DNA of 63,991 nt, the filler included, from Hausera hauseri (taxonomy: Eukaryota): assembly GCA_046269625.1 (NCBI GenBank). It is 13 parts of 13 records of this genome, joined end to end, with 100 filler letters (N's around TTAATTAATTAA, not from the genome) between each part and the next. Parts side by side here need not be neighbours in the genome. Positions count along the whole stretch, not along the records: positions 1 to 5,609 come from JBJURY010221408.1; 12 more parts are not named here. One strand, 5' to 3'. Shown one piece after another: positions 1 through 63,991 of this stretch (its first letter is position 1; each line of letters starts with the position of its first letter). Position numbers and translations under genes: made by a program. The notes under the pieces were generated by a model. The model was not told the origin of the DNA. It searched no databases and saw only the letters and a list, made by a program, of their open reading frames with translations.

Positions 1-1265
1 CAAATTCAACACAGAGATGGAAGCCCACTGATATTCTTACGTTCGAAGTTGGAAACAGAAATGTATCGAATACGAACGACTTTGATTTGTTACTCATGTC
101 TGAAGTCCACCAAAAGTTAAAGAGCTGGCTTCAAGTCCAAGACAGATTCTCGAATGACATTGATGAAACTATGCCACCGTTTACATGCACCGAAAGACAT
201 TTATACATCTCTGGAGTGTTGAAGGTAGTAGTAGTATGTTATGTAAATAAGAACGTTCTTAGTTATTGTCGTTTTTTCAGTTTGATAAACCCTGCCAGGG
301 TTTGTGCGTGTTTGTTTGTGTTTGATAAACTCTGTATGTTTGTTTACAGCCACATATTTAATGGTGGAGATAATCCCCCGGAGAGCAGCCCTCCGATATC
401 AATGGCTGCGAAAACTGGGGAACTTAATTTCAAAAGTTCTATATATACTTATATTTCTGATAAGGGATATGGGGAAATTATGGGAATATATAAACAGATG
501 CCTATGAAATCAAGATTAAGTTTAAAAGAGAAGACACAAATAATGAAGGGTAATATGGAATTCGGTACAAAGTTTGCTAGTTATGGGCCCAGCAAACCTC
601 AAATTAACAACGGGGCACTTATAATATATGGGGCATTTATTTGCGATGAAGCATCCATTTTAAATTCTCCATTTTATGGTAGCAGAGCGTGGTTTGTGCT
701 CTGCACCTTGATCAGCGGACACAAATCACGTAATGCGATTGCCTTCGAAGGTCTGTATGTCCTTCTCCTTGACGTCGGCTTGCCTTCCTTCCAATATAGT
801 ATACATGGAGCGAGAATCCGTGTCGAGCCCGTAAACGTTGCAACAGGAAATCGTGGACGGAGATTAAGCAACGTTGAAGGCGAGACAGTGGTGACGCTCT
901 CGGAGAAAATAAAATTCTTGTTTGGTATTTATTGTAATAATGAAAGGGATAAAACGTCTGATTGTGTCATAAAAAGCAACAGACGTAAAAATATAAATTT
1001 AAAGGAAGGAGATGAAAGTATTGAAAAGAATTTGTATGAGGAGACAGGAGTCAAAAAATCGAGAAAAAGGAATCAAACGCATTCGGACAACATCGAAAGA
1101 CAATCGCTAGAAGAAAATAAAGGAAAAGGAAGGCCAAGGAATCCGAAGAAAAAGTTCAAATTAGATCAGTACGAAATAGGAAGAATTAAGGGAGATAAAG
1201 GTGAAAATAAAAAGAATGGTCCAAAAACGGAAATAGGACAGAATAGTGAACAAGTTGGGTTTCAA

Positions 1266-2720
1266 ATGAGTCAAAAAGGATGTATCGAAGCTAGAGGAGA
1301 CATCGAATCCAGAAGAGACACCGGAAAAGAAGGATTGATTGGACATAAAATAGTGAAACAAGTAATCATACGTTGTAGCGAACGGAACTTTATGGTTGAT
1401 CTAACTGAGAGTCAATCATATTTTAATCTGATCGGAATTGTAGAGGAGAAATTGAAAATCAAAAGTGAATTTGCATTATTACACTATGGGAAGCCTTTAC
1501 GGACTAACAAAGATGTAATAGGTCTAAAACATGGCTCAACGATACAGGTAACATTTCAACTAAAAGGGGGGAGCGAATTAACTATAGATGAACTGGAAGA
1601 TCGTATTGCGGAAAGACGGAGGCCTATAAATGAACTAACAACTATCCGACGAAAACTAATGGATACACATTTAGGTGAACAAGAATATAACTTATACCAG
1701 CAAAGATATGAGAAAACCTTTTCAGAGATACAGGAAAATCTGGGAATATTAGCAGCCGCAGCAAGGAAATTAAAAAGAAAAGAAAATGTTACCCTGTTAG
1801 AAAATGAGATGGAGAAACTGGACGAACAGAATGAGAAAATTAACACAATTATATACGAGAGAAGTCTGAGGGAAAGTAAAGTTAATACAACAAGAAATAC
1901 GAATAGTGGTAATGAAGAAAAAGTCATACTACCAAAACTGCAGAAGTTAGAGCTCCCAAAATTCGGCGGTATAGTCACAGAGTACGATAAGTGGAAAAGA
2001 ACGTTTGACACTTGTGTTCATAAAACGTCAATGTCTGGCATCCACAAACAGCTGCAATTAAATCAATGCCTGTACGGAGAACCCAAGATGCTGATCGAAA
2101 ATTTTGACCTTTCTGAAGAAGGTTATAAGGCAGCGATGGAAAAGCTGGATTCCTACTACGGAGGGGAACAACGATGTTACGCTGCCTTTATGACCGAAGT
2201 GATACGTTTCAATCCAATCAGAGAAGAGGATATCAAAGGACTAGATCGGTTCGTCGCACTATTGGATGGAATAATAGTAAGATTGCAAAATTTAGGAAGG
2301 AAAGAAGAATTAGGTGGAGGATTGCTATACCAAAGCCTTGTAGAGAAACTCCCAGAGTCCATAGTGCTGTTATGGGAGAGACATGCCACCAAAAGAAGGT
2401 TGAATCGGACAGGTGAAGAGTTGAAAACTTGGGTGGAGTTAGAAGCGAGTGTTCGAAGGAGGGCGGTTGAAAGAATTAGGGGTATCAATGCCTTCAATAC
2501 ATTCGAGACCAAGTTACCATCAAGATGTGGACACGAACACAACTTCGGTCAAACGACGTTCAAAGATAATCCGAAAACCGAAAATCACTTCCCCTCTACA
2601 GACAAGAAAAATATGCCGTTCAGGGATAAGAGATATAATAAAGAGGTACGGAAAAGCTTTTACACAGATAAGCAATCAGACCAAAACGAAATTCAAATTC
2701 AAAGTAAAATAAAGAAATGA
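1266..2720 (+). CDS. gag: Ubiquitin-like domain fused to BEL/Pao Gag (start uncertain; ORF track starts it at 87)
   Basis: Ubl at 1356-1571 ending STIQVTFQLKGG, then coiled-coil and DUF1759-like Gag. The frame continues past a single TGA at 2718-2720. Confidence 0.8.
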   Translation: MSQKGCIEARGDIESRRDTGKEGLIGHKIVKQVIIRCSERNFMVDLTESQSYFNLIGIVEEKLKIKSEFALLHYGKPLRTNKDVIGLKHGSTIQVTFQLKGGSELTIDELEDRIAERRRPINELTTIRRKLMDTHLGEQEYNLYQQRYEKTFSEIQENLGILAAAARKLKRKENVTLLENEMEKLDEQNEKINTIIYERSLRESKVNTTRNTNSGNEEKVILPKLQKLELPKFGGIVTEYDKWKRTFDTCVHKTSMSGIHKQLQLNQCLYGEPKMLIENFDLSEEGYKAAMEKLDSYYGGEQRCYAAFMTEVIRFNPIREEDIKGLDRFVALLDGIIVRLQNLGRKEELGGGLLYQSLVEKLPESIVLLWERHATKRRLNRTGEELKTWVELEASVRRRAVERIRGINAFNTFETKLPSRCGHEHNFGQTTFKDNPKTENHFPSTDKKNMPFRDKRYNKEVRKSFYTDKQSDQNEIQIQSKIKK

Positions 2721-3600
2721 GGTAGCGTTAAATCAACAGACAGAACTAGGAAAGGGGCTTGTTGGGAATTTACGAAGAGTGGACATTGTAAATTCGGAAA
2801 TAGCTACAAGTTCTCACATCATAAAGAGAAGAAAGACGCAACACAAATATGTAAATATTTTATGAAAGGTAACTGCAGAAATAGGGAAAATTGCCGCTTT
2901 ATTCATGAATCATCGTTAGGAAAAAACGAATCTAAAAGACAAGGAAAAGTCTTTTGTACATTTAAAACAGAAGAAAGAGTCGACAAAGAGGAAGGCATAA
3001 GAAGCGATATCGATTCTCAGGTTAATACGTACGTAATTCAACGATCAGAAAAGGAAACAACAGGAAAAAAAGTAGCCCTACGTACGGTAGATGAATGGCT
3101 GGAAAATGGGGAGAGAAAAGTGAAAGTATGTATGCTATTGGATGATGCAAGCACAGAATGTTTCATAAAACGCTCTGTTGTCGAACAATCGAAACTGGTT
3201 AATGTTCAAGAAAGTGTATCTGTTATGGTGGTGGGTGGGAAGACGACGAAGGCAAAGATGGAGCGTGTAAAAATGAACTTAAAGAGTAAGAACGGGAGAG
3301 TCGATATCCCATTTGGAGCGCTAGTCTTAAACGACCCTACAGGAAAAATAATGGCTGTAAATTGGGAGATCGAAAAAGATAAATGGCCACATTTGAGGAA
3401 TATAAAATTCGCCACCCAAAATTCACCAAAATCAGTTGACGGAATTATCGGCGCAAATTATATTCAATTGCACAGATCTATAAAAGAAGTAGCAGGAGGA
3501 ATGAATGAACCGGTGGCCAGATTAACCCCGCTTGGATGGACATGCGTTGGGGTAATCGGGGATGAAAAAAAACGAGTACGGAATAACTTCATCAGGTTTT
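2721..3600 (+). pseudogene. Two CCCH zinc fingers plus BEL/Pao aspartic protease, in frame with gag
   Basis: CWEFTKSGHCKFGNSYKFSH (third Cys now Tyr) and CKYFMKGNCRNRENCRFIH; protease motif LLDDAS; frameshift near 3600 into the next pol frame. Confidence 0.85.
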
Positions 3601-3945
3601 TTGGTCTAGGACTGATGAGATACATGAGGATTGGGATAGATTGTGGGAAGCGGAACAAGGGTTCCAGGAAAGACCAGAATTAAATAACGTGGAGACTGAA
3701 TTATTGAGAAAGGTAACTAATGGAGTAAGATATGAAAAAGAAAGATTTTGTGTTAAATTACCATGGAAAGAGGAAAAACATCCTGATGTTAGCGGGATTG
3801 ATTCATCATGGATAGCGAGGCGAAGATTGGAACTGCTAATTAAGAAATTGGATAAGGATATTAGGGTGAAAAACGAGTATGACAAGGTCATCAAGGAGTA
3901 CGAAGTAAAATCATACATAAGGGAAATATCGAAGGAAGAGGAAGA

Positions 3946-4720
3946 AGAAATCCTGAAGGATGACAGCATCCAGATGCCGGAAGGGTTCAAAGAATCACTC
4001 AGAGCAAAACTGGAGGAGCAGATCAAGGAGAAGGAAAGAGAAGAACTATACTCTAAGCTATCAGAGGAAGACAGGCTTGCATTAGAAGTAGGGCACAAGG
4101 TACTAGAGGAAGAAAAGAATAAAGAAGTTACGCGTAAAAAGAAACGCCGCAAACTGTATCTTACCTTGGCGGCATCGCTTGTATTGGTGATGGCCATTAG
4201 TGTGACTAGTATAGGCGTACCTGGTAGGGCGGTCACATTAGTGAAGAGCATAGTTGGAGATAGAGAAGTCGAAAAGATAAATTCTAGCGATAGCAATCTA
4301 ACAGTCGTTAAGGAAAGTGAAGAACAGGCATATCAGAAAATTAGTGATGAATTTGGAACAGAGCCAGTCAAGATTATTAATACACCAGAATCTATGAAGT
4401 TTGATCGCATGGAGTTTGATAATGTTTTACAGACGGCAGAACTGTTTTATGATTTTAAAGGAGAAAAAGTTGTTTATTTAATAAATGCGTCCTATTCTAA
4501 TGCCTCATGGGGCATAGATGTAGAAGATACTATTACGGACAAGTACTATATCGAGATAGATGGATGTAATATCGAAATAAAGGAATATGAAACTCCAAAA
4601 TCTAGTACAAAAAGGTATTCTGCTGGATTTAAGTATAGAGGATTGGAATATTTTATAGTAGGAACAATGAATAAACAGGAATTTGAAATAATCGTAAATA
4701 ATTTGTTTTTTATAAAATAG
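3946..4720 (+). CDS. Bacterial (Lachnospiraceae-like) DUF4367-type membrane-anchored protein, 5' end replaced by BEL pol
   Basis: LSEEDRLALEVG...RKKKRRK-TM helix (LYLTLAASLVLVMAISV); C-terminal YSAGFKYRGLEYFIVGTMNKQEFEIIVNNL, which I recognise from Firmicutes anti-sigma-like DUF4367 proteins. Intact frame, unlike the decayed TE ORFs. Confidence 0.7.
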
Positions 4721-4782
4721 AGCGTCAGTTTTTGTCGAGATATGTGTTTACATATATGAGAGTAAAGCATACGCTTGAGGCT

Positions 4783-4789
4783 GGAGGTG
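4783..4789 (+). promoter_or_regulatory. Shine-Dalgarno GGAGGTG
   Basis: Strong Firmicutes-type RBS 4 nt before the ATG at 4794. Confidence 0.85.
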
Positions 4790-4793
4790 AAAG

Positions 4794-5279
4794 ATGAGAA
4801 AAAGGGTGTGCTCCATATGCTATACGATATTTCTGGTTTTTGGTTTAGTAATGGTATCTTTAGTGAATGTTAAAGCGGCATCAACAGATAATATAATTAT
4901 TGATGGATCCTATTTGACTCATGAAAAAGAATCTATTGGATACGATACCAAAATTACCAGAGGTGAGGATCTGCTGACTGGTTATTCTAAATGTGTACGC
5001 TTAGGTGCAGGGAAGATATATGCTGGAGGAACTACAATTGCAGCACATACTGTGAATAGTATACAAATTGCGGTAATTGTAGAACGTGCCCAGGAAGGCG
5101 ACACGGCATGGTCTTCTTATGATGCGTGGCAAAAAGAAAGTCAAGATACTGATCGAGTAGGAGCAAACAGAACCTTAATGGTTGAAGGTGGCTACTATTA
5201 TCGAGTCAGATGTACTCATGCGGCAAACAGCGATATGAGTAGTTCCTTTACAGATGGTGTCTATGTAGAAGACCCATAG
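4794..5279 (+). CDS. Secreted bacterial protein, DUF6147-like (Lachnospiraceae)
   Basis: Signal peptide ending VKA; IDGSYLT, TRGEDL, KIYAGGTT and VEGGYYYRVRCTH motifs; RBS present. Confidence 0.75.
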   Translation: MRKRVCSICYTIFLVFGLVMVSLVNVKAASTDNIIIDGSYLTHEKESIGYDTKITRGEDLLTGYSKCVRLGAGKIYAGGTTIAAHTVNSIQIAVIVERAQEGDTAWSSYDAWQKESQDTDRVGANRTLMVEGGYYYRVRCTHAANSDMSSSFTDGVYVEDP

Positions 5280-5609
5280 AATATGAAAACCAAAGTATAA
5301 AAGAAAAAGAAGAAAACCAAAAGAAAAAACAAAAAAGAAAAACATTTTGCAATCGGAAAAACAAATTTAGAAAACAAAAATGCCAATATGCTATATCCGG
5401 GGAGATTGCGGGAAGCGCCGTCCGCGGTGCAACAGGAGAAACTATTAACAATAATTTCGACCTTACATTGAGAAACCGTAGACCCACGAGACGGGTTAAA
5501 GTCGTCGTAGACGGTGCTTCCCACAATCTCTCCGGAATCAAGAGAAAAACGTATAAGACAAAAAGGACAGAAAATGATGCGAGGTTATATGCTAGGCCTC
5601 GTATCCTTT

Positions 5610-5709
5610 NNNNNNNNNNNNNNNNNNNNNNNNNNNNNNNNNNNNNNNNNNNNTTAATTAATTAANNNNNNNNNNNNNNNNNNNNNNNNNNNNNNNNNNN
5701 NNNNNNNNN
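5610..5709. other. Artificial contig linker (44 N + TTAATTAATTAA + 44 N), first of 12
   Basis: Identical 100-nt spacers with stops in all six frames at 5610, 9946, 14059, 21941, 26943, 31862, 36856, 41072, 45531, 50335, 55199 and 59904. Adjacency across them has no biological meaning. A separate 10-N scaffold gap lies at 46026-46035. Confidence 0.99.
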
Positions 5710-5780
5710 ACAAACCGGTATGAACAAACTTGATATAAATAGTGATGCAATTTTATTTCACGTTTGTCTTATTTATAAAA

Positions 5781-6236
5781 ATGTCTTTGGAAAACAATTC
5801 AGCAGGTGACATTCTCTCAAGAAAGCCACGGTACAGCGAATATTCGCTCAGAAATTCCAGGTTATATAATGGATACAATTTATATTATCTGCACAACGCT
5901 ATTCAGTTGTCATTGACGCAAACGGTCAAAATAAAACCGGTGAAATATGGTCTATTGGTGAAAAAGAACAGCCACAATGATTTAGATACAATGGAAGGCA
6001 CTGTTAGAAAAGTTGACAGTGATTTGGTGCTGAGTAAAGATATCTGAGATACATCGTCGATTTTTCTCAAAGGAAATATGGCAAAAATTGTCAGTTCTCA
6101 TGGCGCAGAAACAGCAGCAACAGTTTTGCCACCGGCAGGAGCTAAAGGCTACCTGGCACTGAATCTTAAAGGATTCAAGGAAAGGAGCGGCGTCAAATCC
6201 ACTATATGGAAAATGGGGAAGTTTACTATGATTTAA
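5781..6236 (+). pseudogene. Polinton small gene convergent with polB, candidate OB-fold ssDNA-binding protein (copy 1)
   Basis: One internal TGA at 6045 (Arg in the homolog). Homologous to 34533-34913 and 36440-36855; ends ...LALNLKGFKERSGVKSTIWKM. Confidence 0.55.
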
Positions 6237-6534
6237 CTGACTTACTTTGTATGTTTTTGTGATTTTAGTTTTTCTCTGAACAATAAATAAATATATTCGT
6301 GTTACATATTTTGTTTTTTCGTACAAGGTTATTGTTTTACTTTTACCTCTATGTTACTTAATAATTATAGGTAAGTAGCCGAAAGCAAAACACAAAAGAC
6401 AATGAACAAAGTACATTATTAATGTTGAAATAAAACATTGTACAAAAGATAATTGTCAATATTTGTCACAATATCTAGACCAGATTGAATTACCTGTATC
6501 TGATCTGATCTGATCTGACACCATCGAAGGTGTT

Positions 6535-9500
6535 TTATTTCAACCTCCAATTTCCATACGCCCAACTCTTATTTCGCCCCACCCACTTTTGCTTAGCATC
6601 GTTACATGACAAAGCGACTTTCGCACTAGTTATTGTATACAGCTGGTGTTCAATTGATCGGATGATTGTTTGAGACACAATAGCCACTCACTATCCTCCT
6701 TCTTCTTCATATATACGGCGATGGCCACCGTGGCCGATTTCCATCTGTCTCAGCTGGACTCCTTTTGCCCGCATTTTTGGTCCACAGTCTGTCAGAAGAC
6801 TATAGAACTTTGGGCGTAGGAATATCCATTCCTGATACCAGACACGACCTTCACTTTCATCCTTGAGGCAGCCGATTTTATTGGTGATCACGCTGTTTTA
6901 CAACGGATGATCTGGTGGGTAGCTGGACGTGTCCAGTAATCCATCTGACTGAATTTGCTGCGGTAGCTGTTCGCGATTGTCGTTTTTCAGCCGCAGCAAA
7001 AAAGTGTATGTGTCACCAGCAATTATGTTAATATTGCAGCCGTTAAACTTTTGTGGGTAACGTGCCAAGTCGTGATACTGCAGCTCATACATCCGCAACT
7101 TGCTCGAGTAAAATACCACTTGTCCGGTCCAGAACGACTTCTTCCCTGTTTAACCGCCCCGCAACCAATCCATCGGCAATGTGCAGTGAGGGCCGAAACT
7201 GTGCCTTGCTGGTATACATAATCAGCCGCTTTTCCAAGTTACATTGGCGCACATTGAGCTGCCTTTTCAGATTATCCACTGTTTTTCCGTACATGGAATT
7301 GTTTTTCAGCTTGTAGTAGTCCTTTTCGAACTTTGTACAAGCTGCGGCTCATTTCTCCGAATTTTCATCTATATACGCCTTGAATATGGAAGCCTGAGTA
7401 AATCGGATTTCACGATACAGCTGTTTGACACGTACACCGACCTGCATGTAGAACTGTAGCAGACGCCAATGGACCACGTAATTCAGCTTCGGTTCATGTG
7501 TCATGAGCAGTTTCTTTACTTTTGAGCCTGGCGGACATTGGTTAAATGGTGCGACCGTTAAATCGTCCAAAACGTCTTGCAGCTCATCTGGTATCTCAAG
7601 ATCGACCTCCATCAGGTATCTGATTGAGCCTGCCATGTCTGTTCGTGATATGTTTACTATTATGTCATCCAGATCTTGTCTGTCGACTACCCATTCAAAT
7701 GAACCATACGGCAAGGGTTGTGAAAGCGCCTAGACATACAGTCTATTGATATCAATATACAGCAGTGATGTGATATCGGTAGCACTGACCTGATGCTTAT
7801 TGACAAATGTCATGCCACCGCGAATACCAACATCAAACAGCCGGTACATTTCCGGGTCTTGCAGCAGCTCAAGGTCTCGATCCAGTGACATTAGAGCTGA
7901 CGCCAAACTCATTCCCAGTATGGAATAAAAGTTGAGTGGCTCCAACCTATCTTCCGCCAGCGCTTTGGTCCGAAATGCTTCGAACACGTCGGCTAATAAG
8001 TACACGTCCAGTTTAAGATACTAAAGCATGTAATCCAACATGTTTCTACAGCCCAGTTCTATCCAACATTCTTGCGCTCCCCGATATTCAGCTTCCGTGA
8101 TGCCTGTCCATCGCGGCGATAATTCCTCTGCTGTCCGGAGTCGCTCATACGATGTTAGAAAGTCATATGGAAATATGCCTTTGCTGCGTGCAATATGTAC
8201 ATGGAACTGAGTCAGTACTATCGGCACATCTGGGAAGGCATTTACCAGCTTTGCCAATGATTCCTAGTGCGGAAAGCCGTTAATGGCCCACTTGAGAATA
8301 TGATGACAGTCATAACCTCGGTAATTATGAAAGGTCGCAGGCAGGAATGGTCGCAGTCGCCTTGTAAAATTGCATGAATTGCATGCTGCTCCCAATTATC
8401 GACCGATAAAATGGTCGTGATCCGGTACGAGCCGCTCCTATGCATCAAACGGTATTATTTTGTGGTACAGATAGCATTCATCGGTGACAGCGAAAAGCAA
8501 CAGTTGATATTCGTCTGCCCAAATCAATGGCTTATTGCAATTGTTGCGATACCACTGCGCAATTTCAGTTTCCACTATAATTTCCAACTGTTGCAGGAAA
8601 TCACGTACACAGTTCCAACCATGGAAAACGTAATACTACGGTTGTCTGGCGGCTTTTATTGGTACTAGCAACATACCGACTGCAATTGGAACGTGCTTTT
8701 GGTCGTATATATTGTGCCGTGGTAGAATTGCTTCGATATCGGCATACACCACATATGCAGGACTGTCCGTTTTTGACCAGTCACTGAATCTCAACTCCTT
8801 TTTGACTGGCATAACATACATTGTGGTACCTGACGAAGTTTTACTGCACAACGCCACATACTTTTCCCATGTCTTATTTGACCAGAATCCATGCAGAAAC
8901 ACGGAACACCATTTGCACCATGTACGCTTTTTGATAAACTTGTCATGCTCCATGTTCAACAATCTGTCCAAATTGGTCACGGCCGTGTAATGAATCTTTT
9001 CTTCATTCTCCAACAGCAACAAATTTACTAGGCGTCCAATTGGATTTCAACTGCGGTAAATTATGTCCACGTGAGAATTTTTTAAATTTCCTCATCCACC
9101 GGTATCTCTACGATTGTTGAACCCGAACACGTTGATTGCCAGTGTCGGATTACGCCATTCAAAGGCCTGAATGGTTTTGAGTTTCATCGGCATCCAACAC
9201 TCGTAGTCCAATTCTGAGAAATACTGTACTACTTTGGACAATTTACATGATGTCTGGACACTTGATCATATTTCAATATGGCCAGAATGCTGTAAACAAA
9301 GCAGTATTCGTCGTTAGCATTTTGTACATTCACTACCACCAGAGACTGCTTCAAGTATGCAGGTGTCGGTATGAATGAACGCCCGGACAGGTAAATCATG
9401 TCACTCGCCTAAGTCAGAATAACAATCTGAGTGACAATCTTTACAGTTCGCTAACCACTGCCCTTTTCAGTGTAGTTGGCAATTTTTTCGTCAAGCTTTT

Positions 9501-9945
9501 CGCCTACATCGGCAATAAAATCCTCAGAGTATGGTACGGCTCAATGTTACGAGTACCATTGTTTTCTGTCACTGCAGATTTTCAAATTCTGGAAGTACAT
9601 AATATTGCACTTTGCAGTGGTGTTGGAATTTGGCCATCTCTGATTCCAACCGGTTACGCACATTAGCGGGTACATCCTTCAATTGCGTTGCTGTTTTCGC
9701 CTACATGTCCACCTTCATGTCCACGTACGATCTGTTCAGGTCGTACTTGACAGTAAAGGGCGGTTCAAGTTCCTGGTGCTGCTGCTGTTTCTGACTGATA
9801 TTATTTTGAAAGTATTCGTCAAAGTTTGCTGATGCGTGACGTTTCCTGCTGCTGCTGGTTCTTGCTGAGTCCATTAATATTTCCTTTTTGGACCTCTGAA
9901 ACTGGTTCAAGTGGTACTTGTGAATGTTGTAGAATTGTTCGTAGT
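6535..9945 (-). pseudogene. polB: Polinton/adintovirus-type protein-primed DNA polymerase B, degenerate
   Basis: VVYADIEA exonuclease I; KGIFPYD; DVYLLADVFEAFR; GIRGGMT; LYIDINRLY (motif A); LPYG; NSMYGKT (B); GDTYT (degenerate C); LKDE; LRPKFYS; RAKGV. Many stops and frameshifts. Confidence 0.93.
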
Positions 9946-10499
9946 NNNNNNNNNNNNNNNNNNNNNNNNNNNNNNNNNNNNNNNNNNNNTTAATTAATTA
10001 ANNNNNNNNNNNNNNNNNNNNNNNNNNNNNNNNNNNNNNNNNNNNTGTGAATGTGTACTTATTTTCTGATTTGGTGAATCCGAATTAGTACTCATAATTT
10101 TTGTTTAAATTTTGGTTCAGTCATGTGTTCGCAAATCAACACCATGATTTTGCATACGGTCAATTTTTATGTAAAAAATTTGAATTTCATATGCTTGCAT
10201 TTTATAAATGTGTTATATAAACCAAATATAAGTCAGGCATCAATTTTATTTCAGAAAACATTTACTTACTTACAGTAGAATAGATAAAATTGAAACAGCT
10301 GGTCACAATTTTGTGCGCGAATATAAGTTCTATGAAATTTTTCAACACATTCATTTATCTAACTCTTTCACCATTTTCCTCCATTAAATCACACACGTTA
10401 TTTGACAATTTACTGTCGTCGGATTTCCAGTTTGTCATTCATGTTATGTCAAATTACAATGTATTAGACAGATATTTATTTGGTGAATGAAAAAAGAAA

Positions 10500-12020
10500 C
10501 ATTGTTAATTCATAAAATTCTTCTGCATGTTGGGAGAAAATTGAAGAAGTGCCATATAACAAAACATTTAGAAACCCATAATGCATAACCTTTGTTTTGT
10601 TTGCAAAAATCTTTTTCATGTTATTATTCAGCATAAAATTTCGTAAAGTGGTAAAAATCCGCCTAGCAGTAATGTGATGTTCATTGTTTGTAAAAGAAAA
10701 TTAAGTCCATATTCTGACATTGAAAAAATCACTGAAAGTAATATTAAAACGAATCATGAAAATATCCGAGCACCAAACTTCCATATTTGAACATGAAATT
10801 CCGTGCATAGTTTTTGAAATTTGTATACATAATTCCCGTACCGCACAAAAGGGATGGCGAAATAATCAATCAAACACTTTTTATTTGAAAGAATATATCA
10901 ACAAGCCTTACTTGCAAATTCAGATGAAATTATCTTTTTCATTAAACTTGAATGACACCGGATGGTTGCCGATAGATAGCCCGTTGATTCTTTATCCTAA
11001 ACGATGAGGCTAAAAAGGTTAATTGGAAAAGCAATCAACCATATCGGACATAGATTTCAAGCACATAATAACTAATTTACCCATCCTCGAATTATTGTGT
11101 AATAATCGTCGTCGGATGAACATTGCCTCCATTAAAAGTTTCATATCGAGATAGTTTTTGATATATTCAAAATGAGTAAGTAACATGTCCATTAATTTAT
11201 CATTCCAGGAAACATCGTTAATGCAAATGCACTTTAATATTTCTGATTTCAAATTCGTATTCAACATCATAGAAATCAAATGTGGTTGTTGATTACCTTA
11301 AAAATTAATCAAAAGTAAATAATTTTTATTCCAAAAATTCCCAGACAACAAACTCACTGTAAATTTTGATAATTGGCCGAAGAATACCCTTCAACACAAA
11401 ACACTCATTATTATCCGACAATTTATGAATAGCCGAACATAATTCCCGTGAAAATGGTTTATGTAGAAGACCAATCTAGAACACATAAAATACAAACATC
11501 GTCATTTCAAACCAACTTGACATTCAATAAGTCGTTCAAAAATGAATATCAAAACAAAATTGTCCAAACATTTACACGGCAATAGTTTTTCAATTATCAA
11601 TGCTAAATTTGATTCAGAAATTTCGGGTAAATTACAATTTTTCAACACTTGAAATGCCTAAACAAATTTCTAATGAAGAAAATTATAATTTGTAACCTCT
11701 ACATAACTTAATTTTGCTAGATCTAAGTAAACATCAATTTTCCCATCGAAAAGATCATTTGACAATTTTTTAATTAACTAGAGAAAATTCAATTAAATTA
11801 TTTATTACGTTTAATACAAACTTCTCCACAATCTAAATTGATAATTAAATATTTGTACGCCTAAGTATTTAAATAACCTGAATGCGAAAGATCTGGATTT
11901 TGATAGTTTGATGAATTTAACTTATCGTACTCTCCAACTGTAACAAAAAATAAAGTATTTAACATTTCGAATGAATGGAATTCGTATATTCAATATTTTA
12001 AATAATTCTTTTTGACATGT
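10500..12020 (-). pseudogene. Possible decayed host leucine-rich-repeat-like coding remnant
   Basis: Fragmentary LRR-like peptides (LKNCNLPEI, RINGLSIG, AVRELCIQ) in AT-rich DNA; no continuous frame. Confidence 0.2.
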
Positions 12021-14309
12021 GTATAGAAATTGCAAACCATAAGACTATATATACTATATATCGAGTGAATAATACATGTGATTAACAGAAAACTAGATCA
12101 ACAGGTCTAAATTTCCTGATTTTGATTTAAGAACTAATTTCTTTTATTTTTATACTACAACATCGAAGTTTTATTGAGGTTTGTCTAGTATCTATAGAAA
12201 TATATTTTGATATACTTAACCATTCGGTGAACCATCGGGTGAATGTGGTATGTACAATATAACCAGGATATCATATAAATGTGTTTCGAAAAGAATCTAA
12301 TTATTTCCTACTTTGGTAGTTGGCCCGAGTTAGATGTATTTTAGGACTACAAGCAAACACCTACTATTTTGGGGCTATTTCATTGGAAATTTATTATATA
12401 AACACCTATAAAGTTAAAATTTCAATGGAACTATCATTTTAGTGACTAACATCCAAATGTAAAAATATCCGTATGCGTAGATAATATCATGGGATTGCAT
12501 AACTAATTTTAGTAAATGCGTTTAGTAAGTTGCCAGAATTTTTTATAGGATTCTGAGTCAAACAACTAATATAAAAATTGCTTCATTTTGGATGTTTATA
12601 GTTAAAATATGATATGCATACATACATATTTTATATTTTGCTCTAGAAACTGGATAAAACGTCATACATGTTCCATAATTTGTATACTAAAAGATAAATC
12701 TAAATCGACACCTCATTCGATGGACGAAAAATATATTTTTCTCAAAACATACCAAGAAATGGCATTTATAATTTCAATGCATAAAAATATTCCTATTCAT
12801 AAAGTTATTCCAATATATACAAATCAAAATTCTCAATATAAAATAAATCGAGAATAAGTCATTTTCAATCAAAATTTCGTTATTCATGTCTTTGTAACAT
12901 ACATAATAGCCCCGATCTTTTACTAACCACCATGGTTGGTAAATTTTTAGATAATTTCAATAAATTTATGGGCAACATTTGAAGGTCATTTCTGTATTTG
13001 CATATTACTCAGTGGACAAAATTGGAAAGTTCACTATGAATTACCCAACATTTCATCAATAATCTATATATAAATATTAAGTTTAATTCAGCAAAAATTA
13101 CACAAACAAAGTATTTTCATGGAAATTTGTAATATTTCGCGAACGCGAATGAATGAAACATTTTGTTCATTACAAAATAATAATGTTCCGTTAACAACAA
13201 CTGCAAATAATGTATTGACAGATTGCTTCAGTGTTCCTAGTTGCAGACATTGCTGTTTCAACTGTATTGATAGTTATTTGGTTAACTGGGGTAAATGGTG
13301 TCCCAGTAGGAATGAAGAATGTCTGCAATGGCCCACAATGCCCATCGATGGTAGCTGCGTATTTGCGGCAGGATTGACAATGAAGTAACACACGGAATGA
13401 TGTTGGTTCGTCGTATTTTATGGATGAATGAGGAAATGCGGCATAAATTGGTAATTCTAACTTGATGTTCATTTCGTTTTATTTGTTTCATGCTCACGTG
13501 TAGACTGAATGTCGCAATGAAAATGATTTACTGACTGCCACTGTTATGGAATTGCGCCAGAAATTGGATTTAATTGTGTCGCAACAAGTGTGTTTGTCTG
13601 TCTGTTGATTATTATTTATGGCATGCGCATGATATTCTTAACTTAATTAGTTAATTTTTATTGAATTATTTTACTTAAAATTTGGTTTGTTTTACTTAAT
13701 ATCTCTTTCCATACAGTTTTGTGTTTATTTAATTTATCTTCATTAATTTCTAGTTTTAATTTTTTTATTATTTAATTTATTTAGTTTTCTTAATCAGTTT
13801 TTTATTTAGTTATTTACTTCTTATTCAATTAAATTAATTAATTAAAATAATTTTATTAATAAGACAAAATACTGGTGATATACGAAATATATTGGTAATA
13901 CAAGTAAAATGTGGTCAATATATGGGTCATATGTAGGTAAAATATGAGTTATATTGGTAATGTATAGGAAAATATGCTTGTGATATGGCTATGTTGAGAC
14001 ATTTAGATCTATATTGAGCCATGAGGAGATACATAGGGATAAATGTTATAACAAAATTNNNNNNNNNNNNNNNNNNNNNNNNNNNNNNNNNNNNNNNNNN
14101 NNTTAATTAATTAANNNNNNNNNNNNNNNNNNNNNNNNNNNNNNNNNNNNNNNNNNNNTCGCTAAACCATCGACACGGCCTACCTCCACACAAGTTACTC
14201 AAATACCAGGTTGCGTTATGCGCAACTGGCCAAGTTATCGACACGTACCACCTCGACACTATCCACCAACATGCTTGGCTGCACATGGCACAAACGCCAC
14301 AATAAGATA

Positions 14310-14365
14310 GGTGGGAATCGAACCCACAAGACCGAAACCGGCGCTCACCATGCCATTTTTTATGG
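14310..14365 (-). repeat. tRNA-derived (SINE-head-like) fragment
   Basis: Perfect T-arm/B-box GTGGG-TTCGATT-CCCAC at 14311-14327 (minus); no complete cloverleaf. Confidence 0.4.
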
Positions 14366-15829
14366 GTGACGAGTGCGCCCCATGCAGCCTCGAAGTGTAC
14401 AGTGTCGACGTTGTGAACGCGATAAAACTTGCCACACGCAGCACGACTAAAGAGACGCCAGACAGTCGTCGGTCTCGAAACCGCTATCAACGAGGTTCAA
14501 AAAGCGCTAAATCTATTTTGTGGGGAACAGGGAGGCCTGAACAGAAGGTAATACCGTGATTAAAAACAAGCTGTATAATCCTACTTTATGATTATCTTTG
14601 CTCTAGTGATAATCGAACACTTCTAATTAACAAATCTCTTCATCAGACAGCCCTTTACGGCATTCTACGCCATGATATTCACGTACATGCTATACATCAC
14701 TTACAACGGAGCAGGCAACTTAGGAAAGTTTTGAAATTAATTCAAAAGGAATTAATAGCTGATAAACCATTCACAGCAAAAATCATTTGTACATCACTTA
14801 GCCTTTCAACAGGTGCTGGGTTTAAAGCTGAATCTTAAATACTTACTAACAATTCCATGGGTGTGTTTAAGAATACTATCGCATTAATTTTTCAGATAGC
14901 ATTAAAAGGTGTAAACAATCCAGATAACATTCATACTTTTGAATACCAAATTTCTCCAGACCTACTTTTACTCAAACGAATCACTAGTTACTTGGAACCA
15001 AACCATTCTAAATAAATATCAATTAAAAATCATCATAACAGCGCAAAAAACCTTGTGATCCACACAAACTGCACCATTTTTCTTACTATTTCTCATTCAC
15101 ATGAATTACTAATTACTTATCATCAGTCTGTGAATACCTTGCTTAGAATTAACGTCGCGTGTGACACTTAAAAATCGAATTTTACGCAGCTCAAAACACC
15201 ATCTAACCCCGCCAATATACTTCATATCCCTAAGCAACTGTATACCAACCTCAAATTTTGCGATACACGAAAAATATTTACGGCAAACTCGGAACAATAT
15301 TATTGTTCATTGTGTAAAAACTCTCATGGTGGTAAGGCATGTCACTCCCTCATCAATATTCACATAGTTCTGCACGCTTCACCCAGTCATAAATGGTCAC
15401 CCTCCAATGATACCAATCTATTCCGAAAATTCCAAAAAATTATAATCCAGTACTTATACTCCAAAATAATGTTCAATACTCAATTGACGTCTGTCCTTCT
15501 TGGCATCCCACCTGTTTTTGCGTTGTCGGCTCCATGATCCCCAAAGTGGTATATGTCTATCGAGAACTTAAATCCGTTAGTCATATAAATACATACGAAT
15601 ATTCCACAAAAGCCACACTTTTAAACCCTACCAAAGCCGCTCATTCAAGTTCATTGATTGGAGCAACAAATACCGCAACCAACCTCTCACCTACGAGCGC
15701 TGACTGCGGCTTGGCGACACTTCCCGTTGATCTGTCGGCTGTACAACCAAGGCGTTGTCTGGTTGAGAGCCTGAGCACGCCCGCCCCCTACGCGCTCCAA
15801 CAGTCCTCCGGCATTACGTTACATTCCCT

Positions 15830-17118
15830 TTGCTTTTTTATTTTTCTTAACAACAAACACGTCTGTACACTAAGTGCTACATACAAACATACTGAACACA
15901 CTTTGCTCTTCATTACCTTCTTTCTTCGGCACCTCAGACTTGTACTTCTTGCATAATGGTTTGACCCTGCTCTCTACCGACTCTCTGTCATCCTTTACAC
16001 TTTGCAAACATCCGATCATTCATCTCACTCTCCATTTTCGTATCCGGGGCGGATCGGACCCTGATCATTCTGCTAAAATTTCACCAAAACCAAATCTGGT
16101 CGCCGCCCTGCTGACTCTACACAATCTGCTTCTCTTAATCTTCCTTGTACGAAGTTTTTTCTCGATAAAACTAACTTAAGTCGCACCTGGCTACAATTTC
16201 ATTTACAATGGCTTAAAGCCAATTACATTACCGATTCTTTCTTGCATGCCAACAACGTGTTACTTATTCTCCCAGCAAATATCAAGCAGCAAATCAATAA
16301 TCTTGCTGATATTCTTACTTCTTCAACACCGTACGACATGCTTTACCAGTCTGTACTCCATATTACAGATCCATCGATCGATAATATAATACAAAAATAC
16401 TTTAATGAGCATGTTATAGGCAATCAAAAGCCTTCTGACTTTCTGCAGACATCTAATTCACAAATAAGTGCTCTTGAAGTTACTCCCATTAACAATGCAG
16501 ACTTGCTTCGTCGTTTTTTCCTTTCCTCTTTGCCTACTTCCATTAGGGCACTTCTTACTGTCGTCGACGACTACATAGACATTCAAAAACTCGCCATAAT
16601 GGCTGAGAAGAGTTTTGAAATTCTTCAATCGAATAATACGTCGCCTATAGAGGCGGCAACCACTTATACGCCATCACAGCCAGACACCATTTTATTTTCA
16701 CAACAACTGCAGATGATTCAGAAACAATACGACACATTGCAACAATCAATTTCGGCGATTACGGCCCAAATTAGTAATTTATCTGTATTTCGACGAGGTG
16801 AGACTCGTGTTTCGCGCGATCAAAACATCTCCAGGCACTCATTTCGATCCAGATCTCGAGGCAAACCAATGATTAGCTTTTATCATACTAAATTCTGCAG
16901 AGACACAAAGAAGTGTCTCTTGGGCTGTCGATTTTACTACGAACGGTATGCAGTAGACATCCCTATCTGCATTTATCACACTAAATATCAATCGCAGGCT
17001 AGGTTATGTGTGCCGGGATGCAAATATTATAAAAAACTTCAATTTTTCTCCACCTTCTCCTCCTCCTCATTTTTCTTTTCATTCTTCTTCTTTTTGCCAA
17101 CAATCCTCAAAAAACTAA
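15830..17118 (+). pseudogene. gag: Ubiquitin-like domain plus Gypsy Gag (three frameshifts needed)
   Basis: LYFLHNGLTL...IIHLTLHFRIRGG with GG at 16048-16053; Gag frame open from 16077; reconstructed end ...QQSSKN* at 17118. Confidence 0.7.
17109..17118 (+). promoter_or_regulatory. -1 ribosomal frameshift site A AAA AAC followed by TAA
   Basis: X XXY YYZ heptamer at the gag/pol boundary; the -1 frame stays open towards the protease. Confidence 0.65.
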
Positions 17119-17218
17119 CAACACCACCAGATGCCACGGCACATTCTAGTATAGGCAATACCGTTCAGTCTTCTGGCCGTCTGAACACCGCCTCTGCAGT
17201 TTTCAGCTAAGACCTGCA

Positions 17219-20200
17219 TTGTTCTCTAGCGATGTTTCACACGTCGACTTCCTTATCGATTCAGGAGCTGCCTTTTCGCTTCTTTCTTTGTCCTTTACTC
17301 CTGCATCTACTATAGTTTCTTGTTCACCGCTCTTCACTGCCAGCTGTCAACCGTTGCGCATCGCAGGTACCACGGAACTGGTTTTCGCATTCGCCAATTT
17401 TCCAGACAAGCTTGTCTGAAAATTCCACGTAGCTAATATTAAATTCCCATAATTGGCTCAGATTTTCTGGCCGCACACGATGTGCTAGTTGACTGCAAGT
17501 AGAACTGTCTGCTACGCAGACACTTCATCGTGGATGCTAACAAATATCTACCAAACAACCCACTAGAAACACCGTTGTTTTCTGCTGTTCTCACGTATAA
17601 ATTTGAAAACTTGTTCGTCGGCTGATAACGGTACATTTAGTAATTTATTAATTTTTTCAATTATAATTAACATATCTAAGTCGGTTTTAAAACAATCGAG
17701 TAAACGAAGTGTTGATGGTAGCAGTGGCGGTCGTCCTTCGTCAATACCGTCCACTATCGCTTCTGATGATATGCCTTAATCATTCTCATTGCTGAATTCC
17801 AATCTCAAATCCTACATCATTTCTTCTTGTTTCCTCACACTAAAAGGGACTGTAACTTTAAGCCTCCATCCACAACTTATCACCATATAGTTACCTATCA
17901 TAAAAGACCTATCAGACAAAAGGTCAGACCATTATCGCCTCATAGACGAAAAGCCGTGGAGTTGGAGTTTAACGAACACGAAAAATCTGGTATCGTTTGT
18001 AGGTAAAAATCTCCATGGACCTCACCACTGCATGCAGTAACAAAAAGGATGGCACTTTCCGGCCATGTGGCAACTACTGTGAAGTAAACAATCTAACCAT
18101 CATGGGTGCTTACCCGTTACCTCTCATACAGGACATCCTGTACAGTCTTAACAAAACCAATACGTATTCCACTATCGACCTGCACAAAGCCTATCATCAA
18201 ATTCCAGTTGCACATGACAACATTCCAAAGACTGCTGTTATTACTTCATTCGGTCTCTATGAGTACATCTTTTTGCTATTTGGCATACATAGCGCTTCCC
18301 AAACTTTCAACGACACATTAATACCGTTTTCTCAGGCCTTGCCTTTGCTCATCCATACATTGATGACATTAGTTGCCTCCACATCTATTAAACAACATCA
18401 AGAACACCTCTGTATTATCTTTCACAGACTACATCACAGCAATTTACAAGTCAATTTCTCCAAGTGTCATTTCTTTCAAACGCGTTAATTTCTTAGGCCA
18501 CATTATCATTCCTCACGGTCACTCTCCACAACCGGATCGACTACAGCAAATAAAAAACATAACGCTACCAACGACTACAACGGATATGAGGAGTTTCTTG
18601 GGCACACTCCATTTCATCCATAAATACATACGCATCTCTCTGAGCTTGTAGCACCTTTCGCACTTTTATCATCCGGAAAGAAGGCAGTTAATCCACTAGA
18701 CTCCTGATTTAATCTCCTCACTGCTAAGACCCAAAAACCGCCTACCCAAGACCCAACGCAGATCTAATACTCACCACCGATGCCTCTACCACAGCTTCCG
18801 GTGCAGTACTACACCAGATTTCCAACGGCATCGACGAACCATTAAAATTTTACTCTAGAAAACTCACGCAACCCGAAAGCCGTTACTCAACATTTGACCG
18901 TGAGTTATGAGCCACAGTTCTGGCAGTAAAACATTTCATAACCTACTCTATCGTTTATTCGTTATTCAGATTGATCACAAGCCTGTCCTGCATATTATAT
19001 CTCTAAAACAACCATCGTCGAGGCAAGAACGACATATATCATACCTATCTAGATTCAGTTTTGTTTCAAAAAAAATTTCAGGTACAGACAATTTAGTTGC
19101 AGATTTTCTGTCGAGGTCGGTTAGTTCTATTACAGTTGAGCCGATATTCCCATCCAAAATCTTAAAGGCCAATCAGCAATCTGCTGACTTACTCAGCTCT
19201 TTCAAATCCTTTGAGATCATTGATGACATTGCATATAGTACGTCGAACTTCGGTTATAAAAAGATTATTCTAACTCCACCTTTACAAAAGCCAACTTTCC
19301 TTCGTACGCATTCACTCCATCATCCGGGTTCAAAAGCAACCATTCGCCTGCTTTAACGTCATGTAGTTTGGCCATCAATGCGCAAAGATTTACAGAGCTG
19401 GGTTAAGGAATGCGTAGCTTGTCAAAAATACAAAATCATCAAACATCTTAAACCGCCGCTTTACCATTTCCTCTGTACATCACGTTTTCACACCGTTCAT
19501 CTTGATCTCGTTGGCCCTTTACATTCTGACAACGAGCATCAACATATTTTTACTATGATGAATCGTGCTTCTCACTGGCCTGAAGCCGTTCCTCTTTGTT
19601 CAACGAACATTGATTCAGTAGCTGATGACTTCATTAAAATCTGGATTAGTCGTTTTGGTTCGCCATGTTATATAATAACGGATAAAGGTCCGCAATTTGA
19701 ATAGGGACTCTTCAAATAACTTGTTAAACGCTTGGGATATCCCATTTGCACACAACACCATATCATCCTTAACAAATGGACTCCTTGAAAGGTTCCATCG
19801 AACAATGACAATTTCTTTAAAAATCTTGGCAAACAATCATCGTAATTGGTCGTCCATTCTACCATCTGTTCTACTAGGGTGGCGCAACATACCCTCCACC
19901 ACCACCAGTTGTGCTCTAGCTGAGGAATTTTTTGAGACTCCAATGCGGGCTGTGTTTGAACTTTCCGACCTCGACAACAATCCCACAGACGAAAACATTA
20001 GTGCGACACAGTCTCACTTCATCGATGTCTGCTTAGACTTGTTCTGCGTCTCTTTAGCAATAACAAATCGTACATTCCGAAGGATTTATACTACGCCAAG
20101 TTTGTGGCTGAAGGATCAATCGCCTTCGGGTTTTAGACCTCAATATGGTGGTCCATACAAACTCCTTAATCTCTCATCTCATCCAGCTACCATTTTACGA

Positions 20201-20245
20201 CAAGATAAACCTTACAACGTTCATATTTTGAATCTAAAGCCCACT
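17219..20245 (+). pseudogene. pol: Gypsy pol (PR-RT-RH-IN), fragmented
   Basis: ORF fragments at 17219, 18015, 18907, 19378 and 19697 carry successive pol motifs. Confidence 0.9.
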
Positions 20246-22040
20246 TTCTACATTGATGACACTCCGGATGCCAATTCTACTCTCAATTCAAACTCAACTC
20301 TTACTCCTTTCATTCCGTCCTCAAACTTTCTTTATGACTTTGCGCCATTGCAGCAATCACTTTTCTGTCACACTTTATCATTATCATTTCCGCCGTCATC
20401 CTTCTCTTCCTTCTCTTTCATCATCTCCACTACATTCTTCAACTCCATTACACTTTTCACCTACATCGACTGTTTCATTGACTTCTCTTTCATCGCCTTC
20501 ATTTTCATTGCCTCTTTTGCTTGACTTATTTTCTTTCTCACCTTCACAATCTTCATCACAAGCAATACGGGATATTGAACTAGAAAATCTTGCAAAACTT
20601 CTACCATAAAATGTCGCTCAACAGCCAAGAACAAATCAATCAAGTAAGGCACGCTGAGTGACATTTAGTACATATAGTAAGGAAAAGTCCTTAGATGGTA
20701 TACAACGCCTGATACATACTAAAACCGAATAGGCATTAAACACTGTTCCTTTGTTGCGAGTTACTGTTTTTATCTTTGTTGCTTTTATCTTTCCTTTTAA
20801 CTCTGCATAGTTTCTATTTTGCCACGGGGATGATATGGTGCCGCGGTCATAGACACAACTGTCGTGCCATAACCAGATTGCGATGGTTGGAATGCTGTCA
20901 AGCCGTTTCCAGTCAATATTCTCCACTCAGAGTAACACTGAATTGACCAGGCTATTCGTCAGCGGCATATACTTTCAAAAGACATTCAAAAATTAAATGG
21001 CAGCAGAAATAAACAAAACCTTATTTTCCAATTTCATAAATTTCTTATGAAATCCAACATATTCAAGATTTAAAATATGTTATTCACGTTGCATAAACAT
21101 GGCCATTCATGGGCCGGACTTCCTCCTTCGTTTTGGATTTTTATCATTCTCCTGGTGTTGATTTTCTTATTACTCTTGTCCAGTCATATATAACGAATAC
21201 TGCCAGCATAAAGATGATTACAACTTATCCATTTCCAATTCGGCAGGTGTCAGTGAAATTTGACGATCAAATTATCATTACATACCATCGACAAGGCAAA
21301 CTCATTATTATAGCGACTTACATTGAGTGATTCTTTATAAGTTCAATTATTTTATTCAAAAATGTATCTTTGTTTAGTTGTATTTCGTTGTATTTTTATA
21401 CGATCCAATATGTAGTTTCGCAGTCAGAAAACTTCGATTTTATATCCAAAGCCTTTCATCGGTTTGGTTTTTAAGAAAAGCCATGATTTAAGTAGCATAA
21501 TTACTGTAAATATTCCATACCTTTCAATAATGAATAAATTTGAGAAAACAGTAGTGGATTCACAAAACATTGCAGTGTGTGTTTGCGATAATAAAGTTTG
21601 TAAACATCTAGACGTTATTCATTCTTACAGCTGTTGAATGAACGATATGAATACTATTTGCAAAATATTTCTAAAGATTATATTTTCAAGAGCAATTACT
21701 GATATTTAAATAACTTTTGAAACGACTGCCATGGGTTGACATTTAATTACCGAAGTTATACGACCTTTTGTATATAAATTTTGTGTTGTAGTTTAAAATA
21801 CTGTACAAAGTAGAAATAATATATCGATTTTCTATTGATATTTATCTGAATTGAAATATCTTCATTTGTGGAACTTAAAACTAGATTCTGTACATTTCAT
21901 GAATTCTTCATCTATTTTAGGATATAAAGATTTTTCATCANNNNNNNNNNNNNNNNNNNNNNNNNNNNNNNNNNNNNNNNNNNNTTAATTAATTAANNNN
22001 NNNNNNNNNNNNNNNNNNNNNNNNNNNNNNNNNNNNNNNN

Positions 22041-24180
22041 AACTCTTACTGTTACACACCCCACACGCCATGGTATATATCGATGATGTAATAATAGCAT
22101 CATAAAATTTTCAACAACATCTAAAAGATCTGCAAGACCTATTCGATACGTGTGAAATTATGGGTCTGAATATAAACCCGAAATGTTCGTTTGCTCAAGC
22201 GGAATTAGATTTTCTTGGACATAGAGTAGACAGACACGGCGTAAAGCCTCAAGATAAATTATTGCGAAAAATAAGAGACTTCCCAAAACCAACTACAGTT
22301 AAAGCGTTACACCGATTCTTAGGTTTGACGAATTACTATCGAAGATTTATAAAAGATTTCAGCAAAATCTCAAAACCCTTATATGAAATATTGCATGAAG
22401 ATCTGGATACAGTAATTTGGACTAGGGGGTGTCAAAAAGCCTTTGAATATTTAAAACAAAGGTTGTTAACTGCTCCTATATTACGTTACCCCGATATGAA
22501 CAAGCAATTCATATTAGCTACAGATGCAAGCGATTATGGAGTCGGAGCAGTGTTGTCACAAAAGGGTGAAGATGGTAAAGTGCATCCAGTAGCGTATGCA
22601 TCACGAAAACTTAATAAGCACCAAAAGAAATACGCAGTAATTGAAAAAGAGTTGTTGGCAGTAATATTCGCTCTAGAAGTATTTTCACTTTATATTAGTG
22701 AAAATAAACCATTACTGATATATACCGATCATCGACCACTACAATGGTTGAAACAGCATAAAAATCCCAACAGTCGATTATTACGATGGGCTCTTAAACT
22801 GCAACCCCACACACTAAGTTTCCAGTAAAAACCTGGAACACGGAACGGCAATGCAGATTATTTATCCAGGATGACAGAAGATTCAAAGGTGAAGAAAGAG
22901 GTAATAGCAGCAGTTTGGAGCACGGATGGATAAGATAGAGAAGATCAAACAAAACGAACAAGATCTCGAAATAAAAGTAATCAGGAATTTTATACAGAAT
23001 AAAGTATTACCAACAAACAGAGAACTAGCCCGACATTTGGCTCGATTTAGCGATGCTTATGAAGAGAAGGACGGGTTTTTATATTACATCCACCAGGACG
23101 GACCGGCATTAGTAATCCCAAAGAAAAATAGAACAGCCTTGCTAACACAATATCACGATGGACTACTCGGGGGACACCAATCACCAAGGAAGACACTTAA
23201 TAAGTTAAAACGAAAATATTTTTTGGCTCACTATGACGAAGGACGTACAAGAATGGTGTGAAAGTTGTAAATTATGCGCTATCCGGAAAAACACCGGATC
23301 AAAATTTAAAGCACCTTTAAAGGTATGGGACAATCCCCCAGCACCATTCGAATTTACCGCAATGGATATAACGGGACCACTACCATTAACACGGAATGGA
23401 AATAGATATATTTTAGTCTTTATTGACTATTTCACTAAATGAGTTGTAGCCATACCCATGGCAGATATGAAGGCGGATACGATTGCTGAAAAGTTTGTGG
23501 AAAACGCAGTGTTTAATTACGGAGCCCCAAGAATTATTCTAACCGACCAAGCATCAAATTTAACGGGAATTGTGATGCAGTCTATATATGATATCTTAAA
23601 GATACTGAAGTTATGATCCACACCAGGACACTCAGAAAATAACAGATTGGTCGAGAGGTATATCGGAGATTTGAAAGGGAAATTACAAACAGTAGTCAAT
23701 ACTAGACAAGACGATTGGGATGGGTATGTCAAGGCATGTGTATTTGTAAATCGAACGTCAGTTCACGAAGCCACTAAAGAAACACCCTTTTATCTAATGT
23801 ATTTACGGGATGCAAGATTACTTATTGACTTAGACTTTAATGTGAGACCTGTCTCACACTTGATGGAAGTGGAAGACTACAAACAATTAATGCAAAAACG
23901 TCTCCAATTAGCCTACAAAACGATTGGCGGTAACCAAGAGGATTATAAATCCAAATACAAGAAATATTATGATAAGAAAACCAAGCAACCAAAAATTAAG
24001 ATAGGCAACCAAGTAATGTTATATTCTCCGGCACTTAAGAAAGGTAAGACATCTAAGTTAGATAGACCTTATAAAGGGCCTGTATGAAGTAGAAAAGGTA
24101 AATATGCCGAACATCTGTTTGAAGAAGAATAATACATCCGTGAAGATCCATGTTAACAGATGTAAACCAGCGGCCCGAGA
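22041..24180 (+). pseudogene. pol: Ty3/Gypsy pol (RT C-terminus, RNase H, integrase)
   Basis: VYIDDVII; FLGLTNYYRRFI; ATDASDYGVGAVL; IEKELLA; TDHRPL; HDGLLGGH...CKLC; MDITGPL; TDQ; GPY. Confidence 0.95.
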
Positions 24181-25653
24181 AAGTGAGTTAAGGAAAGGTA
24201 AAAAGGAAATCGTACTAAGTATTAATGAGAAGGTAAAAGAGGAAAATTCAACTCATAGAATATACTGGCTAATCAAGAGTCTATTGTTAACAATTATCTT
24301 TTTATTGCCCCAAGTGGCCAAGCAGATGACGGAGGAAGAAGTCGAACGAGCAAAAATACGACATGCCACGGCCATAAACGAGGACCTATGGATAAAAAGC
24401 CTAAAATTACAGATGACATACTCCAGGAAAGGCCAGAAATGCATTACCTGGTATACCACAAGACGAATGCCTGGCGAGTATATCATAGGGATACAAATAA
24501 CCCCAGTTTACGGTTATAAGAGAAACCCCAATGAGCGATATAATGCCTGTATGCTCCACTCATTGACAAACGAAACACAATGCCTGATAAACACTTCGGG
24601 AACACTTGGAGTATATCTTACACTCATAAAGAAAAAAGGCGACTATTATTGTAGTTTTTATGTCAAATTTCACAGGTATATTCGAATTCCCAATAGACAT
24701 GAAATGAATGAAACACTACTAGATGAAATAATACTTAACCAGGTAATAATCAGACCAATGAGATTTAAAAGTGGACGAAGTTGTCTCGAAATTAGGAGTA
24801 TGATAGAATTGGAATATATCCGATGGATAACAATATCCATAAAAAGCAGGAGGCAAACAAAGATCATCAAAATGTAAAATAACAAATGAACAACAACAAG
24901 TTTGTTGTAACGTAACAAGAGGCCAAATATACGATGTAAAATACACTCTGTCTTGAAAGGAACACGGAAAATTCAAAAATAGAATGCAGAGAAAAGGGCC
25001 AACGATATTCATACGATACAGGAACCAGAAAGAATACGATGATATACCAAAAAAGATCACGACGCCATCTGTGCGATTCTCGGCTGATAAAGAAGAGATG
25101 ACTATCTTAATTAAACCTTACGCTTCATATCATCGTCAAAAAAGTTCCATATGGGATAACGTAACAGTTATAGCAGCCCCCACCGCATTAATTATCTCCG
25201 TTAAACCAGATTTAGATTCTGTTAAAATTAAATTTAGTTGTAAGAAGCAAGACACCATAGTCGCAAAAGAATCATAACCCCTGATGACCTGATCGTACCG
25301 TATGCGGCTTTGGAGCCTGATATGAAATACACAGTCATTCTACAATTGTTAGATAACAATGATAAGATAACCTCTACCAAAGTTATGTCCGCGATTACAA
25401 AAAGTAACAGAGTAGAATCACCATATATGATAAATACAGTTAGAAGTAAAACAACTAAATAGTCATCACGGGCGGTGTATAAGTATTCTCGCCTAGAAAT
25501 AATCATAATGGGTTCAATAGTCCCATAGCAGTTATAACAATAGTAGTGATATTGTTTAAGGTGATACGACTACGACGCAAGAGGAAACAAATCTGGGTAC
25601 GAATCAACCTTCGCGAGCTAACGAACCCGTTAGCAACTGACAACCCCAGCTGA
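24181..25653 (+). pseudogene. Env-like type I membrane protein extension of Pol with FN3-like ectodomain
   Basis: Signal-like IYWLIKSLLLTIIFLLPQVA in frame after the GPY module; LEPDMKYTVIL and VTRGQIYDVKY; TM IIIMGSIV/IAVITIVVILF then basic RLRRKRK; stop at 25651-25653. Confidence 0.65.
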
Positions 25654-25834
25654 CGGTTAAGTCTAGGAATTGCTATTTACGTAACCCTTTCAACAAAGAT
25701 AACCATATGTCATCAGGTTACTTATAGAAATAAATTGAAATATAAAACTACAACGATTACCACTGTATGTTTGATAACCGTTGTGTTGTGTCTAGATATC
25801 TCCATTGACTTGCGATTGACATTTCTTTTTACAG

Positions 25835-26900
25835 TATCGACCTCAACCGCTCACCAGATTCAAACGATTACCAGATCGAAGCATTGATTCAGTAATGCAA
25901 AAACTCATCTCATTAATGCCACGCCAGCCAGTCAATACTATGTGGTCCACAACGACTACACCTATAGTTTGAATTATTCTCAAACACCACAGATCCCAAA
26001 CAACCTTAAGGGATACAGCATGGGCAATCGATCGCTAGCCCTAATCCAATTGACTAAAGCAACTTCTTTCTATCTCAATGATCTGATAATTCTGCCTGAA
26101 AGATATCATTCCATAAATATTTATAATATTGCAGGCAAATTTCACCTTAAGTCTACCAATCGCAAGACCTCAATACAAGGAGATTTAATCAATATGGACC
26201 CAGACAATGCTCTAGCTTTTGAATATAGATTTATAAAAGATAACACTCTAAAGATCCGCTCCCTTTCTAACCGGATCATGATAGCATTCGAAATCATTAA
26301 ACACGAAACATTTCAACCTACAATCTCAGAAGGTAAATGCTTCCATCTCCCAAAACCCGTCTACCTACGATATAAGACAATTCCATACAGACGGATCCAA
26401 AATATCACGAATATGGATATGATCATAGCTGCCGTCAATCTGGTATATGACGAATGGAATCAAATGCAACCAATCGAATGTTTAGTTATAACGTTAGACG
26501 GTCAAACACTCTTCTACAGTGTCATCTCTCCCCGACAAAGAATCAATAATTTTGATACCCATCTAAGAAGTCTGACGGAATCCCATATAAACAACCAAAT
26601 GGATGCGAATGAATTCTATCGCAAAATTACTGAGGTACTAACAGATAAAATCATAATTGGAGCCGACGTTCTCGAAATGGTTATCAACCACTGCAAATGC
26701 CCAGTCAGACGGATAGCCGGAGTTCGCGATATTCTTTATCACCAAGAGGCTATCCGTAAATATCAATTAACTACAAACACTTATAAGGAGTTGGCAAAGA
26801 AATTCTACGATACTCGTGGAATGCCACTCTGAAGTACAATCTTGGTACAGTTACCAGGCTATCTACAAACAATTGAAATGGACAAATAAAATAATCACTC
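25835..26900 (+). pseudogene. Extra 3' ORF with inactive REX4/ISG20-like DEDDh exonuclease domain
   Basis: CLVITLDGQTLFYSVISPRQRINNFDTHLRSLTESHI...LTDKIIIG...VRDI. Preceded by splice acceptor TTTCTTTTTACAG ending at 25834. Confidence 0.6.
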
Positions 26901-27099
26901 AGACCTCGAACTCTGATCCGGTGCGAATAACACCAACCTCTGNNNNNNNNNNNNNNNNNNNNNNNNNNNNNNNNNNNNNNNNNNNNTTAATTAATTAANN
27001 NNNNNNNNNNNNNNNNNNNNNNNNNNNNNNNNNNNNNNNNNNTTTTTTTCCAACCGTGACTATGCGTGAATGCGCTCGTTGACCCATGCCTGCCTGTAC

Positions 27100-27480
27100 T
27101 GGCTGTTGAAGGCCTACATGAAATGAGTTAGTGGCCTTTCTACAATTTCAGCTATTATTGTCACATTTTTAGGTAGTCCTGGAGCAATAATTACTGAATT
27201 CCATGAATTATAACCACAATTATAAGCGAATACTACTTTATTAACTTGACATTCCTTTAATTGCACTTGTTGATAACTGATCCTTTGATACAGTTTATAG
27301 TTTTAAGGACGTCTTTCTTTACCGATGTTGGATTTGCATTTTGAAATTTGCCTATATCTATTGATGAAAGTTTTGCTGTTATTTCCGGTTTGGAAAAATC
27401 ATAGGCTTCTAATGCTTTTGTGATTTTTAAGCTGCTAATGGTTATTAAATATAGTAACAGGTGAATAATTTGTACTACCC
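27100..27480 (-). pseudogene. env: N-terminus of chuvirus-like/gB-type glycoprotein (env)
   Basis: Signal peptide VVQIIHLLLYLITISS, then LEAYDFSKP...SSIDIG and, after a frameshift, QVQLKECQVNKVVFAYNCGYNSWNSVI. Matches the AYDC...C-x-V...CG-x-x-S-x-x-S pattern of chuvirus-type G. Confidence 0.7.
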
Positions 27481-29084
27481 TATCTGAGACATTGGTGTCT
27501 TTGGAATTCATTAGCTTTGTAGGGCTAAATTTCTTGAGGATTTCATCCCAAGCTCCTTTTTTGGTTACACAATCTTTCGTTAGTTTATCCATGTGGTGGG
27601 TTAACTCCCTTACTATATGGTGTAATTTGACATCAACCTCTGTTTGATTTTTAAAGCTGACCACTATGCATCCCAATGCCATCAGTAGTCGATTTTGATC
27701 ACATTCATTTATTAATCGTGTCAATGCTTTATCTAGGCCTCCTTTCAGTTTATATTTTTGTAGTAATGTTGTAATTTGTGATGAGAAATTTCTAGCGATT
27801 TCTATTATGAACTTTAATGGAATCGTTTTAATTATTGGTATTTTGTTGAATTAATTTGGATTAGCTTTTTAAATTAATTGTTCTAAAAGTTCTTAAGTTG
27901 TTAATGTTATTTTTGTTATATTCGTTTCATTTCGATCCGACGTTCCCGTAACAGGATTTTTCGTTTGTTCATTTTCATGATCACTAATAGTAAATCGCTG
28001 GAAATTGTCGTATAATATATCTTCTAATGCTTCTCGTTGTTCCTTACGCCTTTTAGACAAAGGTCTTCTTCTTCTTTGTGTTTCTGTTCTTTCTTCTTTA
28101 GAATTTTCTTCGTAATCGCTTATTGGGTTAAAATCGCATTTTCGTGGTTTTTTTCCCTTTTCTTAGTACCAAATTCCATGGTAATCTGATGAATTGTTCC
28201 GGTAACGAGTCCATAATCTACAATGTAATCATTGTCAGTGGCTGATCTACCGTAAACATTGGTTTTCCCTATTATATTAGTTTCGAATACTTTTCTTCGG
28301 ATATCTGTAAATTTAGTGAACATTCCTGCTGTTACTTCGATTACTTTTTCCCACGTATTAGTTTTAATTTCTGTACTTATAATATATTATTGTTTTCTTC
28401 TATGTATTCTTCTTAAGCCTCTTTCAAGAGTTTTAAGTAGCTTTCTTGCTGCTGAAAAGCAAAATACATCGTCCTTTGTTATATGTAGGAGTAATGGTGC
28501 GCATTCTATTCTGCTAGTTAGTGGTAGCGACTCATATTGTCGTAAGGAATTCCATACGTCGTTAGGTGCTTTTTGTAATTTAGTTTCAATTATTTCAGTT
28601 ACGGATTCTGGATGTTCACCATATACTATGGAACCTGGGGGAATATTCATTTCCTGGATATTTCTTGGGTTTATGATTGGTAATAGTGTAGTTTTGGGAT
28701 ATTGGGTTACATTCGGTGTAAGAATGAGTTCATCGTCTTCCAAGAATTTGAACACTTCATCTTTGTTAATTACTTGTGGTTCATTTTTGGATGTACCTGG
28801 CTGTATTGAATCCCACATGGTTTCAAGTAATGTCGGTCGTTGGGGTGGAACCTTAGATTGGGAGAGTGGTGCAGCCAATCTATCGTTGTAAGGTTCTATC
28901 CATTCTCCAGTTGGTCCTGTGAATATTTATCAGAATTCATATCCGGATGTCTTTGAGCAATTGGTTCGATTACTGGGATTGCTCTTGACTCAGTGGTTTT
29001 TTCGAGTTTCCGTATCGCCGGGAAGGCTATTCATAATATCTTCTGGCTTTCTATTATCTGTGCTATATTGTACTCCACTAGCAT

Positions 29085-29470
29085 GGTTTTTGGTATTCGT
29101 CGAGATACCTTTGCACCATAATTTCTGAGTTATGACCACGATATATGTCTAAATATTTATAACTTCTATTGGTCTGTTCCATATGGTAAGTGGCGGTTAG
29201 ATTTGTTGGTTTTATTTTCAACGTGTTCAGTAATTCTGGCAATTGACGTCCGATGATTACTTTGCCTGGTAAATATTTATTCATGAATTCACTTATCGAC
29301 TTTTGCTGTTGAGGGTTGTATCGTTTACTGTATTCTGTATACTTTGTGCCTAGTATATTTGGATACACATGAATATTGAGAATTGTCTTTCCTTCTAAGT
29401 TTTTGGCAGTGATTTGAGTAAATACTTTTTGACCTTCTTTCGTTATGTATCTACCAGTGAGTATTATTTC
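29085..29470 (-). pseudogene. Inactive REX4/ISG20-like exonuclease-fold domain
   Basis: FTQITAKNLEGKTILNIHVYP...KYLPGKVIIGRQL...GHNSEIMVQRYLDEY. Confidence 0.45.
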
Positions 29471-31961
29471 TCTATCGTGTGCTACAGGTTCCTATACAGA
29501 TAATATGGGTGTTTCTTTAAGTAATTGTATTAAGTGTAATGGGTACTTATCTAGTAGTTGGATTTGACAACCTCCTTCATAGGAGTAATTGGGGAGTATC
29601 ATAGTTTCTTTGGAAATGATTATTGTTTTATTACTGACTTGTAGTCGCGCCTCTCCTTGATTGGTAATTATAGCGCCTGGCGGGTCGTTTCTTTCAATCT
29701 GGATGTCGGCATTTTTAAGTATGCTTTATCGATACCTTCCATACAAATAAGTCATTGTTTGGCAATATCTTCGAATTCTATTCGACCAGACTTCTTGTTA
29801 GCGAATATTTTATTCCAGCTTTGAACTGTATCTATGTCCAGTTGATGTAATTTTACTTCCATAATCAGGATAGTGTTACATGTTATTTCTCGCTGGGATG
29901 TCTTTCGTTCTAATATAAGTGTTTATTTGGGAAAATGTGATATGGTGATCCTTGATGGTTAAGTTTAATTTTGTATTCCTGTCGTAGGTTTGTTAGTTGT
30001 TGGGATAATGTGCCTTCTCTTTTTCATTGATCGCTAGGTAGATTAAAATTCTGATCTACATTAAACGTGCCGTAGATATGTGTTTCCTTTAGCTGTATTT
30101 ACCTAAATAACCATGGTAATTCAATTCCAACAATGAGTTTTCCACAGTGTAACTGTCTGCGACTTTCAGCGTATTTTTCCTTTTCTCGGTTTACATCTAA
30201 TTCAACTATTAAATCACATTTGATATTCTTTATTTTTATTCGATTGATTTCTGGTTCTTGCTGTTCTTCGATAGTTTTTTCTACTGCTATGAAGATCAGT
30301 AGCAAGTTTTTGATGTCCTTTGTTTCTGGCCATAGCATATACGGAAATTTATTATTTTGGATATCTGATACTTTTCGTTCCAATTGATTCAAATAGTTTC
30401 TCGTAATGAAGGGTTTTTCTAAAATAGATATCTTGGATGATGGTTTGGGTATGATTTGTTGATGTTCTGTTATTTGTGTAGGTATTAATAGTGCCGTAAA
30501 GGCTGATTTGGTTTGCTCATTAAAAGTTACTGAGTGGCGAGGTGAGGCACTTCTTTCCTTTCTGTTACTTTTCCTATAGTCTGAAGAATTTACTGTTTCA
30601 TTTGTGGAGCCACTATATGGCGGTACTGCTGAATCAATTTTTCTTTCATTTGGGTGCTTAGGATATTCTGGTGTCATATTTCCATTGTACCTGGATGGAG
30701 AAGTATTTCTATTTGATAGTGACTCATTTTGTATTGAACTATAATCTGATGATCAAGCATTTGTCATTATTATTACTTGGTCCAGCAGAAGGTGTTCGAT
30801 TTCGGTCTCTTTGACGACATGAATTGGGATTCCTATTATATCTATCCGATTCTCGTTGAGGTGGAGTATAGTAACGTTTTCTGTCATAATTTCCAGATTT
30901 CGAGTTGTTATACCTATTTCTATTATCATATCCTGATTTATATCTGTCTCTGCTATTATATCGTCGGTTATCTCTTTCTCTGCTAGCATTCCTATTGCAG
31001 TTACCATATCGTTCTCGGTTATCATCTCTTCTAAATCTCTCGCGACTTTTGCTTCGTCTGTCGTTAGGATGGTTGGTTCTTAGTCCTTCTGGCCGGTTAG
31101 TTAAATATTTTGTTCGGCTATCATCTCGTCTGTAATATGGATTCACTTCATTATTTCTATTATCATAACGATTTGGATTTCGATTATTACTGTACCTTTC
31201 TATACTAGGGTATCGACTTCTGTTATCATTTCTCTCTCTTGTGTAATCTCGTGGTCTATCATATCTCGCATCATTCTGCTGTCAATCTTCATAGTATCCT
31301 CTATTTTCTTATATGAGGTAACCGTTTGATTATTATTATAGTCCCTGGGTGATTGATTATAATTTCTTTTTTCTGGAGTATTACTTCTCTGTGATGTGTT
31401 ACCATCTTGTTGATTAGGGCTTTGGCTTTTCTAAGTATCTCTCCACGGTAAATTACTACGATTGGCTGAATCTGGTCTTATTAATAACGGAGTCGTGGCT
31501 ACTACTGCAATTTGTGTTTGATTAGTCCAGGCAGGTGTTTCATCTATCCAAGTTTCCATTCGTCTGGTATATTCTATCAACTCGTTAAAATTATTTGCTG
31601 TGTGGAATTTGGCTCCTTCTCGTAAGGGTGGTAAAAGTCCAAGTACAAATTGTTTCATGATTATAGCCCCAAAGCCTTCTGCATTCACACCAAAATATCT
31701 ATTCATTGCGGTTTTAAATCTATTAATGTATGTCGAAACTTCTTCATTTGTTTTCTTGTTTAGTTCCCGTTAATTCTATTTAGGGAGAGACTTTGTCTTT
31801 ATACTTCGTTTGAATTAATGGGTTGAACAAGGTTGTACTTATGCTTACGTTTATTATGGTANNNNNNNNNNNNNNNNNNNNNNNNNNNNNNNNNNNNNNN
31901 NNNNNTTAATTAATTAANNNNNNNNNNNNNNNNNNNNNNNNNNNNNNNNNNNNNNNNNNNN

Positions 31962-34530
31962 AGAAAAGCACATACTCATGGACTCAGCAAAAAGAAGCAT
32001 CCCCTCAACAACAACAACAACCAGCAGGAAACGTCAAGCATCCACAAGCCTTGACGAATACGCGCAAAGCAGCAGCAGTAAACAGCAGAAGCAACAGGAC
32101 CAGCAGGAACCACCCATTACCGTCAAGTACGATCTAAACAAATTGTACGTTGACATGAAGGTGGACATATCAGCAGAAACGACAACAACAACAATGCAGT
32201 TGAGACATTTCCCGTCCAGTGTGCAAAACCGACTGAAAGTTGAAGTGCGGAAATTCAAACACTGCAAAGCCAGTATTATGCACTTGCAGAATACTAAAAC
32301 GTACAAGATGACAGGAAACAATGGTACCTGTCACATCGAGCTGTAACATATAACGAAGATTTCGTTGAGGACATTGGCGAAAAGCTCGATGAGAAAATCG
32401 TTAATTATACGGAAAAGGCACAGGCTGGCAAATTGTAAAGATTGTCACTCCCGACTTTATTACAAGAAAGTCAAGTGACATGATATACCTGTCCGGACGG
32501 TCATTCATACCGACACCTGCAGTTTTGAAGCAATCTCTGGCGGTAGTGAATGTGTAAAATACGGACGATGAATATTATTTTTTTTACAGTATTCCTGCCG
32601 TATTAAAATATAATGAAGTGTACAGACATTGTGTAAATTGTCCAAAGCAGTACAGTAATTATTTTTCCGAATTGGTCTGCGACGAAAGCTGGATGCTGAT
32701 GAAACTTAAAACCATCCCGGCATTTGAATGGCTCAATTCAACATTGTTAATAAACGTGTTCCGGTACAACACAATCATAGAGATACCGTCAGGTGAAGAA
32801 ATATACAAAAATCCCCATGTAACATAATTTACCGCAGTCGGAACACAAATGGACGCCCAGTAAATTTTTTGCTGTTGGAAAATGCAGAAGACTTTCATTA
32901 TGTGGCAGTAACAAATTTGGATAGACAACTGTACATGGACCATGACCAATTTGTCCAAAAAGGGATAAGCTGCAAATGGTGCCCCATATGTCTGCATGGC
33001 TTTAGATCAAAAGCGATATGCGAAAAGCATTTGGCGCTGTGCAGAAAAGATGCAACAGGAATAACAATGTATGTCATTCCAATCAAAAAGGAACTGAGAT
33101 TCAGTTACTGTTCAAAAAGCGACAGTCTGTAATATATGGTATATGTCGATATAGAGGCAATTTTACCACGGCACAACATTTAGGACCAAAAGCATGTCCC
33201 AATCGCCGTCGGCATGCTGGTTGTGCCAATTAAAGCCAACGGACAACAACAATGCTACGTTTTCCACGGATTGAACTATGTCCGCGATTTACTTCATCAT
33301 TTGGAGACAATAGTGGAAACGGAAATCTCGCCGTGGTATCAGAATAACAGCATAAAGCCATTTGTCTGGGCATACGAATATGAATCGCTGCTTTTCGCTG
33401 CCACTGACGAATGTTACCTGTGCTACAAACTATTGTCGTTCGATGTACAAGAACGGCTCGTACCTGTTCACGATCGCTTTAACGCACGATTCCTGAGAGC
33501 AACATGTAATGCATGAAATTAGGCAAGGCGTGTTTGGCCATTCCTACCCGTGATATTTCATAACTTTCTAGGTTATGACTGTCACCATATTCGAAACGGG
33601 GCATAAACGGATTTCCGTACTGGGAACTATCCATAATTTCAACAACAATGGCAAAGTACCTGTCCCTATCGGCACGCATAAATTAGTTCCAGGTAGGGTT
33701 TTTTGACTTATCATAGTTCTCCAGTGAGTCTCTAGAAAAGCTCATAAGTGCCTTGCCGAATGTGCCGATAACTCTGACGCAGTTTCCTGCATATATTGCA
33801 CGCAGCAAAGGCATATTCCCATATGAATTTGCTGTGTCGTACGAGCGGCTTCAGACAACAAATGAATTGCCGCCACAGTGGACCGGAATTACAGAAGACG
33901 AGTACCACAGAGCACAGGAAACGTGAACAGAGCTCGGCTGCGGAAACATGTGGGAGTACATGCTTCAGTACCTGAAACTGAACGTGTACTTGTTAGTCAA
34001 TGTGTTTCAGACATTTCGTGCTAAAGCGTTGGCGGAAGATAGGCTGGAGCCGCTAGACCTTTACTCCATACCGGGAATAAGTTGGACATCGGCACTAATA
34101 TTGCTGGACAAGGAAACTGAGCTGTTGAAAGACCCGGAAATGTACAGACTATTTGATATTGGTATTCTTGGCGGCATGACATTTGTCAACAAACATCACA
34201 TAATCAGTGATGACGATGACACAATGTAAATTATGTACATCGATATTAATAACTTGTATGGCTGGATGCTTTCGCAACCCTTGCCGTAAGGTTCATTTGA
34301 ATGGATAATGGAGAAACAAGAACCGGATACATTGCTGGACTGTCTGCCAGCAGAAAACATGACAGAAAGCAGCTCAGTCGGCTACCTAATGGAAGTCGAT
34401 CTTTTGGTACCAGATGAGCTGCATGACGCTCTGGACGAATTACCCGTGGCACCAATCAGTCCATGTCCGCCCGGCTCAAAAGTAAAGAAACTGCTCATGG
34501 CGCATGAACTCAAATTCAATTACGTGGTTC
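31962..34530 (+). pseudogene. polB: Polinton-type pPolB, degenerate and 3' deleted; close relative of 6535-9945
   Basis: Shared PPITVKYDLN, HYVAVTNLDR, KGIFPYE, ALAEDRLEPL, GGMTFVNKH, YIDINNLYG, CPPGSKVKKLL; stops abruptly after FNYVV. Confidence 0.93.
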
Positions 34531-34532
34531 AA

Positions 34533-34913
34533 TTACGAGGATGTGCCCCGAATATCATTGGACAACATCAAATCATTGTCCACTTTCTTCATCGTTTCCT
34601 CCAATGCATCGAAGTTACTGTCACCGATTTTCTTTACCAACAGGCCATATTTTACCTGCTTCATTTTTATCGGTGTTGATAATTGCACTAGAATGGGGGT
34701 TCGCGGGAAGTGTAGATTGTACCCGTTGTACACTCTGGACTGTCTGAGGGAATACGGGCCGTACGTGGACTCACTGCTGCTTTGTAAATACATATTAAGG
34801 AAAAAAAGTAAAAATGAAATGGACTTACTGCAACCGGGCACAATTGAATTGTTGGTGTTGTCATTGTTGTTGCTGCTGCTGCTGCAGATGCTGTTGTTTT
34901 GTTGTACAGACAT
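34533..34913 (-). pseudogene. Polinton SSB-like gene (copy 2), 3' half deleted, with a probable ~49-nt intron (34780-34828)
   Basis: YSLRQSRVYNGYNL...VKYGLLVKK...KKVDNDLMLSNDI matches copy 1; GTAAGT donor plus T-rich tract. Confidence 0.6.
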
Positions 34914-35322
34914 TTTAGTGACAAAGCAAAATGAAAAGACATCCATATTTATGCCACATTTTCTCAAATTGGTTTATTTTCGTTGTAAGCAATGGACAAA
35001 ATATGTACCAACCGGTTTGCTTTCATTGTAAACAGTAGACAAACGGTCAGTATTACCCGTGACGCTGTCTTTTTAAAAGTCATTCATAATAAATGCTCCT
35101 GCTGCTCTCGCAACTAGTTCACTGTCAAGTACTTGCCACCATCGTACCAAGTCTGAAATTAATAATCCACCAAAATTTTGTAACTGTTTCAGTTGATTAA
35201 CTACTGCCATAATGATGATGAATATTACTTCCTACCCGTATTTATAGTTTTTAAATTATTCAACTGACCAGTATGGCGTGCCTTATTCACAGAAAGAAAA
35301 AGAAACAGCGACATATATTTAT

Positions 35323-35817
35323 TTATTTGCATAAAATATAGTCAATACAAAGCCGTAGACATTTTTTGTAAGCACACTGTGGTCCATGACCACGATGCGG
35401 ACATCGGATATTGTTAAGTACTATCTTCAGTGAGCTGTTCGATGTTGTTGTTGAATTCGTCCTTATTCGAAACTCGCAAAACTGTGAATGGAGTTGTGTA
35501 AACTTTTGCCCGTCAATTTGATCTTTAATGTAAAATATTGTATTTTCAATGTCGAAACGATCACAAATCTCTGCCATAATACACGCCACACAGAAAATTG
35601 AATTGCCTTCAAACCAAAGAAGTCTATGACAATGTCAAAAGAGAAATCCATTTGTAATTTTCACTTTTTCCGTCAGGTCTTTCCACACAATACCGGGCTT
35701 GATTATGTACACAAGCGGTTCGAAAATGTTACCGACGTCCATAATGCATAATTCCTTCATTATGTACTAGGCATTATCATCTTGAAAAGTCTTAATGTCT
35801 ATAAATCCTGTCGCCAT
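35323..35817 (-). pseudogene. Polinton-associated DEDD/RNase H-fold nuclease-like gene with C-terminal C-H-C motif
   Basis: MATGFIDIKTF..*YIMKELCI...NGFLF*HCHRLLWFEG...FYIK...CPHRGHGPQCAYKK; one frame with two stops. Confidence 0.6.
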
Positions 35818-35896
35818 TACTCATCTGGTACAAAATCATTTTTGTTTATAACGCAAACAAAACAACTAAGTATTATTACTATTTTCATCACAATAA

Positions 35897-36342
35897 TTAA
35901 ATATGAGTGGTTTTGTCCATATCACCAAAGCCAAATTCTTTTCGTTCATTTCGTGTTGTTGTTGTTGTTGATTCATTGACGCAAAACAGTCCCCATTGTT
36001 ACGGTGACATTACACTGAATTTTTTATCTTCAAATCGAAGAAAAACGATTTGTGCGATTGTACTGCCAGAAACAACTTAATTTCACCACAAAAGTCTGAA
36101 TTAATGACACCGCTCAGAACCGTCAATCCGAGCTTTGCCAGTCCGCTTTTCGATAAAAGTTGGCCGTAGTAATCCGGTAGAATCGCCAACCGAATCCCAG
36201 TCGTTATGCATTTGATTGTACTGTCCGGATTTGTCGTATTGACATTGGAAAACCCATTGTAACGTGCACGGTTTGCTGTAACACGTCTCGATACAAAGGC
36301 ATTTTCGTCTGTTAAGATAATCTTTACATCATTCATTATCAT
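35897..36342 (-). pseudogene. dut: dUTPase, degenerate
   Basis: TGIRLA, YGQLLSKSGLA (motif 2), GVINSDFCGEI (motif 3), frameshifted ERKEFGFG (motif 5). Confidence 0.85.
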
Positions 36343-36439
36343 TATTCTTATGCCAATATTAAAAGTACTCGTATATTTATACTCGTTAATTCGGTTGATG
36401 GAAGAAGAAGAAGAACGGTAAAACAAGAAAATTTATTGA

Positions 36440-36855
36440 TAATTAAAATGTGCTTGAGCTACTCACTAAATTGGGCTTTTGATACCGGATTTTTCCTTGT
36501 ATCCTTGCAATTCAATATTCAGTCGACACTGTAATAAACCACCATTATCACCATCGGGTACATAAGACATTTCGCGACCGATAAAATCAAACAATTTCGT
36601 TTTCTGCGCCGGTAAATCTACAGATTGCTGTTGCACGGTCGATTTGTTCAACTTCAAATCCACGTTTAATTGATGCAGCGCATCAGAAACTTTATTCAAA
36701 TTTTCACCTGAAAGCCGATTTACACGATAGCCATAGTTGGGTGCACATAGAGACACTGGATCATTTAATGAAATCGGTACGGGCGTTGGCAGAAAATGCA
36801 TTTCATACTTGCGAAAAATTTGTTTCGGTAAAAATATCTGTGTTTGGCGCGACGA
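36440..36855 (-). pseudogene. Polinton SSB-like gene (divergent paralog, copy 3)
   Basis: LNIELQGYKEKSGIKSPI**VAQAHF aligns with LALNLKGFKERSGVKSTIWKM; the two stops restore to W and R by single changes. Confidence 0.55.
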
Positions 36856-36967
36856 NNNNNNNNNNNNNNNNNNNNNNNNNNNNNNNNNNNNNNNNNNNNT
36901 TAATTAATTAANNNNNNNNNNNNNNNNNNNNNNNNNNNNNNNNNNNNNNNNNNNNACAGGTATGGGT

Positions 36968-37224
36968 TTAGTGATTACAATACAGATCACAATTTTCAGG
37001 TGTTGCTTTATATACTGAAGGTATTCTTGATATAAATATATGTATGTATTCTTCTGCTGTTAGATTTCGATTTGCCGTAATTTTATACAAGGGTATTGTC
37101 CAACGTCGAACAGCTTTGTTATTTACATCTAGGGACTGAGCAGATATACAGATCACTAGGCTTAGCATTATAAATGTTGTTATTATTAATGAGCTAGAAT
37201 TTTCACTCCTTATCCTTGATTCTG
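36968..37224 (-). CDS. Signal peptide and start of env-like extension in frame with integrase
   Basis: SLIITTFIMLSLVICISA|QS directly after the GPY module in ORF 36968..37735; contig ends just after. Confidence 0.55.
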
Positions 37225-40200
37225 GTGGCGCTGGTTTGCATTGATTTACATGAATTTTTATGGCATTCACTTTGTTTCTTTTATTTTTATTTAAGTAAAC
37301 ATTAACTTCGTTCACTTTCTGAATTGTATAAGAACCTTTATATGGTCTATGTACTTTTGAAGTTTTGCCTTTTTTACTTAAAGGAGTATGCAACAAAACG
37401 TTATCTCCAGGTTTATAGTTATGTGATTTGGCCTTTTCGTCATAACGAGTTTTGTATTCTTTTTGACAAATTTTTATATGTCGTAAAGCAAAATTCCATA
37501 CGTATCCCAGTTTCTCTTCTAGTAATTCTTTATATTCCATATCTTTTAAATAAGAGATAGGCATTTTGAAATCTAAGTCAACCAGCATATATGCATCTCT
37601 GAGATACATCAAGTAAAACTGTGTTTCTTTCGTTACAGGATGAATCATGTTTCTGATAGCAAATAAACACGGTTTGATATATTCATCCCAGTCGTCTTGG
37701 CGTTCATTAACCATTGTAGCCAACATGTTTATCACTATTCCATTAAACCTTTCTACTGTTCCATTGGTTTGAGGATGATACGGAATTGTTTTTATTTGTT
37801 ATATCCGAAATATTTTTGATATATCTTCTATGACTTCTATAAAGTTTGGGGATTGATCTGTCAATAGTTTAGAAGGTGCTCCATAATTAAAGATGATCTC
37901 TTCAACAAAGGCTTGAGAGATAATCTGGACCTTCTGATCCGGTGTCAAAATTACTACCAGCCATCTATATAGTAAATCTACAAATACTAACATGTATTAA
38001 TTTTCATTCACTATCATTGGCATCGGTCCAAAAAGATCCATAGATGAAAATTCCATTGGAGCTGGTGGGCATTTTAATAGCTTAAGACGAGCTTTAATTT
38101 TTGAGCCTGTATTTCTATGTGTAGCATAGATGGGATAGCTTTTGCATCATTCTTGTACATCTCTTTGCATATTTTGCCAATAATACTTTCTTTTTAATCT
38201 GCCCAAAGTTCGTCTTACCGATTGATGTCCTCCCATCATGCCATCATGATACTGTGTTAAAAGTGTCTTTATGTCTTCTTGTGGGATGACTACAACTGAT
38301 TTTCCTTTATAGTTGCAGTATAATATATCATTTTTAATCTCGTAATTTTCGACAAATTTTTCGAGATGAGCATGGAGGTTGGTATCATTTGGTGTAATTT
38401 TCTTTTTCATGTACTCTCTTATTTGTTTTATTTTTTCGTCATTCTGCTGTCGCTGTAATAACGATTTTTCTTGATCCATAGTACTCCAAATGGCTGCTGC
38501 CATACGTCGTTTTTTTTTTCTTTTTGGTCTCTATCCTTAGGCATTCTCGAAAAGTAATGTGCTTTTGCGTTAGCCTTTCTGGTTTTACATTCAAATGTAA
38601 GATCATATGACTGGAGCAGCATTGCCCATTTTATTAAACAGCTATTTGAGTTCTTATGATTTTTCAGCCATTGCAATGGCTTATGATCAGTATATACGAC
38701 GATTGATTTTGTCGCCGATAAGTACTGACCATATTGTTCCAGTGCATATACAATCGCGAGTAACTCCCTCTCAATCGTAGAGTGGTTTCTTTCGTTTTTT
38801 CGTAATTTTCTTCCTCCGAACGATATTAGATGTTCTTGTCCTTTGTCTTCCATTTGTGATAACACAACTCCAATTCCGACTTTACTTGAATCCGTAGCTA
38901 AGAAGAATGGCTTTGATATATTTGGATAAGCTAATATTGGCGGGGATAACAAATTATCTTTTAACTATTGATATGCCTTTTGACATTCTTGAGTCCATAT
39001 GTGTTTGGAAGTTTCTTGTAGCAATGAGTGTAACGGAGCGGCTATTTGTTGACAATCCTTGACAAATTTTCAGTAGTAGCCTGTAAGGCCAAGAAATTTT
39101 CTAAAACATCGAATTACTTTTGAGATTGAAAAATCCTGGATTTTATTGATTTTTCCAATCTGAGAGCTAATGCCTTCTCTACTCACGGTATGACCTAAAA
39201 GTCAACTTTGGTTCAAACAAAACATCATTTATTAAGGCTCAATTTTATGCCAAGGAGTGCACATCTTTCTAGCATATCTTTTAGATGCTATTTATGTTGT
39301 TTATAATCTTTTGAAGCAATTATAACGTCATCCACATATCACATTATATACTGAGCGTCCATGGTAATTATATCCATTGCTGTCTAGAAAGTTGCTGGGG
39401 CATTTTTTATTCCGAATGCCATTCGGTTAAATTCGTAATGCCAATCCGATGTCAGGAACGCTGTTTTCTGTTATCTTTTAGTTTGTCCAGTATCTCCTCG
39501 ATTCTGGGTAACGGATAGGTATTGTCTATCGTTACTTCGTTTAAAGCCCGATAGTCTACACACATTCTTATCGATCCGTCCTTCTTTTGTACCATTACTA
39601 TCGGAGCTGCCCAAGGAGAATTACTTGGTTTAATTATATCACAATGTCTCATTTCGGCTATTATCTCTTTAGCCTTTTCTCTTTTGTCATAATTGAAACT
39701 ATACAGTCTCTTCTTAATGGGATTCTCCATACCCTGTTTCAATTTGATTTCACACTTGATTACAGATATTATACCCATGTCGTATTCATCTATTGCAAAT
39801 ATATCTTTATATTGCTGCAATATTTTGACTATGTCTTCTTTTCCCGCGTCCGTTAATAAACTTTCTTTACCGAACAAGTCGTAGTCATTCCAATCGATAA
39901 CAGTCTTTACAAGTTTTTGTAATCTTATTTTTGTTGAGATAGGTTTTAAGTTTATTCATAGGTTCGTTTCCGAAACGTATTCCACATTTGACATGTGTTT
40001 GCCGTCGTTGTTTTTCCATAAACTCCGACAATTCTTCCACAGTAGATACGATGGCTTCTGTCGCATTATTTTCTATATCTTTCACGATATATACATAGGC
40101 AATTCGTGCGCCTTTTCTCAACAGTTTTGATTTATTAGAGACATTGGCAATCTGAACAATTAATTGTTGTTCTCGGATGTTATCAATGGAATGAGCTATC

Positions 40201-40870
40201 CATAACTTATTTTTATCCATAAAGTTCATGTTAGGTTTAATGTAAACATCACCTTTATCTCTTCCTTCTACCAAGACTTTGAGTACTACTCCCATTCTGG
40301 GTGGTATCAGTACGTCTTCCTTGATAGATACAGTATCTTTTTTCCATTCTTCGTTTTTCGATATAATCAAATTTGTTGCGTCTCCATATGTGTACATATA
40401 TCCTTCAATTTTATCAAAGCATCACAGCCAAGAATAGCTTCTGCTACCAACGCGTCTGCTATTTTAAACTCTTGTTCAAGTTTTTGACCAAGAACATTTG
40501 TTTGGCATTTTAATAAATATCTAACTTGTACTTTTGTTCCAAATGCTCCAACGTTTGTAATATCTTCTGTTAGCTTTTGCAGCTTTTTCTTTAATGGTTC
40601 TGGCAAATGCTTCCGTGAGATCACTAAAGCTGATGCTCCGGTATCTATTATAGCAGTAATGGGCTATCAGTCTACCCAAATTATTGTTCCTGGTGTAACT
40701 TTTTTTCCATCTATGCTGGTTACTAAATCGTTCTTTGGAGCGGAAGGATAAAAGGTTAACTTCATATGGTTTGGATCGTAATTATCCGTGTCACTAGAAT
40801 AGCCCACATTTGTGTATTCATTTGGTGGGATAAAATGTTGTTGTTCCATTGGGTATTCATTCCATCTTTT
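37225..40870 (-). pseudogene. pol: Ty3/Gypsy pol (PR, dUTPase-like spacer, RT, RH, IN); relative of the 22041 element
   Basis: IIDTGAS; [27 protein letters not shown]; YVDD; TDSSKVG; ERELLA; TDHKPL; HDGMMGGH; KKGKTSK; KIHVNQCKP. Confidence 0.95.
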
Positions 40871-41391
40871 CACTTGTGGGATATCTGCCAGTAACGTTCT
40901 CCTTTTTTTGCTACGGTTCGTGATTAGACTCCATGTCTTTTTAATATCTCCCGACTAAAATTTTATCTTGTTTATCGGTGGTGTATTGTCATCATCGTTA
41001 GAGTAGGTTTTATTTTTATTTTTCTGTTTCCATTCAGCATTTTTCTTCATTAGAAAACAACTGGCTAAGGANNNNNNNNNNNNNNNNNNNNNNNNNNNNN
41101 NNNNNNNNNNNNNNNTTAATTAATTAANNNNNNNNNNNNNNNNNNNNNNNNNNNNNNNNNNNNNNNNNNNNGCATTGTCTTATCATGCATCTGCTCCCAA
41201 CAAACCAGACAAGTTTTCGACATTTTGAAATAATGAAATATTAATGCATGTAAATGTCGCATTGTATTGATTTTTTATTCAAATTTCATATCCAAATATC
41301 ATATCCACATTACTTGCTCAAATAAGACAACACGATATTTCCGTACAAGATTTATCACAACCAAAAAATAAGACTAACAATATGTGCATAT

Positions 41392-44300
41392 TTACAGTGC
41401 CACATGTCCATGAGGTAGTGTGTGGACTCAATCACTCAGGATCTGCCGCTTGTCGTCCAACCAATCTAGGGTCTTCTTGTGCAGTTCTACTGTTTGGATG
41501 TTATGATCCCTATATTGGATCCTTCGCATTTTCGATATTATGTGAGTCTGCTCCTGCAGAACTCTCACACAGACCACAAAACTGATCTTGTTGGTCCATG
41601 TAGTTCTTTGAATGCCCTTTGCTCTCTTTGATTTGGCCACATACGTCCAGAGCATACATTTTTGATCACAATGCCACGAAACGGGTGATGATCTTCCAAT
41701 TCACCTCGTCTTTAAATTTCCCGCAGACTTTCTTATTGGTGGTTGAAATATTTGGATGATCCTTTGGATAATCCGAGATATCCGTGTGCGGAGTAAATTG
41801 TGCAAAATCTTCAGACATGTCCTCAGTATGGATGTGATAGATAAAACTATCAATATCCACATATATATATATATATATATATATATCAGCTGCATGGACT
41901 TGAATGTTGGTACCATTGTATCGAATTGGAAGTGGTACATTAGGTTTTTGATAGGCCCAATATTGCCATACCCACATATATGGGCTTGTTGAATACTAAT
42001 GCCGTTTTCTGCATATGGATGCCTACCAAGTTCTCACATATATCGTGCTGTTGTGGACGTTAGGCTTGGCAATAAGCTTCTTTGCCCCCTTCCAGTCACA
42101 AACTAGATCGGTGTTGATCCTGCTACGGATATTGTCCATCATCTTGCTAAAAACGATGTTATTATACAGCTTAAATTGATCTTTTTCGAAATCGTTCTTG
42201 GCATTTGTCCGCAGCTTGGTATTGAGATCAATGTAGGATTGCAGCAACATGGACTGGCTGAATTGGACGCTTCTATGGAACTTAGTAATGCGGAGTCCAT
42301 GTTTAACTGCCTGTTGGGGATTTATGTAGTGGGCAACATACCTCTCACTATTACCCAAATGACAGAGAAGCTTTCGCTGCTTTCCATAGGGCGGTGGCCT
42401 GTTCTCAGGGCGGAAAGGCAGCTGTTGATGCCTTGTGTGGATGGAAGCCGGATAATCCATATCCACCTCGAGTATGTAGCCCGTATCTCCAGTGGGATCC
42501 AGGTCCAGGATAGGGATGTCTTCAGGGTGCTCAACCCACTTAAAGTTATCATATGGCAATGCGGCGCTCATTGCCCATCCATACAAGTTGTTGGCATCCA
42601 GGTAGGAAATATATAATGACTACTTTGTTGAGTCGTATTCAGCCATACACTTGTTATTGGTTTTGCTACACCGGTGAATGGCTTGGCATATTCCTCCTCT
42701 AATGCTCTTTCGATCATAAGGATCATGTCGTAATCCTTAATGATTTGCAGCCTAATACCGGTATAGCACAGCATTGCTACCCAGCTCATCCCTGGAGCCG
42801 TGAAGAAATGAGCCTGATCCAAAGTATGGCTCTTCATGGTAATATCCCTAAAACTCTCAAAGACATCTATCAGCAGCAGCACATCGGTTTGTAGATATAT
42901 ATATCACTATATTCCCCTAATGGTCGGCATTGGAATGCATGCCAGACGTTCTGAGCATGCTAGTAGTCCTCATCACTGATATCGCAGTCCGACAGCTGGC
43001 TGTAAAAGTCATTGGTCGGTAATGAGGACTCATGAGGACCAACATGCTCAGTGAAAGTGATATATTTCTCCTCACTGTTAGGGATCACATCTATATTGCC
43101 ATCAAGCTTGCTTAATTCTCGGACTATATAGTGACTGTCATAGCCGCTGAGATAATGGAATATAACAGGCACATATTTGCATGTTTTGCAGCGAAAATTG
43201 CAGTTGTTACATGCTGCGCCCCGATATGCACCTGTAAAATGGCAATGATATTCGACTTTCCACTTTGCCTTGGTGAAGAACTTGTCGCGCAGTAGCATGA
43301 TGTTGCCTTGTGCCATTCTTCATCTTGTTTCCACGCCATGCTCATATTATCCTTATGTTGTTGCAACATGTTTTCAAGCTCATAAGCCATGTCTTCAAGT
43401 CTCTTCGTGAAATGTGCTGCTGCACCTTGACCTCTGAATAGATGTTATTCACTGTCCATTCCTTTGGTATACATACAATACGATAATAATTCATGATAGT
43501 GGTATGCCGTTGTAGAGCTACATTGAGTACTGAGACTGCATGTGTGATCTGGCCTAGAAAGGAACCTTGATCTTCTCGAATTCCTTAAATTCAATATAGT
43601 CCTCTTTGGGAAATACTGGCCTTACACAATAATTGTTGTTACAGGACATATTGTGCTGTTTAAGCTTGTCCACGGCCTCTTCACCACTGAAACGGGGCAA
43701 GCATCGTTTGCATATTTCGATTCCGTGTTCATGCTTTGTTATTTGGGATCTGACTAGACGTTCAAGGTTCTTTATCCAAACAATGTTTCTTATCACCATC
43801 GTCTAGTAGGAGCAGATCCTATGATCTTCCAATTCAGCATTGCATATTTGTAAGGGGTAGAATTTGTCATCATCCAATCCAAAGATATTGATAGACATGT
43901 TGATGCGGCTGAACTTCTTGATTTCATCTATAGATGGAAGGAATGTGAAACACTGAAAATCGTAGTTGTATTGGAGATCATTATATAGCCAAATTCGATC
44001 TGCTGCATGTTTTTGATCCCGTACGAGTTTACATAAAGCACATACATGAAGCTCTTGTTGTCATTATGGACACTGATGCAAGCATTTTTCTGCTGAATCC
44101 ATTACGGAAGCTGAATATATGAACTGCCTCGCATGGGGGAGTATCTGTGTACATATATAAGCAGTCTCTTGATGGTTGCCAGAGTACATCCACTCTTCTT
44201 ATCCTGGCTTTCATCGGCTTCACTGATCAGCTTCGTATGCTCTTCATTCAGCCATTCAGCTATATTTGTGTTTTCCAATATGGGCCTATTTTTGGCCTTG

Positions 44301-45103
44301 AAGACCCTATTTGATTCTTCAGCATCGACATTCAAGTATGTGGCCTCAAGTTTCATATTAACCTTAAGGGCCTTGAGCTCAGTCATATTGTCATGGATTA
44401 TCCCCTTTGTTTTTTCCTTTGCATATTCCAGGAACTCCTTGATTGTTGTTTGCCCAGCTGCATCAATGACATTTTCGGACTTTTTCTTTTAATGCAGCAG
44501 CATCAACTGACCGCTATCTTTGCTTTTTGGCGGAGCTGCTACGCCTGTTGGGTTTAGGGCATCTGATAGGCCTGATGCTCACTAAATATAATCTTCTTGG
44601 ACTTTTATGCGAAGTCAGTCAAATGATGCTTGTGATCTTCATAGAACTGTATGTATTCTCCATCACATACAGGCTCACATCTTGGGCAAATATAATAGAG
44701 GATGGTATTGAATTTGTGGCCGTAATAGCTCCTAATGGTATTGTGGCAATTCTCAGGGTTATGTATTGTACATGTGCAATACACATATGAATTGCACCTT
44801 TGGTTTTCATTTGACACAAAAGACGTTATTTGCATATTGGTACTGAATATTTGTTTTTTCAACTTGGCGAAGGATATCAAGTGCTGTTTATGGACATGGT
44901 AAAATTCATCGGACCCTGTCCTGCACACTACCTCACATGTAGTGCATACATAATACTCAACCCTGTTGAACATATGCCCAAAGTATTTCATCATAATGCT
45001 ATGGCAAATTTCCGGTCCATGGATTGGAGCCAAGCAATCTGTAAAGTTTGCACATTTAACCAAAGCAATTATTTGATGAACACAAATAAAAAAAACTTAC
45101 CAT
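41392..45103 (-). pseudogene. polB: Polinton-type pPolB, near full length, second subfamily, with N-terminal Cys/His repeats and endonuclease VII-like insert
   Basis: SYIQLP; WIKNLERL; YHCHFTGAYRGAACNNCN; FHYLSGYDSH; FFTAPGMSW; YLDANNLYGWAM; KLYNNIVFSK; YVDIDS; GKFKDE; RAKGI; TLPHGH*. Confidence 0.93.
41861..41886. repeat. (AT)13 microsatellite inside polB
   Basis: Read directly from the sequence. Confidence 0.97.
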
Positions 45104-45630
45104 TCGCGGAAGTAAATTTGGAAATAATGAAAAATATAGCTATGTCAACTTACACTGTCTAATTTTTGAAAATTGATGAAGTAAAACAAAACACATCTAC
45201 CAAAATAATTTTGATGCAGTAAAACAAAACAAATGGAAGGAAATAATTTTAATGGTGGGGTAAATTTGGCACTGCATATTGTTGCCAATATGTTGTATTG
45301 TCAACATTATGCTTTTGTTTTAATGCGTCAAATGATTTAAATATGTGGCGGCGCCATATTCGGTTTTCATATATGCGAAATCGATTAAAGCCATCATATT
45401 CTTCGAATAATGCATACTTGACCTAATATTCGATTTCGAATCGATATTTCTTCGAGTTCGAATAATGTTTTCAATAATCTGACAGCAGATTCGGATTATA
45501 CACATATGCTTTCGTATCCATGTACGCTTANNNNNNNNNNNNNNNNNNNNNNNNNNNNNNNNNNNNNNNNNNNNTTAATTAATTAANNNNNNNNNNNNNN
45601 NNNNNNNNNNNNNNNNNNNNNNNNNNNNNN

Positions 45631-47129
45631 GCAAATTGTTGATGGTTGACTGCTGGCGAGATTATCATGCATAGATCTTGTCTAAACCGACTGTCATCGA
45701 TTAATTTTTGGTTGACATAGCTAGATATTTTTCGAACTATTTCTACGCCATCCTGGTCTAAATCCACAGGTGAAGACTCATAGCTTAGAGATTTTTCCTT
45801 TATTTTCTTTCTCCTCATTCTTTTTATCTTCTCTTTGGGTTCACTTTCTCCACTTAACTCACTCTTTTCACTTCCGCTTCCGAAGGGTAAGTTTAGTTCC
45901 GGAGTCTTCAATGCTTATTTTTGTATCAAAGATCTATCCTTTTTCTTAACCCTTTTCTTTTCTGTATCCGATTCTGGTGCAGGAGTCTTTTTAGACCTGC
46001 CAACAGGAGCAATGACTGAATTTTCNNNNNNNNNNCTTTTCTCACAGATTTGTTGCTCCTTTAATTCAAGATACAGCTGTTTTAATTCAGCTATCTTATC
46101 TTCCTCATGCACTGTATTAGTTTTACTTTCTTTTAATTTAGATGTAATTTTTTGTTGAAGTTTTTATATTGTATCTTCGGGCTCTGTGTCCGTAGTTTCA
46201 TGCTCTTTACCTGTATCGGATATGTTTCCAATCATTTCAACATTCTTCTTTTTTTGATTTGATTGTCCTTGATTAGGACAGGCGCAAGCCATATGCTCAT
46301 ATTTTTGACATTAAAAACACAATTGCTGTCCATCTTGATTAACTGGAGGTTTCCTCATTGCAGATTTCTGGGTCTGATCTTTCCAGGAGAGCTTTTTCTG
46401 CCGTTGTTCCGGTTGATTCTGATATTTTTGAAAAGAGTTCTGCTGAAAATTCTTTGACTTCTTATCATCATTTTAGGATGTTTCTTGGTATTTTCGAGTC
46501 TCGCATAATTAACTTCAATTTTCCTAGCCCTGTTGATGGCTTTTTTATATGTATCCGTATCTGCAACGATAATGTAATTTTGAATTTCCTTATTAACTCC
46601 ATAACAAAATTGAGCTAGGAGGGCATCTTCCCTTATATCAACATTGGCATTAGCTCTGTGAGCCAGTTTCTGAAGGTCACATGCAAACTCTTGCACCGTT
46701 TCGCCTTTCCTTTGACGTCGCCTGTTAAACTCTCCTATTCAACTTTTTCCTGGCTAGCCCAATCAGCTTTATCTTTTTCATCTTTTATTTGTGTATAGGC
46801 ACTAAGTGCCATACCTTTGAGATGTAAGGGAATCCGCTTCATCCTGAGCTCATCTGTCCAGTTAAAACTTTTGGAGTACATTTCATATTGCATAATGAAT
46901 TCTGCATAGACTGGTAAGGTTTGGCCTCATATTTCTCCACTGCTAATACCATATTTCCTGACAAGTTACTGCCTAAGCTTGCGCCTAATCCGGAATTCGA
47001 CATCTCTAGGTTCTCGTTCAAATTTATCTCGGAATTTGCGTCAGATTCGGAACTACTCCTTGCCGAATCTGTAGCAGAAATTGTATCAGTAACGTGTGCT
47101 TTACGTTTATTGCGTAAAGAATACGACAC
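45631..47129 (-). pseudogene. gag: Ty3/Gypsy gag with CCHC knuckle, degenerate
   Basis: IPLHLKGMALSAY; RRQRKGETVQEFACDLQKLA...QFCYG; knuckle CF*CQKYEHMACACP near 46280-46325. Confidence 0.85.
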
Positions 47130-47142
47130 CAGTGTGCCTTTT

Positions 47143-47160
47143 CACTCGGGGAACCAGTGA
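47143..47160 (-). promoter_or_regulatory. LTR end (...TCA) and primer-binding site TGGTTCCCCGAG (tRNA-Glu-like)
   Basis: CA-c-TGGTTCCC immediately upstream of gag. The LTR extends to higher coordinates; its outer end was not located. Confidence 0.6.
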
Positions 47161-49599
47161 TAAGTATATGAGGTTCGAAAGAAGTTTGGGTCTTCCCAAA
47201 CTTAAACTTATACTCTTTACTTAATTCGGATATAGCATTGATTTTCTCCTTCCTCTAAGGCTGTGGGTTTGTTATTTGTTCTTAGAAACAGCCTGTGGGG
47301 TTTGCTTGAAGTTTTAGTTATTCTTAGTGTGAATAACGTTCAGGAGGTACACTGACTGTTTTATTCCCTTTATTTTTATCGGAATTTTAGTAACCGATTT
47401 CTTAATACCGGTTGAAAATCGGGCCCTTTTTATTGATCTAATTAAACTTAAAATAAAAACTTCTTAATTAATATTAAACTACAATTAGAAATGAAGAAAT
47501 TGATAAAGTTTAATAATTATTAAAATGAGACGATATGAATACAAAAAAGAATAAAATAACTTACATGAAAACTTTGACATAATAGTGATTCTCAAAATTG
47601 TATTAGTTAATTTTTTGTCCGTCTTTATCCAAAAATATCACTATATATATATCCATTCAGGGATGCCAAAGAAATTAGAAACAATTGAAAAATGATAAGA
47701 AAATGAATCGGATAAATAAAAGTAATTATAAACCATACATAATAAAATTCCAAAATGAAATAAATAAATGAAGAATAATTGTTAAAAATCGTGTACATAT
47801 AATTTTTCGGCTGACTAATTAACATGAGTTCTAGTTCCGATAACGCTTTAAATTAAATCAAAATTGATCAGAGTTATCTATTTCGTTTGAAATCGGAATT
47901 GATCAGAGTTGTTTATTTCGTTTAACAATTGGAAGTCACTTGTTAGCCATATAATATTATACTTGTGTTGTATCCCCCGTTCACGTAATAGTACTTGTTC
48001 ATTACTTTCTCTATCATTGATCTACTTTACGTTACTTCCCTAACGAAAACAAATTCGTTGGGAGCTATTATGAAACTAATTTTAGTGTAAATGAATATTT
48101 TTACAATTAATCATTGTGTTATGGTTAGGGTGGCCCTTATCGTCCCCCACTATAACAATATTATCTCCAATTTAAAAATCGCTTTTTGAGCAGGTTAGGA
48201 TTACTCGATCTCGAGTAATCTGCTTGTGCCTTAGTAGTTTAGACCACTTAAAAAATCTCGATGCGGGTACTGCGTGCGTTTAACTGATTGCCTTAGATTA
48301 ATAATTCTGGTCTTAACTATCTAAATTAATCTGATTTTATCCTAGGGTAGTCCAAATCAGCTTTAAGAGCCGATGAAAAACTATAGCGGATTTTAGAAAG
48401 CAACAAATAATCAATACCTTTTATTCAATCTCGCAACACGTAAGTCAGAAATCAGTAAATCGATAGTAGTGTCAACGTAGTAAACCTTCTTCTGGATCAA
48501 CGAATACTTGAGCGATTCTAATTCGCAAAATTTAAATCGGTTAGCTGGTGCGATACTAAGTCGCAGTAAAACTGTTCGATCTTCACTGTTTATGATCTGC
48601 TTATATACTAGATAGGTATACTGATAATCCATTTAATTTGGTTTTTCCCATATAATTATACAAATGTTCAAATTCTCATTGATTTGATTAGGTTTGTTTT
48701 CCGACATCGATAAAAATAAAATATCAACAATTGTCTATTTACAATAATAACAGCGTTTTATTTCGCATGTTCGATTTTCGACACAGATAAAAATTTAGAA
48801 TATTCAAAATTATCTAGGTACAATAACAACAGATGTTTATTTTGCAGCATGTTGTTATTTACCGTTCATACTTCTACAATTGTTATTATTTATTTAATCT
48901 GACAGTTAGCGTGCAACTGCACTTTTCAATCAAGGCTGTGACCTCAACATGACTAATAACCTTAAATTACTTTAGATTATCATAATCTTTATTGATGACA
49001 CATTGATAACAAACATATTTCATTTTACACACAGCGCTGGAATTTTATTTACAACTTATTCAATTTTAGTAATTGGTAATCTGTTTGTCAATTTTTAAAA
49101 TTACAATGTCAAAATTTCTAATTATGTCCATCGATTTCTTTTGCCATGGACATCTATATTATGTTGGTACTTATTCAATATGGTATTGTCATCGAAATTC
49201 ACCATGCTTTTATTTATGTGTACATTCTTTTACTCTTATTTAGTCATTTCATACAATTTAGCTACATACCAATCTCACTTACACAATTTCATTGTCATAC
49301 TCATTAATTTGCATATTCAATCTTACATACATACTATGATAAACTTATGACACTATATACATTCGAATATATACATCTTTTTGACCACACACCAATTCAT
49401 ATAATTAATATAATAAACGTAAAACGGTACATCGATATAGTATATATAAACACACACAATATACGTGGTGCGCCAAATAAGTAGTGAGCCTGCCATAGAA
49501 AACAATTCGATACAAATGAAATTTATTTTACATAACAAGTTATAAAGGTATCATTCATTATATTTGTTTTAATAAATTATTTGTTATTATTTTACAAAG

Positions 49600-50300
49600 T
49601 ACAGAATTTTAAAAATGTCTTTGGAAAGTGTCATATCGAAGCGTCATTGGCTTATTGTTTAAGGAAAAAGCCAGGAAGAGATATTCATCGAGCTGAGTTC
49701 TATTTATGGTGAAGACAGTCCATCCATGGCTAGTGTCAAACGATGGTTCAACCATTTTCGAGATGATCGAGCATATGCTTTTGATGAAGAAAACTCAAAC
49801 AAATCGTGCAGACCGAGCGACGAATAACCACCATAGAACTAACAATGCGCTTAAATGTCAACAAAAGTACATACAGTCATTATTTGCTGCAACTAGAATT
49901 ATCAAATTGTGTTCCCGCTTTGTTCCGCGGTTTTTAACAGCGGAAGTGCAAAATCGCCGATTGAGTTGCTGTCAGGAGAACTAGAATATCTTTGAACATG
50001 TTGGCGACCGCTTCTTTCAGAATATGATAACCATGGATGAAGCACCTTTTGCTCTTTATGTACGGTCAAGACGTGAGTCTCAAGAGTGGAAGCTGCCAGA
50101 GGAAGAGTCTCTTTAACTATCTTAAGCGAGTTCTCAGAGGCCAACATTTCGCTACAAAAGACGATTTGAAGGATACAGTCTCAAATTTTTTGCCCAAAAG
50201 CCGTTGAAATTCTTCGAAAAAGTCTTCAAGGACCTTGTTCGTCGTTGAAAAAAATATGCAAAAGTAAATTGAAATTTCTTTGCGAAATGATGCCCTTATC
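49600..50300 (+). mobile_element. mariner transposase remnant, internally deleted
   Basis: EIFIELSSIYGEDSPSMASVKRWFNHF (HTH); KLCSRFVPRFLT (WVPHEL-like); ITMDE; LKRVLRGQHF. Confidence 0.85.
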
Positions 50301-50434
50301 ACTTGCTTGTTATGAACAATAAATTTTATTTCAANNNNNNNNNNNNNNNNNNNNNNNNNNNNNNNNNNNNNNNNNNNNTTAATTAATTAANNNNNNNNNN
50401 NNNNNNNNNNNNNNNNNNNNNNNNNNNNNNNNNN

Positions 50435-51285
50435 CCTTTCCCCCCCCCTTCCTTTAGCAGAAAATCACTTTATCAGCAGCTAGGGAGACCCTTGTGACCG
50501 CTATTTGTCACCTCATTTGGAATTGTTGCAGAGCTGTCAAAGCTGCAGATTTCAGGTTGTACGGAAAAAGGGGAAATGTAAGTCAAAGCACTCGAGCCTG
50601 TCGTAGAACACCAGCACTGCTGTTTTCTAACTAATGTCCCAAATCTTGGAGGTCCTTAACTCAGAACTACAGAAAGCAGAACTTGTTTGGGTCTTGTTTG
50701 TTTTTCAAGGCTTTAATGTGAACAGTATGTTCTTAATGAGGCCTGTGATTTCTCCCTCAAATGTGGCGTTGTGGTTCAAATTAGAAAGCCGTCTCCTCCT
50801 TCCATCTCCCTCTACCAAAATGTTATTTCCTTCTTTCACCTTATGCCAGAATGTCATTCCTTTCTTGCACCACTTGTGACAATGTCTCATCTTTAATGTT
50901 CATGACTATCATTATCCTTTCTGACTTGGCACATGCTCTGGCAATTCAGTCTGGCACTTTATTACATATTGTACCACAAGCTGCTGTTCATTATGCTATA
51001 ACCTGGGAGGTTTCTGCCAAAGCTATCAGTCATAAAACGATGCTCCATTTTCAGTCAGAAAGTTTACAGTTTTTTTTTTACTGGCTGACTGTAAAAAAGG
51101 TACTGTAATGCTAATCAAAATTTCACCTAGATACAACATTAAAATACATACACTTGATGCTTCAAAGTCCCTGGTGGATAGGTACAGCCAGCAGAGTCAT
51201 AGTACACCGAAGCTTGACCAAGGATGTTAAGCAACTGCTCCTGAATGTACATGGTGTCCATTCCTAACATAGCTGTAAAGAAATT
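50435..51285. other. CpG-depleted, vertebrate-like genomic DNA with a possible minus-strand terminal exon
   Basis: About 8 CpG counted in ~850 nt of moderate GC; minus strand TTCTTTACAG then YVRNGHHVHSGAVA* (about 51227-51272). Confidence 0.45.
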
Positions 51286-51294
51286 AAAAGTGCA

Positions 51295-52230
51295 GATAAT
51301 TCTCCCACTAATAAGGATCAGTTAGTGAATATTGCCGATTATATCGCTACCCGAGATAACTTTCTATTCTATCTAACTCAAAACAATCGAAGAAATATAT
51401 TAGGAGACAATTCAAAAATTTTAGAGTGAATTTCGAAACTCTAAGAAATCGCCTGGCCATTTATGCATCCAACCCAGAGGTGATCACAATAACCCTTCCT
51501 TTTGGTGAAGGAATCCTAGGCAGAGTCCTAAACGTGTTATATACCTACAAATGTAAACGATTAGAATTTCCGTTGATTACCGGCACTCCATGTTATTCTG
51601 AAATACCCGTTAAATATAACGAGGAAATCCAATACGTTCAGCCTATTGCTAGAGTGCTCCTGGCATCCCATACAATATCTACGGAAATTCAGAATTGTTC
51701 AGCACTAAATAAACCATTTATCAAGTATGATAATCAAGACATTTGGGTTAGATTACCATATCGCGATAGAGTTATAGAAAAACCAAAGAAATTAACGATG
51801 ACAAATTTAAAACATGCGATTGAAACCAATATGTTTACCGACGTGTTTAAATCCGCACAACATAGTAAAAAATAAATTGATTCATTCGTGAAGATTTTAG
51901 CACATTCCAGACAGAGAGAACAAATAGTTAATCGCGGAATACACTGAGTAATCGACGACACAGCCGGAGAAGGAAATTTGGATTGATTATGGACACCTGA
52001 TGCCTATACTAAAATCGTTTTAAATTTATGGTATAAAATGTGGGGAGGATTCTTCAAATTTTGCCAAGTAGCTTCAGGGTTTCTGGCCATATACTTCATT
52101 ATACAAACCTTGAAAGTTTGTGTTAACTCTGTATTAAATGCCTATGAGATTTACAACCTAACGGGATTGTCACTGAGCATAATAGGAGCTCTATTTTCCC
52201 CACTTGGACAATTTATTAAGGCATATCATG
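51295..52230 (+). pseudogene. env: C-terminal half of chuvirus-like/gB-type glycoprotein (env)
   Basis: VLYTYKC...PCYSEIPV...VQPIARVL...C...W...WGGFFKFCQVASGFLAIYFII...AYEIYNLTGLSLSIIGALF (two hydrophobic segments). Confidence 0.8.
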
Positions 52231-52733
52231 AGAAACAATGGCGAGGTAAATTAAAAAAACATGTCGACTATAAATCAGAGAAACAATTTCCTAAGGACAC
52301 CTCATCAAGTTCAGGTGACAGCAATGCCCCTAAGTATTATCCTACAACAAGGATTCCTAAGTATACGAGGAGAAAATTCAAGTTTATGAAGCCAAATAGA
52401 AAGGATAAACACAAATTACCTGCTGAACCATACAATAATAAAACATTGCCCATTTGTAAATTACCAAATCTAACAGATTTAACGGATCATTATACAAAAA
52501 GGGAAAATTATATAAAGTTACGTAGCTGACCAAAATACTCTCAGGAAGAGATACGTCAATCCATTATTACACGGAACATGGAAAATAATCGAGTAACATT
52601 ACCTGTCTCACCCAAAATGGGTACGTTATCCTCAATACTTTATCCTCAAGTAACTAGATCAATAAAAACTCAATCAGAGAGATAATCTCATTTAACTACT
52701 TCCGAACTTAACAATAAACAACAGACAACATTA

Positions 52734-55198
52734 ATGCACGTCAGTTGCTATCTAGACTTGATTGAACTCAAGGATAAACTCAAAGTATCAGAAAATGATA
52801 TTCAATCACTGGAGAGTTTAACGGTCATTTTATCTAATAGTACCAACAGACATTGTTCGTCTAGTTACACTTTGATGGAATCTCATATTGATGACCACAA
52901 CGATGTATTAACGTTCCTTGAACTATTACGAGGCAATAGATTACATACAACAGCCAACTTTGGTATTTTTGACTTGAACGCTATGGTAGATACAGGAGCC
53001 AATGTCGCGCTAATAGCGAAACATGCAATTCCAGAAGAATTACAATCTCAAATAAAATTGGCTACTAAAGACTTACCTGGTACTATTTCGGCATTTCAAC
53101 AATGCAGTAAACCTTACGAATATTGGAAAAGTGAACCATGGATTTGTAATGATTACTTTGATCCAAGATGCATTTTAGGTATGAATGTATTACGAAAATT
53201 GGAAGGAGTACACATAAATTTACAATCGGGATCATTTTGTCCCAATAATGAAGATAAACACCTTAATTACAACAAAACAGACATATGGTTAGGACATGTT
53301 GAGAAAATACCACCCAATTGTAGAATGGTTATACATGCTAGCACAATTTTTCCAGACAATAGTATCATTGCGTTTATTCCGAAAACTCTGAAATGGACTT
53401 AATTACCACATTATTGCGTTAACGTAATTGGAGGAACTATTCCATTAGAAATTTTAAACCCAACCCCAAAATATGTCACGTTGTTCAGAAAATCAAAAAT
53501 TGAGCAGGCCCTTGAAACAATTCGTCGTGAGAATTACGATAACAAAGTCGCGACCGTATCTGCCACATTACAAAAAAATGCCGAAGATATATTAAACGTT
53601 GTCCTTGCAAAAGCGAAGAAAAATCTATCAGATGAATATCTAGAAAACTTCTCAGATCTCTTTTTTGAGTATCTTGACATTTTTGCAAAGAATGAAACAG
53701 ATATCGGATGAACTGATTTAATCAAATTCAAATTATCATTTCTGACTGACCCATTAACAGGAAAAGAAATAGATTTGTTGCGACAACCCATACCAAAATG
53801 GTACAATCCTCTAAAAGCACTCCAAAAAAGCAGTTGGGGAACAAATTCAAGCAATGCTCGATAAAGGTATTATAGAACCAAGTCAGTCACCGTGGCCTTC
53901 TCCCATAGTTATGTTCAAGAAAGCTAATACGACTAAAAACCGCATCTGTGTAAATTATGTTACCTTAAATAAACATCTGATGAATCATGCTTATCCGATT
54001 CCCAGAATACGAGATATTATAGATGAGCTTAAGGATTGTAAATATTTCGCAACTCTAGATTTACAAAGTGGATTTTGGCAAATTCCCGTAGAGAAAGAAG
54101 ATTGATGGAAAACTGCATTCAAGACGCATACCGGATTCTATCAATTCACTCGTATGCCATTTGGTTTAAAAACAGCACCCGCATTCTTTCAAGAATTTAT
54201 TCGCATGGTGCTAAAAGGAGTACGAGGTTTATCATACATTGGTGATATTCTCATCGCGTCCAAGACATGGTCTGCGCATTTAGCTAAATTAAAAGAAGTC
54301 TTCGATCAAATTAGACTTGATATATTAAAGTTAAATCCAAAAAATGTGAATGGTGTAAGAAAAAAGTTAGATATTTTGGATTTGTCGTTTCCAACCAAGG
54401 AATTTCAACTAGTTCTGATTTAATATCCAAAATATTGGAATATCCCTCACCAAAAAATGTCCACGAAATGAAAGCTTGGTTAGGTTTTGGAGGATTTTAT
54501 GCTAAATTTATACCTGACTTTGCGGAAATCAACCAGCCTGGACATAAACTTTTAAGAAAGGACCACAAATGGGAATGGACAGAAGAGAACCAAAATGCCT
54601 TTGACGAGATCAAGAAACGAATGGTATCAGCACCTATATTGAGATACCCAGATTTTTCATTACCATTTATTTTGAAAACCGATGCTAGCATTAAAGCGAT
54701 CAGTTATATATTAGCCCAGCAAAATCCAGAAGAAACAACTGAGCACGTAATCGCCTACGAAGGACGTAGTTTAAATAATGCAGAACAAAAGTACTCAACC
54801 ACTGAATTAGAGTTACTAGCTATTCGTGATCGATTGCGACATTACGAATATTACGCTTACGGTCATAAAATCATAATATTTACTGATCATAAGGCACTCT
54901 TATTTTTACGCTGCGACAATAGACATGTATCAAGTCGACTCCAAAGATGGAAGTTGGAACTTTTGAATTATGATCTTGAATATCGATATTATCCTGGCAA
55001 AGAAAACATAGACGCCGATGCGCTTTCGAGAATGCCATACGATAAGATAGTAGCTGCAGTTTATAAACCATTAGATAATGAGAATGATAAACAACTCAAT
55101 GAGAAAAACATTAACGACATGTTACAAGAACAACGCCAAATCCAAGTACGAAATATCGTGACCTTACAAAACCAAGATCATTTTATTGTTCAAATCAA
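52734..55198 (+). pseudogene. pol: Ty3/Gypsy pol (PR, RT, RNase H) downstream of env
   Basis: AMVDTGANVALI; ILGMNVL; SPWPSPIV; DLQSGFWQI; MPFGL; YIGD; TDAS; TELELLA; TDHKAL; ADALSR. Confidence 0.95.
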
Positions 55199-55659
55199 NN
55201 NNNNNNNNNNNNNNNNNNNNNNNNNNNNNNNNNNNNNNNNNNTTAATTAATTAANNNNNNNNNNNNNNNNNNNNNNNNNNNNNNNNNNNNNNNNNNNNTT
55301 CTCTATACAGTAATCTTTTCTCACATTCCAGTAATGGAATATCACTTTCATTCGATGAACTACTTCTCATCTCTCTTCGTCTTGTCACCTGTTGACTCCT
55401 CGCCGCTTCAAATCTTTGTCTAGCCTCAAATCTTTTTCTAGCCACTCGCGTATTTTGAAATGGTGCGCTGGATTCTGATAAGGGTGGCTGTTCTGCTTTA
55501 GGAGGATCATTTACTGTTGTAGTTTCGTTGTTTCTACCAAACTGCGGAAGTATGGGTGGTCTTATAAGTTCATATCTAGAGTCACTTTCTTCTTCCGATA
55601 GTATTTCTATTATACTTCCTTCATCAGATGCGTCTGTATGATCTGTCTCTGGCGGTACC

Positions 55660-58300
55660 ACATATCTTGCTCTACGTCTTCTTTCTGTACTTTCGGGCTG
55701 GCGTTCTTCAGGAAAACCTCTATCATCTTTTCTTAGAAAATCGTGGCTTTCTGACCTGTGATCTGATTTTTTATGAGATACGTAACGGGTCCTCGTTTTT
55801 CAATTATTGTGTATCCCGGAATCCATTTGTTCTGCATTTTTGACGTTCTGTGATGCACGCTATAATATACTGTATATCCGATATCGAATTCCTGGTAGAC
55901 TGTCTTGTCTGCACTTTGGTCCTTGTGTTTTTGGAATGATTTTCTAACGTTTCTGCTTACTTTGACTGAGATCTCATGCAATTTCTGCAGGAAGTACTTG
56001 TGGAAATCATCACCTTGATACCAATACCGTGGCGTTAGCAGATTATCTAGGGGGAATATAGGTTCCCTGCCAAATATCATTTCATATGGGGAAACCTTCT
56101 ACTTCCGTTCTCCATTATCCGTAGAGTCATAGCAGCCATGTTTAAATAGAGATCCCAATCCCTTGGTTGGTCCGTAACATATTTTGTAATAACATCATAA
56201 ATGACTTTATGTTGACGTCCATTGACCCCGTTTGCTCCCGGATTGTAATAGGACGTCGTAATATGCTTAACGTTTAGTTTTTTAAGCGTGTCATTCATAG
56301 CTTTGTTGACAAATTCCGTACCGTTGTCTGTGATGATCTCTCCTGGACAGCCAAAACTCGGAATAAATTTTTCCAATAGGATATCGACTATATTTTCAGC
56401 TGCTTTACTCGGAAGTGGATACAATTCCGGCCAACAACTATATAATCCACGATATGAAGTACATATGCATTTCCGGATGGCGTCAAAGGGTGGGGACCAG
56501 ATAAATCAACACTGACCTTCTCGAAAGGGAAATTTGCATGATCAGGCTCTTGCATTGGATGTTTTAAATGTTCCATATTTTTAGTTTGCAAGCTTGACAA
56601 TTTTTTTATATATTCTGCTATCTCCTTTTGCCTATTAGTCCAAACATACTTTCGTTTAATCATCATAAAAGTTCGATCTCTTCCCACATGACCAAGTTTG
56701 TCGTGATATTGCTCTAATATTCTTGGCTTTAAGTGTGTTGGTATGCACAACTGATATTCGCCTTCTCCATCCATTCTATGTAGTATCTCGTCTTCTATTA
56801 AATATCTTTTCCATCGGTTCACCTTCTCCTCCTTGGTGGAACTTATATCATTAATAATTTGCAATAGTTCTTGATCTTTCTTTTGTTCTTCTTTCGTATT
56901 AATTTGTTCGATTTCACTCTACTCTGAATCCATTTCCGTATAAGTTTTCTCTACTTGTGTGTCATTAGAATTTATAACAGAAATTTGAAACGTATGGTCG
57001 TCTATATCAGGCATGCCTTCCTTATCTTCTAATTCTACATCAGTGTGAATTTTGTCAGGCATTCTCGTTAACAGATCAGCTACTGTGTTCTGTGGTCCAG
57101 GTATATATTCGATTTTCATCTGATACCCCTGTAGATTAAGAATCCATGGTTGTATTCTTCTATTCTGTACATCTGAACGTAACATAGCTTTGAGTGGCAT
57201 ATGATCTGTTCGTACCGTAAATTCACTATTATGTAAGTAGAAGTGCAGCTTTTGCAAAGCAAAGTGAATTGCGTACGCCTCCTTTTCTGTAACTGACCAC
57301 TTTCATTGCGATTTGGTGAGCCGGTGCGAAAGAAAATATATAGGCTTCTCCTTAGTGACTAACTTCCCTTCTTCTGATTCTTGTTCTTCGTTTTGTACTA
57401 AAACCGCGCCAATAGCATACTCCGAAGCATCTGTATATAAGTGTAAGGTTTATTCGGATTCGGGTAAGCAAGTAACGGCACTATTGATAGACTGTCTTTC
57501 AGATATTGAAACGCTTTCTGACATGACTCATCCCAATGAGATCTCGCAAACGTTTGTGTAAGGGCAACAATGGGTTCCGCTATCGCCGAAAAATTTGGAA
57601 TAAATCTGCGATAGTATCCACACGTACCTAGAAAGCCTCTAAATTCCCTCGTAGTCGTTGGAGCACCCATTGATCTTATCACTTGGACTTTCACACGGTC
57701 CGGTTTTACGCATTCCTTATTGTTTGTGAATCCCAAGTATTGGGTTTCTTCTTTTAAAAATTCACATTTACTAAGCTTGAGTCGTACTCTGTGGTATCGT
57801 AGTCTTTCAAATACTAACTCAATATGGTGTAAATGGTCTTCCACTTTTCCTTTTGTAAAAATCAATATGTCGTTGACATACGATAGAGCGAATGACTGTA
57901 ATCCTTCTAATATGCGGTTCATTAGTGACATATATGTAGCCGGCGATCCCGTTAGGCCAAATGGCATGACATTCCATCCATACAAATCTGAATGAGTACA
58001 AAACGCACTCTTGACCTTTGCTTCCGGTGTCATCGGTATACTCCAGAACCCGGATCTTGCGTCAAGTGTTGTGAAATACGTGGATCCATCGAGCATGCCT
58101 AATATGTCGTCTTTAAGTGGTAAGGGAACGTCAACATTGGTTGTTATCGCATTAAGAGCCCTGTAATCAACACAAAATCTGTGTGTGCCGTCTTTTTTCG
58201 TAACTATGACAAAGGGGAAGGACCATTCTGAGTGAATTCGTTCGATAATTCCAGCCTGAAGCCTTTCTTCGACTGGTTTTTCGACGATCTCTACTTCCTA
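55660..58300 (-). pseudogene. pol: Ty3/Gypsy pol (RT, RH, IN)
   Basis: [16 protein letters not shown]; LDARSGFW; MPFGL; YVND; TDAS; TDHMPL; HDKLGH; SVDLSGP; TDNGTEF; GREP. Confidence 0.95.
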
Positions 58301-59202
58301 CTGGAGTACGATATGGCCATACAATTTCACGGTTTTCAACACTAATTTGTAGATGAGAATTAATGAGAAATTGTTTCCGTAGGCAGAGCTAATCTATTTG
58401 CCTGACTGCACGCCACTCTTAGTATATTATGTTTTATATTCAGTGACAATGTTGTACTCGAATTGGTGGCGTGATGTATTCTTAGTGCAATATTATATTA
58501 CAAATAAATGTTTTATAATTAATGTACCAATGGTTCATTTGTTACCTGTAAAATAATTTACTGCTTATTAGCGGGGCATGAAATTCACTGACTGGTTAAG
58601 CATTCAGTCTGTTAAAGACAATGTCTAGGGTTCAGATCCGGGATCAGTGTCCTTCAGTTCACACTGATTTCAAAAGGTAATAGATATATTTTCTCTGGGA
58701 ATTAATTCGGCCATGTGTTATGCCAGCATCACCCTTTCAACATTTGGCTACAAGAAAGTATGGTCTTCTCGCCATATGTGTATGTAAAATCCATGTTTGC
58801 CTAAAGGCGTTTAAAGGAATGTGTCCACATTTTTCCTTGACCCCCCCCCCCCCGGGGCACATGAGTTAGTTATGTTATCCCAAAACGCTAGGCCGCCTTT
58901 ACTTTTCTAGAGAATTTCTCTGGTATCCATTTTTGTATCATGGATGACCCCTTGTGAAGTTTTGGTTAATAAATATTCAACCAATCACAGCCGCGACAGG
59001 ACATAGACCATGTGATCGACAAGTTTGTGTACTGCCCACTACGTCACTGCTGTATCTCATATTTATATGTCTCGCATACTACTTAAGTGTTGTGCAGTTT
59101 TTAAAAATTATTTTAACTAAAACTTCTAAATAAATACGCCTTCGATTTGCTTATTTCTAAAAGTTTTGACAATATCTACAAATAACACAATAACACAAGA
59201 CT

Positions 59203-59310
59203 CCAGATTATCTTAGGAGAAACTGCACCTGGACAAGTAAACGGCTTTAAATATCTAGGTACCATCACAGACGAAAAAGGAGCAACACAGGAAGAACTGG
59301 CAATCAGAAG
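59203..59310 (+). mobile_element. Non-LTR (LINE) RT thumb fragment
   Basis: QVNGFKYLGTITDEKGATQEELAIR. Confidence 0.6.
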
Positions 59311-59416
59311 ACCAATATCAGACAGATTTTTTTTGGTCATTCTTATAATAATTAAATTGCTTGTGACGTGTTGAAATACCAATTATTGATAAAAACAAAC
59401 ATTTGTCTCTTGCCAG

Positions 59417-59556
59417 TGGGGAACAATGTCGCCTTCACCGCAGCCCTTCGCCAGAACTCGGTAATCACTGACAAGGCAATTATAGTATACGATCACGTTA
59501 TCGTCAACGAGGGCAACGGATACAACAAGACAAACGGGATCTTTACAGCTCCCAGG
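59417..59556 (+). CDS. Host exon encoding the N-terminal part of a C1q domain
   Basis: VAFTAAL...IVYDHVIVNEGNGYNKTNGIFTAP, flanked by CTCTTGCCAG acceptor and GTATGA donor. Confidence 0.8.
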
Positions 59557-59589
59557 GTATGACCATCGCTGTAGTTTTATTTATGTCGT

Positions 59590-59903
59590 ATGTTAAAAAA
59601 TATTCTTTCATTTACCACAAAACAGGAACTTATTGCAGAAATTCTGAACATTTGGAATCATTCAATTTCTGCTGAAACATGTTCAAAGCTTATTGATTCA
59701 ATGCCGGAACGATTAGAGAAATTGAGGCTGGCAAGATTTTGCGATACTAAATATTAATAAACATGGAACATAACATGTATTATAATAATCCTTGTAGTTG
59801 TGTTACGATTTATCGTGAAAGAATATACTGTTGTTTGTGCTAAACACTTATTTTTGCAAAAGGTTGAAAATTTAGCAAGTGGCGCTAATTTTCTTGGGCA
59901 AAC
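59590..59903 (+). mobile_element. Tc1-like transposase C-terminal remnant
   Basis: KQELIAEILNIWNHSISAETCSKLIDSMPERL...TKY*. Confidence 0.75.
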
Positions 59904-60003
59904 NNNNNNNNNNNNNNNNNNNNNNNNNNNNNNNNNNNNNNNNNNNNTTAATTAATTAANNNNNNNNNNNNNNNNNNNNNNNNNNNNNNNNNNNNNNNNN
60001 NNN

Positions 60004-61964
60004 ATGATTTGTAGCACAAGTAACATGCTGTTGCCTTAAGCTATTCTTCTTCTTGCTACTTGGACATGCTCATTGTATCTTTATGATGCTGCTATATCTT
60101 CAAGTCGTTTAATGAATTGAGCTGCTGAGCCTGAACCTTTGAATAGAACTGGTTCACTGTCCAGTCCTCTGGCATACATGCAATATGATGAGAGCTCATG
60201 ATATTGGTATGCCGTTGTGCTGCTATGTTTGGGATTAGGACTGAAACTGTGAACTGGATGCAGGATCGCTTCAAAGTCACAATAGATAACTATTGGGACA
60301 TTGATCTTCTTCGCGAACTCCTTAAATTCAATGTAATCCTCCTTGGGACATGCTGGCCTGGTACAATAATTTTTGTTTATGTACATCTTGTGCTCCTTCA
60401 GCTTCTCCACAGCTAACTTACCGCTGAAATGGGCCAAGCATTGTTTGCATACTTCGATTATTTTCTTGTGTTTTGTAATTTGGAATCTGACTAGACGCTC
60501 AAAGTTTTTTATCCAGATGAAATGCCTCTTTTCACCATTATCTAGTAGGAACAGATCCCTATGGTCTTTTAATTCAGCATCACATATCTGCAGGGGATAA
60601 AATTTGTCCTTCTCATCCAATCCCAAGATACTGATTAATATACTGTTGAGTCATCCGAATTTTTTGACTTCATCTATGGATGGTGGGAACTTGATACACT
60701 GGAAGTCATAGTTGTGCTGCACACCTTTATATAGCCAAAATCGTAAAGCATTATGTTGATCCTGTACGAGTTTTGATATAATGGCATACATGAAACACTT
60801 GTTGTCATAAGTATGGACATTGATGCATGCCTTTTTCCTTACGATCCATTCCGAAAGCTGAATATAGAAACTGCACAGCATTGGAGAGTACTTGTGCACA
60901 TACACAAGCAATTTCTTAATTGTTGCCAGAGTCCATCCGCTCTTCTTATCTTGGCTCTCCCCGGCTTCATGGATCAGCTTTTTGTGCGCCTCTTGCAACC
61001 ATTCTGGTATATTGGTGTTTTCCAATATGGGCCTATATTTGGTCTTGAAGGCCCTATTGGATTCTTCGCTATCAACATTGATATATGTGGCCTCCAGTTT
61101 CATATTCACTTTAAGGGTTTGAGCCCCACCATGTTGTCCTGGAGAATTCCCTCTGTTTCTTCCTTTGTATATTACAGGAACTCATGGAGTGTTGTTTGAC
61201 CATTTGTATCAATAACATAGCTGTGGCATTTTCTCTTTAATGTAGCGGCATCAACTGGCGAGTCTTTTTTACTTTTTGTTGGAGCCGCGGCGTCTGATAT
61301 GGCTGTGTCTGATGCGGCTGCACGTTTCAATTCAGTAGTATGCTTCGCAGCTGCTGCACCAGATCCAGCAGCATAATGCGAAGCATTATACTGCGAAGCA
61401 TCATATTGCGTAGCAGATGCATCAAAATTATGTTGCACATTGAAGATAGTCTACTTGGACTTTGATGCGAAGTGACTCAAATGATGTTTGTGATCATAAT
61501 AGAACTGTATGTAGTTTGTACCATATACAATCTCGCATCATGGACATATATAATATTCGATCCTTTTAGATTTGTATCCAAAATACCGCTGCATCGTTTC
61601 ATGACACTGTTGCGGATTATGTGCTTTGGGTGTGCAATAAGCGTAGGAACCGCACATCGGAATTGCATTTGGGACACTTGTTGCCATTGGCATACTACTG
61701 TTGAATATTTCTTTCTTCGATTCTGTGAATAAATCCCGATGCTGTTTATTGTGCTAATTGTAAAATTTCTTGTAACCGATCCGTCACACTAACTAACATG
61801 CACGACACACATAGTATTGAGTCCTGTTGTATTAGTATCCAAAATGATATTGCATCACACTATGGCAATTCTGCTCCTCATGTTTCTGCGCCATGCAACA
61901 TTTGTAGAAGTTGCAAATCTAAACAAATCAATTATTTGAGGAGCACAAATAAGAAACGCACCAT
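60004..61964 (-). pseudogene. polB: Polinton-type pPolB 5' half; close relative of 41392-45103
   Basis: KVNMKLEATY; KKSGWTL; NKCFMYAI; WIKNFERL; VIYCDFEA. ATG at 61964 followed by a 43-nt GT-AG intron (61919-61961). Confidence 0.92.
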
Positions 61965-63300
61965 TCTTGGAAGAGAATTTGGAAATAATGAAATATGTAG
62001 TCATGTCAACGTGCACTGTTTATTTTTATTAATTTTTATTTTAATTTGATAATTGATGCAATAAAACAAAACACGCATGTAAGGAAAAATAAATAATTGT
62101 AATGGTAGGGTAAATTGTGCACTGCATATTGTTGTCAAGGTGTTGCACTTGTATTGCTTGCACACTGCATTTGTACATTTGCTTTAATGCATCAATTGAA
62201 TAAAAATGTTATGTGCGTTAAATTTACTTCATTCTCTTGAAATTCACAGTGAAACAAAATATTCACACCTAAAATTATCGATTTTTGAGCTTTAAATTAT
62301 TCAAATATTCGACTTGTGAACCTATAGTCGAACTTCTGACGTCATAATCGGACTCTCTTCGCATACCTTTCACCTTGAAAATCAAGTTAATTAAAGCACA
62401 CAAACTTTTGAAATTTTCAGTGTTAATTTACTGGATAATGATTCATCGAACAGGCCCATTTTATTTCTATACAATGTTTTGGCACATGGATAATCGTTTA
62501 AAGCTATCATATTCTTTGAAACACATAAGTTGCATCGAGTTTTCAAGTTCGATTATCTGTCATCGGATTCAGATTCTTCATATATGGTTTCCTATCTGTG
62601 TGCACTATTAAATTTATCGATTTCAGTGTGCTTCATCGCCAATTTCACCGTCAATTGTGAAATCAAAATAAGCATCGTTTTAATTACTTAACATTTTTAG
62701 GTACTTTTTATTTGTTATTAAACCTTGTTTTAATACACTGTGGTGCACTGCACTGCACCAATGTTAATTGCCCTATAGGTTTCCACCAATTGAGATTCGA
62801 ATGACGTAATCAGATTCATCGATTAACGTACGATTGACCGAGTTTTCTAGTTCGAATAGCTAAATATTCGACTCGGAAGCTGGAATTCGAATATCTGTCA
62901 CCATATTTCTATTCGGTACATGTGGGTTTCTATCCAGCCCCGCTACTAGATTTATCGATTTTTGCATCACTGGACTTTAAATGCACATTTAGCTTAATTC
63001 AAAATATTGATTTTATACCTATATAGCACATTTTCGTGGAATAAATTTAATGTATGAAGGGGTATTCGGACATGAGGAATCGAATGCCGTTGTTAGATTT
63101 TTCGAAAATTTGATATTCAATAAACTGGCCAAAAAATTTCGAATTTCAAATATTCGACTAGATATTCGCGATCACCATACTCGACTTACTATATGTCCCC
63201 ACTAAATATTGTATCGAACTTTGATTCCTTATGACCTAAAAAGCTATGGAAAGTGTACAGCAGTTGAATTTTGGATCGATATTATTCGAAATCCACTCGG

Positions 63301-63880
63301 TCGATTTAAATTCAAATTGCACATTCACATAGTGTATCGTATTTCCAATCGATTGCACCTGGTCACATGTCATAATCATCAATATTGGAAATATCGGAAA
63401 TCCGATATTATTGATTTTTGCACACTTACGCATGTACTGCGCACCTGCACATTGCATATCAAGATGCATCTCAACATGTTCTATCCATTAGCACTTGGTC
63501 CCGACCAATTCTACCAATCCTAAACCGTACAGCTACAAAAGTGTGAAAAGTGCAAAAGTTCTATGGCAACGGTGCTTAACAGCACCTACGCACTGAGCAT
63601 TTCCCGATCGGTAGTGCACCGGGTAAACTACCGATTAGTACATATGAGATGACGATATTATCGATTTTTATTTTATACCGGAAAGGCCTGTGGGGAGTCT
63701 GTCTCAGTTGCCATTTATTCGAAAACTAATTCATCGATTTAAATTCTAATTGCACATTCATATAGAAAATCGATTTTGCACTCGATTGCACCCGGTGCCG
63801 GGTGCCAATCATTAATATTGGAAATATCGGAAATCCGATATTATTGATTTTTGCACTTACACATGTGCAGTGCACCTGCA
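63301..63880 (+). repeat. Imperfect ~150-bp direct repeat (63301-63450 and 63736-63880) with internal hairpin
   Basis: Shared TCGATTTAAATTC.AATTGCACATTCA and AATATTGGAAATATCGGAAATCCGATATTATTGATTTTTGCAC. Confidence 0.85.
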
Positions 63881-63991
63881 CTGTGAACCAATCTATAGTG
63901 CACTAATGTGCACTATCGATCAGTACTTTGTCACGATCGATTCGATCAATACTGCATCATGCAGCGATCGATTTGTGAAATGTGCAAAAAT

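Follow-up and report, generated by a model that had tools for sequence, protein, structure and literature searches.

The analysed stretch of DNA (the window) comprises 63,991 nucleotides of the Hausera hauseri assembly GCA_046269625.1 and consists of 13 short contigs concatenated with N-flanked spacers. A Pfam scan and inspection by eye indicate that its content is mostly decayed retroelements and Polinton-like polymerase pieces. Near its start lies a truncated BEL/Pao retrotransposon in which a ubiquitin-like (Ubl) domain precedes Gag, and a second element, on another contig, probably has a similar arrangement. The features of the two elements are as follows.

326..750, + strand: probable LTR or other very abundant repeat, where most contigs pile up and, in several runs, contigs come loose at 319/326 and 707-779
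677..695, + strand: primer-binding-site-like motif, found by motif search
930..1355, + strand: open K/E/N-rich leader, unconserved, in frame with the Ubl; the lone in-frame ATG after 555 is at 1266
1356..1571, + strand: diverged ubiquitin-like (beta-grasp) domain of 72 amino acids ending LKGG (AlphaFold, Foldseek, VIA, ESM Atlas)
1566..1574, + strand: Gly-Gly|Ser junction, predicted cleavage site
1584..1880, + strand: N-terminal helical bundle of Gag (helices at model residues 83-181)
1962..2390 (about), + strand: BEL/Pao Gag core, DUF1759 (Pfam E 7e-17)
2721..3600, + strand: CCCH zinc finger region and aspartic protease (zf-CCCH_4 E 3e-7; Asp_protease_2 E 0.023, under the cut-off)
3587..3931, + strand: start of BEL pol (blastp to P0014, E 2e-7), in another frame and cut off near 3931 by what is probably a chimeric joint
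15825..16053, + strand: broken ubiquitin-like domain ending FRIRGG, then Ser (ubiquitin HMM; frame break within about 15873-15906)
16077..17030, + strand: Gag of the second element, not DUF1759, in a different frame from its Ubl (56-60% identical to P0003)

Frame 3 is free of stops to 2717 and holds the Ubl and Gag of the first element without interruption (KQVII...FQLKGG at 1356-1571, then SELTIDEL, the helical region and DUF1759). The Ubl starts with the K at 1356, LKGG occupies 1560-1571, with Gly-Gly at 1566-1571, and Ser follows at 1572-1574. These coordinates, the open frame and the DUF1759 match confirm the original prediction of 72 residues that end in Gly-Gly, are followed by Ser and are in frame with a BEL/Pao Gag. 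The Ubl lies inside the open frame and not at its start; it lacks a Met, and the nearest in-frame ATG is that at 1266, 30 codons upstream. Upstream features include one LTR-like abundant stretch, whose membership in the Ubl-Gag element is putative and for which no second copy was found within its contig, and the primer-binding-site-like motif, which we take to be of the initiator-Met tRNA type. Sibling contigs diverge between about 779 and 1183, and the region upstream of the element may be mosaic. Note that 3-1265, which spans the LTR-like and PBS-like region, is open for all of its 421 codons; a simple base-composition model puts the chance of this at about 4e-15. This open frame, for which no Pfam match was found, could be a genuinely long leader or an effect of contig assembly.

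Downstream of the Ubl, the order of DUF1759 Gag, zinc finger, aspartic protease and pol is that of BEL/Pao elements. The helical bundle of Gag is kept in the related proteins P0001, P0005, P0007 and P0009, and its structure matches are generic helical bundles. The Gag core is linked by tblastn to the BEL Gag-Pols P0010, P0012 and P0014, similar Gag-Pols carry Peptidase_A17 and DUF5641, and the nearest DUF1759 clusters in the ESM Atlas are mostly from arthropods, although they score only 0.80. Together with the types of element present, these clusters suggest an invertebrate animal as host. For the Gag core, where model confidence was low, fold searches turned up no clear capsid match, and their lists were filled by the Ubl and the helical bundle. 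An in-frame stop at 2718-2720 shows that the window copy is broken. The zinc finger and protease region beyond it is 57% identical to P0005. Its fingers are of the CCCH type (2757-2906 in the window; two in P0005, residues 408-454); retroelement Gags usually carry CCHC knuckles.

The contig had been described as chimeric at a place other than the Ubl-Gag junction, and we agree: family contigs end at 3893-3948, around the joint near 3931, which is probably an assembly chimera. Past this point, the frame crosses a GAA-rich stretch into a DUF4367 gene (Pfam), presumably bacterial. The whole of 3931-5609 is bacterial-looking DNA, with the DUF4367 gene and its neighbours joined in frame to the pol of the element via the GAA-rich stretch.

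Structure prediction confirms 1356-1571 as a ubiquitin-like beta-grasp domain. AlphaFold returned a beta-grasp with pLDDT 86.7 from an input alignment of the window and P0001 only, without canonical ubiquitin. Foldseek gave 153 matches to this model at E<=0.001, the rows listed being ubiquitin and Ubl chains. Aligned to ISG15 by VIA, it scored Z 10.6 with an rmsd of 2.3 over 71 residues, and ubiquitin and SUMO were level with ISG15; for the three, TM lay at about 0.7-0.76 and Z at about 10-10.6. By ESM Atlas features, unnamed clusters of 76-82 amino acids came first, and the best named clusters were ubiquitin/Rad60-SLD at 0.93. We regard the domain as established because the Atlas features and the AlphaFold beta-grasp are joined by near-canonical ubiquitin at the same site in two relatives. 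Viral fold matches were weak, with BVDV polyprotein fragments among them (E about 0.008), and FUBI chains were absent among the top-listed rows of the structure and profile searches. A two-sequence profile matched ISG15 at E 0.024, and not FUBI, which is too weak for a claim of descent.

The predicted likeness to ubiquitin thus stands in fold, whereas in sequence it is weak. The window Ubl is identical to host-type ubiquitin (the reference used throughout, which may differ from the host's own) at 17/71 positions (24%). It has no Pfam match, PF00240 included, and no match in a PDB phmmer search. On an HMM of 52 ubiquitin units it scored P=0.005, with 16/500 shuffles as high. Pairwise alignment places A42, L44, Q68, T70, Q72, L73 and K74 in the window copy, so that the R42, I44 patch and R72-L73-R74 that mark ubiquitin proper are not all present. 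The GG-type tail by itself is within chance expectation: the six frames of the window hold 7 [LIVM][RK]GG motifs, where 30 Markov resamples averaged 5.2, and the five outside the two Ubl domains are at chance level. A six-frame scan of the window with the ubiquitin HMM found no third Ubl.

Five known family members show the junction (the window, P0001, P0005, P0007 and P0009); the relatives are metagenomic proteins, several of them in-frame chimeras elsewhere, with P0007 from JGI and P0009 from ENA. All five have a Ubl-GG in frame ahead of Gag with Ser at P1', and Gly-Gly is kept in 4/4 relatives with a visible junction, as the original prediction called for. P0002 belongs to the clade and was excluded from the GG count, its predicted protein beginning past the junction. 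In the five, GG|S lies 127-129 amino acids ahead of the LPxFxG motif of Gag, a constant spacing although the Gags of the two subgroups are merely 28-33% identical. The GG linker has low confidence in the model and lies between two folded units; it is predicted to be flexible.

Contigs from other sequencing runs cross the same junction without gaps, at 1441-1796 in X3 (3 differing letters) and at 1465-1874 in X4 (17), among 32 contig pieces listed, with 3522 more. Because two other runs bridge it, the fusion does not stem from the chimera of the window contig; run X1 may be the window's own source. Among the pieces listed, X3 record 17 and X4 record 25 part from the window sequence at 1582, 11 bases past GG. 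Contigs number 2647, 597, 148 and 140 in the four runs, at 82-100% likeness, and the family is therefore large. Variant rows are uninformative on the GG codons, with none there among the 40 listed of 579. None of the three outcomes named beforehand as counting against the fusion (no fold, a Gly-Gly not conserved, no sequence across the junction) occurred. A JGI scan with P0007 found Gag or RT beside none of 79 ordinary ubiquitin loci among the best 80 of 582 matches. Eight of the scanned loci (L004, L007, L023, L038, L056, L059, L062 and L064) are ordinary ubiquitin loci with unusual C-terminal partners, which by eye we take to be thioredoxin-like, HCQVPC-starting, AN1-type finger-like and HMG-like. 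They show how frequently ubiquitin is fused to new partners.

The relatives fall into two subgroups. P0001 is 60% identical to the window; its Ubl shares 31/76 residues with the window Ubl and ends HGLKGG|SDL, and P0005 starts MAFKLKGG|SEI. P0007 and P0009 instead carry near-canonical ubiquitin (Pfam E 4e-28 and 6e-23; 62/76 and 61/75 identical to host-type), ending LRLRGG|SCV and LRLCGG|SSE, and followed by the homologous Gag. P0007 retains R42/I44/K48/R72/R74, K63 and the whole LRLRGG tail, and in P0009 these are intact or nearly so. P0009 was found by Gag-only alignment, so it was not its ubiquitin that selected it. In a Gag tree of 11 rows, the five Ub/Ubl-bearing rows and P0002 lie on one side of a branch marked 85/95, not starred. 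Two further candidates, P0006 and P0008, are repeat proteins and were rejected as chance matches. Among the relatives collected, none had both a Ubl and full pol, and locus scans of JGI metagenomes, viral contigs and prokaryote genomes found no relatives of the element.

Between members of the diverged subgroup, identity is 41% in the Ubl and 73% in Gag, so that the Ubl evolves the faster. Its most conserved part is the C-terminal end, where window and P0001 agree in 12 of the last 18 residues vs 19/58 elsewhere. LKGG is invariant in the window, P0001 and P0005 while the residues before it vary (FQ, HG, FK), and R42 is replaced by A or M, I44 by L (window) or S (P0001), and R72 by Q, G or K. 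As far as these alignments tell, the cleavage end is kept in this subgroup, and the receptor and E1 surfaces are not. The P0007 and P0009 ubiquitins each match the host type at about 81% of positions and one another at 68%; they have one shared change, two further changed sites that differ, and 11 and 12 private changes. Since shared changes are few and private ones many, we infer that their common ancestor had nearly host ubiquitin long after its split from the window's subgroup. On the stem leading to it, ubiquitin would have been either held constant or recaptured at the same site. The leaders of the window, P0001, P0007 and P0009 have no significant likeness to one another (best E 0.19). 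Immediately ahead of its ubiquitin, and in frame with it, P0009 has RPB10 (residues 3-40) and a diverged fragment of HSP90 (226-324). These pieces may be captured host mRNA cargo or an assembly mosaic, the latter because P0004 and P0005 are also in-frame chimeras.

The second element, on another contig, had been proposed to have the same design. Its Ubl runs into the junction ...HLTLHFRIRGG|SDP, ending at 16053 just ahead of Gag, and RVT_1 and RT_RNaseH pieces (Pfam) downstream of that Gag mark it as Ty3/gypsy type. The C-terminal piece of its Ubl, chosen for its tail, scored P 1.8e-4 on the ubiquitin HMM (0/500 shuffles as high), and the domain read through the break with X scored P 3.2e-4 (0 and 1 of 1000 shuffles as high); window-wide, E = 0.96. 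No Pfam Gag match was found for the window piece of this Gag, which ends in two Cys/His repeats (16850-17030; also in P0003 and P0004), C-x-YH...C-x-x-GC-x-F/Y. Its Ubl is a single copy without sibling support, because P0003 and P0004 stop short of the N-terminus. On sequence grounds, the second element probably carries Ubl-GG|Ser. The signal is there, but it is weaker, frame-broken and from one copy, and supports recurrence moderately.

Elsewhere in the window, a broken Monjiviricetes-type fusion glycoprotein gene at 51360-52526 (Pfam E 1.5e-11 and 5.6e-16) lies immediately upstream of a Ty3/gypsy protease-RT; the order is odd, and these are possibly two adjacent elements. Two other Ty3/gypsy-type elements have long extra frames past integrase, in an env-like position (24062-26832 and 36971-37300), for which Pfam gave no useful matches. 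Decayed pieces of Polinton/Maverick-like protein-primed DNA polymerase lie at about 7800, at 34100, at 42026-42619 (DNA_pol_B_2 E 3.6e-7, Pfam) and at 60084-61181, all except the third assigned by eye.

By analogy with cytopathic pestiviruses, the Ubl is probably a host-protease processing signal that removes an unconserved leader and gives Gag a Ser N-terminus. The element encodes leader, Ubl, Gly-Gly and Gag in one frame, and its ubiquitin would have been captured from a host mRNA. Cleavage behind Gly-Gly by a deubiquitinase or Ubl protease of the host would then free a Gag that starts with Ser, the benefit being, on this view, that all Gag has the same N-terminus. This reading is favoured by the fixed GG|S spacing in 5/5 members, by near-canonical ubiquitin in two relatives, by the unconserved leaders, and by the lack of any ubiquitin signal upstream of Gag in five more distant BEL proteins. 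Cleavage of ubiquitin fusions is established behaviour, provided that P1' is not proline, and cleavage at GG in P0007 and the canonical relatives is accordingly expected by analogy to be very likely. We are less sure of the window's diverged copy. Release of Gag by host deubiquitinases, as originally proposed, is a weaker reading for this copy because R42, I44 and R72 are replaced (R42 by A, I44 by L and R72 by Q, in the tail FQLKGG). FUBI, 36% identical to ubiquitin, is cut by USP16/USP36 only, and deubiquitinase reactivity depends on an RXRGG tail and the surroundings of Ile44 (PMC10611586). Against processing, the window Ubl stands at 24% identity vs the 36% of FUBI, and it diverges faster than its Gag. 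In the window's subfamily, the Ubl may have drifted away from ubiquitin receptors while still folded and cleavable, probably by a narrower protease set, as for FUBI. The need for a host protease is also not obvious, because the element has an aspartic protease of its own.

The divergence of the window copy invites a different account, in which the Ubl of its subfamily is no longer cut and has become an integral N-terminal domain of Gag (a folding aid, or a site of oligomerisation or host binding), with GG as a flexible linker and with only the near-canonical relatives processed. A fold that is well kept at 24% identity with R42/I44/R72 replaced would suit such a domain, and the Ubl domains of PB1, midnolin and Ddi2 match it structurally almost as closely (Z 9.3-10). 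We consider this unlikely: LKGG is invariant in three members in which the residues before it vary, the C-terminal part is the most conserved, and the homologues at the same position are plain ubiquitin. Another account makes the released leader-Ubl-GG the selected product, either as a conjugatable modifier or as a decoy that occupies host E1, deubiquitinases or receptors, so that the element is less readily degraded or silenced. Many viruses have ubiquitin-like proteins of their own, and P0007, which keeps LRLRGG, K48 and K63, could plausibly be an E1 substrate once released. E1 and receptors, however, read R42, R72 and the I44 patch, which the window and P0001 are without, and both canonical copies are diverging from host ubiquitin at roughly the pace of their Gag, which a functional modifier would not do. 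Such a product is improbable in our estimation. For the window copy, the suggestion of a conjugatable Ubl is disfavoured because R72 and R42 are lost; the sequence hints against E1 conjugation there and leaves it open for P0007.

An uncut Ubl could also stand in for a late domain of Gag, or act as its degron, by recruiting ESCRT or proteasome receptors. No PTAP/PSAP, PPxY or YPxL motif was found in the 5 Gag sequences scanned, and ubiquitin fused to Gag can drive budding (PMC2958808). The fusions described there are C-terminal, have GG deleted and require L8 and I44, but the Ubl here is N-terminal, keeps GG and has L or S for I44, and no env was seen in the element, itself truncated. The late-domain analogy drawn earlier is disfavoured for the window copy on these grounds, and we give receptor recruitment very little credence. 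Least credible of all is that the fusion is a chimera made in assembly or a passenger under no selection. The joint near 3931, the in-frame mosaics P0004, P0005 and P0009, and the two contigs that stop fitting at 1582 might suggest it, but the same junction recurs in five sequences from ENA and JGI sources with Gags down to about 30% identity, the fold is retained at 24% identity, and no ordinary ubiquitin locus among the 79 adjoins Gag or RT. The chimera version is already largely refuted by the five-member junction and the bridging contigs.

Processing by host enzymes may belong to a broader history, which we offer tentatively and think somewhat doubtful as a whole. LTR retrotransposons would have repeatedly captured ubiquitin at the N-terminus of Gag: once early in this BEL/Pao lineage, a second time (or as a renewal of the first) around the P0007/P0009 ancestor, and separately in a Ty3/gypsy element. 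Host deubiquitinases would then serve as the Gag maturation protease, the upstream region would be free for arbitrary cargo, including host mRNA pieces (such as HSP90 and RPB10 in P0009), and leader-ubiquitin would be released into the host ubiquitin system.

The closest known parallel is in cytopathic pestiviruses (BVDV Osloss, CP1 and CP Rit), where host ubiquitin is captured in frame within the polyprotein, directly ahead of a viral protein. There, captured ubiquitin, even where it is internal and behind an S27a fragment, is a processing signal cut by cellular hydrolases to yield an authentic N-terminus, and other host mRNA may lie upstream (S27a in CP Rit) (PMC8310069 and PMC13517609). The present case differs in that the carrier is an LTR retrotransposon, the downstream protein is Gag and cleavage is predicted. 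In addition, the retrotransposon insert is fixed in a large family and has the age to have drifted down to 24% identity, whereas pestivirus inserts are recognisable host sequence in single isolates. Fusions of ubiquitin or FUBI to ribosomal proteins, such as FUBI-eS30 (USP36/USP16), likewise place Ubl-GG ahead of a nucleic-acid-binding protein, and in that example a diverged Ubl is served by a restricted deubiquitinase set (PMC10611586). In those host genes, however, nothing precedes the Ubl, whereas here a leader does. Among BEL/Pao elements (Belpaoviridae), P0013 from Aedes albopictus combines PHD with DUF1759 and resembles our element in having a DUF1759 Gag, zinc fingers, protease and pol in order, together with an extra host-like N-terminal domain. 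Unlike in P0013, the extra domain here is ubiquitin with a predicted cleavable tail, and the fingers are of the CCCH type. Engineered PFV and EIAV constructs also hold ubiquitin and Gag in one chain, but are artificial and have the opposite geometry to the window element (PMC2958808).

The literature search found no earlier description of Ubl-GG-Gag in retrotransposons, and the architecture is apparently undescribed, as had been suspected; Repbase, Dfam, GyDB and supplements lay outside this search and may hold annotation. The principle of captured ubiquitin as a processing signal is known, and the retrotransposon setting appears to be new. LTR retrotransposons are held to fix extra domains only rarely (PMC9289625). 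With a stable ubiquitin-Gag fusion, a retroelement would hand a step of Gag maturation to the host ubiquitin system, for which we found no earlier case; this would parallel the pestiviruses yet be fixed over a long time. Identity to ubiquitin grades within the family from about 82% down to 24% while GG|Ser stays constant, a natural series in which the drift of a Ubl can be tested against its cleavability and the proteases involved. If the Ubl is indeed a processing signal, host deubiquitinase levels would be predicted to control the activity of the element.

Follow-up and report, generated by a model that had tools for sequence, protein, structure and literature searches.

Is the glycoprotein gene on one 4.8-kb contig part of the same element as the Ty3/gypsy pol genes that follow it, and could Pol in that case be synthesized as a tail on the envelope protein? 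The window (the whole 63,991-nucleotide stretch of DNA that we analyzed) consists of 13 short contigs with N spacers between them. The env-pol arrangement considered here lies within contig 50435-55198, and mobile-element proteins are encoded on several further contigs as well. An earlier note on this DNA had proposed a lineage with gag-env-pol order in which the enzymes are tethered to the budding membrane. We regard it as quite probable that the copy on this contig, decayed and truncated at its 5' end, belongs to a multicopy Ty3/gypsy element family in which a gB-type env stands in frame ahead of the protease, likely within one gag-env-pol polyprotein.

Extent of the element and its copies

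Evidence on copies came from a single sequencing run (X1), possibly from the source sample of the window, in which depth is not equal to copy number. We placed 4831 contigs of this run along the stretch, mostly 85-95% alike, and the retroelement family of the copy on contig 50435-55198 (the query copy) is multicopy. Summed contig depth is 1.1-6.1 in positions 50435..51229 and 361-8854 from the bin 51230-51388 onward. Because depth collapses to 1-6 upstream of ~51230, the query copy appears to be truncated at its 5' side against an unrelated flank, with the cut falling around 51230-51390. For the flank outside the element (50435..51229, no strand assigned), a six-frame comparison with Pfam gave nothing convincing, the single weak match having an E value of 0.032, and tblastn with the long relatives described below matched nothing 5' of 51363. 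An extension of env 5' of ~51365 in other frames had seemed possible by eye, but its profile support was nil (E 2).

We found no signal peptide, fusion loops, gag, integrase, or LTRs on contig 50435-55198, and no direct repeats of at least 40 bases. Among all matches found, none exceeds 33% identity to the env of the query copy or 46% identity to its reverse transcriptase (RT). The query copy is decayed, 5'-truncated, and divergent, a dead copy of its element.

An envelope gene precedes the protease in one reading frame

The first recognizable gene of the element is the C-terminal half of an env encoding a predicted gB/chuvirus-type fusion glycoprotein (51423..52298, plus strand), broken by stops at 51873, 51945, and 51984. 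Read through with X at the stops, this frame matches PF24664 Monjiviricetes_fusion over profile positions 343-649 of 653 (Pfam, E 1.7e-33), and the query copy covers positions 360-648 of 669 in an env profile that we built from 14 relatives (E 1.3e-57). Its identity to the relative P0002 is 33% over 282 amino acids. When the PDB was searched with the profile of alignment A3 (84 env sequences), herpesvirus gB occupied the first 34 of 40 rows with a best E value of 1.6e-4; the gB-matching stretch starts either at the boundary of the env part kept in the query copy or 5' of it, and from the query copy env domains I-II (the region of the cysteine-bridge classes C1/C2/C3) are missing. The read-through protein used as a single-sequence PDB query returned chance matches only. 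As judged from the profile matches, the env of the query copy is of the HSV gB type (class III, chuvirus-like).

Near the end of env we observed a predicted transmembrane anchor at 52068..52124 (plus strand; best 19-residue hydropathy window, 1.83), followed by a second, weaker hydrophobic segment at 52149..52205 (plus strand; hydropathy 1.41), which is likely membrane-associated and not spanning. The anchor window has a hydropathy of at least 1.6 in all 13 relatives compared, and the second segment reaches this value in none of the 13. A signal-like stretch lies ahead of env in 10 of these 13, namely those that include the env start. This topology is a prediction from hydropathy.

Downstream of env, a basic segment that would form the cytosolic tail and spacer (52299..52970, plus strand) leads in frame to the protease and is interrupted by stops at 52527-52529 and 52683-52685. 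The retropepsin-type aspartic protease itself (52971..53159, plus strand) has its DTGA motif at 52989-53000. In the whole read-through frame, its match to Pfam RVP falls slightly below the cut-off of 20.7 bits (19.9 bits, E 9.6e-4), and the protease ORF by itself clears that cut-off with 21.4 bits. A linker between protease and RT (53160..53711, plus strand), which contains stops at 53400 and 53709, continues the env frame and aligns with the matching linker of the polyproteins at two metagenomic loci, L001 and L002, at 24-26% identity. The four starts named in the earlier note (GTG at 51426, ATG at 52038, ATG at 52734, and TTG at 53481) do share one frame, and the frame 51360-53711 is interrupted by point stops alone (51873, 51945, 51984, 52527, 52683, 53400, and 53709). 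Stop positions and Pfam place env 5' of the protease in one frame, and PF24664, hydropathy, and RVP together bear out the note's reading of a glycoprotein with anchor and basic spacer 5' of a DTGA protease.

RT and RNase H follow the protease as the note had described, whereas its placement of RT in the env frame did not hold for the query copy: the RT runs in another frame from ~53824, and the env frame resumes at ~54324-54338. The N-terminal part of RT (53824..54336, plus strand) has a stop at 54103, and its catalytic motif is degenerate (YIGD, 54235-54246). The two RT pieces match RVT_1 with E values of 6.5e-6 and 2.4e-10 and are 40-45% identical to the RT of env-pol relatives. The RT thumb/connection and RNase H (54324..55198, plus strand) are open to the contig end and match RT_RNaseH_2 (E 3e-32) and RT_RNaseH (E 2.4e-30) in Pfam. 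Two frameshifts thus break the RT-RNase H region of the query copy, and the contig stops short of an integrase. The order of RVP, RVT_1, RT_RNaseH, and RT_RNaseH_2 is that of a Ty3/gypsy Pol, and the best RT and RNase H matches are Ty3/gypsy-type polyproteins; both support the earlier assignment to this group.

Most copies of the family lack the spacer stops

The spacer is the segment on which continuity between env and pol depends, and we asked whether it reads as protein. Positions 52299-52970 contain 2 stops in 224 codons of the env frame, compared with 14-25 in the other five frames. Shuffled spacers had a mean of 16 stops, and two or fewer occurred in 0 of 20000 shuffles. We then considered the 588 run X1 contigs placed on 52380-53060. 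The stop at 52527-52529 is absent from 99% of the depth (37 contigs) and the stop at 52683-52685 from 90% of the depth (12 contigs), while across 52380-53060 every indel stays below 60% of the depth. Since most copies are without them, both stops appear to belong to the query copy and not to the family. The remaining stops sit in domains or linkers that relatives carry uninterrupted.

The copies also differ from one another in a manner that depends on the env frame. Where a difference falls on a third codon position of the env frame, it is shared by fewer copies than are first- and second-position differences (p 0.0013; 40 of 44 differences). The bias persists in the spacer alone (p 0.0023), and the other frames give p values of 0.46 and 1.0. 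This pattern is expected if the family has been selected as protein in the env frame while the query copy decayed. Among the run X1 matches listed, no contig spans env to protease, and the open frame is assembled from short overlapping pieces.

A leaky stop between separate, in-frame env and pol ORFs, read through at low frequency, would leave one of the observed stops as a genuine feature of the family. Both 52527 and 52683 are indeed stops in the query copy, and at the second some 10% of the depth is without the majority difference. That minority may be the query copy and its close kin, however; 99% and 90% of the depth read no stop at these positions, and relatives have none there. We therefore consider a leaky stop very unlikely and favor an uninterrupted env-pol frame in the family.

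Relatives encode env and pol in a single ORF

An HMMER search with the read-through protein returned 280 proteins at an E value of 0.001 or below, and we drew relatives from the 150 matches listed. Among 19 long or top-ranked proteins of these 150, a protease lies 3' of env in the same ORF in 11, and 5 of the 11 run on to RT and RNase H. The others comprise P0116, with an integrase before env; P0145, which is BEL/Pao-like (DUF5641 with PF24664); and six proteins with env only. Three more polyproteins (P0152, P0155, and P0167) have env and then RT. Other searches were less productive: two queries of a protein word index with the read-through sequence, covering proteins of longer or similar lengths, recovered 0 of 4888 and 0 of 7214 candidates, scans of viral contigs found no relative, and of two metagenome scans the first found none and the second found the loci L001 and L002. 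L002 encodes a single ORF of 3703 amino acids that runs from two zinc knuckles through env, two proteases, RT, and RNase H to integrase. L001 has a similar layout with an open 5' end. Neither locus has an LTR pair, and their ORFs begin at the contig edge.

All relatives that have both env and pol domains keep them in one ORF. Because most copies of the family lack the spacer stops and intact relatives carry an env-PR-RT-RH-IN ORF, the in-frame env-pol arrangement is real and not the product of a nested insertion; on this evidence, env is upstream of pol within the same element in the family of the query copy. Gag domains lie ahead of env in L002, P0006, P0031, and P0045, which bears out the gag-env-pol order proposed for intact relatives. 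For the family of the query copy, we infer a gag-first order from these relatives, which are just 24-33% identical to it in env.

Several relatives contain additional domains. Tandem aspartic-protease domains are found between env and RT in P0006, P0008, P0152, L001, and L002, with up to seven stretches recognized by Pfam (P0152). A separate ORF 3' of pol encodes an RNase_T/DEDD exonuclease in L001 (10617-12107, E 1.4e-5) and L002 (12085-13473, E 1.1e-3), a dUTPase is present at residues 622-742 of P0167, 5' of env in an env-first polyprotein, and residues 848-903 of the L002 ORF, between gag and env, give a weak ubiquitin-like match (E 0.018). By eye, a hydrophobic extension follows the integrase in L001, L002, P0003, and P0008. 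The env-PR-RT-RH-IN polyprotein P0003 (HBK71150.1) is filed under a Flavobacteriaceae MAG and likely reflects eukaryotic contamination of the bin.

Phylogenetic placement and the possibility of two juxtaposed elements

In a tree of env sequences (81 of 131 rows with full cover), the query copy branches off first among those on the side of protease-fused envs, with an SH-aLRT of 88 (below 95) and a top identity of 32%; stand-alone envs of ~650 amino acids lie on the opposite side. Envs in this tree were labeled "protease downstream" on the basis of a motif search, and the label may be false for P0025 and P0034. RT trees, thinned to 58 of 127 and to 55 of 111 rows, leave the query copy unplaced, with top identities of 44-46%. 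The RT phylogeny suggested in the earlier note thus gave no position for the query copy, and a position within the env-first clade was not rejected (AU p 0.41, 0.36, and 0.61). By eye, the env N-termini of the best relatives resemble the Platyhelminthes C1a rows in the supplement of PMC13524379, a likeness from which no firm host inference follows.

These placements bear on whether chance could have brought the two halves together, either by leaving the 3' env of a pol-env element beside or under another Gypsy insertion or by misassembly of two repeats. The contig does cover just a short part of a repeat present in high copy, and its RT is not firmly within the main env-first clade. Against such an origin, no LTR, gag, or direct repeat of at least 40 bases lies between env and protease; family depth is unbroken over the junction, which is tiled by overlapping contigs; the frame is kept; the nearest env relatives are themselves protease-fused; and AU tests do not reject grouping of the RT with the env-first clade. 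Chance juxtaposition is accordingly a very improbable account of the locus, and a single element with env ahead of pol remains our reading.

Other mobile elements in the window

The earlier note had also raised a link between the query element and contig 27043-31861, which carries a second gag-env element on the minus strand (27043..31861): a decayed gag end, an RS/RD-rich region, extra domains, a hydrophobic signal, and an env N-terminus. This contig is colinear with residues 44-1484 of P0039 at 40-64% identity, and its env N-terminus (27475-27147) matches the env profile with E values of 3e-11 and 1e-14. Since the two contigs do not overlap, they were compared by way of P0039, whose env C-terminal half is just 25% identical to the env at 51423-52298, far below the level of one family. 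A link is therefore unlikely, and contig 27043-31861 probably represents a different gag-env family. Between its gag and env, positions 29081-29491 (minus strand) look exonuclease-like by eye and have no Pfam match.

Two more contigs of the window, 22041-26942 (plus strand) and 36956-41071 (minus strand), carry Gypsy pol sequences 40-49% identical to L001 and L002. The former also has a 3' exonuclease-like ORF (26419-26733), and in the RT/RNase H tree it joins the env-first clade (SH-aLRT 94). Judging from these similarities, both are probably further members of the env-first group in the sample. Positions 1-5609 appear by eye to contain a BEL/Pao-like gag-protease that runs into bacterial-looking genes within ORF 3587-4717, and the contig is possibly chimeric. 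Contigs 5710-9945, 31962-36855, 41172-45530, and 60004-63991 form two pairs of related contigs with 69-75% DNA identity; by eye, they carry fragments resembling the protein-primed DNA polymerase of Polinton-like elements.

A possible Bcl-2-like segment ahead of env in some relatives

Directly 5' of the env signal, a putative Bcl-2-like helical segment is found in P0002 (residues 52-113), P0005 (9-70), P0039 (~1190-1325), and the window at 27518-27850 (minus strand), and a similar segment is visible by eye just before env in the L001 ORF. The corresponding region is missing from the query copy. In the PDB, a profile of four sequences (P0002, P0005, P0039, and window 27518-27850) matched Bcl-xL best (E 2.8e-4); the set was picked after a hint from Pfam, so this comparison is partly circular. 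The Pfam Bcl-2 family matched P0005 (E 9.6e-4) and P0002 (E 0.2), both below its cut-off, and did not match the window segment 27518-27850. The predicted fold of the segment on contig 27043-31861 is poor (pLDDT 56). The matches from a fold search with this low-confidence model were all generic helical ones, the best at Z 6.4; a poxvirus Bcl-2-like protein ranked 40th and Bak 49th, and comparison with the Atlas gave one uninformative match (0.76).

A broader proposal would place the query copy in a deep env-first Ty3/gypsy lineage with a one-chain proteome, in which Pol is loaded as the tail of Env and a Bcl-2-like domain, an anti-apoptotic accessory like those of large DNA viruses, precedes the env signal. 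We offer this as a tentative and rather doubtful idea. If the Bcl-2-like domain is real, it deserves its own study. The term "Bcl" is absent from the accessible text of PMC13524379 and PMC5408684, and within the accessible portions of the literature searched we found neither Env-tail loading of Pol nor a Bcl-2-like domain in such elements.

A candidate route for Pol recruitment

How might an element with this layout produce its enzymes? In the route we propose, gag, env, and pol would be translated as a single polyprotein, with an internal signal peptide through which the ectodomain of Env would enter the ER lumen. Transfer would then halt at the single anchor, and the tail together with PR-RT-RH-IN would remain cytosolic and membrane-bound; the prediction of one membrane span fits a cytosolic Pol. 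The protease of the element would release the enzymes, probably upon clustering at the assembly site, in keeping with what is generally known of cleavage by retropepsins and signal peptidase. Gag, Env, and Pol would be made in equal amounts, and Gag-Pol frameshifting would be replaced as the means of recruiting Pol. Tethering of Pol to the budding membrane, as the earlier note had it, is a plausible hypothesis. The query copy itself is incapable of this route.

The main rival accepts the order and frame as described and holds that a dedicated message, spliced or with an internal start, is the main source of Pol, with no tethering by Env. Foamy viruses produce Pol from such a message. The distance that separates the conserved WG motif from the first protease motif varies widely among relatives (131-391 residues, compared with 316 in the query copy), and a spacer of such variable length could contain splice or start signals. 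On the other hand, an open spacer with an env-frame third-position bias among copies would be needless if it were spliced out, and the single ORF in all relatives with both domains also argues against a separate message. We judge this explanation unlikely, and continue to favor synthesis of Pol as an extension of Env.

Comparison with known systems

The gene order, which the earlier note implied might be new, is already in print. Chary and Hayashi (eLife 2026, PMC13524379) have described GAG-ENV-POL Ty3/gypsy "errantiviruses" with an HSV/gB-type ENV from Nematoda, Bryozoa, and Platyhelminthes. In its accessible text, that study reports that these elements are not monophyletic in POL and that some have ectodomains with two flanking membrane segments, assigns the chuvirus-type glycoprotein of BEL/Pao elements to the same glycoprotein family, and cites Sacco et al. 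2022 (J Gen Virol, doi 10.1099/jgv.0.001739), on non-canonical nematode endogenous retroviruses, for nematode elements in which ENV and POL are flipped. It gives the ORF order; neither "polyprotein" nor "single ORF" appears in its main text, and its figures may show ORF structure. As far as can be told from that text, the family of the query copy resembles these elements in its Ty3/gypsy Pol, its gB-type env ahead of pol, and its multicopy nature; it differs in that the query copy is broken and partial, the comparison being one of descriptions. DEDDy exonuclease ORFs have been reported in rotifer LTR elements (Rodriguez et al. 2017, PMC5408684), and those ORFs, as presented in the accessible text, are alike in kind to the ORFs of L001 and L002.

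With the order already published, the query copy represents one more divergent family, and what we add is sequence evidence for env and pol as one selected reading frame. This frame points to a candidate mode of Pol loading, as the tail of Env and in stoichiometry equal with Gag and Env. The relatives show a group that gathers accessory domains, in the form of repeated proteases, an ORF for a DEDD exonuclease, a dUTPase, and possibly a Bcl-2-like segment.

The nematode ERVs of Sacco and colleagues reportedly have a continuous gag-env-pro-pol ORF on a metavirus backbone with an RNA-virus glycoprotein, and are said to be confined to nematodes. Set against this description, continuity from env to protease is supported for the family of the query copy, and continuity from gag is shown solely in L002. 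Canonical errantiviruses (gypsy, ZAM) and env-bearing BEL/Pao elements are likewise LTR retroelements with a captured viral fusogen. Their env follows pol, however, whereas the env of the query copy does not lie 3' of an integrase: it precedes the protease, and in the same frame.
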